In this document: positions 1 to 64,000 of the stretch, in pieces | Layout: every line of letters starts with the position of its first letter | Numbering within the stretch: position 1 is the first letter of the stretch | From: Octopus sinensis | Lineage: Eukaryota | Length of the DNA stretch: 64,000 bases | Direction of reading: 5' to 3' | NCBI RefSeq assembly: GCF_006345805.1 | Contig: NC_043006.1 | Coordinates: forward strand, 79,794,001-79,858,000 | Position numbers and translations under genes: made by a program | The notes under the pieces: model-generated | Database searches by the model: none | What the model was told of the DNA's origin: nothing | The model's input: the letters and a program-made list of their open reading frames with translations, nothing else

Positions 1-766
1 ATATAGTTAATCAAAGCCGAGTGGATTCGTTATTTTTTCTCTTTGCCTGTGTGTTGAGAGTATTGCTGTGTGGGAGATATCTTATGGTAGTAGAATAGTA
101 TTTAACTGCTATTTCTAATTTTCGGTATGTTGTGAAGCAATTTTGCTAAGCCCTAATTATAATTATTTCTAATTATAATAATTTTTGTATAAGTTTATCA
201 ATAATGGTTCTTTTAGCATACCCTACTTGGTAAGGTTATTAATTAATTTTACCATTTATTATTATTGATCATATATGTATATATGTAGGGGTGTGTGTGT
301 GTGTGTATGTGTGTGTGTGTGTGTAATGATATTGTCAAGAAATACAATTAAACTGTCAATTTATATCTTACTTTTGACATTTCTAACAGCAACTCCCCAC
401 TTGCTGGACAATTCATTACCTCTCTCCAGGTCATCCGGATGTTCTTTTATAATTATACGCATCAACTCTGTGAATGGTATTTATTTGTTCAAAAGCGTTA
501 TGACTAAATGACTGTGGGTCAATCATTATACAAATCGATATGGCAGTATCATTGCTCTCTGCCATGTTTTCATTCATATTATATGATTTGTCAGCCATAC
601 GTTATTGATGAATAAATGTAATTCCAACAGCTATAGACGCAGGCGTGACTGTGTGGTAAGAAGCTTGGTTTCCAACCACATGTTTCCGGGTTCAGTCCCA
701 CTATGAGGTCTTGCAGTGGATTTGGTAGACGGAAACTGAAAGAAATCTGTCGTATATATATATACT

Positions 767-812
<46 letters not shown>

Positions 813-928
813 ATATATATTATAAATCATAAAAAAACCCCACCTTCTATCAATTCAATTGTGAAAAATTAAATTATACCATCTGTAAGTTTGCAATAAT
901 ATCCCTCATATTATTATTATGTATATAT

Positions 929-974
<46 letters not shown>

Positions 975-1195
975 TATATATATGTAATATATTCTTTTAC
1001 TTGCCTCAGTCATTTGACTGCGGCCGTGCTGGAGCATCGTCTTTAGTCGAACAAGTCGATTCCAGGACTGATTCTTTGTAAGCCTAGTACTTATTCTATC
1101 GGTCTCTTTTGCCGAACCGCTAAGTTACGAGGACGTAAACACATCAGCATCGGTTGTCAAGTGATGGTGGGGAACAAACACCGACTCACAAACGT

Positions 1196-1227
<32 letters not shown>

Positions 1228-1391
1228 CACACACACACACATACACACACACACACACATATGACGGGCTTCTTTCAGTTTCCGTCTACCAGATCCACTC
1301 ACAAGGCTTTGGTCGGCCTGAGGTTATAGTAGAAGACACTTGCCCATGATGCCAAGCAGTGGGACTGAACCTCGAACCATGTAGTTGGTAT

Positions 1392-1772
1392 GGAGGCGCA
1401 ATGGCCCAGTGGTTAGGGCAGCAGACTTGCGGTCGTAGGATCGCGGTTTCGATTCCCAGACCGGGCGTTGTGAGTGTTTATTGAGCGAAAACACCTAAAG
1501 CTCCACAAGGCTCCGGCAGGGATGGTGGTGATCCCTGCTGTACTCTTTCACCACAACTTTCTCTCACTCTTACTTCCTGTTTCTGTTGTACCTGTATTTC
1601 AAAGGGCCGGCCTTGTCACTCTCTGTGTCACGCTGAATATCCCCGAGAACTACGTTAAGGGTACACGTGTCTGTGGAGTGCTCAGCCACTTACACGTTAA
1701 TTTCACGAGCAGGCTGTTCCGTTGATCGGATCAACCGGAACCCTCGTCGTCGTAACCAACGGAGTGCTTCCA
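1392..1772 (+). mobile_element. tRNA-derived SINE, head A with tail 1, nested in another SINE (993-1810, minus)
   Basis: A box TGGCCCAGTGG, B box GGTTTCGATTCC; near-identical to 5506-5875. Confidence 0.9.
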
Positions 1773-1828
1773 TCCAAGGAAGCTACTTACCGCACAGCCA
1801 CTCCTGCTCTACATATATGCGTGCGTGC

Positions 1829-1866
<38 letters not shown>

Positions 1867-2238
1867 TGTGTGTGTGTGTGCGTGCGTGTGTGTGTGTGTG
1901 TGTGGTGTTTGTGTTTGTCTCTTTTTTTCCGTCACCACCGCTTGACAACCGGTGTTGGTGTGTTTACAACCACGTACAGCGGTTCGGCAAAAGAGACCGA
2001 TAGAATAAGTACCAGGCTTAAGAAAAAAAAAAAGAGAAAAAAAAAGAAGAAAAAAAAGAAAAAAAAAAAGAAAAAGACTGCTGGAGTTGATTCATTCGAC
2101 TAAAAGTTCTTGAAGGCAGTGCCCCAGCATGACCGCATGAAACAAGTAAAAGATAAAGGATAACTGAATTCTTCACTCGTTATATATTTATCAAGACAAA
2201 AAAAGACAAAACAAAAACAAAAACAAAAGAAAACCTGC

Positions 2239-2413
2239 CTTTTATTTCCAATTTTCTGCAGCGGAACACTGAACTGATGGTCAAACAAAGGCGGCTCTTT
2301 ATTCAGTAGTTCATCTAAATGATCCAACGCCGAACTCTTCACTGTGTTATAAGCATCTTTTATCGAATGGTCTGTCTCAGTAACCGACGGTGTGTCAAAA
2401 TCGATGGAAATTC
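2239..2413 (-). CDS. ANKAR: ANKAR-like, coding exon 5 (3' boundary 2239 if GC donor, 2235 if GT donor); gene continues beyond the window's left edge
   Basis: Acceptor gtttaattag|GA. Encodes GISIDFDTPSV...FSVPLQKIGNK (ANKAR GIEFDISTP...SIP...GK). Confidence 0.75.
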
Positions 2414-2547
2414 CTAATTAAACGACAAGGAGAAATAAATGAGAAAGAGAGAGAGAGGGAGGGAGAGAGAGAGAGACTGGGAGAGAGAGAGAGAACAGAT
2501 TTTATGAGAAAATTCATCACTAAATCAGTGTCATGGCGGCTACTTAC

Positions 2548-2652
2548 CTCCGTGAAGGTGGAAATAAGGTCCCTCATTTTTGAAGAACGAAAATGTGCAC
2601 TCGGGTGGCAGCATGAGGGGAGGTAAATCTGTTTCCGTTCGACATTCATCAA
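2548..2652 (-). CDS. ANKAR: ANKAR-like, coding exon 4
   Basis: Acceptor cactgtag|TT, donor G|GTAAGT, 105 nt. Encodes DECRTETDLPPLMLPPECTFSFFKNEGPYFHLHGG (ANKAR TE.ELPP...YFH.HGG). This frame is not in the ORF track. Confidence 0.85.
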
Positions 2653-2759
2653 CTACAGTGAGAACAATATATATTGATATATATGAATAATAATTGCCTC
2701 AATAATTTATTAAGTACTACAACTGACGGAGCTGATAACTGAGCTTATACAACGAAGTG

Positions 2760-3280
2760 TCAACAGTTTATATTGATATGAACAGATATTGTTGTGGTAG
2801 ATAAAGGAAAAAAGGAAACCAAGATTATAGATATTGCAATACTTGGGGATGCACGCACGAGTGACAAAGAATTTGATAAGATTGAAAAGTATAGACTAGT
2901 AAAAGGCGAAATTGCAAGAATCTGGGCTATGAAGAGAATGTCTGTCATCCCAGCAGTTGTAGGGGCACTCGGAGAACTAATAGCCAAGTTCGAGAAATAT
3001 ATCAGAGAAATCGGAATTCACACGAGAGCAGAGCAAGCCCAAAACACTATTCTACTACCATAAGATTTTGAGATTGGTATTTGGATGTTGAATGTGTCCC
3101 ACGATAATTAACAACCAAGTATCAAAGCTTGTAATGTGCGGAAAGAGACCCTGTGAAACCTCTGACAGCAGGCTGCTGTCCGCTCACACAGAATCTACCA
3201 GAACAAACAAGACCGAGCGATCTGAGAAGTAAAACAATAATAATTGATTACCGCAAAGCTTACGACATGATCCCACATTA

Positions 3281-3342
<62 letters not shown>

Positions 3343-3360
3343 GTAATAGTAATAACAATA
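2760..3360 (+). mobile_element. R4/Dong-type non-LTR retrotransposon 3' end with REL endonuclease and (TAA)n tail
   Basis: DIVVVDK...IIDIA...KE.DKIEKY..V..EI.RIW...V.P.VVGALG. A second copy of the same 3' end lies at 34926-35200 on the minus strand. Confidence 0.8.
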
Positions 3361-3440
3361 GAACTTCCAACTTGTTGTCTCTTGAGGCCTCTGGGTGAGA
3401 CTTGGAGCCAACTTGTACAAATGTAAAGCAAAAGTCAAAC

Positions 3441-3499
<59 letters not shown>

Positions 3500-3517
3500 G
3501 TAATAGTAATAATAGTA

Positions 3518-3557
<40 letters not shown>

Positions 3558-3562
3558 TAATG

Positions 3563-3593
<31 letters not shown>

Positions 3594-3615
3594 TAATGAT
3601 AATAATAACAGCAAT

Positions 3616-3654
<39 letters not shown>

Positions 3655-3676
3655 AATAATATTAATAATAATAATA

Positions 3677-3857
3677 GAGACATAAATAGAAGAGTGCCAT
3701 AGTTATCATGTGAAATTGGTTGAACGACATTTCGGCATCTAGCATGCCTTCCACAGGTTCAAAGATTACGTGTCACTCTGCTAGATGCACGCTAGATGCC
3801 GAAATATCGTTCAACCACTTTCACGTGATAACTATGGCGCTCTTCTATTTATGTCTC
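3677..3857. mobile_element. Hairpin MITE, ~70-bp arms, TA flanks
   Basis: GAGACATAAATAGAAGAG.../...CTCTTCTATTTATGTCTC near-perfect inverted repeat. Confidence 0.8.
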
Positions 3858-3933
3858 TATAACTTCTGGAGGAGTTACCTCAGTCCTATATAATCTTAAC
3901 AAAAAAGAAAAAAGAAAAAAAATATCGTCTTAC

Positions 3934-4350
3934 CAGGATATGGCTTCAGTAAACGGTCTTTATGCGGGATTTTCATACGTTTTCTCATTCCAACAAAAAG
4001 CGTAGTCAGAAAAGAGACAAGCTTTAACATGATAAGGCTACGCCTCATATTTGCCTTTACTTCTAACGCTCGGCTGACGATTTCGACTTGTTGCTGGAGA
4101 TAGATATTTAACGACGCTATAGTCTCAGGATCGGCTTTGTCATTGCTCAACACTACTTTACTGCTGATCGACCATGCTGCATTTATCATGAAAAGGTCTT
4201 CGTGATGGATGATTGACAGTTGACTAAGCAGCATTTGCATACTCAAGTAGTCGCTGAGCACTGAAAATGTACGACAGCTGGAGATGGTATCGGGTGTGGA
4301 TTTCGGAAAAGCTGCAGAAATTTCAGGGTCTTTCATGAGGTCGATCATAC
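3934..4350 (-). CDS. ANKAR: ANKAR-like, coding exon 3
   Basis: Acceptor ctcatctcag|GT, donor G|GTAAGA, phase 1 to phase 1. Encodes GMIDLMKDPE...LKLVSFLTTLFVGMRKRMKIP..LLKPYP. Confidence 0.85.
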
Positions 4351-4795
4351 CTGAGATGAGAAATATATAAATATATACAGACACCAGGGGTAAAGTGGTA
4401 TTTATTTTTAATGTTATTACCTGCGCCTCCCCTTGTTTTTGCATATGTATAATAATACATTGTATATATAAATACATATGTAAATACATGCATATATACA
4501 TGCAGACATATATATGTATGCAATATATATCATGCAATGCACACACACACACGCGCGCGAACGCACATGTACTCCGTTGAAACAGTTTAATTTTAAAATC
4601 AGATTGGGAAGTCTCTATGATGGATTTAGGATTAGGAACACTGTTGCTGACCAAATATAAATGATTAACAAGAAAATATGAAAAAAATCCTTAACAAAAA
4701 TGGTCAAACTTGAATATGTTTTAATATAATAACATGCTTGAAAAAAACAAAAAAAAAAACAAAATAAAACAAGCTGTTTCCTACTTACACACACA

Positions 4796-4828
<33 letters not shown>

Positions 4829-4896
4829 ATATTCACTCACATTAGTATCTATATCTATAAGAGTCGATATTTGTATATTTGTCTAGAACCAATATC

Positions 4897-5968
4897 GGAT
4901 CTTTACCTTTTGACCGACAGATTTAAAAAATAATTTTTTGTAACTAAACACTTTCAAAATCCGGACACTGATAGAATGTGTCATATAAATCATCTTTTAC
5001 TCTTAGCGTTTTTGAGAAAAGCTTATATTTAGGAAGTTATTTCACGTTAAAGTTGTAGTATTTCGATAATTTCAACCAATCAATGACATGTATTAAGCTG
5101 AATAAAATTATGCTGTTGTTTGTCAACAAGAACTTCCGGTGGTGTATATTTCGTTTGTCACTGTTATTTATGACAACCCTAACCCTAAAACCTTAACTCT
5201 AACCCTAACCCTAACCCTAACCCTAAAACCCTAACCCTAACCCTAACCCTAAAACCTTAACCGTAACCCTAAAAACTTAACGCTAAAACCAGTACAAACG
5301 CACGAACGATGTCATAAATAACAGTGACAAACGAAAAATACACCGCCGATAGTTGTTGTTGACAAACAACGGCAGTAAATTTATTCAGCTGAATACACGT
5401 CATTGATTGGTTGAAATTATCGAAATACAACTTTAACGTGAAATAACTTCCTAAATATAAGCTTTTCTCAAAAACGCTAAGAGTAAAAGATGTTTTATAT
5501 GATATCGAGGGAAGCACTCCGTCGGTTACGACGACGAGGGTTCCGGTTGATCCGATCAACGGAACAGCCTGCTCGTGAAATTAACGTCTAAGTGGCTAAG
5601 CACTCCACAGACACGTGTACCCTTAACGTAGTTCTCGGGGATATTCAGCGTGACACAGAGAGTGACAAGGCCGGCCCTTTGAAATACAGGTAAAACAGAA
5701 ACAGGAAGTAAGAGTGAGAGAAAGTTGTGGTGAAAGAGTACAGCAGGGATCGCCACCATCCCTGCCGGAGCCTCGTGGAGCTTTAGGTGTTTTCGCTCAA
5801 TAAACACTCACAACGCCCGGTCTGGGAATCGAAACCGCGAGTCCGCTGCCCTAACCACTGGGCCATTGCGCCTCCTTTATATGATATATTCTACCAGTGT
5901 CCGAAGTTTGAAAGTGTTTAGTTACAAAAAATTATTTTAAAAATCTGTCGGTCAAAAGGTAAAGATCC
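4897..5968. mobile_element. Foldback element with ~275-bp inverted arms around (CCCTAA)n
   Basis: 4897-5175 is the reverse complement of 5308-5505 plus 5888-5968. Degenerate telomeric repeat at 5176-5290. A SINE is inserted in the right arm. Confidence 0.85.
5506..5875 (-). mobile_element. SINE head A with tail 1, 12-bp TSD
   Basis: TSD TTTATATGATAT at 5494-5505 and 5876-5887. Confidence 0.9.
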
Positions 5969-6036
5969 CCATTATCATCATTTGCAGACGAATGTTTCTT
6001 AAATTTTGCAAGATCTAGATGCAATCCATGATAATG

Positions 6037-7355
6037 TACGAGTGTATGCTGAAAAGTTCCTGACTTTAGGTAAAAGAAAATACAAAAGGATAAGTTGATT
6101 GTGATTTTATTCAACCTATTCCTCTTTCAGTTTTACACACTTATTGCAGCGGTTATTCAGTTTTTCTAAGCTCTGTAAAAGATCTCGGAAGATTGGGTCT
6201 CCAACCAAGCCTTTCGCTATACTCTTAAAACCCCTTAATAGATTATCCCGAGTTTATTCGTGCATCCCAAATGTATCTTTTTAGATCTAGACGAGTATAC
6301 TCGGTCAAAATTAACTTTTAATTTTAGTACTCAAACGAGTTTATTTATTTTGTGTCGTTTCATTTTTGAGAATTCACGAATTTACTCGGAGAAAAAAAAA
6401 TTTACGTGGGAAAAATATTATAAAAAAGTATTTTTTCATTTGATGGATTTGGCTATCTGGAATGCTTATGTTTTGTATTAAGCATCTTTGGAAACTTCAG
6501 CTTCTGCTATGAAACCGCTGAAATTTCGAATGCAAATAATCACCAAGATTATTGAAAAATATAGGCCCTTATTGCTTCCCACGAAGCCAGGAAGACCATC
6601 GTCGATCCCACATCCAATAAGATTTGCCCCAGCTGGTCACTTTCTAATGGAAATACCACCAAGTAATAAGAAAAAGAACCCCACAAGACTGTGCAAAATG
6701 CGCAGAGAAGAGAGACGCTAAAGGAAAGAAGATTCGAAGAGAAAGCAGATACATGTGTGATGTTTGCAAGATAACTTTGTGTGTAACTCCTTGTTTTAAA
6801 AATTATCATTCTAAATAAACTGGCCATCTCATTTAAAAAAAAATTCCTTTGATTTAAAAGCAATACATCTTATAAAAGATAGTTAAGTTATATGTATTTT
6901 TTCAATGTCCGAGTTAACTCGTTTAAATCCAAATGAGTAAAAGTACATTTTAATTTCTATAATAAGAAATAAAAGAAACAAGATAAAAATCTTTTTTTTT
7001 GTGATTAACACAGTGTATATAATTAAAAAAGGAAATAAAAAATTGTGCTCTGAAATGAAACGCCATGTCAAAATAATTGATCCATTAAGGGGTTAAAGCC
7101 AGGAACTTTTCAGCACTCTCTCCTCTTTGTGTGTGTGTGTGTGTGTGTGTGTATATACGAAGAGGTACTGAAAAGTTCCTTGCTTTAAGAGTATCACGAA
7201 AGGCCTGGTTGGAGGTCTAACTTTCCGAGTTCTTTTACAGGGCTTAGAAAAACTGAGGGACCGCTGCAATAAATATGTGTATCTGAGAAGCGAATATGTT
7301 GAATAAAATCATAATTAACCGATCCTCCTCTATTTTCTTTTACACAAAGTCAGGA
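6037..7355. mobile_element. Two mariner-derived MITEs: 6037-7120 (interrupted by the piggyBac) and 7156-7355 (inverted, intact)
   Basis: TACGA...CTGAAAAGTTCC TIR-like ends; mariner C-terminal RCNKYV...EYVE*. Confidence 0.7.
6231..7092 (+). mobile_element. Internally deleted piggyBac
   Basis: CCCCTTAAT/ATTAAGGGG termini at a TTAA site. Remnants KYYKKVFFHLMDLAIWNAYVLY and Cys-rich C-terminus (CDVCKITLCVTPCFKNYH). Confidence 0.85.
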
Positions 7356-7590
7356 AATCTAAGAATTGAGGACCCTTGGGGCAAAACAGAGATGGTTCAT
7401 GGAAAGAGATGTAGAACACCTGACAGATATTATGGAGTGGCAGTTGATTAGGAATGTTAGTGTAAGGATTTCTTTGTTCATAGATTATTTTGGGTTATTA
7501 TTCTTTGTTGATAGATTAATCCATATTTCTCTGCAAAATATGGCAAAGATTCTTGTAATGGTGATATTATTTATACATCTATGTATATAT

Positions 7591-7640
<50 letters not shown>

Positions 7641-7971
7641 CCTATGACCACAAAATGGCTCTTCGAGAAATCCTCTCTGTTGTCACTCGGATGCTAGAAA
7701 TAATAGTCAATATCTTTGAATCACTCTGTAGCATTAAAAAAAAAGAAAATACTGGAAATGCTGCCCCAGCTGTACTATTTTCGGAAAACAGACGAGATGG
7801 TCAAGACTGGATTATCTTTCACGCATTGATCTTCTACATCAGTGCAGGCCTAGGTCTAATTCACAAAAACGTAATACAAAATTACTTCTAATACAAACTT
7901 ATTAAAAATCTTATACAATGATCTATTTTCTTATTAAATATAAATAAAAGTAATTTATAGAATAAATCTAC

Positions 7972-8278
7972 CTATGCCGGTAAATTCTGACGGAATCAGT
8001 CTTTTATCTTCGTTTTTAACACCAAAACTGTTGGCTTTATAGTTCGCTCGCCATTTTTCGAGAAATTTCGATCTTTTATCTTTTGGTAGGTAGGCACCAT
8101 GCCAGAGAGCCTTAAGCATGTAGTCCACTTCGATAAAAAGTTGTCCAACTTTGGTGTTGTCATAGGCTGCAGGAAGACAGCATGACGATGTTTGGTCATA
8201 GTTTGGTTCCAAAGACACTGAAGGTGTTTGGTTCAAAGCATAAATTCCGTTTGTCAGTTCACGGATCATTTGATGGAT
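7972..8278 (-). CDS. ANKAR: ANKAR-like, coding exon 2
   Basis: Acceptor tttatag|ATCCATCAA, donor G|GTAGAT (phase 1). MIRELTNGIYALNQTPSVSLEPNYDQTSSCCLPAAYDNTKVGQLFIEVDYMLKALWHG closely matches the recalled ANKAR N-terminal region. Confidence 0.9.
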
Positions 8279-8409
8279 CTATAAATGAAAGTGTAGATAG
8301 GCAATGAATTATGCATGCATGCATGTATGTATGTATGTATGTATGTATGTATGTATGTATGTATGTATGTATGTATGTATGTATGTATGTATGTATGTAT
8401 GTATGTATT

Positions 8410-8810
8410 CCAGAAGGAAAGGGTCTTCCTTTGATTCTGACATGCAATGTCTGTGCAAGACCCTGCCTCAGTAAAGCTGGACTCATGAGTCATCTTCGGA
8501 GTCATAAAACGAGACAGATGAGTGACAACCTGGCCACTGGTGGTGGTGTAACACACTATACTGATCATATCTGTCGGGCATGTGGAAGAGAGTGTAATTC
8601 GGCAGGAGGACTTAAACGACATGCAAAGGTACATGAAGCCCAGTTATGACTACAGCCGGCTATTACCAGTAAAGGTTTTAGTTGCCAATTTTGTACAAGA
8701 CATTGTAGATATTTAGCTGGGCTAAAAAGTCACATTCGATCACAGCACCAGGAACAGTTAAGCTTCGTGCAATGGCCATACTCGATAACGAGGAGGCAGC
8801 CATAATCATA
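8410..8810 (+). mobile_element. RTE-type LINE 3' end with three C2H2-like fingers, inside an (ATGT)n tract in an ANKAR intron
   Basis: CNVC..CLSKAGLMSHLRSH, CRAC..CNSAGGLKRH, and in frame past a [25 protein letters not shown]-like tail CATACTCGATAACGAGG. Confidence 0.6.
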
Positions 8811-8909
8811 ATGTATGCATGCATGTATGCATGTATGTATGCATGTGTGTATGTATGTATGTATGTATGTATGTATGTATGTATGTATGTATGTATGTAT
8901 GTATGTATG

Positions 8910-8955
<46 letters not shown>

Positions 8956-10538
8956 ATATTATATATATATATATATATCTTTTATTTGCTTCCGTCATTG
9001 GACTGCAAACCAAGCTGGGGCACCGCCTTGAAGAGTTTTTTGTAGAACAAATCGACCCCAGTATATTTTTTAAAGCCTGGTACTTATTTTATCGTTACCC
9101 TTGTCGAACACACACACACACACACACACACACACCACACACACACACACGACGGGCTTCTTTCAGTTTCCGTCTACCAATCCCACTCACAAGGCTTTGG
9201 TTGGCCTGGTGTTATAGTTGAAGACACTTGCCCAAGGTACCACGCAGTCGAACTGAAGCCAGAATCACGTGGTTGAGAAGCAAGCTTCTTACCACACAGC
9301 CACGCCTGTACCTCCCCCCCCACGACAGGCTACTTTCAGATTCCGTCTATCAAATCCACTCACAAGGCTTTGGTCAGCTCGGGGCGCAGCAGAAGACACT
9401 TGCCCAAGATGCCACGTAGTGGGAGTGAACCTGGAACCACGTGGTTGGGAAGCAAGCTTCTTACCACGCAGCCACTCGTTTTGGCTGGACATTAAGTTTC
9501 GCCTGCGACTTATTCCTAAGGAATTTGACCCTACGTTTACCACCGAATCTCCCTTAAGCGTTCTATTGCTATTATTAAAATTTACTTAGAACAATAACAT
9601 TAAATAAACAGACACAATCAGCGGAAACTTCAAAGCCAGTGTCAACCTTTTCCTTGTAAAAATTAATGAATAGATACAGTACTAGAAAAGGATTGAGTGA
9701 TCTTTCACGTAATATTAAATTGTTTGTATATATATAACTTCAAATGAAAAGAAGCTTTAATAGAATAAAATGTTTAACGAACGTAGAACCTAGCTTTTGA
9801 GCGCATCATTTAAGTGCGATAGACGACACTCCGTCAAGATCAATTCCTTCGTTGTTGAGACTGGAAGAGTTTTCACAAGTCTCGACTGCGTGTATATGGT
9901 GGGGACTGATGTCTTAATGATTCCCGCTCTCTTTTTCTGGAAGAAATTGGTTTTGCATAAATCTGAAGAGAGATGGTCTTTGACAAGTTTTAAAAAATAC
10001 CTAAGGTACGTGGAATGCCATGACGGCGCATCTACAAGAGTTGGAATGTCATGACGGCGCATCTACAAAATCCATCAAGAGTTGGACTCTTAAAGTAAAG
10101 CCCAAGGCAAGGCAAGATATTTGAACTCAGAACTAAAGAAAGCGAAACACTTGTCAATTTCAGTGTTACCGCTGTCTACAGTGTTCTGATCATGTAGTAG
10201 CCATTTTATACAGGATGGCTCGTACCGTTTGAGTGTTAAGTGTTGAGTGACATAACACAGTACCCGTGAAAGAATACGAATCATAATCGACTGTTTTACT
10301 TGTTTGGTATTATATTGATCTGGTGATCTGCAGTTACATATTAATATTTTGTAATAAAAGGCCGGCGAGCTGGCCGAATCGTTAGCACAGCGGGCAAAAT
10401 GCTTAGCGGTATTTCGTCCGTCTTCATGTTCCGCCGAGGTCAAGTTTGCCTTTCAACCTTTTGGGATAAGTACCGTACTTACCCCACCCCGAACTTGTTG
10501 GCTTTATGCCAAAAATTTGAAATTAATATCTTGTAGCA

Positions 10539-10569
<31 letters not shown>

Positions 10570-10594
10570 CCCCACTGCTGACAGAAATTTTTAT

Positions 10595-10754
10595 GGGCGC
10601 AGATGTGGCTGTGTGGTAAGAAACTTGCTTCCCAACCACATAATTCCGAGTTTAGTCCCACGCAGTGGGACCTTGAGTGTTTTCCACTATAGCTTCCGGC
10701 TGACCAAAACCTTGTGAAAGGATTTGGTTGACGGATACTGAAAGCAGCTCGTCG

Positions 10755-10801
<47 letters not shown>

Positions 10802-10821
10802 GTGCGTGTGTGTGTGTGTGT

Positions 10822-10857
<36 letters not shown>

Positions 10858-11083
10858 GTGTGTGTGTGTGTGTGTCTTTCTGTCTGCGTTTGTCCCGCCA
10901 CCACTGCTTGACAATCGGTGTTGGTGTGCTTGCATCTCCGTAACGTAGCAGTTCGGCAAAACGGACCGATGGAAAAAATACCAGGCTTATAGAATAAGTA
11001 CTGGGGTTGATTCATTCGACCAGAAAGTTCAAGGCGGAGCCCCAGCATGGCCGGAGTCTCATGACTGAAACAAGTAAAAGATA
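10595..11083 (+). mobile_element. Abundant SINE family B with internal (TA)n/(TG)n; further copies near 635, 993, 1925, 8990, 9325, 21780, 23770, 29641, 32065, 33080, 34383, 61440
   Basis: Head GTGGCTGTGTGGTAAGAA...AGTCCCAC; tail ...ATGACTGAAACAAGTAAAAGA. Confidence 0.85.
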
Positions 11084-11098
11084 ACGGTAATAACTTAC

Positions 11099-11386
11099 TT
11101 CTCTGTAGTCAAGAGGTTTTATAGTGCTATCTTCTTCCAGCAGTAGGACACAATACCTGTAGTCTAGGAGAGACGAACCACCAATGAGTCCAAGAGGGGC
11201 TGAAGTGGTGAGACGGTATTCTTCGGTCGATAGCATCCAGTTAGTGGAAGCACTACTGAATAACCGCTCCATGTCGTATTCTTGCAGTTCCTTAATGCAC
11301 TGAATACTTTTTGGAAGTATTCCCTTCAAAGAGTCTTTTTGCAGGTCAGTAGAACCCGAAACGGGCGTTTTTGGAGGTGAACTCAT
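11099..11386 (-). CDS. ANKAR: ANKAR-like, first coding exon (MSSPPK...KPLDYRE)
   Basis: ATG at 11386, 288 nt, ends at GAA|GTAAGT (phase 0). LDYRE joins IHQMIRE of the next exon, matching the LLDYREVHQMIRE motif recalled from vertebrate ANKAR. Confidence 0.8.
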
Positions 11387-25760: not shown

Positions 25761-26121
25761 TGTTACGTCTTGTTTGTGTTCGTACTCATTTTGCCCCGCT
25801 GCTTGGAATTTTATTTTAATTCTCTCGCAGGAAGGCCTATTGGATTAGTGTTCTGTTATGCCTTCGAAACATGCCTGACTCCTCTAGCGACAGCTGATGA
25901 CGGGGGTTTTGTCCTTGTGTAGCTTGTCCTGTATTTGTTTTTCGTTTTCTTGTCTTTCGTTTTCCGTTTTCTTGTTTTTTGTTTTTTGTTTTTTTCCGTT
26001 TCTACGTCTTATTGTGATGTCCTGTACTCCCATATAATTATTTATATATGCATGTATATATACATGTAGATGTAGGTACGTACATATATGTTTGTATGTA
26101 TGCATATATTTTTATTTATCT

Positions 26122-26184
<63 letters not shown>

Positions 26185-26725
26185 AACACACATGCATACA
26201 CACACGCACACAAACATGCGCACATACACAACACACACTAACAAAAACATAAATAAGGTGAAGTAGTAGAATATTGACATTGGATACAGTGCCTTACTGT
26301 ATTTGTTCCCTCCCTTTGTGTTGTGAGAACAAACCCTGTCGAGGTCAATCTCAACTTTCATCATTTTGGAGCCAAACTCCCTCTCACTCTTACTTCCAAA
26401 GTACAACTACCCTGGTCGCCGCACGGAACACTTTGCTATATCTTTTGCTACGCAGTTTCCTGAAGAAATTACTGGTGTCACACTGTATCAGTCTTGCCTT
26501 TCCGTTTGGTGATGCCTGTGTCACGGCATGGGGAGCCTTGCCTGTACCAAGAGCAACTCCCGGTCCTCCATATATTCCTCTGTCTTCCCTTCTCTGGATG
26601 TTTCCTTCTCCTATGTTTCCGACGAAGAGCTTCCAATAATACTATATTTTCCTGAGCGTCCAATAATACTATATTTGTTCCACGTCCTCGCCTTCTTGTA
26701 CTTTCTTGTACTTTCTTGTTTGGAT

Positions 26726-26784
<59 letters not shown>

Positions 26785-26793
<9 letters not shown>

Positions 26794-27058
26794 GAAATGA
26801 GGTAATCAGAATATCGGATGGTTTATATTTACAGATATTTATTTATATATTACATTTTTTATATATATATCATATCACTTAGATCATTAGCGCTTTCTCC
26901 TATTCTAGTGGGGTTTTCAAATCAAAATAAGTTCCTCTGTGGGAAATTTTAATCATTTTATAGAGTTTCGTAGTGGTGGGGAGGAATATAAGACAGTACA
27001 AGAGGGTGAGGTGGATGAGGAGAAAGTGAGAGAGAGAACATGTGTGTGTGTATGTGTG

Positions 27059-27089
<31 letters not shown>

Positions 27090-28682
27090 TTGTAAGGTGA
27101 GTGCTAAAGAGAAAGAGGGGAAGGGAGAGGGAAGAAGAAGGAAAGAATTTTTTTGGTCTGCTGGACAGAATATTGACTCCAAGGGGTTTCTAAGAATTTC
27201 AGCTTTGACCACTTCACAGTGTCACTGAGTGTGTGGTGGCGGGGAGGTAGGCCATAATATTGACTCCAAGGGGGTTCTAAGAATTTTAGCTTTGACCACT
27301 TTTTTGTAGTGGATGTCTGTTGTGACGATGGAGTTGTGTATTTTGATGTTGATGTCGAGGAAAGGAAGTTCGTTGTGGCTGGTATCTATTGTGAAGTTGA
27401 TAGATGGGTGCAACGTATTGAGGATGTTGTGGAATGTTCGTCGGTATTCTTCTGATCTGTTCCAAAAGATGAAGCAGTCATCGAGGTAGCGTTTCCACTT
27501 TTTTTCGATGTCTTCTCTGAAGTCGTGTTCGAAGACTTTCCCTATTTCATCATATAGTTTGTTCTCCAGGAAACCCATCACCAGGTTGGCATATGAAGGT
27601 GCGAATTTTTTACCCATAGCCGTGCCTTTTATCTGTCGGTATGTCTTGTTGTTGAATGAGAATGTATTTTTTTCGAGTATTAGTTGGGTGGCTTGGGTGA
27701 TAAAGTTTGTCTTGAAGCGTTCGTCTATAAGTTCTCTGTATTTTCTATCGATTGTTTTATAGCTTCTAGACCTAGGGTGTGTGGTATGTTTGTGTATAGA
27801 TTTGTGACATCAAAGCTTGCAAGTATGGTGTTTTTCGGGACTGTATTTGGAATGTGTGTGAGGAAGTCTATGTCATCCCTTATGTAGCTTGGTATCTGTG
27901 GGCATAAAGGTTTGAGGAGTATATCTATGAAGTGGCTTAGTTGTTGTGTTGGTGTCTGGGGTCCTGCCACTATTGGTCTCATTGTGAGGTCTGCAGGCCT
28001 TTGTATTCTTATATAGTGGTTCCTCTGTTCCTTTATGGCTCTCTGTATTTCAGAGCTTTTATGAATTTTAGGTAATCCATAAAAATTGCTTTCTTTGGTT
28101 CGTGAATTGCATAGATAGTCTTTCTCCTTATCTGTAAAGGAGTCCTGGTATTTATTGACTAAAGTTCTAATTTTTCTTATTGTTGCTTTCTCCAGTGGTG
28201 TTGGTTCCTCTTTATAGCATGCCTGGTTGTTCAGTAACTCGAGTATCTTTTCTTTGTAGTAATCTGTATCCATAATTACTATTGCTCCACCTTTGTCAGC
28301 TTCTTTTATAATGATTGACTTGTCATTTTTCAGTTTTTGTAAGGCTTGTTTTTCTCCTCTGCGGAGATTCTGTTTGCATTTGTGTGTGTGGAGAGGGAAT
28401 TTGGATATTGTCTCTATGTATGCGTCAAGGTGTTTGTTACTTCCCTTGTAAGGGGTGAAATGGGATTTTTTCTTATGATTGAGTTATCTTCTGTTTCCTT
28501 ATTTTCAAAGAATTCCATAAGGCGGAGGTGGCGGCTGAAGTTGTCTATATCAGTTTTTAGTTCTATGAGGTTTGGAGTGGGTGTAGGTGTAAATTTGAAG
28601 CCTTTTAGTAGTAATATATAAATAAATATCTGTAAATATAAACCATCCGATCTTCTGATTACCTCATTTCTTCTAATATATA
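26785..28682 (-). mobile_element. Penelope-like element, frameshifted RT, with inverted terminal repeats
   Basis: ADKGGAVV, FYGLPKIHK, RPIV, SFDVTNLYTNIP, GTAMG..FAPSYANL, RYLDD, LPFLD. About 65-bp inverted repeats at 26785-26850 and 28613-28682. Confidence 0.9.
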
Positions 28683-28707
28683 ATATCTGTACATCATCTC
28701 CAAACCT

Positions 28708-28749
<42 letters not shown>

Positions 28750-29236
28750 GAGGCACCAGAAATTAGTACGATTAGTACGGTATTATCCATAGAATTTCAA
28801 AATAAGGTGATTAGAATCAAAATACGCAACAAGGATATCCAGTACGATCGTTTCACGCAACTCCATTTAATTGAACAATGCAACCATTACATCAATTTAA
28901 ATGCAGAGCACAAAGACATAGAATTTAATTAAATTAAAACAGATGGTCACATTAGTATAATTTTACCTAAAATCTCCAAGAGGTTAAGGAGATAGACAAA
29001 GAACATGGTACCTTCACTTCTATTTAGAAGCTTCTATTAGAGTTCAAATTCCTCCAAGGTCGACTTGGCCTTTCATCCTTTCAGGGTAGATAAAATAAGT
29101 ACAAGCTGAGAACTGGGGTCGAAGTAATCAACACAGCTCCACCTCCGAAATTACTGGCCTCCTGCCAAAGTTTGAAACCGATATTTGAATTTAGAGCTTA
29201 GGTAAGCGGAACAAAAAGATCGTAAGGCATTCTGTC

Positions 29237-29302
<66 letters not shown>

Positions 29303-29640
29303 TGTTTATTCGTACGTGTACATATGTAAATTTATTCTTTTATAAATCTAAATGCAAACGATTACTCTTAAATCATTTTAATCGCAGCTTTATCTGCTAT
29401 TAGTTTAATAGCAACGACCTTCTCTGCATGTGACATCAAAACTATCTTACCCAGTCTTGAGTGTCGCCTTGACAACGCAGCAAACTTGAGTCAGTATAAG
29501 AGCGTCTATGATAGTGGTGGGGCAATTTTTTTTATTTCCGTAGCGAGGAACCATTTTTGTTACAGAGTGAATTTCAAGTGGATAATAAACATGCAAAAAA
29601 AAAAAAATATGTGCTGAGTAAATATTTCTTACAGATTCAT

Positions 29641-29830
29641 AGGTGCAGGTGGTGGCTGTGTGATAAGTAGTTTGCTTACCAAGCACATTGTTCCGGGTTC
29701 AGTCCCACTAGATGGCACCTTGTGCAAGTGTCTTCTACTATAGCCTCAGACCGACCAAAACCTTGTGAGCGGATTTGGTAGACGGAAACTGAAAGAAGCC
29801 CGTCGTATTTATACATATACCTATACCTAC

Positions 29831-29898
<68 letters not shown>

Positions 29899-30129
29899 AT
29901 GTGCGTGTGCGTGCGTGCGCGTGTGTATGTTTGTGCGTTTGTGTTTTCCCCCCACCATCGCTTGACAACCGATGCTGGTGTGTTTACGTCCCTGTAAGAT
30001 AGCATTTCGTCAAATGAGACCGATAAAATAAGTACTAGGCTTACAAGGAATAAGTCCTGGTGTCGATTTGTTCCGCTAAAGGTGGTGCTCCAGCATGGCT
30101 GCACTCAAATGACTGAAAAAAAAAGAATA
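29641..30129 (+). mobile_element. SINE family B, full length
   Basis: Colinear with 10595-11083. Confidence 0.85.
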
Positions 30130-30319
30130 GGTAGAACATGGTATAATGGTATCTTACTTAAAACTTAAACCGTTATTTTCTCGTGTGAGGGTTTTGGAGA
30201 TTTCGTCAGCTCGTGATATCAAATTTAAAATGCGAACGAAGTTTTTTCCGCATGTGAACTTACTCCATTACTTCAGTTTTCTAGAAGAATGTGTCAAATC
30301 TCTCACAATTCAGGAAGTA

Positions 30320-30646
30320 GATCGATCGGGACCCCCTTCAGTCACGACACTGACCATGGGATTGCACCTAGAAAGTTACCCTCCTAGTCACAAGTCTGGG
30401 CAAGGTGGTTTATGGAAGACCAGCAGTCGCCCATGCATACCGGCCTCCCCTCTCCACGCCACCAGTGTTATCTAAGGGAAAGGCAGCAGCCGATACAGCT
30501 TGGCACCCGTGACGTCGCAACTCATTTCTACAGCTGAGTTAATTGGAGCAATGTGAAATAAAGTGTCTTGCTCAAGAACACAACACGAACTCACAACCTC
30601 ACGATCGTAAGCTCGACGTTCTAACCACTGAGCCACGCGCCTTCAC
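30320..30646 (-). mobile_element. SINE family C
   Basis: TSD ATTCAGGAAGTA; inverted sibling at 31369-31702. Confidence 0.85.
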
Positions 30647-30986
30647 ATTCAGGAAGTACGCATTGGATAATGTAATCTTAGATATACCGTTTGAATAAAA
30701 TACAAGAACGTCTGGGATGGACTATTTTTGATCATAGGTCAGAGATAAACTGGGGTTAGACAAAGACGAGGACAACAGCAGCAGTAGAAGCAGTAGCTAT
30801 TGCAACATATATGAAATGATTAGTCAACTTACAAAAAATGTAGGCTACCAGATAAATGTTTAACAGTATTTATTTATGGACGTCTCGAGTCTGCATGGTA
30901 ATTGCAATATCCTGTTTATTAGATTTCTAAAATAAGAATCCAGGAATTAAATCGGAGACATTCTGCAGATTATATTCTGTAAACTT

Positions 30987-31216
30987 GAAGGCGGCGAGCT
31001 GGCAGTATCGTTAGCACGCCGGGCGAAATGCGTAGCCGTATTTCGTCTGCCGTTACGTTCTGAGTTCAAATACCGCCGAGGTCGACTTTACCTTTCATCC
31101 TTTCGGGGTCGATAAATTAAGTACCAGTAACGCACTGGGGTCGATGCAATCGACTTAATCCGTTTGTCTGTCCTTGTTTGTCCTCTCTTTACTACCTTGT
31201 GGGTAGTAAAGAAATA
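30987..31216 (+). mobile_element. SINE family D; further copies near 10359, 12110, 13549, 16505, 29035, 39055, 42790, 43230, 48205, 48555, 48785
   Basis: 16-bp TSD TATATTCTGTAAACTT; core CCTTTCATCCTTTCGGGGTCGATAAA resembling a Meta-type conserved SINE domain (recalled). Confidence 0.85.
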
Positions 31217-31368
31217 TATATTCTGTAAACTTAATCCTTTGCTTGTCCAAAGCATTTTCATAAGTCTATCCTAAATATCCATGTTAGTTTTCAGGTTTTA
31301 CGTTATGAGTAGTATAAAGCTTAAAAAAAATTGGAAATGTGTTTCATATATGTATAGATGCCAGGGAA

Positions 31369-31702
31369 GGCGCGTGGCTCAGTGGTTAGAGCGTCGAGCT
31401 TACGATCGTGAGGTTGTGAGCTCGAATCCCGGACCGGGCTGCATGTTGTGTTCTTGAGCAAGACACTTTATTTCACGTTGCTCCAGTTCACTCAGCTGTA
31501 GAAATGAGTTGCGACGTCACAGGTGCTAAGCTGTATCGGCCCTTGCTTTTCCCTTGGACAACATCGGTGACGTGGAGAGGGGAGGCCGGTATGCATGGGT
31601 GACTGCTGGTCTTCCATTAAACAACCTTGCCCAGACTTGTGCCTCAGAGGGTAACTCTCTAGGTGCAAACCCATGGTCAGTGTCTGACCGAAGGGGGTCA
31701 CC
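31369..31702 (+). mobile_element. SINE family C; other copies at 12083-12665 (with a nested family D copy) and 19073-19380
   Basis: TSD AGATGCCAGGGAA; A box TGGCTCAGTGG. Confidence 0.85.
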
Positions 31703-32191
31703 AGATGCCAGGGAAATATGTCCTGTCTGTGACATGTGATACACAATACAAGCAAAGGGTTAAATAAATTATATGGTGTCGTCTGAATTGTTTATATTTA
31801 GAAATGAAGATATAAACATTCTGGTAGAAAATAACAAATGCGTTATGTCCGTTTACAACACTAGGCTTGGCCTCACATGGCTTTATACTCTTGTTTGATG
31901 GAGCTAGGGTCATTCCAATTTAGTGGTCCCAGACATGAATAAACGACTTTTATTTGGATGGAGACTGCGAAGATCTATTGTGATTCAAAACGGCAGCAGT
32001 GAAATTCCTATTTGGATTTCTGTTCCCAAACGAAGTTCTAGATGCAGAAACCCTCTGAATAAAGACAGTGTGGTTAAGAAGATCGCTTTGAAACTACGTG
32101 GTTTCGCGGCTAGTCTCATTGCACAGAATCTTGGGTAAGTGTTGACCAATGCCTTGTGAATGAATTTGGCAGATGGAAACTGTGTAAAAGC

Positions 32192-32275
<84 letters not shown>

Positions 32276-32278
<3 letters not shown>

Positions 32279-32928
32279 GGGTTGGACAAAATAATGGAAA
32301 CACCTTAAAATTTCAAACTAATTTATTTTAATATGGGGTAGGACCACCTTTGGCAGTAATTGCAACTTGAATTCTACAAGGTATGGACTCGTACAAAGTT
32401 TGAATTGTTTCCAAAGGAATTTTTGTCCATCATTCAGCTAAAACAGTCTCCAGTTCTTGTAGTGATGATGGTGGAGGATATCGACTCCTTACTTGTTTTT
32501 CTAAATACTGTACTTTTGTGATCCTTTCTAATAATTCTCGTAAGAGTCCGACGGTCCCTATCTGAAAGTTTTAGTTTTCTTCCGGTGTTTTGTTTCGATG
32601 AGATTTTCTCCTCTTTCTCAAGGCTGTCATTACTTTTGAGACTGTACTTCTTGATACACCAAAGGTTTCGGCTGTTTTGGTTACGCTAGCGCCTGCCATA
32701 CGAGCACCAACAATTTGACCTCTTTGAAAGTCGATAGATCTGTCATTTTAATGAATTTTAATTACCTTTTTCTGATGATATCTGAAAAGAAACAGCAATT
32801 TTAGCAAAACATATTAAGCAACACTAATAATAAAAAAAAACAACATAAAAATAAAAAAAAAAGCTTTTGACGGTTTTATAGATATTTCAAAATTATGATG
32901 CTATGATGCTATTATTTTGTCCAACACT

Positions 32929-32930
<2 letters not shown>
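32276..32930 (-). mobile_element. Internally deleted Tc1 element in (TA)n
   Basis: CAGGGGTTGGACAAAATAAT TIR at both ends. FQRGQIVGARMAGASV...GVSRSTVSKV and LYESIPCRIQVAITAKGGPTPY*. Confidence 0.85.
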
Positions 32931-33002
<72 letters not shown>

Positions 33003-33265
33003 TATATATATACATACATATGCACACGTATGAATACATACATATACATACACATATATTGTGTGTTTTTTTATCCGTGTTTGTCCCCGTTACTGCTTGA
33101 CAATCGGTGTTGGTTTGCTTTCATCACTGTGACTTAGTGGTTCGGCAGAATAGATCGGTAGAATAACTATCAGACAAAAAAAAACTGATACATTAGCACT
33201 CGGGTCGAATTGTTCATGAAAAACCTTGCGAGCAGAACACTAAAACACACACACACACGCGCACA

Positions 33266-33376
<111 letters not shown>

Positions 33377-33599
33377 CATCCACATATTCAAACACACACG
33401 CAAGCAAAAACAGAATACACCGTTATAATAAATGTATGTAAGTAAACAAAAAATTACTTCATTTGTATTGTTTACAATACTAGGACCTAAAGTACAGGAT
33501 ACCGTGGCGCCATCTTATATATTGCGGAATAAAATGAAAAAGCTGTAGGAGATAATATTAAATGGCAACCTAACCTCCAAATCCCCGAATAGGTGTTAA

Positions 33600-33820
33600 T
33601 GTAACTTGGAATGTTTTGCTTGAACATATGGTTTCTATGAGCTTTTCAAAGACTGGCATCACTAACGAATTGGATGGAGCAGAAGATAAAGTGTTGTGGA
33701 ATGATCAGTATGTTGCTACAGTCCTCATTGCAAGCATAGATGAAGAATATGATGAAATGATAGGAAGTGGCACTGATGGAGTGCTAAATTTAGAAGAACA
33801 GCAAAAATTATTTGAAGAAC
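33600..33820 (+). mobile_element. pogo/Tigger-like transposase C-terminal remnant
   Basis: SFSKTGITNELDGAEDKVLW, matching the SF.K.GI...LDG.ED..LW pattern. Confidence 0.5.
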
Positions 33821-33916
33821 CAGAAGCGTGGAATCGGATTACGATGGTTTTAAATGATAAACGCATAAAAAAAAAAACAAAAATAACATTTTTACGTATG
33901 CTAGAGTCTTCGCTCA

Positions 33917-34236
33917 TAGAGGCGCAATGGCCCAGTGGTTAGGGCAGCGGACTCGCGGTCGGAGGACCGCGGTTTCGATTCCCAGACCGGGCGTTGTGTG
34001 TGCTTATTGAGCGAAAGCACCTAAAAGCTCCACGAGGGTCTGGAAGCGGGTGGTGGCGAGCCCTGTTGTACTCTTTCGCCGCAGCTTTCTCTCACTCTTT
34101 CTTCCTGTTTCTTGGGTAACGCTGCGATGGACTGGCGTCCCGTCCAGCTGGGTGTGTGTGTGTGTGGAACACATGCACCACAGAAACCGGGGCCATGAGC
34201 CTGGCTAGGCTTGAAAAGGGCGCATAAATAAATAAC
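33917..34236 (+). mobile_element. SINE head A with tail 3
   Basis: TSD AGTCTTC(G/T)CTCA; tail contains GCGATGGACTGGCGTCCCGTCCAG. Confidence 0.85.
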
Positions 34237-34538
34237 AGTCTTCTCTCAGAAGCTTTAAACAGAGGTTACTCAGCAATCGTGGCAGGCTGACTGGTTTTAG
34301 TGTTTGTTTTATGCGTTTTAAATTTTAGAGCTGTATAACATCCCTTGAAAAAACAAACACAAACAAACAAACAAAAACTATTGGCGTAGGCATGGCTGTG
34401 TGGTTAAGAAGATCGCTTTGCGACCATTCAGTTTCAGTTTCAATCTTTGTTTGGCGTCTTCACCAATAGTCTTCTTCTATAGCCGACCTATGCCTGTAAG
34501 TGGATTTAGTAGACGGAAACAGTGTGGAAGTCTGTCGA

Positions 34539-34603
<65 letters not shown>

Positions 34604-34925
34604 GTGGGCGTTTGTATCTCTGTCTATGTTTGTCCCTCTCCTCGCTTGATAACCGGTGTTGGTTTGTTGATACTCGCATAACTTAGCGATTCAGCAATAG
34701 AGAACGATAGAATAAGTACCAGCCTTTAAGAAATATATAAGCGCTGGGGTCGATTTATTAAAGATAAACTATGTTGTGTATACGAGGGTGATGGTGGCGA
34801 TGGTGATTCGCATTATATTCGAGATTACATCGTACTACTAACCCTGCCCACCAAATTATAGTCTTTTGATAATCTCAGAAACTCTTCCTTGAAATTCCAA
34901 ACATATCCAAGCACTCAATGATCGA

Positions 34926-35200
34926 AGAATGTGGGATCATGTCCTAAGCTTTGCGGTTATCAATTATTATTGTTTTACTTCTCAGATCGCTCGGTCTTGT
35001 TTGTTCTGGTAGATTCTGTGTGAGCGGACATCAGCCTGATGTCAGAGATCTCACAGGGTCTCTTTCTGTACATTATAAGCTTCGATACTTGGCTGTTAAT
35101 TATCGTGGGAAACATTCAACATCCAAATACCAATCTCAAAATCTTAGCAGTCCCCAGCAGAGCAGTTTTTTGGGCTTACTCTGTTCTCATGTCAATTCCG
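34926..35200 (-). mobile_element. Second copy of the R4/Dong 3' end
   Basis: Reverse complement matches 3015-3279. Confidence 0.75.
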
Positions 35201-35227
35201 ATATCATCATCATCATCATCATTACTC

Positions 35228-35292
<65 letters not shown>

Positions 35293-35352
35293 TGATGATG
35301 ATGATGATGATATCGGAATTGACATGAGAACAGAGTAAACCCAAAAAACTGC

Positions 35353-35386
<34 letters not shown>

Positions 35387-35439
35387 TATAAGGTTTTATA
35401 CCAAGACAAAACAATTATTATTATTACTATTATTATTAT

Positions 35440-35650
35440 TCAGTAGTTTTATTTTTATAGCGTGTTTCACTTCACTACCGAGCACAGCTCTGTGTGCCTT
35501 GGGTATGTGCTGTGATTTGTTGTGATGCTCTGATGGTTATTGTATGGAAAGTGTTCTGCGTAGGATGTGTGCAGTGCCTAGTAGTGCAATTTTCTGTATG
35601 TTATATGTGTTTGTAAGTCCTGGTGTTTTTGTTATGTATTTGTCTGAATA

Positions 35651-35655
<5 letters not shown>
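35440..35655 (-). mobile_element. R4/Dong-type ORF C-terminus and 3' UTR, different subfamily
   Basis: IQKIALLGTAHILRRTL* followed by a UTR and (TAA)n. Confidence 0.7.
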
Positions 35656-38193
<2,538 letters not shown>

Positions 38194-38869
38194 TGCTTAA
38201 TTACATGCTTAACTCTGCTTATTTCTGATATATATATTTCTGACATTATTGATGCTTGTTTAATAAAATGATATTTCAACATTATGTATGTTATTTATGA
38301 TATTGATTATTTAATTATCTCTTAACATTTTATTCCAGGCAACCACAACTGAAACCCATATGTCCCTGGATGATATTTATATGACAAATACTGAGAACTC
38401 CATTAGAAAAGTCACAAAGCAGCAGGAGTATTTTGTTCTATAATAATTTGGACTGTGAGTGAAAGTTGCTACCAAGAAGCCAATAAGCATTCACTTTGTT
38501 ATATATTAACTGCGAAGTAGCCACAGAGTATATTCCTGTTTGAGGAATGTGAACTAAAGCTTTATTAATTCAACCGTAGGTGATTGACACGATTTATTCT
38601 TGATAAGAATCCTATTAAACACTCAGCTTATTCAAGTGTGAAACCACGAATATAAATATCGTATTGTAATTATATCTTCTTGATTGTATAAGTGCTGATC
38701 AGAGCTTTTGATTAATTACTGTTGTTGTGGTTGCAGTTGTCTAGCATCGAGTCAACCTTGATTGAGTAGATCTTTTTTTTATCTCATCGCGCTCATTGGG
38801 CGGTAGTAAAAGGATTAGTGGGGCTGCGACATGGACTTTCTTTTCTTGGGTTCTTCAACGTAACATTTT

Positions 38870-38979
<110 letters not shown>

Positions 38980-39518
38980 TAGATATAAATAAATAGATAG
39001 ATAGATAGATAGATAGAGAGAGTGAGAGTGATAGAAGGAGTTATCACTTGAATGTAACTTTATTGCCTATGAAGGAATGATAAGCAAAGCAGGCCTCCGC
39101 AGGATTTAAATACATCGCAGACAATCGAAACAAATACAGCAAGGTGTTCTCTCTGACGCTCTAACGACTCTGCCAATTCGCTGCTCTAGTAGACATGAGA
39201 TAAAAGGTATTCCAGCCTTGGCCAGCCCATCCTCTTAGAGATATCTAGAAAACTAAATTATCCAATGTCTTGTGCTTAGGTTAAGAAATGATCTGAGGGA
39301 GGGTGATTTTGCTGCTATGTCTGGTAGGTCGAGCGACCACGTAAAGGTTCCCTATCGGCTAACATTTGAAAGTATAGAGTAGCGTAGTTTGTTGACTTAA
39401 AGATTGATAATGAGTAACTATTCATATTGTATTCGGAATCATTGAACAATACTACTTTTTTGTTGCGAAAAAAATTATTATAATAGAAAGCAGAATTAAT
39501 AATCCTTAAGAATAAACA

Positions 39519-41438
39519 ATGAAGTGGGTTTCATTTATCCTCTACTTTTTTATAAATGCTAATTTATGTTTGCAAAGTAAGTATTATGATGCAACATCAG
39601 TTTCTTGCTCAGAATGGGAGCTATATCACAAATGTTCGTGTCAACCTGAATGTCACTTGTTTAAGAATTGTTGTTTAGACCTAGCTAATCGTAATGTTTC
39701 TCATAGTCAAAATATTTCTGCACAAAGTTGTACGAAACTGAAAATTGGATATTACATTGCCCTTGACAAATGCCTTCCTAGTTACCCTATTAAAGAATAT
39801 GTGAGCAGATGTGAAAATTCTGTTGATGAAGATTATATCTTGAAAGTACCAGCTTTCGGGAAAGTAGACAAAAGATTGTACAAGAACTTATTCTGTGCTT
39901 TGTGCAACGATCAAGAATACATCTTGGGCAAATCGATTTATGAATGCGATGTGAATGATATTACATATCAGCAACTTTCAAGGTACCTTTCAAATGGTAC
40001 ATGTACCTTTTATTCATTTGATGTCCCAGATATTACATTTATTAATAATCTACATGAATGCTTATACGATATTTCGAATTGTTCTATAAAAGAGCGACAT
40101 GAAAATAGATCGGAGTTATGTGAAACAAATTCTATTTCACTGGCATCTTCAAATAAGTACCGACACTGTGCTTTATGCAGTGCCTTAAACACTACATATT
40201 TTAATTCAGGTCGCAAAACGGTTGAAAGAACCTATCCATTGACTATAATATTCGACCACAGCAGTAATATATTACAATACATAAATGCTATTCAAGAGAG
40301 TGTCGACACGAATAGAAGCGCAGGAAGGCATGAAACAATTCTCTGTAACAGTGATTTATTATTTGATGTTTATCAAAACCAGTGTCGTTCAGTTTTCTTC
40401 TATTCACTCATGAATTGTATTGCAGTGAGACTAAGTGATGATGAATATTACCTCAATGATGAAGGTCTGCTTTATTTGAATAAAACTCAACGACTACTGA
40501 ACAGAACAGAATTCAGCCAGGACACTCAAGGCATAAGTATCTGCATAGATAAGGACTTCGGTGCAATATCAAAATATGCTATATCTGAGAGTTATATTAC
40601 ATTTATAGGTCTTACTATTTCTGTTCCTGCTCTACTAATAACAATTGTAACTTATCTCTGTATACCTGAACTACGTACTTTACCAGGTAAATTCGTAATC
40701 AGTCTTCTGTCATCGCTGTTGTTGGCAGAGGTTTTGTTTCTTATTTCTAGATATGTACCTCCGTATACTATTCAATGTATTTTAACAGCTGTTTTGATGC
40801 ATTATTCTTTCTTAGCATCGTTCTTCTGGATGAATGTCATATCGTTTGATGCCTGCTGCACTTTCTCAGGATTCATGCAATTTCATATTTCTAATCAGGG
40901 TAATAAAAAACTTTTACCGTATTCTATATATGCATGGATCAGTCCACTTATAATTGTAACTATGTCACTCCTACTTGAGTATATACCAGAAAACAAAGCA
41001 ATTTCGCCAGCATATGGCAAGGGTATATGTTGGATTACAAATGGAAAGTGTTTATTATTGGTGTTTGGAATTCCAGTGATAATACTGTTAATACTTAATA
41101 TTTTAGCCTTTATTTTTATTTCAAGAGGCCTCCGTTTAGAAATGAAGCGTTCTGCAAAATATTTAATAAGTTACCATAATATTCACTTCCAAATTTTCTT
41201 CAAGCTCAGTCTTGTTATGGGTTTAACATGGATCTTGGGATTCCTGTATACATTCACAAAAATCAGTGAATTTTCTCTCCTTTTCTGTATCTGTAATTCA
41301 TTTTTGGGATTATTTGTTTGTTTTTCTTTTCTTTCCACAAGAATAATAGCTAAAAAATGCCTGCAGTTTGGGAATTTCTCGAACATTTCTACTTTTTACT
41401 GTACATCACCATCAGCATCTGAAAAAAATATCCAATAA
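39519..41438 (+). CDS. Methuselah-like (class B type) 7TM GPCR, single coding exon, 639 aa, SMB-like/Cys-rich ectodomain (G1)
   Basis: Signal peptide; CSCQPECHLFKNCC (somatomedin-B-like); YKNLFCALCN; 7TM motifs LRTLPGK, HYSFLASFFWMNVISFD, YAWISP, PAYGKGICWI, KLSLVMGLTWILG. No GPS motif seen. Confidence 0.9.
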   Translation: MKWVSFILYFFINANLCLQSKYYDATSVSCSEWELYHKCSCQPECHLFKNCCLDLANRNVSHSQNISAQSCTKLKIGYYIALDKCLPSYPIKEYVSRCENSVDEDYILKVPAFGKVDKRLYKNLFCALCNDQEYILGKSIYECDVNDITYQQLSRYLSNGTCTFYSFDVPDITFINNLHECLYDISNCSIKERHENRSELCETNSISLASSNKYRHCALCSALNTTYFNSGRKTVERTYPLTIIFDHSSNILQYINAIQESVDTNRSAGRHETILCNSDLLFDVYQNQCRSVFFYSLMNCIAVRLSDDEYYLNDEGLLYLNKTQRLLNRTEFSQDTQGISICIDKDFGAISKYAISESYITFIGLTISVPALLITIVTYLCIPELRTLPGKFVISLLSSLLLAEVLFLISRYVPPYTIQCILTAVLMHYSFLASFFWMNVISFDACCTFSGFMQFHISNQGNKKLLPYSIYAWISPLIIVTMSLLLEYIPENKAISPAYGKGICWITNGKCLLLVFGIPVIILLILNILAFIFISRGLRLEMKRSAKYLISYHNIHFQIFFKLSLVMGLTWILGFLYTFTKISEFSLLFCICNSFLGLFVCFSFLSTRIIAKKCLQFGNFSNISTFYCTSPSASEKNIQ

Positions 41439-42354
41439 ACAGCATTTGTTAACATACATTTGGTTTATATTTATTATTTACTCGGCGCTCTTAGCTTGAA
41501 AAGGGGTCTGTTATGCGAATTGACTCTTGTTAAGTTTGGCGTTCGATGAGACGATTGTTTGGTCTCCTCAGAAATAAAAAAAGACTGAAGATTGTGTACA
41601 AGAAGCCAGTTACCTGACATAAGAAGTGCTATTGTTTGCTGAATCTGTGACAGCGTTCTAATTGGCAAGGAGATTTTTTTTTAAAGTTTTAGCTTTCAGA
41701 TTTTATGCTTTAAGTTCCATCCGTTTTCCATTACATTCCATTCTGAATTGAGATTCCACAACAGATTCAGTGAACGACCTCCCTCGGATAATTGACTTTT
41801 GGTAACATACCCCCATCACTCATAATATGAGAAAACAAAGCAAAGATTCAACAAAAAGCGGACATATTTAAGAAATTGAATGAATATGGATGAACACTGC
41901 TGAAATTGTCAATTAAGACACTGCCACAGACTGGATGAGTAAATTGTAAATAAACCGTTAAGATTAACTTCGTCTATGATCGCAGAAATAACACGCTAGA
42001 AACACGATTAAATTACATTTGTGATATCAAAGATCAGTGACAGCAATTAATTGGATTATTATTGATTGCATCTATTATTCAGCTGTTTACGTCATCTTCG
42101 ATGTCCTTTTTTTTAAAGCATTCACGACAATTGTTTGCACACCATGCAAAATGGATTTTTGATTGTTTTTAAGAAAGCTCATTCATTTTTCTGACAAATC
42201 CTTTTTGCCTATCGACATCTTTGCTATTGAAGCGTTTGATCTTTTAAAGCATGAACTCGAAAATACAAATCTTAATTCGATCGACGATAAACACACACAC
42301 ACACACACACACACTTATTTTGAATATGACGAGTTTGAGAAATTTGTTTCTGCT

Positions 42355-42729
42355 GCTGTTGCTGTTGAGCGAACGTTCTTCGTCCCAGAGCTCGCAAGAT
42401 GAGAGAAGTCAGAAACGTGGTCCTTTTCTATTCGTAAGACCCGCAGAAGAGAAAGCAGGTCAACTCCCGACACCGAGAGCATCGACGGATGGATGAATGC
42501 GCATCCAGGCTCAGCGATTGCGTAGGAGGTCGGAGACAAGAAACAGGAAGAAAGAGTGAAAGTTGGAGCGAAAGAGTACAACAGGGGTCGCCACCACCCC
42601 TGCCGGAGCCTTGTGGAGATTTAGGTGTTTTCGCTCAATAAACACACACAACGCCCGGTCTGGGAATCGAAACCGCGATCCTCCGACCGTGAGTCCGCTG
42701 CCCTAACCATTGAGCCATTGCGCTTCCAC
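42355..42729 (-). mobile_element. SINE head A with tail 2
   Basis: TSD TGTTTCTGCT. Confidence 0.85.
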
Positions 42730-44024
42730 TGTTTCTGCTTCTCTGAATCACAGTGATCAACCCGCCTGTAATATTAATGTAAAGAATTCAGGGTCGATAA
42801 AATAAGTACCAGTTTCGTACGGGGGTCGATCTAATCAACTTAAGCCCTCCCCGAACTTGCTGGGCTTGTGCCAAAAGTTAAAGCTTTTATTACCGTGACT
42901 GGGAGGCAGCGAGCTGACAGTACCGTTAACACTCCGGAGAGAATGCTTAGCGACATTTCTTCCAGCATTACGTCCCGAGATCAAATTCCGTCGAGGTTGG
43001 CTTTGCCTTTCATCCTTTCACATTCGACGAAATACGTACCAGCTGAGCACTAATATCAATGTAATCGACTTACCTTCTTCCCCAAGATTTCAGGCCTTAC
43101 ATCTAGAGTGGAAAGGATTATTGCAGGATTGGTGTACGTCTGTCATCATGGTTGATGGAAGTCAGGTGAAGAAGAGGGAGGAGGGAGGAGTGTAAGCAAG
43201 TGAATGTAATATTTGGCCAATTAATAGTGCTTCTGATTTAGGTGCGAGTCCAGTAGTTTTGAGTGGAGGTAATTGGTGGATTACATCGACCCCAGTACTT
43301 GATTGGGATTTTATTTTCTCGGCCTCGGACGAATGAAGTGAAAAGCTGGCCTTGTGTACATTTGAACTTAGGACATAAAGAGTCGGAAGAAATACTGCAA
43401 AACGTTTATAGCACTAATTTAACGATTTTTCCAGCTTATAACATTAAAATGATTTATTGGAAATTTGAGTAAAATATTTTTTATACATACTTGCCTCACA
43501 TATAAATGGTGCCATTTCTTATTAATATTTTACGAAAAGTTAATTTTGTTTCGAATGTTAGTATTAGTCATGAATTTCAGGTACCAAACAACAGTTTTCT
43601 AATGTTATTTGCTCAACTTTAACAACTCATTTGCCTTGTTCCTGAAATTACACCGGTTTGTTCATCGCAATTGAAAAAACAACAAGAACAAAAACAAGAA
43701 GATATGTCTATCTGATGAAGCCTCATTATATTTAAACAGTATTTATTCTCGAAAAAGTTGTAATTTATGAAATGTGCCATTTGTTTGTATAAAATAAAAC
43801 AATTGAATTGAATTTATCATTTAATGATTAAATTATTTAGTTGTTCACTTTATTATTTTGCTTTGCATTTCTAATTTATATTTATACATTGACAAGCTGT
43901 ATGTTTATCTTATTCATTTACCTATTTGTTAAGAGCGATAGTTCATAACATTGTTATTTATATAGGTAAAAAAACCCGGTAAATTCTTTGGATATTTAAT
44001 ATCCATTAGGTGGTTATTTAACAC

Positions 44025-44119
<95 letters not shown>

Positions 44120-44122
<3 letters not shown>

Positions 44123-44420
44123 TCGGAAGAAAATACAATAGAGAAACGCGTCATGAACCACTTACACACTTTTAGGAATAGATAGAAATCTAATTCTACT
44201 GGTTTAAGTGAATTTATTTGGCAATTAAAAGATAACAATATTGAAGTTGGTCTTAAATGGAATATAAAAGTTTCCGCATCAGCTTACAAGGTCAATAATA
44301 AAAAATATCTTATTTGTATAAGGGAGGCATTCCATATTCTTTTGTCTAGGAATACCCTACTTAACCTAGGAAACGAGAAAAGTACACCCTTTGTTCACAT
44401 GGGACAATATGTATTTTCCA
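44120..44420 (+). mobile_element. Penelope-like (Naiad-type) GIY-YIG C-terminal remnant
   Basis: KRVMNHLHTF...NSTGLSEFIWQLKD...LKWNIK..ASAY...LICIRE, matching the R..NH...F...T.LS..IW.LK...W pattern. Confidence 0.6.
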
Positions 44421-45382
44421 AATTCAAATAATATATAGATTTGTTGTCTTTCTCACTATAATATTTGTACACCCCCGCTAACCCCTAGCTCCACTAATAT
44501 TATTGTAACTTACCTTAAATGTGATACAATTATCTCTGCACTGTTTTACAAAGTCAACACTAAAAATAGTTTATATTTATATAACTAAAGTACTATTTAT
44601 TCTTTCATCCAGGAATACCCTATTATATTCTTTTAAATGAGAAAAGCGTTCCATATATTCACTTGGAAATATAAATATCTTTCAAATTTAAGCATTCATT
44701 TATTTAATTCATTATTTAATTATATAATCATTTTATCATCTCCCTCTCTAGAATCAATTTTTTTTATCTCTCCAATTAGATTGCTTGTACATACCCCTAT
44801 AATCACTTACTCCAATATTAATAACAACCCCCTAACTTTTACCTAACTAATAAACTACCAACATTAATATACTCCAAGGGCACTGATATTGTGTCTAAAG
44901 CCAGCTAGAGACGACAATCTCTTGGGGCTATAAAGCTACAGTAACACCCACTCCCCAATGTGGTTAGCCATGATAAGATGGCTTCTATACTTTACATTAT
45001 CGAGCGATTACTGTTTCAATCTCATTCTGAGATTTAATTATGGTTAATATCTAATTCTATTACAATCTTATTACACACAAGTCTTAACATAATATTATAA
45101 TAATTAATTCTACTGTTTAGCATATTGTACACACAATAAATATTTTTCTACCAATATCTTACCATATACATTTGCTAACTTTTATATCAGTTATCCACTA
45201 TTACAGCATTGAATAGCTACACTTGATAATATTTGTATCTTTCATTTTCCACATAACCATTTCATTAACTATACTGATAAATCTTTAACTGCAAATTAAC
45301 ACATGATATGCATTCACATTATATTTATATATAATCTGTATATATTCAATTTTCCATCATATGTATATATATATATATATAT

Positions 45383-45630
45383 ATATAATATAAATTAGAG
45401 AAAAAAAAAACACTATTATGCAATTCAAACAATGATAGACATAAACCAATTCATAAATAAAATATATTTTTATAAAACATAACTAGACCACAAAAAGTAT
45501 AGTTTTTGTGATCTAGTTATATGTTTTATAAAAATATACTTTATTTTTTATTTATGATTTGGTTTGTTTATGCCTATCATTGTTTGAATTGCATAATAGT
45601 GGTTATTTTCTCTCATTTATATATTATATA
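45383..45630. repeat. AT-rich imperfect palindrome, ~120-bp arms
   Basis: CACTATTATGCAATTCAAACAATGATAG.../...CTATCATTGTTTGAATTGCATAATAGTG. Confidence 0.8.
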
Positions 45631-45725
45631 TTTATATTGCGAAATTTGATTTAATACTAAATTGAATGTTCCCTGTAAGTTTGGAGTTATACTCCCTATT
45701 ATTATTATTATTTTTATTATTATTA

Positions 45726-45799
<74 letters not shown>

Positions 45800-46922
45800 T
45801 TCTTGTATACTATTTAATTTAATTATTTTTAATATTATCATATTACTCCCCCACTAAAAATATTCCTAGTATCTTTGCACTAATCACACATAACAACTAA
45901 ACTATTATATACCAATATTAGCCATAAAATAATACTCAGTCTGCCGAGTATTATTCTAAAATACAACAGAATCTAACTGCAACAGATTCTAAAATACAAC
46001 AATTAAAAACTTAATGGCATATTTTTTTCTACCCCACTGAAGAGATTTTGCCTAATATAATGATTTTAATAATTATTATTTAATCTATTAAGCTTAATTG
46101 AAACAGGTGTAAGGGACTATGTTTGATTTTTGCAGATAAATTTTTATTAAATATTTTATCCATTTTCTAACTTTCTTATATATATATATATATATATACA
46201 AGAAAATGAGGTGACTGTAAAATACTTAAAAATGGTTAATTACCTATGTGTTCCAATGTAGGAATTGGTAAGGAGATTACGCTTTCAAGAAGACAGAGCC
46301 CTATATCATACGAGAATCGGTAAAGAATTGATAGAATCAAATCATTGAAATGTGGTTCAAGTTCTGATCTCAATCCAATAAAACATATATAGAAACCTTT
46401 CGATAGAAGGTTGTGAGCAAGACCATCAAATATTACATCAATGACAGAACTGAAAGAAATAGTGTTGACTGAAGGGTGGGTAAGTGTAGATAAGTCTGTC
46501 ATTAACAACTTAATCAAATGGATGCTTGAAAGCAGGAGTGTTCTCTACCAAGCTTATAAGTTATTGAAACAAAATTTTATTAATTCTGGTTAATTTTTCA
46601 TGAGGTTTTCTTTCACAAGTTAAATAATGTTGCATTTTATTCCCGTGGCTATAAAGTTATTGTAGGCAGCTGTATAATACAACATGGCAAGTAATTCATA
46701 ACGGTAATTCATGAAATATAACAAATTGTATAACGCATATCACTGATATTTAATAAAACAGAATAATTCGTTATTAAATATAACAAGATGTGTAATATTA
46801 ACAATAGTGAAATGTAAGAAAACCTGTAAGGAAATGTTATACAATACAAATAATTACGTAATTCAGGGCATCTCATACTGATGGAACATACTTTATTTGT
46901 AATATTTATAATTTATTTATAT

Positions 46923-48139
46923 TACCAGATTGAGTCAAAAGTTTTTTTCTGATTTTCTCTGTTGATTTTTGCCAACTTATATCGTCATGTTACATCATTA
47001 ATTTGATACAACTTTGTTATCCAATCGTTGCTGAATAGTTTATTCTTGTTTTTAATATATAGCATATAAACAGTAATTGTTTATTCTTTATTTTACACCT
47101 TTGATAATGAGTGGTGAAAAAATTGCAATTTGAGCCATTTTACGCTATCTGTGGAGAAAAGGACTGAGTGCAAGGGTAGATTCAACAGAAATTAATGAAC
47201 TGTCAAAGAACGTGTGGGAATAAAATTTCAAGGAAGGTGACACTAGCCTCAAAGACAAACACAAGTCAGGGAGTCTTCTGATATGGAAAATGTTACCTTG
47301 CTTGAAATGGTTTCCCAACAGACAAGCACAAGCTCGAACATCGTTGGTAGAACCTGATCCTTCGTAAGGCACAATCAACTGACAACTCCATAAGCTCGAG
47401 AAGTTGTGGAGAAGTTCCCCATGAACTTACCAATGAGCAAGTTCAACGACGTGAGAACATTTGCAAACAACTGTTGGAGAATCCTTTAAATGTCCGTTTT
47501 TGGCGTCGAAATGTATCTGGGGACGAAAAATGGTTCTATTTTCACAATCTTAATAACAGAAATACGTGGCAGCCTTCAAGCCAGGCTTCAGAACCTGTTG
47601 TCAAATAAAGGTGGTTTGAATAGAAGGTCATGTTATGTGTCTGGTGGACTTTGAAGGGGTTGTTGCATTTTGAGCTTGTCTCAGATAGTCATGCTGTGAA
47701 CATTAATTTTTATGCTCAACAACTGCAGCGAGTATAAGAAGCTTTGAATGCCTTCTACTGGCATTAGTCAATCGAAGACGCTCACCCCTACAGCATGACA
47801 ATATCTCGGCACACACTGCCAATGGGTTTAAGCACAAACTTGAGAAACTTGTGCTGCCTCATCTTGCACCATCTGATTACCACCTTCTCCGAACTATGAC
47901 CCATTTCCTGCACAGTCGGATGTTTTACAATGTAGGTAAGGTTGAAAACGTATGCGGGGAGTTTTTTTGCCTCCAAACCAGCCAAATGGTATAAGCATGG
48001 AATTGAGCTTCTAGCACAACGATAACGATAGAATATGATGGGATATATTTTGATGAATAAACGCTTTCTGTATGCAATTTGTTTGAAGCATTAATCAAAG
48101 ATTTAAATTAAAAAAAAAAAACTTTGATTCAGCCTGCTA
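46923..48139 (+). mobile_element. Degenerate full-length mariner
   Basis: GDEKW, KVMLCVWW, LQHDN, APSDYHL, GIELL..R...DGIYFDE* in broken frames; imperfect TIRs. Confidence 0.8.
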
Positions 48140-50447
48140 GATTTGCGTGTTCCAGTCCCAGTTATTTGTGTATAAAGTGTTCCCATTATTATGAAACACC
48201 TTAAGGTGATCTGGCAGAATCGTTAGTACGCCGGACAAAATGTTTAGAAGCATTTTTTCGAGTTCAAATTCCGTTGAGGTCGACTTTGTCTTTCATGCTT
48301 ACGGAGTCTATAAATAAGTACCAGTTAACTGCTGGGTTCGATGTAATCAACTAGCTCTACTTAACTCCAAATTTCAGGTCCCGTGTCTATGGTAGAAAAG
48401 TTTATTGAGACACCCTGCATAAAACTACAAATGAGCATGACATGAAAGGTAAGCAACCTCGTCATGTAATGTAATAAAACTTGCAGTTAATGGGACCGAA
48501 CATATAAAACAACTCTAATAATAAAAGCAGACATATTTAACAATACATGTAATATTGACTTCAAATTTTGGGACAAGGCAAACAAGTTCGGGAGAGGGGG
48601 TATGTCGATTATATCGACCTCAGTGCTCAACTGTCACTTATTTTATCAGCCCCAAAAAGACGAAAGGCAAAGTCGACCTCGGCGGAATATGAACTCAGAA
48701 CGTATAAACGGACGAAATGCCGCTAAGCATTTTGCTCGGAGTGCTAATGATTCTTCCAACTCGTCGCCTTAGGATACACATTAATAATCCCTTCTACTAT
48801 AGGCACAGGGCCTGATATTTGTAGGAGAAATTTGAGAGGAGGGATTAGTCGATTATATCGACCCCAGTACTCAGCTGGTACTTATTTTATCAACCCCGAA
48901 AGGATGAAAAGACAAAGTCGACCTCTGCGGAATCTGAACTCAGAATGCATAGTCGGACGAAATGCCGCTAAGCATTTTACCCGGAGTGCTAACGCTTCTT
49001 CCAGCTCGTCGTCTAAGGATACGCATTAATAATGATAATGTAGCGTAACTAATTGCATGAAGTATAATTCCATAAAATATAATATTTATATAATACAGTC
49101 TGCCATGAAATTTAAGCATTCAATGTAGGCGCTGAAGAATTAGAAATAGTAGTGTGATATAACACGTCAAGTAAGGTGCAAAGTTCTTTGATGTTGGAAG
49201 GAAAGAAAAGTAAGTAGTCATGCGAAAGTGACCCGCATGATATTGAGACATAATACATATAATTATTTAGAATAGTAGTAGTAATTAACGAATGGAATAT
49301 GATTGCTCATGATATCGAAGCAGTCATGAATTGTACAAATTCCCATCACGTAATTTATCATGCATCTAAACGTAACATATGCACAATGGGAACGTTTGAA
49401 ATAGGTTTAGTTTAGTTATAGTTTGAAAAATCATGGTTCAATACAAGACAGAAGATATTCTAAGTTAGTTCGTTCCCAAATGAAACCAATTTCTTAAATA
49501 GAGGATGTAAAACCCTATTGTTTTTTTTACTTCCCTCCTGTCAAATTTATTTTAAGCAGAATGTTTACAGAAAAGTTGGATATTCATCACGCATCGGCTA
49601 TTTTACTTTTCTCATTCTCATTTTCCAAACAAGAAAAATTTTGTCAATACACATGTTCAAAATTTGTCTTGCAAACATTGTAGTTTGACAACAACGAGGC
49701 AGTTGACTCCAGCAGTTCAGCTGTCTTTTATTTCATTTCAGTTCAAATTTACCTTGAGGACTCATACAAGAATATTGGACATTCCATTATGTACGTCAAG
49801 TTCACTGTACTCGTTCTGTCATGTTTCCTAGATAACAAAAATTCTTGGCGATGCAGACGACATTTAGTCTCACTGGATTCTGCTATAAGTATTACATGTG
49901 ATGTGAAAAGAATGGTTTCATGACAACAAGCCAATGCTTGAGAATGTACGTGTCAGCCACATAGATGAATTTTTCTGAACGAGATCTATGATAAAAGTGG
50001 TCGAAGATGTATTTATCCAGAACATGAAAAGTATTTGAAAAATTATAGATATTCAGCATTATCTAATTGTAGAAATGTTATTAATCCCCAAGAGAAGATC
50101 AAAGTACTGAAGTCGATTTAAAAATCGTTGACAATAGATACATTCTAAAAAAGCTTGATGGAGAGGGTGACAATCTGAGATTGGTGAAATTGTGTAGTGA
50201 GAGGAAACTCTGCTTCAGTTTCTAATGCGAAAGCTCGTTGAGGGATATCAGAAATGTCATCACAATCTGCATTTTATTATAATTCTTAACGTTTATATCA
50301 TTATCATAAACGTAAAGAATTCTGAAATACAATGCAGTAAGTGGTGTCTGAGACTTTTACGGAGTAGTTTATAGAATCTATTATTACAATAGGTTGTGTA
50401 CTGTGATAGAATGTCTGATGTTTAGAGTATTCCTGGAGAAATTCCAA

Positions 50448-52406
50448 TTAATTTAGTGACGTTTCATGTTGAATATTGGTCGAGATTGTTTCAGTAATCG
50501 TCGAGAGATCAGCGTTTGAGGAATCGATATATTTTCGTATTTTAAGAAACATATGTTGAAAACTGCGGCAGACGATCTTTGTTAAGAGAAATGACAAAGA
50601 AATGAGTAAACCGACGAAAGAGTTTAAGATGCAAAATAGTAGAGAAAATTCGTCAATCTTCGTAAACGCATAAAGGAATCCGAATATCCACGTTAAACCC
50701 ATGATGAAGCTTAATTTTATGTAAATGAAGAACACCTTCTTGTTTCGTTTTGATAAATATTTTGAAGAAAGTTTGCAGGCCAAATATAATTCTCTAATAG
50801 TGATGCTATACGCGATAATATTGAGGCATAATATAATGATAACGGGGATTGCCATGAACCAGAGCAAACTGTTTACATTTGTAATCCAGCAATTACCAAT
50901 TCCATATTCTGGAGAAAGTCCATGATTTCCAGGTGTGTACTCGAATATTAGTGACACTGTTACTATTAGAAGTGGACAGATCCAAGCATATAAGCAATAT
51001 AATACAAGTTTCTTGGTATCATTTTCTGATCTCCGGAATTGTGTAAGCCTTGAGAAAGTGTGCCAGGCATCAAAAGACATGACATTCATCCAGAAGAAAG
51101 TCGCTAAAAATGCATAATGCATGACAACAGCTAAAGATTTACACAGCACTGTAGATGTAGTAATTTGTGATGAGATAAGAAACAGAAGCTCAGCTACAAA
51201 CAGTGCTGATGAAAGACTAATGAGCAATTTACCTGGTAAGGTACGGAGATCAGGTATACAGAGATAGACTATAATAGTGATTGCTAGAGCTGGGACAGAG
51301 ATTGCTAGTCCTACTAATGTGGTATAGCTCTCAATTTCGGAATATTTTGATATTCCATTGTTATCATTCTTTACACAGATACTTAAACCATCTTCATCAA
51401 TACTGAATTCTGATTGATTGAGCCAAAGTTGGGTAATATTTAAATAGAGAAAACCATCACTAGTGATATGATGTTCAGAGTCCTTCAATCTGGTCGCTGT
51501 ACAATTTAAGATGGGGTGATAAAAATTCTTGCGACAACGCATTGTGTTTTTATCGTAATTGGTATATTTTGGACAGAATGGCAATTTCGTTTCAATTACA
51601 GTACCGTCTTTCACTTCTTTAATGATTAAATATTTGGCATTATAATTAAAAATGATAGTTAAGGAAGGTAAGCTTGTAAAACCAAAATCATTGTTGTTAG
51701 TATTATTGCAACATATAATGCCTTGATCAGTATAGATATTATCTAATGTACATTGGGCCTTTCCTCTAAGGTTCTTACTTGCTAAATTTTGACAGTGATG
51801 TTCCAATGTTTCATTTAATATAAGAGGCGAGCATTTACGAACACTTGGAATGCAAGGAACCAGATACGGCTTTAAATTATCAGGAGGAGCGTTCTGCTTG
51901 GGACATTTACCATTTTCAATAATATTCATTATATTGGCAGGGTTTTTATTTACTGTATTATCGCAGTCATAAACTATCTCCCATAATATATATTTTTCCG
52001 AGTGGCACAGAGCACAATATCGGTTCCTGTAGAGTCTTTTACTTGTTTCACCGAACACAGGCATATTGTCCGGGCTATTGTTGTTTGTAGGATATTCACA
52101 TCCGCTCACATGACTTATATCACTGTGATTTGATGGACAGTGATCAAAGATATAATATGTTTTGTCCTGAACAAGGCTGCAACTATAATATATTGATGGA
52201 TCGAAATATTCGGACTCAACAGTTTTCCGTTGATCTTCATTACAGCAGCATCTATTATATATATGACAGTGTTGTGAAATAGAGCAAAATTCACAATCCG
52301 TCGTACGTAAACAATTTAGGACAGAATTTGATGTTGGAATGATATTATTCATAAATATAGTGATAAGAAATAAAGTAGAAAAGTAATATTTTAAGATGAT
52401 TTCCAT
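50448..52406 (-). CDS. Methuselah-like 7TM GPCR, 652 aa from the first ATG (G2)
   Basis: Intact ORF, MEIILK start at 52406 followed by a hydrophobic signal segment. Same ectodomain and 7TM motifs as G1. AATAAA at 50273-50278. Confidence 0.9.
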   Translation of the reverse strand: MEIILKYYFSTLFLITIFMNNIIPTSNSVLNCLRTTDCEFCSISQHCHIYNRCCCNEDQRKTVESEYFDPSIYYSCSLVQDKTYYIFDHCPSNHSDISHVSGCEYPTNNNSPDNMPVFGETSKRLYRNRYCALCHSEKYILWEIVYDCDNTVNKNPANIMNIIENGKCPKQNAPPDNLKPYLVPCIPSVRKCSPLILNETLEHHCQNLASKNLRGKAQCTLDNIYTDQGIICCNNTNNNDFGFTSLPSLTIIFNYNAKYLIIKEVKDGTVIETKLPFCPKYTNYDKNTMRCRKNFYHPILNCTATRLKDSEHHITSDGFLYLNITQLWLNQSEFSIDEDGLSICVKNDNNGISKYSEIESYTTLVGLAISVPALAITIIVYLCIPDLRTLPGKLLISLSSALFVAELLFLISSQITTSTVLCKSLAVVMHYAFLATFFWMNVMSFDAWHTFSRLTQFRRSENDTKKLVLYCLYAWICPLLIVTVSLIFEYTPGNHGLSPEYGIGNCWITNVNSLLWFMAIPVIIILCLNIIAYSITIRELYLACKLSSKYLSKRNKKVFFIYIKLSFIMGLTWIFGFLYAFTKIDEFSLLFCILNSFVGLLISLSFLLTKIVCRSFQHMFLKIRKYIDSSNADLSTITETISTNIQHETSLN

Positions 52407-52619
52407 TCGGAACTGAAAATGTTGAATCAGCAAGCTTGAAGAAATCCAGGATTTATACTGATATCAATTTGTTGATGAATTTTACTACAATGGAGTAATT
52501 TGAATAGATCAAAATTGAAAATGCTTCCAATGTATTTATGTCTTTGAATATAAGCAAACAAGAATGAGCTATAGCTTAAAGGTAAGTTGTTTTGGGTTAT
52601 AGAGTTTTCGTAGTTATAC

Positions 52620-52645
52620 CTGGAAAAGAAGAAATAAAGATATTT
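52620..52645 (-). promoter_or_regulatory. Conserved 3' splice acceptor upstream of the G2 CDS (counterparts at 58474 for G3 and 61044 for G4)
   Basis: tctttatttcttcttttccag| in G2 and G3, catttcttctattgcag| in G4; each about 215 nt before the ATG. Confidence 0.6.
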
Positions 52646-53663
52646 ACTAATAGTATTCAATAATGAAACGATGCAAGGAAATGCTTATGACAATTTGATA
52701 CTATTATTTCCTTACATTTTGAACTCTTATTATTTTGTAATACTTTTATTTGTTTCAGCCATCAGAGTGCAACTCTACTGGGACACGGCCCTGAAGGGTT
52801 TAATGGAACAAATCGATCACAGTAATGTTTCTATATTTGGTACTTTTCCTATCGGCATCTTACTGATGAAACTCTAAGTCGCGAGGACTAAAAGAAACTA
52901 ATAGCAAATGTGAAACTGTGTTGGAACAAAAGAAACACGGGCACCTGCAGCCACCCAAACACCCATACTGAGACATAGTGTCCTTGAGAAAATTTTCTTA
53001 TAATAGGAGAAGAAATGTTACTATTGACGTAATATAATCAGATTTGTAATGTGACGCATCTTGCAATTTCACCAGTACACAAAATATAACAAGCCATTTA
53101 TCGTATCTAGTGGTGTATTGAAAGAAGGCAGTTAAATTGAATAATACAACATATATCATTTAAGTAGTTATAACCGGTTATATAATATATGATGTGATGT
53201 GAGCAGTCATGTGATATACGCACTGTTTCTGTATATATTTCAAATAAAGCAACCTTGAGTGTCATATTTGGAAAACAGCACAAAACACAGAGGTCGCAGA
53301 AAAAATTTCCATGAGAACCAAATTCGTTTTCTACAGTTTTTGTGTAATAAATGAAAATGTATTGTTCACCGCCTCTACACGAAATGTTTCAGAGAGAAGA
53401 AATGATTAATGCGAACGTCTGAAATTTGTTTTGTAAATATGTAGTTTGAAAACATCGTAGTTAAATATAATACAAGATCACTTGAAACTATTAATGTCTC
53501 GAACAAAGACACAGAATCCCTCTCAGACACAGAGGAACATCTCCGTTGCCTTCTTTTATTTCCTTTTAAAAATCGTTGACAAAAGATATATGTAGAAAAG
53601 GCCCGCTGGAGTAGATGAGAAACTGAGATTGACGGAACTGTGTTTCAATTCCTAATATGAAAG

Positions 53664-53804
53664 CCAGGCATTAAGTGACATGACATTCACTCAGAAGAAA
53701 GTAGCTAAGAACGAATAATGCATCATAATAGCTAAAGATTTACACAGCACTGTAAATGTAGTGACTTGCGATGAAATAAGAAAGAGAAGCTCAGCTAAAA
53801 ACAG
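53664..53804 (-). pseudogene. Relic of an additional GPCR paralogue (TM2-TM3 only)
   Basis: Translates LFLAELLFLISSQVTTFTVLCKSLAIMMHYSFLATFF*VNVMSLNAW (conserved W changed to TGA). It is fused to a G4-type 3' flank at 53568-53663. Confidence 0.85.
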
Positions 53805-54095
53805 GCGCACTTACTGGACGAAAACCAACCAACAGCAATTATGAAACTGTGTTGGAACAGATACAAACAGAGACACCTGCAGCTATCCACACACACTCAT
53901 AGCACTCATAGTGGGATATATGTCATGCTTTAGAAAGTTTTATTATAACAGGACATTAAATGTTACTATTCACGTATAATCAGATTGGTAATGTGATGCA
54001 TCTTTCAATGTCACCAGTAAGCAAAATATAACAAGCCATTTATTGTAACTAGTGGTGCCTTGAAAGAAGGCACGAAAATGGAATAATATAACATA

Positions 54096-55223
54096 CTAGC
54101 AAACACACCCGTCCCTTGGATGGTTTAAGCTGCTATGGTGGTATTTTTTTCATTAGATAATTGAACTAGCGAGAATGTTTATGAGTAGTACGGCAATCTA
54201 TGTTTCCGATTAACCTAGGAACGGAAAATCGAATTGCAGTCTGGTTATTGTGGAGGTCGTTGCACTTTAATAATCATAGAACATGAAAGTTTGAGAGCTA
54301 TGCAAAGCAGAGCTACTGAAGTGTTACGGGAGTAGATTACGAATAATGACAACCAAATATAGTTGTTTTACACGAAAGCGAAATTTGTTGTCATAAACAG
54401 CCACATAAATGGTGTAAGGGAATTGAAAGAAAACGGTGAAACTTCCCCTCTGCGAGTTTATTTTTTTCAACAGCAAAGTAGCTATTTTTTCGGAGAGATA
54501 AGTTGACAAAAGCCCCTTTATTCTGTTTTCCCGTATAGCCTGCGCATAATATAACAGCGAATGCTGTATAGAGTTAAATTGGTACGGAGTTTTCTGAAAG
54601 ATACGTATAGCTTTCGCTAGTGTAAGCAAAACTCTTATTTAAAGGTTGATTATTTGGGGATGAATCATAAGTAATTGTTTAAAAGAGGCTAAAATGACAA
54701 TGCTAAAGCATATTTGAAACAACGGACAATAGTCGAAATATCATAATGGATGGGCAAATAGGCACCCTTAAAGTGAAACAACGCATTGGTAGGTAAACAA
54801 ACGTCTCAACAAATAGAAGGGAGGCAAGGGAACATCATCTTTCAAGTAACTCAGAATAAGTAAAGGTAAGCTTGCCAAAGTTTAATGCAGTTTAACTATG
54901 GAGATTAAGATTGCTTGATATTGGATATTCATCGCTACAGTATTCCTAGTCAATTTAATCAACGTGGCAGGAGTACAGTCGAAATAAATAGACAAAATCC
55001 TTTCACTTCATAAAAAGATTAAAATGTATGGAAGATCCTACATACAAAAACTATGTCCATTTAGGTCTATTTACGCGGAAGCTCCGGGAAAAATGTTTAG
55101 TGCATGACCATCCTTGTGACATAAGCAACGTGTGTGTAAAGTTTGGTGAAAATCGGTTGAGAATTGTGGAAATGTATGCGTTAGTCATTATACACACATA
55201 TGCTGTGATTTATATATATCAGA
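54096..55223 (-). mobile_element. Non-autonomous Helitron
   Basis: 5'-TC...CTAG-3' termini, GC hairpin at 54109-54123 near the 3' end, inserted between A and T with no TSD. Removing it restores ACATATATCAT, seen uninterrupted in the paralogous block at 53149-53159. Confidence 0.85.
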
Positions 55224-56319
55224 TATCATCTAAATAAATACAACTAGTTATATAATATAAGACGTGATGTGAACATTCATGTCATATATATACTGTTCCT
55301 CTATATATTTATTACAAGTAACACGATCTTGGGGGACATATCTGAAAAGCTACAATCTGCAACACAAGAAACTTTGGGAACAGAATAACATTTCCATGTG
55401 TATCAAATTTCGATTTCTATAGTGTCTGTGAGAGAAGGGAAAATGTATTGCTCACAGAATGTTTCAGAGAGAACAAGTATTTAATGTGAATGCTTGAAAT
55501 ATGTTTTGTAAATATGTAGTTTGAAATCAAAATAGTTAAACATAATACAAGAGCAACTAAAACAACTTATGCCCGGAACAAAGACATGGAAACCAACCCT
55601 CTCAGACATAGAGGAACAACTTCGCAGCCTTCATTTATTTCCTTTCAAATTTACCTCGAGAAAGATTCTTGCAAAAATGTTGGATATTCCATTAGGTACG
55701 GCAAATTCACTCTACTCGTTCTGTCACTTTCTCTAGATAACAAAAGTCTTGCCGATGCAGACGACTTCCAGCTTCATTTTTTCTTCCTATATGTATTTCA
55801 TGTGATGTGAAGAGAATGGTTTCATGACGACAGACCACGGTTTGAGAATGTATCTGTTAGGGAAATTGGTGAATTCTATTCCGATCGAGATGTATGGTGA
55901 GAGTGAGGGTTAAGCATCCGAAAAATTATAGGAATTTAGTATTATCCAGTTGTGGAAATATTTATTAGTCCTTGAGAGAAAAAATAAAAATACTTAAGTC
56001 GGTTTAAAAATCATTGACCCTAGATATTATCGTAAACATTTGTGAAATTGTGTAGCCAGAGGAAACACTGTTTGAATTTCTAATATGAAAGCCCGTTGAA
56101 GGCTATGAGTAACGTCATCACAATTTTTATTTTATTATAAATCTTAACGTTTATGCATATCATTGTCTCATTATAAACGTAAAGAAGTGTGATATACAAT
56201 GCAGCAAGTGGTGCGACGTTAGAGTCTTTTACAATATAGTTTAAAGAATGCAGCCCTACTACAGGTTATATATTGTGGTAGAATGTATGTTGTTTAGAAT
56301 ATTTCCGGAGAAATATCAA

Positions 56320-58260
56320 TTATTGTAGTGATGTTTCATGTAGGTTATTTGTCGAGATTGTTTTAGGAATCATTGAAATATCAGAGTTTGAGAAATCGAC
56401 ATATTTTCGTATTTCAAGAGACATACGTTGAAAAGTTCGGCAGACGATCTTTGTTAAGAGAAATGACAAAGAAATGAGTAAACCGACAAAAGAGTTTAAA
56501 ATGCAAAATAGTAGAGAAAATTCGTCAATCTTCGTAAACGTATAAAGGAATCCGAGCATCCATGTTAAACCCATGATGAAGCTTAATTTTACGTAAATAA
56601 AGAACACTTTTTTGTTTCGTTTTGATAAATATTTTGAAGAACATTTGCTGGTCAGGTACAACTCTCTAATAGTGAAGCTGTACGCTATAATATTAATGCA
56701 TAAAATAATGATAACGGGGATTGCCAAGAACCAAAGCAAACTGTTCACGTTTGTAATCCAGCAAATACCAATTCCATATTCTGGAGAAAGTCCATGATTT
56801 CCAGGTGTGTACTCGAATATTAGTGACACTGTTACTATTAGCAGTGGACAGACCCAAGCATATAAGGAATATAATACAAGTTTCTTGGTATCATTTTCTG
56901 AACTCCGAAGTTGTGTAAGCCTTGAGAAAGTGTTCCAGGCATCAAATGACATGACATTCGTCCAGAAGAAAGTCGCTAAAAACGCATAATGCATGACAAC
57001 AGCTAAAGATTTACACAGCACTGTAGATGTAGTAATTTGTGATGAGATAAGAAACAGAAGCTCAGCTACAAACAGTGCTGATAAAAGACTAATGAGTAGT
57101 TTACCTGGTAAGGTACGGAGATCAGGTATACAGAGATAGACTATAATAGTGATTGCTAGAGCTGGGACAGAGATTGCTAGTCCTACTAATGTGATATAGC
57201 TCTCAATTTCGGAATATTTTGATATTCCATTGTTATCATTCTTTACACAGATACTTAAACCATCTTCATCAATACTGAATTCTGATTGATTGAGCCAAAG
57301 TTGGGTAATATTTAAATAGAGAAGACCATCACTAGTGATATGATATTCAGAGTCCTTCAATCTGGTCGCTGTACAATTTAAGATGGGGTGATAAAAATTC
57401 TTGCGACAACGCATTGTGTTTTTATCGTAATTGGTGTATTTTGGACAAAATGGCAATTTCGTTATAGTTCCAGTACCATCTTTAATGATTAAATATTTGG
57501 CATTATAATTAAAAATGATAGTTAACGAAGACCGTAGTTTAGCAGAACTCAAAGAATTATTGCAACATTTGATGTTGAGTTTAATATATTTCATTGACAA
57601 TGTACACTTTATCTCTGTAATATTATGTGTATATTTAGAAAGCTGACAGTGATGTCCTAATGATTTATTTAATATATGCAGCGAGCATTTAGTAACACTG
57701 GGTATGCAAGGGACTAGATAAGGTTCTAAATTATCAGGTGGAGCGTTCCGTTTGGGACATTTACCATTTTCAATAATATTCATTATATTGGCAGGGTTTT
57801 TATTTGCTGTATTATTGCAGTCATAAACTATCTCCCATAATATATATTTTTCCGAGTGGCACAGAGCACAATATCGGTTCCTGTAGAGTCTTTTACTTGT
57901 TTCACCGAACACAGGCATATTGTCCGGGCTATCGTTGTTTGTAGGATATTCACATCCGTTCACATGACTTATATCACTGTGATTTGATGGACAGCGATCA
58001 AAGATATAATATGTTTTGTTCTGAACAAGGCTGCAACTATAATATATTGATGGATCGAAATATTCGGACTCAACAGTTTTCCGTTGATCTTCATTACAGC
58101 AGCATCTATTATATATATGACAGTGTTGTGAAATAGAGCAAAATTCACAATCCGTCGTACGTAAACAATTTAGGACAGAATTTGATGTTGGAATGATATC
58201 ATTCATAAATATAGTGATAAGAAATAAAGTAGAAAAGTAATATTTTAAGATGATTTCCAT
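56320..58260 (-). CDS. Methuselah-like 7TM GPCR, 646 aa (G3)
   Basis: Intact ORF, close paralogue of G2 and G4. AATAAA at 56131-56136. Confidence 0.88.
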   Translation of the reverse strand: MEIILKYYFSTLFLITIFMNDIIPTSNSVLNCLRTTDCEFCSISQHCHIYNRCCCNEDQRKTVESEYFDPSIYYSCSLVQNKTYYIFDRCPSNHSDISHVNGCEYPTNNDSPDNMPVFGETSKRLYRNRYCALCHSEKYILWEIVYDCNNTANKNPANIMNIIENGKCPKRNAPPDNLEPYLVPCIPSVTKCSLHILNKSLGHHCQLSKYTHNITEIKCTLSMKYIKLNIKCCNNSLSSAKLRSSLTIIFNYNAKYLIIKDGTGTITKLPFCPKYTNYDKNTMRCRKNFYHPILNCTATRLKDSEYHITSDGLLYLNITQLWLNQSEFSIDEDGLSICVKNDNNGISKYSEIESYITLVGLAISVPALAITIIVYLCIPDLRTLPGKLLISLLSALFVAELLFLISSQITTSTVLCKSLAVVMHYAFLATFFWTNVMSFDAWNTFSRLTQLRSSENDTKKLVLYSLYAWVCPLLIVTVSLIFEYTPGNHGLSPEYGIGICWITNVNSLLWFLAIPVIIILCINIIAYSFTIRELYLTSKCSSKYLSKRNKKVFFIYVKLSFIMGLTWMLGFLYTFTKIDEFSLLFCILNSFVGLLISLSFLLTKIVCRTFQRMSLEIRKYVDFSNSDISMIPKTISTNNLHETSLQ

Positions 58261-58888
58261 TCGGAACTGAAAATGTTGAATCAGCAAGCTTGAAGAAATC
58301 CAGGATTTATACTGATATCAATTTGTTGATGAATTTTACTACAATGGAGTAATTTGAATAGATCAAAATTGAAAATGCTTCCAATGTATTTATGTCTTTG
58401 AATATAAGCAAACAAGAATGAGCTATAGCTTAAAGGTAAGTTGTTTTGGGTTATAGAGTTTTCGTAGTTATACCTGGAAAAGAAGAAATAAAGATATTTA
58501 CTAATAGTATTCAATAATGAAACGATGCAAGGAAATGCTCACGACAATTTGATAATATTATTTCTTTACGGTTAAAAGCTCGTTGACAATAAATATAATC
58601 ACAAAATGCCCGCTGGAGTAGATGAGAAGCTGAGATTGATGCAACTGTTTTTCAGTTTCTAATATGAAAGCCTGTTGAAGGATATCTGTGACGCCCTCAC
58701 AATCTGCATTTTATTATAATTCTTAACGTTTATATCATTATCATAAAAGTAAAGTAGTCTGATACAAAATGCAGCATGTGTTGTGATGTTACAGGCCTTA
58801 CAGTGTAGTTTATAGAATGCAGCGTTACTAAAGGTTGTGTACTGTGGTAGAATATCTGTTGTCTAGAAAATTTCCGGAGAAATTTCTA

Positions 58889-60826
58889 TTATTTTAGTGA
58901 TGTATCATGTTCGGTGTAGGTCGACATTGTTTCAGTAATCGTCGAAACATCGGCGTTTGAGAAATCGACATATTTTCGTATTTTAATAAACATATGTTGA
59001 AAACTGCGGCAGACGATCTTTCTTAAGAGAAATGACAAAGAAATGAGTAAACCAACGAAAGAGTTTAAGATGCAAAATAGTAGAGAAAATTCGTCAATCT
59101 TCGTAAACGTATAAAGGAATCCGAGCATCCATGTTAAACCCATGATGAAGCTTAATTTTATGTAAATGAAGAACACCTTCTTGTTTCGTTTTGATAAATA
59201 TTTTGAAGAAAGTTTGCTGAACAAATACAACTCTCTGATAGTGATACTGTACGCTATAATATTCAAACATAAAATAATGATAACAGGGATTGCTAAGAAC
59301 CACAATAAACTGTTCACGTTTGTAATCCAGCAAATACCAATTCCATATTCTGGAGAAAATCCACGATTTCCAGGTGTGTACTCAAATATCAGTGACACTG
59401 TTACTATTAGAAGTGGACAGATCCAAGCATATAAGGAATATAATACAAGTTTCTTGGTATCATTTTCTGAACTCCGAAGTTGTGTAAGCCTTGAGAAAGT
59501 GTTCCAGGCATCAAATGACATGACATTCGTCCAGAAGAATGTCGCTAAAAACGCATAATGCATTACAACAGCTGAAGATTTACACAGCACTGTGGATGTA
59601 GTGACTTGTGATGAGATAAGAAAGAGAAGCTCAGCTACAAACAGTGCCGATGAAAGACTAATGAGTAGTTTACCTGGTAAGGTACGGAGATCAGGTATAC
59701 AGAGATAGACTATAATAGTGATTGCCAGAGCTGGGACAGAGATTGCTAGTCCCACTAATGTGATATAGGTTTCAATTTCGGAATATTTTGATATTTCATT
59801 GTTATCATTCTTTACACAGATACTTAAACCATCTTCATCAATACTGAATTCTGATTGATTGAGCCAAAGTTGGGTAATATTTAAATATAGAAGACCATCA
59901 CTAGTAATATGATATTCAGAGGCTTTCAATCTGGTCGCTGTACAATTTAAGATGGGGTGATAAAAATTCTTGCGACAACGCATTGTGTTTTTATCGTAAT
60001 TGGTGTATTTTGGACAGAATGGCAATTTCGTTTCAATTTCAGTTCCGTCTATTTTTTCTTTAATAGTTAAATATTTGATATTATAATTAAAAATGATAGT
60101 TAATGGAAATCCCTTTCGACTCGATGATGTACTGGTTGATACACTGCAACATAAGATGTTTCGATCGGTATAATCATTAGACGACGTACATCGTGGCTTT
60201 TCTAAAGTTGGACATTGATGTTCCAATGTTTCATTTAATATTTGAGGCGAGCATTTACTAACACTGGAAATGCAAGGCATCAGATAAGGTTTTAAATTAT
60301 CCGGAGGAGCTTTGCGTTTGGAACATTTACCATTTTCAATCATATTCATTAAATCGGCACGATTTATATTTACTGTATTATCACAGTCATAAACAATATC
60401 CCATAATATATATTTCTCTGTGTGACACAGAGCACAATATCGGTTCATATAGAGTCTTTTACTTGTTTCACCGAACACAGGAATATTGTCTGGACTATCA
60501 TTGTTTTTAGGATATTCACATCTGGTCACATGACTTATATCACTGTGATTTGATGGACAGCGGTCAAAGATATAATATGTTTTGTCCTGAACAAGGCTGC
60601 AACTATAATATATTGATGGATCGAAATATTCGGACTCAACAGTTTTCCGTTGATCTTCATTACAACAGCATCTGTTGTACATATGACATTGCTTTGCAAA
60701 TGAGCAAAATTCACAATCCGTAGTATTGAAACATTTTAAGTTAGAGTTTGAAGTTAGAACGACGTGATTCATAAATGCAAGAATAAAAAATAAAATAGAA
60801 AAGTTATGATTGAAGACGATTTCCAT
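58889..60826 (-). CDS. Methuselah-like 7TM GPCR, 645 aa (G4)
   Basis: Intact ORF, MEIVFN start at 60826. AATAAA at 58710-58715. Confidence 0.9.
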   Translation of the reverse strand: MEIVFNHNFSILFFILAFMNHVVLTSNSNLKCFNTTDCEFCSFAKQCHMYNRCCCNEDQRKTVESEYFDPSIYYSCSLVQDKTYYIFDRCPSNHSDISHVTRCEYPKNNDSPDNIPVFGETSKRLYMNRYCALCHTEKYILWDIVYDCDNTVNINRADLMNMIENGKCSKRKAPPDNLKPYLMPCISSVSKCSPQILNETLEHQCPTLEKPRCTSSNDYTDRNILCCSVSTSTSSSRKGFPLTIIFNYNIKYLTIKEKIDGTEIETKLPFCPKYTNYDKNTMRCRKNFYHPILNCTATRLKASEYHITSDGLLYLNITQLWLNQSEFSIDEDGLSICVKNDNNEISKYSEIETYITLVGLAISVPALAITIIVYLCIPDLRTLPGKLLISLSSALFVAELLFLISSQVTTSTVLCKSSAVVMHYAFLATFFWTNVMSFDAWNTFSRLTQLRSSENDTKKLVLYSLYAWICPLLIVTVSLIFEYTPGNRGFSPEYGIGICWITNVNSLLWFLAIPVIIILCLNIIAYSITIRELYLFSKLSSKYLSKRNKKVFFIYIKLSFIMGLTWMLGFLYTFTKIDEFSLLFCILNSFVGLLISLSFLLRKIVCRSFQHMFIKIRKYVDFSNADVSTITETMSTYTEHDTSLK

Positions 60827-61362
60827 TTGAAACTGAAGATGTTGAAGCAGCAAGACTGAAGAAATTCAAGAGATATATTTGATATCTATTTGTTGATGAA
60901 TAGGTCAAAATTGAAAATGCTTCCAATACATTGAAGGCATAATAAGTCAGTTTTAAGTGTTTGAATGTAACCAAAATTCGGATCATAGAACAACGGTATG
61001 TTGACTTTGTATATGTATATATGCACTAGCTTTTGAAGTTGTACTGCAATAGAAGAAATGACGATATTTTACCCTCAGTAATTAGTAATGAATTTGCTTA
61101 AGCAAATGTGTATTACAATTTGGTGAGTGTAATATTTTTTTAAAGACATTTCATTAGTGTTTTTAAATTCATTTACTTGCATTAATCATTGCAATTCAGT
61201 CACTCTGGCGTACACCCTTGAACGGTTTTCTCTGTGTGTAACTAGTTATATTGTTCTTTTTTGACGAGTCGCCAATTTGTATGTAAACAAATCAACACAA
61301 GTTGTGAAATCGTGGAGGAGCAATCACACACGCACGTACGCACACACACACACATACACACA

Positions 61363-61402
<40 letters not shown>

Positions 61403-62169
61403 TATTCATATATTATACAGTATACATCTTGTGCTTTCACACAGTTTCCTCTTACCAATTTCAATCACACGGCAATCTTTGACCTGGAGTCACAGTGGGA
61501 GATGCTTGCCCGGCACTGGACCACGATCTTTATGGGTTCAAAGTGAATGTCTTAACTGCACAGCCGATTCTGCGCATATAGGAAAGGGTAACGAGTTTAA
61601 GTTATGATTTTATAAATGAGAACGACAGCTCGACGAACGTATCGCTGTCTGATTGTGTTGTTTAACGATTCAGAGGTAAATGTGGTTTATAGTCGATCTT
61701 ATCCAGTCTGCCTCACATCATTCAGTGAGATAGAAAGCCAATTCGGCGCAGGTGGGATTATGTAATAAGACGACAGAAAGTGAAGTTTAGTACAGAAAAG
61801 CGAGAAGATAGGAGTAAGAAGCGTGTAAATGAACCTACCTGCCTAAGAAACATTTGACGGTGCGTAACGCTGTAGACACCTCGATCTTCTTAAGCGTAAC
61901 GTCCCAGAGGAAATCTGGATTTTGCGCAATAGAAAAACATACGCCACCTTCACATTTCCTTTTCCGAGGACAATAGACTAAAGTACTAGTAAATTACTAG
62001 TTCTGTTAAATCTTTAATTCAATAATTCAATTGACACCTTCCTTATTAAATATATGTAGGGCCTCGTGCTTACGTCAGAAATCTTATTTGTTTATGATAT
62101 ATAAAGATATACACATGTATGTATGTATGTATGTATGTATGTATGTATGTATGTATGTATGTATGTATG

Positions 62170-62212
<43 letters not shown>

Positions 62213-62342
62213 ATATACAGACATACAGACATATATACATATATATATATGTATATACACATACATACATATATATGTATATGTACATAATACATATATA
62301 TATATGTATATATATATAAACATACATACATACATATATATG

Positions 62343-62397
<55 letters not shown>

Positions 62398-62969
62398 AAC
62401 ACATATATATAGGTATATATATATATATGCATATAGAGTAGATTAGATAGGGAGAATGCTTTTGATATAGCAATGGGGTCATCTGACTCTGTACAGGTAA
62501 CAGACCTCCCTAATAGGTCTGTTACCTGAATGACCATAGGTAACAGACCTACCTATATCCTTTCAGTAATCCAGTATTTATTTCCGGAAGTAACAGGGTC
62601 TATATAGGAATGACGCATTATTTTTTCTGGACAGGAGTAGTAAAGTACTACTACAAAGGCATAGAAAATCTCTTTAGATTAAAAAAAAATTAGGATGAAA
62701 CATTACTATGGGAAAGGATTATCGTAGAATAAATTTTTTGACGCTACCTTCTGTCTTGATACTAGATTATTTGAACCATTTCATAAGTCAAGTGATCGTA
62801 TTAAATACATAAATGTAGCATTCAACCATCCTTTCTCAATAATAGGTGATTAGTTAAGAGTATTTCTACAAGAATTTCTAGATTATCCGCTAACAATAAA
62901 ATTTCCGAATCACATGCAACTTATTATAATGTTGCTTTAGATAGGGCTGGGTAATGTTCATCTGTAATT

Positions 62970-63290
62970 GACCTAATGGTGGCTCTGTTGCCTCGTTGCG
63001 CCTTCGCCACTCGAGCCTCTCGGGCGGCTCCAACTCTTTCGTTCCTCAGAGCTCGCATTTAGAGCTTACCACCATCTGTTGTTGACGATGGCACCCGTCA
63101 ATGCTCTCTTAACTAATGTGCTAATCCGGTCCCTGTAAGCCTGGCGTGCCGTGAACGACGCGTTCAGCTTCCAGTAACCGGGACTCTGCCTATGTGTCTT
63201 ATTTAAGTCAAGTGTACAAGTCACAAATTTGTGGTCTGTGTAGCTGACTATATGGAATTGTGGACAACCTACACTATCCTTTTTCACTGT
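62970..63290 (-). mobile_element. Tx1/L1-type LINE fragment (end of APE endonuclease)
   Basis: TDHKFV...SPGYWKLNAS motif. Confidence 0.65.
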
Positions 63291-63292
63291 CC

Positions 63293-63337
<45 letters not shown>

Positions 63338-63352
63338 GGGTAGGTAGGTAGG

Positions 63353-63422
<70 letters not shown>

Positions 63423-64000
63423 TGCATATATATGGTGAATGAAAGGCGGAAGGTAGAATATATGAAAATTTATTATTAATTTTAATTATTTCGAAACATT
63501 TAGCATCGCTCCCTCACGGGTGAGACACTTAACAACTGTTACCCAGCGGTGCAGATGTATTTCGTCGGGTGATAAATAGACACAACTCGTTAAAATAACA
63601 GTCCCACAATGTATCTTCTCATTTCGTAGAAAGAAAAGCAGCAAAACGAAGGAAATATCTTCATTTACATAGAAGATCAAAAATAAAATCACAGATGCAA
63701 AAAATGAAACGAACACGCAATACAGCGAGGAAAATATTAAAAATAATCGTTAACAAATATGGATGTATAAACGCCCTTGCGCAAGCTGCATGGCGCGTGT
63801 ACATTCGTTCATACAAGCATCCGCAGACATATAAGCATACACACACGTATGGTTTGGTGCACTCACGATAAGAAAGCTAGTTAAATAGCTGCTTGGTGTT
63901 TATAAGAATGGGGAGGTTAAAACTAAGCTTAATTTAGCCGTACCTTAAAGTAAGTTATGTTAACAGTTACTCAAATTCATTCCCACTGCATTGAGCGAAA

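Follow-up and report, generated by a model that had tools for sequence, protein, structure and literature searches.

The locus studied here raises the question how three neighbouring receptor genes can be nearly the same gene while each keeps one segment of its own, and what such a segment might be for. The window, the whole stretch of 64,000 nucleotides of Octopus sinensis that was analysed (NC_043006.1, positions 79,794,001 to 79,858,000), contains on its minus strand G2 (50448..52406), an intronless gene for a Methuselah-like class-B G protein-coupled receptor (GPCR) of 652 amino acids counted from the first ATG, and the paralogues G3 (56320..58260, 646 amino acids) and G4 (58889..60826, 645 amino acids), both with intact frame. 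A divergent paralogue, G1, with 41–43% identity lies on the plus strand (39519..41438). The open frames span 50448–52463, 56320–58317, and 58889–60865 on the minus strand and 39516–41438 on the plus strand. The octopus cluster around these genes holds 28 long open reading frames, and G1 is its outermost member found on that side. The G2 product consists of a hydrophobic N-terminus, an ectodomain with 24 cysteines, and a seven-transmembrane (7TM) domain. We suggest, with a probability of roughly 0.55, that the private segment is a ligand-specificity segment maintained by selection in epithelial receptors. The observed basis of this reading is the intact frames, the membership in the cluster, cross-species relationships that depend on the region compared, the origin of the segment from a second cysteine module, and the retention of 24 ectodomain cysteines.

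G2–G4 are class B (secretin/adhesion-type) GPCRs: Pfam 7tm_2 was matched in all four genes, in G2–G4 with 99.7–104.9 bits at a cut-off of 20.6 bits, and seven helices are present in the AlphaFold model. Orthology and synteny place the three genes in 'group 4', the Methuselah-like GPCR expansion specific to octopuses that was published by Ritschard et al. (2019; PMC6408891). The group 4 protein Ocbimv22034334m of O. bimaculoides (A0A0L8GFJ7, our P0002), listed as CDD cd15039 at 1e-81 in a table of that paper, shares a 90% cluster with the G2 orthologue P0009 and is 82% identical to G2 across the ectodomain. The spacing and orientation of the flanking genes at the O. bimaculoides locus are those of the window (30 kb upstream and 9 kb to the opposite-strand gene). 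The Pfam scan gave no match to the ten-cysteine Methuselah_N domain (PF06652) at E ≤ 1 in G1–G4, and the 24 ectodomain cysteines of G2–G4 follow a different pattern, so that these genes stand outside the arthropod Methuselah receptors in the strict sense. Nor are they adhesion GPCRs by the usual mark of a GPS motif or GAIN domain before TM1: Pfam matched neither in G1–G4, and a GPS-like pattern is also absent. The resemblance to adhesion GPCRs lies in the long ectodomain and in the 7TM of a paralogue model, for which the best Foldseek and VIA matches are adhesion GPCRs (Z ~26); the full-length model gave 7TM matches only and none for the ectodomain, and with an ectodomain profile no solved relative was found below E 0.5. 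The ectodomain itself appears to consist of a somatomedin-B (SMB)-like region and repeats of the DUF8401 type. Pfam SMB gave one weak match, in G1 only (E 0.018); PF28443, named DUF8401 in Atlas rows scoring below 0.9, is precomputed for the protein of G3 and for the orthologues and was not returned by our local Pfam scan of G1–G4.

The preliminary description of the locus had placed one variable loop on a near-constant scaffold, and its coordinates and translations of the loop were reproduced exactly: 51663..51788 in G2, 57526..57642 in G3 (net charge +6 over 40 residues from the anchoring cysteine to LTIIF), and 60104..60211 in the Ser/Thr-rich segment of G4, all on the minus strand. The three pairs of genes differ here at 29/40, 24/36, and 22/33 amino acids, and all indels preserve the frame. 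The stretch LPFCPK...ATRLK is identical in the three proteins as claimed, the block LPFC..YSE differs by only 2–4 of 81 residues, and the 7TM domain (PF00002, 50601..51326 in G2, minus strand), apparently homogenised among the three genes, by 13–19 of 254. The word near-constant fits these parts but not the signal region of G4 (21/46 against G2 and G3) and the C-tails (10–16/43).

The origin of the segment as a degenerate second copy of a cysteine module, likewise proposed earlier, could be substantiated. With hhalign, module 1 (52005..52139 in G2, minus strand), the conserved repeat C..C..RNxxCALC, was matched to module 2 at a probability of 98.7, so that the two modules are homologous repeats. 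A module-2 HMM from whose build G1–G4 were excluded aligns the segment-bearing stretch of G2–G4 with 11–17 bits, an ordinary paralogue reaching 73. G1 does carry KYRHCALC, and its module 2 retains CxxC. Among the aligned family proteins 103 of 114 possess two NxxCxxC copies, whereas G2–G4 keep one complete motif and have lost the second. Thus, judged from these alignments, the variable segment of G2–G4 is best described as the remodelled second cysteine module with its tail. The number of ectodomain cysteines nevertheless stays at 24, with two positions lost and two gained; in the SMB-like N-terminal region of G2 (52179..52313, minus strand) one family cysteine is lost and one gained (CCC). 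The three loops are still homologous in DNA (alignment z 4.0, 4.5, and 2.5 with 200 shuffles).

Comparison with other octopuses gives a hint how the scaffold is kept alike. In the 7TM tree G2, G3, and G4 form a clade (99/94) with the O. bimaculoides orthologue outside, and in module 1 this orthologue differs from each of the three at 18–21 of 100 positions, the three differing mutually at 4–10. A quick tree of SMB region and module 1 does not separate G2–G4 from the orthologue. In the loop, P0009 differs at 13/43 positions from G2, 30/40 from G3, and 26/36 from G4. Hence, for the one O. bimaculoides orthologue available, that of G2, the scaffold groups within the species and the peak of divergence groups the orthologues. 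Since the loop has its affinity to G2 while the 7TM domain falls outside G2–G4, gene conversion is the likely cause of the homogenised scaffold, with the loop escaping it. Moreover, G2 and G3 share a near-identical tract that includes the upstream flank (51996..52715, minus strand; 9 differences in 719 nucleotides), which from its sequence is best read as a recent conversion or unequal crossover. The same pattern is known from the human red and green opsins (Fawcett and Innan 2011; PMC3924837), whose paralogues are closest in converted regions and whose orthologues group at one peak. The opsin peak covers two tested tuning residues; that of G2–G4 is a remodelled extracellular module of 40 residues, which has indels and a putative function. 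Following that study, a selected island that resists conversion should show differences along its whole length, which we take to include silent sites.

Why the segment stays gene-specific is the more difficult question. The likely reason is that it determines the outside ligand recognized by each receptor and is kept by selection in this role. Selection would then reject conversions crossing the segment, the segment would contact the ligand, and the homogenised 7TM domain would pass on a common signal. It is possible, though we consider it unlikely, that the decay of module 2 left in this segment a flexible linker under relaxed constraint, whose indels and substitutions block heteroduplex formation so that it drifted out of conversion without having a function. 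The pLDDT below 50 over the G2 segment in the AlphaFold model, the abundance of Asn, Ser, and Thr together with the presence of sequons, and the loss of the otherwise near-universal second motif would all suit such a linker. On the other hand, the flanks, which are fully unconstrained, diverged less than the loop: nucleotide divergence is 0.29–0.40 in the loop and 0.17–0.20 in the non-coding 3′ flank, gap-tolerant alignment included (Fisher p 0.069, 0.0004, and 0.00002). Furthermore, the 13-residue spacing from Cys to CC and the cysteine count are common to G2, G3, G4, and the O. bimaculoides orthologue. Between G2 and this orthologue the loop has changed faster than the remainder of the protein (13/43 versus 82/609, p 0.006).

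The codon analysis bears on the same alternative. A loop dN/dS at or below 1 together with high synonymous divergence had been named beforehand as the mark of a neutral linker, and this is literally what G2–G4 exhibit (dN/dS 0.50–0.62, p 0.25–0.63 against 1; dS 1.5–3.2); as dS is saturated, these pairwise ratios are uninformative. Sites with a signal of positive selection are found in the homologous tail of 11 other paralogues. For these tests we used likelihood models in our own code rather than PAML, in which the branch proportions were those given by IQ-TREE and the posteriors plain ones, on 33 long open reading frames minus 5 outside the cluster, G1–G4, and L032, whose tail is missing; L012 was in addition omitted from the gapless tail test and L019 from the 7TM test of the second clade. 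In the 11 paralogues M2a+gamma is preferred over M1a+gamma (2Δl 30.7, ω2 7.4), and each of the 7 sites above 0.9 falls in the module-2 tail, which is homologous to the private segment. With all 23 paralogues 2Δl is 19.9 and with a tree from 98 local codons 13.6, and the 6 and 9 sites, respectively, are again without exception in this tail. The site test is anti-conservative, as 5 of 20 null simulations of a neutral island, which modelled a deeper tree of the same topology, exceeded 5.99; their maximum was 13.9, and the signal in the 11 paralogues surpasses every one of them, which argues against the linker. Taken alone, the tail of these paralogues has an ω of 1.4–1.7 that is not significant (p 0.19–0.41), with a dS of 3.7–4.5 versus 0.7–2.2 elsewhere; across all 23 paralogues the tail ω is 0.74–0.83. 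The raised dS of the module-2 tail extends through the family, as a linker would also predict. In the pair L016/L024 the tail holds 14 non-synonymous and 1 synonymous differences, and the aligned upstream flank differs by about 3%. Module 1 is under strong purifying selection in the family (ω 0.19), with a background ω of 0.08–0.11 for RNxxCAxCNG. A second subclade of 8 genes exhibits selection in the extracellular face of the 7TM domain instead and no signal in the ectodomain (2Δl 0.2), just as the 7TM domain of the 11-gene clade gave none (2Δl 1.1).

If the segment does set specificity, the putative ligand would be an environment-facing cue, for example a surface chemical or a microbial molecule, which we rank ahead of an endogenous peptide, and the site would be sucker and skin. 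Supplement 2 of PMC6408891 lists expression of the G2 orthologue Ocbimv22034334m for two tissues only, sucker (0.46) and skin (0.54), and zero for 10 others; the two genes upstream of it are likewise listed there for sucker and skin only. As proportions from bulk tissue the two values simplify to 11/24 and 13/24, which makes low underlying counts probable; cross-mapping of reads between near-identical paralogues is also possible. It would be conceivable that the segment is functional but that its ligands are endogenous, namely local peptides or matrix or cell-surface proteins of arm skin and suckers, the paralogues subdividing a paracrine or adhesion role. In accordance with this, many other group 4 genes have the axial nerve cord as their main site of expression (supplement of PMC6408891), the Drosophila Methuselah ectodomain binds peptide ligands (PMC2288678), the 7TM model has its best matches among adhesion GPCRs, and the loops hardly change from one close species to the next. 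Nevertheless, the ectodomain here differs from that of Methuselah and no GPS motif was found. We further observed repeated positive selection together with many broken copies, a combination more typical of environment-facing receptors, and we regard endogenous ligands as improbable. The ligand-recognition surface proposed in the preliminary description thus gains from the loop identity kept across species, from the selected sites in the homologous segment of the paralogues, and from the sucker and skin record of the G2 orthologue, while the loop dN/dS of 0.5–0.6 in G2–G4 speaks against it.

The further proposal of an immune or self/non-self system, in which the loop would be hypervariable among individuals, is unsupported because the few other animals sampled show no or almost no variation in the loops, and we consider it very improbable. 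The G2 loop has zero differences in runs X1, X6, and X11, and O. vulgaris P0159 carries the same loop; run X11 spans it entirely but, its RNA status being guessed, is not counted as evidence of expression. O. vulgaris P0001 has the G4 segment unchanged (0/36), and none of the orthologue proteins found has a loop of the G3 type. A contig of X6 with the G4 loop has 3 differences in 493 nucleotides and a contig of X9 spanning the G3 loop 6 in 610. Runs X1, X6, and X17 each contain three loop types only, X17 being without coverage at 51672–51727; this is a small sample, and rare variants are lost from contigs. Skin expression of the G2 orthologue (PMC6408891, supplement 2) would fit an immune role, as would two side observations: the read depth of X1 hints at additional G2 copies, and in organism E one loop end differs, compared by eye, from that of G3 at 11 of 30 nucleotides.

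PMC6408891, the only paper on the octopus family found in open-access full text, treats the same family at the same locus as an orphan expansion under purifying selection, with a homogeneous ω of 0.306 for group 4 and no selected sites. In contrast, our region-resolved tests find selection in two subclades, affecting the module-2 tail in the first and the extracellular face of the 7TM domain in the second. The parts of that paper available to us describe neither ectodomain modules nor a conversion mosaic nor a private segment, and no description of such a loop or mosaic was found elsewhere in open-access full text. The Drosophila Mth/Mthl receptors (PMC4768249; PMC2288678) are comparable in their class-B3 Methuselah-like 7TM domain, cysteine-rich ectodomain, and lineage-specific expansion, but carry Methuselah_N in place of the SMB-like and DUF8401-type repeats. 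This accords with the published finding that Methuselah-like receptors beyond the arthropods are without the Methuselah ectodomain and that some of them have SMB. Where conversion is active, a test over the whole gene or a tree of the 7TM domain puts wrong dates on these genes and overlooks selection that acts locally. The short extracellular segments are likely specificity sites of the family, and G2, G3, and G4 represent a natural experiment of nearly one receptor with three loops, by which it becomes testable whether any GPCRs detect cues in the suckers and skin of octopuses, and which ones do. Speculatively, and we think this rather doubtful, the cluster may be an unrecognised contact-sensing GPCR repertoire of the octopus arms, in which specificity would be set in two ways: in one subclade by changes of an ectodomain module, completely rebuilt in G2–G4, on a signalling core homogenised by conversion, and in another by changes of the extracellular 7TM pocket under a retained ectodomain; the G2 copy number might vary between animals.

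The spacer between G2 and G3 contains a relic piece of another paralogue (53664..53804, minus strand), which covers TM2–TM3 with 79% amino acid identity and in-frame stops, and an inserted high-copy repeat (54096..55213) that is separate from the receptor.

The receptor genes G2 (50448..52406), G3 (56320..58260) and G4 (58889..60826) are single open frames of 652, 646 and 645 aa on the minus strand, and their paralogue G1 (39519..41438) lies on the plus strand. The 7tm_2 domain was found in all four, and neither Methuselah_N nor GPS was matched in them at E≤1. Homologues are named Octopus proteins, and among those labelled O. sinensis one has a sequence identical to a gene of the cluster. Searches of the 2.72 Gb genome gave 39 matches with an ectodomain query and 46 with a 7TM query, nearly all on the contig of the window (C10, where the window spans 79,794,001–79,858,000) at 79.83–80.59 Mb. 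The stretches covered contain at least 33 open frames of ≥550 codons, at least 28 of them in this cluster, and at least about a dozen broken or partial receptor copies. Two recent copies (L004 and L006, C10 80.007 and 80.056 Mb) have a common frame break which splits the N-terminal SMB-like part from the remaining receptor. Five distant long-ORF relatives (L041–L045; C3, C10 78.1 and 83.7 Mb, C9156) with 25–29% identity are located outside the cluster, and several of them retain the same ectodomain plan.

The O. bimaculoides protein nearest to G2, A0A0L8GFJ7, is Ocbimv22034334m, which in Ritschard et al. 2019 (PMC6408891) belongs to 'group 4', an octopus-specific Methuselah-like expansion; the spacing of the neighbouring genes agrees between the window and the O. 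bimaculoides locus. Neither the receptor family nor its evolutionary pattern is of a new kind. In the open-access literature searched, however, the localisation, the stability of the loops across species and the contrast between two surfaces seem not to have been described.

The ectodomain is composed of an SMB-like region, module 1, a linker, module 2 and a beta-rich C-terminal part. Both modules are homologous (hhalign 98.7%), and two NxxCxxC motifs are present in 103 of 114 aligned relatives. With the ectodomain profile 2,964 representatives were found at E≤0.001, and among solved structures none was matched below E 0.5. Module 2 follows the pattern PMAL...NxxCAxCNG...C in most paralogues of the cluster. 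In G2–G4 the PMAL hairpin has been lost together with the second Cys of CxxC, and a new Cys has been gained next to the last one; this remodelled module together with its tail is the loop (51663..51788 in G2, 57526..57642 in G3, 60104..60211 in G4). The spacing from the first Cys to CC is 13 residues in all three genes as well as in the paralogue L007. For G4 the alignment is ambiguous, as the HMM instead matches RNILC of this gene to the RNxxC motif. In the SMB region one Cys was lost and another gained, so that the ectodomain total stays at 24 Cys. AlphaFold models module 2 of L007 with a pLDDT of 89–95 and its tail as coil at 67–85; the pLDDT below 50 of the G2 segment may be a mere effect of only four rows sharing it.

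G2 and G3 differ in 9 of 719 nt in the upstream flank and gene start, in about 40% of the nucleotides of the loop and in 0–5 nt per 60 nt over the 600 nt beyond it, and the odd one out among G2, G3 and G4 switches in runs along the alignment. In the loop the O. bimaculoides orthologue groups with G2 (different at 13 of 43 residues, versus 30 of 40 for G3 and 26 of 36 for G4), and it falls outside G2–G4 in module 1, the LPFC block and the 7TM region; in the 7TM tree the G2–G4 clade has a support of 99/94. The loops of G2 and G4 are unchanged in O. vulgaris proteins. In run X17 the loop occurs in three types: the first is G2-like, the second resembles the end of G3 (with 11 of 30 nt differing in a comparison by eye) and the third is unlike G2, G3 and G4; both listed differences of an X17 loop agree with the O. 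bimaculoides protein. Because of these matches in O. bimaculoides, O. vulgaris and X17, it is likely that the loop types predate the species split and that the scaffold was homogenised afterwards. We infer that gene conversion homogenised the scaffold; unequal crossover would leave a similar mosaic.

Where selection acts against conversion, a local divergence peak is expected to result (PMC3924837). The loop is more diverged than the non-coding 3′ flank, significantly in two of three pairs of G2–G4, and between orthologues it evolves faster than the remaining protein (p 0.006) and than the ectodomain alone (p 0.027). Within G2–G4 the loop has pS of 0.60–0.67 and pN of 0.38–0.53, and a likelihood omega of 0.50–0.62 that never differs from 1, with dS of 1.5–3.2. 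For the claim of a diversifying ligand-recognition surface, dN/dS at or below 1 with equally high synonymous divergence had been named in the preliminary description as refuting, and these are the values found, but because of saturation the test is without power. For group 4, PMC6408891 reports an omega of 0.306 and zero selected sites. In paralogues with intact module 2 an omega >1 class is supported and restricted to the module-2 tail, corresponding to the last third of the G2–G4 loop. Plain M2a gave 2dl 98, and of its 12 sites 9 fell within the tail; with site rate variation 2dl was 30.7 (11 genes) and 19.9 (23 genes), and 13.6 when a local tree was also used. In simulations under the null, with the neutral island made three- or fourfold deeper, 2dl reached at most 13.0 (12 runs) and 13.9 (8 runs), and 5 of 20 exceeded the nominal 5% threshold. 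Flank, orthologue rates and paralogue sites are independent of one another and favour selection.

On the contrary, the segment might be a drifting linker. The tail alone has an omega of 1.4–1.7, not significantly above 1, and its raised dS counts against selection. We regard such a linker as rather unlikely. Two subclades appear to vary different extracellular surfaces, and this fits ligand-driven change better than one tolerant linker. In the distal subclade (L017, L022, L023, L025, L027–L029; C10 80.36–80.59 Mb) the ectodomain is conserved without a selection signal (2dl 0.2), and the extracellular 7TM face changes fast with omega >1. The 7TM region of these seven genes gave a nominal 2dl of 16.0 and omega2 3.4, and 24 of the 25 sites >0.9 are in TM1 or at the extracellular-side ends of TM2/ECL1/TM3, ECL2 and TM6–TM7, with helix positions by our own reading and some sites adjoining gaps. 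The opposite holds for the 11-gene clade, whose 7TM region has no selection signal (2dl 1.1). Several broken copies lie near the distal subclade, which may be a set of small-ligand receptors.

With a probability of roughly 55%, we suggest that the private module-2 segment is a selection-maintained ligand setter on a conversion-homogenised receptor. Each of G2–G4 would be a secreted-pathway receptor giving a common signal from the shared 7TM region, with the ligand set by the private segment; conversion would keep the shared part uniform, and conversions erasing the private part would be weeded out by selection.

The sites of expression are given in PMC6408891 (supplement 2) as bulk proportions from another species, probably with low counts and with gill and haemocytes outside the sampling. 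The G2 orthologue is found in sucker (0.46) and skin (0.54) and is zero in ten other tissues. The gene upstream of it, by position and length of G3- or G4-type, has 0.22 in sucker and 0.78 in skin, the second gene upstream 0.83 and 0.17, and the gene at the G1 position is mainly visceral. Among 14 group-4 genes of that scaffold six peak in sucker or skin, four within the axial nerve cord, three elsewhere, and one is without data. As to what is bound, endogenous ligands seem improbable to us, and a role in allorecognition very improbable.

Old duplicated spacer blocks of 74–80% identity (52885–54095 and 49727–50140/55630–56026) and a 7TM relic of 141 nt (53664–53804) show that at least one further unit once lay between G2 and G3. 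A duplicated spacer is broken up by a high-copy repeat (54096–55213, contig depths in thousands) that lacks a long terminal inverted repeat; the minus-strand ends of this repeat may resemble those of a non-autonomous Helitron (TC...CTAG). For the G2 unit (50180–52715) loop-contig depths in run X1 were 241.5 for G2, 26.1 for G3 and 23.3 for G4, and in run X6 58.2, 61.1 and 44.1, which may indicate that the X1 animal carries several additional copies of G2 versus one in the assembly, contig depth not being equal to copy number. Broken frames at 27222–28782 on the minus strand resemble, by eye, a reverse-transcriptase/endonuclease retroelement, and directly upstream of G1 (36001–37790) there are tandem duplicated blocks of 160–620 nt with 91–98% identity.

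Follow-up and report, generated by a model that had tools for sequence, protein, structure and literature searches.

Three uninterrupted open reading frames, G4, G3 and G2, lie in tandem on the minus strand of the window (the whole stretch of 64,000 nucleotides of Octopus sinensis contig NC_043006.1 that was analysed; Table 1), and the poly(A) signal of G4 is separated from the 3' splice acceptor of G3 by about 235 nt, as the initial annotation had stated. How, then, may a receptor with so little DNA ahead of it be expressed? Three options had been put forward: that G3 is (a) an alternative terminal exon spliced from a shared upstream leader, (b) expressed by read-through from G4, or (c) a promoterless but intact donor for gene conversion. 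On the sequence comparisons described below, we give about an even chance to the view that a shared leader would be spliced to the downstream cassettes as its alternative terminal exons.

Identity and exon layout of the receptors

The secretin-family 7TM domain PF00002 was detected in G2, G3 and G4 with E-values of 5e-30 to 2e-28. The three do not group with the adhesion GPCRs (group 3), because the GPS motif was found in none of them (no GPS family match at E<=0.1). G4 shares 87% identity with A0A0L8GFC5 and G2 85% with A0A0L8GFJ7, both O. bimaculoides proteins being listed in group 4 in Table S2 of PMC6408891. In a quick tree of 30 rows, from which broken copies were left out, G2, G3, G4 and the two O. 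bimaculoides orthologues form a single clade with a support of 100. Judged by these relationships, G4, G3 and G2 are octopus Methuselah-like class-B GPCRs (group 4).

The whole CDS of each receptor resides within one terminal exon, with an acceptor and an AATAAA of its own. Both signals end where the initial annotation had placed them (lower coordinates in Table 1), the acceptors 213, 213 and 217 nt from the ATG and the AATAAA 170, 184 and 174 nt from the stop, for G2, G3 and G4 respectively. The description of the acceptors as strong holds for G2 and G3, which take ranks 1-2 among the 183 YAG sites scored between 49 and 64 kb, but not for G4, which is moderate only and tied with at least 14 other sites in that interval. 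An extra base at 61043, present in the DNA contigs of runs X7 and X8, would make the start of the G4 exon resemble those of G2 and G3. A gradient of acceptor strength, weak first and strong later, fits G4 versus G3 and G2 but not the other compact pairs of the cluster, and was rejected. An O. vulgaris model terminates in GITTKTL-stop, translated from G2 acceptor sequence. Within the coding regions, the donor-like word found in G3 (Table 1) also occurs at 59673 (G4) and 51232 (G2), and the annotated models P0003 and P0026 use this internal donor.

Of the 31 paralogues, 20 have an acceptor of 15/19 pyrimidines or better no farther than 450 nt from the ATG, compared with 19% of random windows, and the "cassette" of acceptor, CDS and poly(A) signal is simply the family's ordinary terminal exon behind a 5'UTR intron. 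In a sister subclade, each gene is preceded, at a distance of 4-12 kb, by a promoter-like block, a short exon and a donor of its own; the block recurs in eight copies, at least five of which end in a donor, the four measured donors score 8-9/9 and the two measured introns span 4.1 and 11.5 kb. Therefore, the acceptors need an upstream exon. The genes of this subclade, on both strands, were duplicated together with their own upstream blocks, and because of this, and of the family-wide 5'UTR intron, the cassette layout alone is uninformative on receptor choice.

Table 1. Features of the receptor array, in positions of the window
Feature	Positions	Strand	Remarks
Candidate leader donor CAG/GTAGGT	61833..61841	-	first intron base 61838
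G4 3' splice acceptor	61044..61063	-	14/19 pyrimidines
G4 CDS	58889..60826	-	645 aa, 7tm_2; orthologue O. bimaculoides A0A0L8GFC5
G4 AATAAA	58710..58715	-	sole one remaining before G3
Junction of G4-type 3' flank and G2-type intron end	58569..58570	-	putative deletion point, ~1 nt shared
G3 intron end	58474..58569	-	about 95 nt; acceptor 17/19 pyrimidines
G3 5' tract near-identical to G2	57830..58539	-	probable recent gene conversion
G3 CDS	56320..58260	-	646 aa, 7tm_2, intact
Internal donor-like CCAG/GTAAA in G3	57099..57107	-	after TM1
G3 proximal AATAAA	56131..56136	-	second at 55634-55639
High-copy interspersed repeat	54100..55220	.	inserted in G3 3' flank
dupA, two-copy block	53816..54095	-	other copy 52885-53153; continuous with 3' flank
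Fourth-paralogue remnant	53144..53804	-	140 nt TM2-3 coding with stops, and 3' flank; without acceptor
Old dispersed repeat	52740..52960	-	ends ~120 nt before G2 acceptor
G2 intron end	52620..52715	-	acceptor 17/19 pyrimidines
G2 CDS	50448..52406	-	652 aa, 7tm_2; orthologue O. bimaculoides XP_052826751/A0A0L8GFJ7
G2 proximal AATAAA	50273..50278	-	second at 49727-49732
Compact spacers without donor >=8/9			G4-G3 415 nt; G3-G2 3700; a446-a442 1649; a459-a454 2571; A-B 1552

Shared leader or separate starts

Between 58570 and 58569, a G4-type 3' flank meets a G2-type 5' flank, as had been noticed before. The TATTTC(C/T)TT microhomology assigned to this joint was not confirmed, as the word is positioned entirely on the G2-type side and the junction shares about 1 nt when set against the undeleted G2 and G3 3' flanks. 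A similar word also occurs in the flank of the remnant and in the distal flank of G3, so that the shared stretch may be longer, although nothing requires this. A deletion here would have cut the G4 3' flank to ~320 nt and would have left intact the 95 nt that the G3 3' splice site needs. G2, G3 and the remnant still have a distal AATAAA, whose equivalent in G4 would have been lost in this deletion.

In the shared-leader reading, G4, G3 and G2 would be tandem duplicates of the terminal exon of a Methuselah-like receptor, with its acceptor, CDS and poly(A) signal. Transcription would pass the G4 poly(A) signal, and a non-coding leader upstream of G4 would likely be spliced to the G3 acceptor and, probably in the same manner, to that of G2, while competition between upstream poly(A) cleavage and splicing to the next acceptor could yield one receptor per mRNA. 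Option (a) gains indirectly from the spacers, from an O. bimaculoides gene model with nested structure and from the naming of two cassettes as isoforms X1 and X2; no splice joint of G3 was seen in the low-depth contigs. A donor of at least 8/9 is present in 0 of the 5 compact spacers of the cluster, a scarcity that is weak against background when taken alone (2.5 expected, P0=0.08); the 6.7 kb a454-a446 spacer holds three. The duplicated unit starts at most ~350 nt upstream of the acceptor.

The nested model belongs to the sister subcluster: in Table S2 of PMC6408891, where models are given by start and end coordinates alone, Ocbimv22021290m spans 18935-43078 (24 kb) and encloses the single-exon paralogue Ocbimv22021291m (28498-30513) on the same strand. 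The protein of Ocbimv22021290m maps to one cassette, and its spacing to the next gene matches O. sinensis (8.8 kb). In RefSeq, two different full O. bimaculoides cassettes with consecutive accessions are named isoforms X1 (XP_052826744-6) and X2 (XP_052826747); the record of isoform X1, an annotation-level entry of the sister subcluster, does not show the locus id. Isoform X3 of LOC115216264, also in RefSeq, has one paralogue spliced into the 5'UTR acceptor of the next, 19 kb away. Also in favour of a shared leader, the O. bimaculoides orthologues of G4 and G2 are adjacent (2794 nt apart), intact and, according to PMC6408891, expressed only in sucker and skin, and G3 itself is intact, with the dN/dS and the G3-specific putative-RNA contigs given below. 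Mis-mapping between paralogues yields false chimeric models, as PMC7055050 warns, and P0006 is one chimeric model of this origin; P0006, P0003, P0022 and P0040, which look chimeric or like ab initio artefacts, were not counted as transcripts.

As for the leader itself, the site at 61838 would be a candidate only. It sits in a single-copy, CpG-richer stretch of 0.5 kb, and no other donor within 61045-64000 reaches 8/9, but as the upstream donor for which it had been proposed it performs no better than chance, one such site in 3 kb being a chance outcome with P=0.53. Around G2-G4, the promoter profile built on the sister subclade gave no match, so that no leader was identified; the far part of the cluster gave none either. 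Pieces from upstream of G4 displayed homology to the G2 spacer above shuffles in 0 of 8 cases, and against six other upstream regions matched only as short pieces at one query end; the slight resemblance between 61926-62029 and the a90 block (best of 8 tests, p=0.02) is not significant and was discarded.

That each gene instead possesses its own start is unlikely. G3 would then depend on a cryptic promoter in the CDS or 3' end of G4, and G2 on the repeat or dupA, with a weak donor or an unspliced transcript. Such an arrangement would be congruent with most cluster members being separate genes, on both strands and with their own upstream blocks, and near-by starts exist in the family, because in O. 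bimaculoides the a446 orthologue is annotated with a 5' exon of its own that lies 659 nt past the end of the upstream gene (PMC6408891). Moreover, one contig of run X10 continues unspliced for 27 nt across the G2/G3 acceptor, and the G2 spacer offers five 7/9 donors and five TATA-like words. In favour of the shared leader, this spacer can be accounted for by duplicated 3' flank, a high-copy repeat (depth 800-15000 compared with 4-60 beside it in DNA runs), dupA, a gene remnant and an old repeat, the last alignable (209/300) with the equivalent place upstream of G4; dupA was found neither downstream of G2 nor upstream of G4, and its position alone cannot assign it to promoter or flank. The 236-nt gap ahead of G3 has neither a donor that reaches 7/9 nor a TATA-like word, which speaks against a start of its own, and the four measured family donors score 8-9/9. 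The 96-nt intron by which the initial annotation had allowed for separate starts is weak as well, with ACC/GTAAAG at 5/9, AAT/GTAAGG at 7/9 and no GT in G4 at the aligned place.

Probable conversion, dN/dS and assembly at G3

Rather unlikely, too, is that G3 represents a stranded copy, near-silent or transcribed as untranslated read-through from G4, which would have stayed intact through the youth of the deletion and through conversion with its two neighbours. The alignment of G2 and G3 does show conversion: the 5' tract (Table 1) has 5 differences in 710 nt, with 0 synonymous ones in the first 150 codons, and the pattern along the G3 CDS is mosaic. The exons of G2 and G3 agree letter for letter over about their first 470 nt. 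A recent event of this kind would have made the 5' ends of G2 and G3 alike. Conversion reduces dN/dS even for a silent copy. For option (c), the conversion part is upheld, while the silence of the donor is weakened by G3-specific putative-RNA contigs and, over the stalk and 7TM region of G3, by dN/dS values of 0.16-0.23. A stranded G3 would agree with its surroundings, since a broken paralogue remnant adjoins it and no G3 counterpart was found between the O. bimaculoides orthologues of G4 and G2; untranslated read-through is also known in ants (PMC12393541). The variable ectodomain argues otherwise, sharing no more than about 62% identity with the orthologues of G2 and G4 in O. bimaculoides and having, against G2 and G4 themselves, a dS of 0.46-0.52 and a dN/dS of 0.55-0.60 with the frame kept. 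Furthermore, other samples carry almost the same G3-specific DNA (X7 with 1 difference in 286 nt, X9 with 6 in 610), and the region's strongest acceptor is retained.

The RNA labels of runs X1-X4 are guesses, and their contigs, at depth 2-8, may be DNA; in all 4 runs (17 low-depth contig records), 0 splice joints and nothing over any acceptor were found. Two putative-RNA contigs, both from one study, match G3 at diagnostic sites, the first with 0 differences to G3 versus 4 to G2, and the second with 1 difference to G3, where G2 deviates by 23 mismatches and 18 gap positions.

It is improbable that the gap of about 235 nt arose through misassembly or marks a rare haplotype with a deletion, G3 normally having a longer upstream region. 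No listed DNA contig of runs X7, X8 and X9 crosses the G4-G3 junction at 58570, X7 and X8 have nothing in the bins 58320-58620, and the X9 contig of the G4 flank stops at 58579 with 5 unfitted letters at its end, but holes in contig coverage prove nothing. The X9 record 58069-58575 was rejected as junction support, its 9 differences being exactly those between G2 and G3 and marking it as the G2 copy. Frameshifted paralogues elsewhere in the assembly would fit an error; the junction, however, lacks a long repeat at which the assembly could have collapsed, 4 G3-specific differences fall within the outer 30 nt, and there is no alternative copy in the animal's own genome.

Nematode operons have a short gap between poly(A) signal and acceptor, which the present array recalls. 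That the array is an operon whose acceptors each receive a spliced leader in trans is nonetheless scarcely credible, given the cis donors of the sister genes, no paper on cephalopod spliced-leader trans-splicing among the matches listed, and the placing of molluscs among phyla with only doubtful putative spliced-leader sequences (PMC3795323).

Relation to known loci and to octopus receptor evolution

The shared-leader reading may be widened to an "inverted protocadherin" arrangement, with one promoter and non-coding leader per subcluster ahead of several terminal exons that each encode an entire receptor, at least three independent origins and regulated, cell-specific cassette choice among sucker and skin receptors, a combination that we regard as quite unlikely. 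The subclades meant are G4-G3-G2, a459-a454-a446-a442 and six A-B doublets, and the cassette would be picked by the competition of poly(A) cleavage with splicing. In clustered protocadherins and UGT1, variable 5' exons are joined to constant 3' coding exons. The octopus array does not belong with the protocadherin, UGT1 or Gr39a-type loci, because every G2, G3 and G4 ORF runs complete to its own stop and AATAAA. Drosophila Gr39a-type loci (PMC2204066) are alike in their tandemly duplicated large exons and several receptors per locus, but combine variable 5' exons with constant 3' coding exons, whereas the shared octopus part would be 5' non-coding, with the whole protein in each cassette.

The layout would amount to promoter or 5'UTR sharing, a kind of which a few gene pairs in mammals provide examples, and its octopus form appears new. 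In mammalian OR loci such as OR51E2/OR51C1P, a downstream tandem GPCR paralogue likewise splices from an upstream 5'UTR exon; PMC7055050 reports seven loci with such sharing each in human and mouse, and chimeric read-through transcripts too. There, junctions were seen in reads and ESTs, whereas the octopus sharing is deduced, and OR51E2 only "contains transcripts" splicing across, whereas the octopus G3 is apparently without an alternative start. CPNE1/RBM12 similarly has one promoter and a non-coding leader for separate coding regions, the choice being attributed to poly(A) versus splicing competition, but these are unrelated genes and not tandem paralogous receptors that would have arisen by terminal-exon duplication (PMC2568002). 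Ant odorant-receptor arrays are also transcribed through in tandem; their downstream transcripts are nuclear and untranslated and the genes have their own promoters, whereas the downstream octopus cassette would be translated (PMC12393541).

The Octopus group 4 expansion described by Ritschard et al. 2019 (PMC6408891) concerns the same family and the same cluster, the orthologues of G4 and G2 being the last two plus-strand genes on Scaffold69694, with sucker and skin expression. The main text of that paper has 0 matches for 'nested', 'splic' or 'UTR' and does not discuss shared leaders, though its Figure 3 and supplementary file 1 may bear on the matter; among the matches listed, no paper on shared leaders in the octopus cluster was found.

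If the shared-leader reading is wrong, the locus is an ordinary tandem GPCR array, one copy of which has lost its promoter. If it is true, octopus receptors of sucker and skin would multiply by duplication of the last exon, borrowing the promoter of a neighbour. This would account for the common expression of group-4 genes that lie together, and present gene counts and models would confuse genes with isoforms. With three diagnostic junctions within 12 kb, this would constitute a compact locus for studying whether peripheral sensory cells of cephalopods select their receptors post-transcriptionally.

Receptor family and terminal-exon layout

In the window of this 2.72-Gb genome we recognized four long single-exon ORFs, G1 on the plus and G2, G3 and G4 on the minus strand, all carrying Pfam 7tm_2 (4/4) and none a GPS in a Pfam family search. 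They form the left end of a ~0.75-Mb cluster with several dozen paralogues and fragments on both strands. Their homologues carry Mth-like names, the O. bimaculoides orthologues of G4 and G2 are group-4 (Methuselah-like) genes of PMC6408891, and G2-G4 belong to this family. These two orthologues, both intact, are 2794 nt apart with no G3 annotated between them, and sucker and skin are their only expression sites. G1, facing G2, is a divergent paralogue (42% to G3), with no clear acceptor within 450 nt before its ATG.

Coordinates of the receptor genes and associated features (window positions; G000:C10, contig positions)
Feature	Position	Strand	Description
G1	39519-41438	+	long single-exon ORF, 7tm_2
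G2	52406-50448	-	receptor gene
G3	58260-56320	-	receptor gene
G4	60826-58889	-	receptor gene
G4 5'UTR part	60827-61043	-	three upstream ATGs; none in G2, G3
G4 exon start	61043	-	one extra base in DNA contigs of X7, X8
CCAG/GTAAA	59673, 57104, 51232	-	donor-like, in G4, G3, G2
dupA	53816-54095, 52885-53153		two-copy block
Multi-exon gene	3896-10062	-	exon-like ORFs, unrelated, left end of window
Retroelement (presumed)	27222-28273		broken reverse-transcriptase-like ORFs
Tandem repeat	35652-37790		~450-590 nt units
Palindromic element	45373-45637		265 nt; copies elsewhere in cluster
A-B doublets (L093-L108)	G000:C10:80430000-80590000		6 repeats, ~30 kb period

The acceptor and AATAAA that the initial annotation had assigned to each of G2, G3 and G4 are all present. 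Its description of the acceptors as strong holds for G2 and G3, the top two of 183 YAG sites scored over 15 kb, whereas that of G4 is moderate; two DNA runs suggest that one base is missing from the assembly at the G4 exon start, possibly a small assembly error. Across the family, an acceptor with at least 15 of 19 pyrimidines lies within 450 nt of the ATG in 20 of 31 paralogues, against 19% of random windows, and an acceptor before the intronless CDS is a family-wide feature. A sister subclade has a conserved block upstream of paralogues a90, a121, a343, a360 and a377, with three more copies besides; such paralogue names give the position in kb along the window when it is extended to the right. 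The block contains a short exon, a TATA-like word in most copies and a GT donor in at least five; the four donors measured score 8-9 of 9, and two introns were measured, at 4.1 and 11.5 kb. Considering the family-wide acceptors and these donor-containing blocks, the cassette (acceptor, whole CDS and AATAAA) represents a terminal exon after a 5'UTR intron, as intronless GPCRs are usually built. The same layout is described for ORs (PMC7055050). Members of another subclade, on both strands, were duplicated along with 10-15 kb of the DNA upstream of them.

Three promoter-like block copies, at G000:C10 ~80131000, 80185500 and 80187200 (L058, L063-L064), lack a close same-strand receptor downstream. 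Two of them are arranged as a divergent pair, and one is situated past a326, a gene that is inverted and whose close paralogue a121 has such a block upstream. This suggests that a local inversion moved the a326 CDS away from its promoter.

Compact spacers

The reported 235 nt between the G4 AATAAA and the G3 acceptor were reproduced, as was the joint of G4-type 3' flank to G2-type intron end at 58570/58569. The 9-nt microhomology claimed there is however confined to the G2-type side, with an overlap of ~1 nt against the undeleted G2/G3 flanks. From the G4 stop to the G3 acceptor, 415 nt comprise G4 3' flank and 95 nt of G2-type intron end, nothing else. The 3.7-kb G2 spacer starts with G3 3' flank, a high-copy repeat and dupA, next come a deleted fourth-paralogue remnant together with the 3' flank belonging to it, the second dupA copy and, last, an old repeat. 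Homology upstream of G2 and G4 reaches ~350 nt above the acceptor (209/300 aligned bases) and was not found further up, so the duplicated unit appears to begin inside the intron.

The same compact arrangement is also present at a459-a454, a446-a442 and six A-B doublets. Of the five compact spacers examined, none contains a donor scoring 8/9 or better; the 6.7-kb a454-a446 spacer contains three. Against background this absence reaches only P=0.08, being more telling against an expectation of one family-type donor per gene. In the doublets, ~1.75 kb separates the A stop from the B ATG, several copies are frameshifted, and five units retain a 44-nt 5'UTR remnant ~7 kb upstream of A.

A proposed shared leader and its alternatives

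Judged from this arrangement, the best explanation, if evenly poised between right and wrong, is a single promoter and leader (a non-coding 5' exon) above G4 serving G4, G3 and G2. Pol II transcripts would be cleaved at the G4 AATAAA, or Pol II would read on and the leader be spliced to the G3 or G2 acceptor, each choice yielding a monocistronic mRNA. The choice would then be a competition between poly(A) and splicing, as likewise proposed for CPNE1/RBM12 (PMC2568002). The suggested donor at 61838 is the best within 3 kb, but such a site is expected by chance (P=0.53); its stretch is single-copy, with the top CpG count among 49-66 kb windows.

Four runs labelled, by guess, as RNA (X1-X4) gave 17 records at depth 2-8, with no joints and no acceptor covered; gene-specific contigs, also at depth 2-8, number two for G3 (one study), one for G4 and several for G2. 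One contig of run X10 runs unspliced across the G2/G3 acceptor. In Table S2 of PMC6408891, Ocbimv22021290m (18935-43078, minus) surrounds the single-exon paralogue Ocbimv22021291m (28498-30513); since its protein maps to one cassette, with spacing fitting a CDS at the 3' end, it would most simply have a leader 12.6 kb above the first cassette and skip that cassette, the table giving start and end alone. RefSeq names the O. bimaculoides orthologues of a446 and a454 as isoforms X1 and X2 with consecutive accessions, LOC115216264 isoform X3 joins an internal a426 donor to the a405 5'UTR acceptor (G000:C10 ~80219100 to 80200190), and an O. vulgaris model has GITTKTL* as its last residues, which correspond to the G2/G3 acceptor sequence. 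As some of these models, such as P0006, are paralogue-mapping artefacts, annotation provides support, not proof. The conserved donor-like CCAG/GTAAA just past TM1 is joined to the next paralogue's 5'UTR acceptor in LOC115216264 X3 and O. vulgaris CAI9727585; going by these models, the predicted product of such splicing is a truncated, one-pass ectodomain isoform.

That G3 and G2 use cryptic starts of their own is unlikely: the 415-nt spacer contains neither a donor of at least 7/9 nor a TATA-like word, and the 96-nt mini-intron raised as an alternative to a leader is weak and without conservation in G4. Slightly less likely still, G3 is a stranded or read-through-only copy; its dN/dS is 0.16-0.23 in stalk and 7TM (confounded by conversion) and 0.55-0.60 in the variable ectodomain. 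It is very improbable that the 235-nt gap is an assembly or haplotype artefact: no contig bridges the junction among those listed from three DNA runs (one apparent bridge was rejected as the G2 copy), yet no alternative copy of the region was found in the octopus's own genome, and G3's own sequence is present in DNA runs X7 and X9. Trans-splicing deserves hardly any weight.

History and comparison with known systems

Over the 710 nt of 57830-58539, 5 positions separate G2 from G3, and the outer 30 nt add 4 more; the 3' flanks of the two genes, in contrast, are ~78% alike. From this we infer that the junction is older and that the conversion tract arose recently. A second AATAAA ~0.7 kb past the stop is kept by G2, G3 and the remnant; the G4 flank is cut short of it. 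A contig of X3 at 50000-50183, past the proximal G2 AATAAA, weakly hints that this signal leaks. An X1 contig at 56816-57257 matches G3 at only ~94%, its 27 differences falling mostly within 57151-57227, and has a loose end; it represents an unplaced further paralogue or conversion mosaic.

Protocadherin clusters have a polarity opposite to that of the octopus cassettes. The same applies to Gr39a (PMC2204066). Mammalian OR loci with common 5'UTR exons, seven in human and seven in mouse (PMC7055050), work similarly, although there the leader junctions are documented by reads and ESTs, whereas we infer the sharing in octopus. Among the papers listed in our literature searches, none treats shared leaders in this cluster, and the main text of the family paper (PMC6408891) mentions neither nesting nor splicing. 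Leader or promoter sharing is already known from OR loci and CPNE1/RBM12; with the chances about level, it would here operate in octopus Mth-like cassettes, where a cell-specific choice of receptor seems rather improbable.
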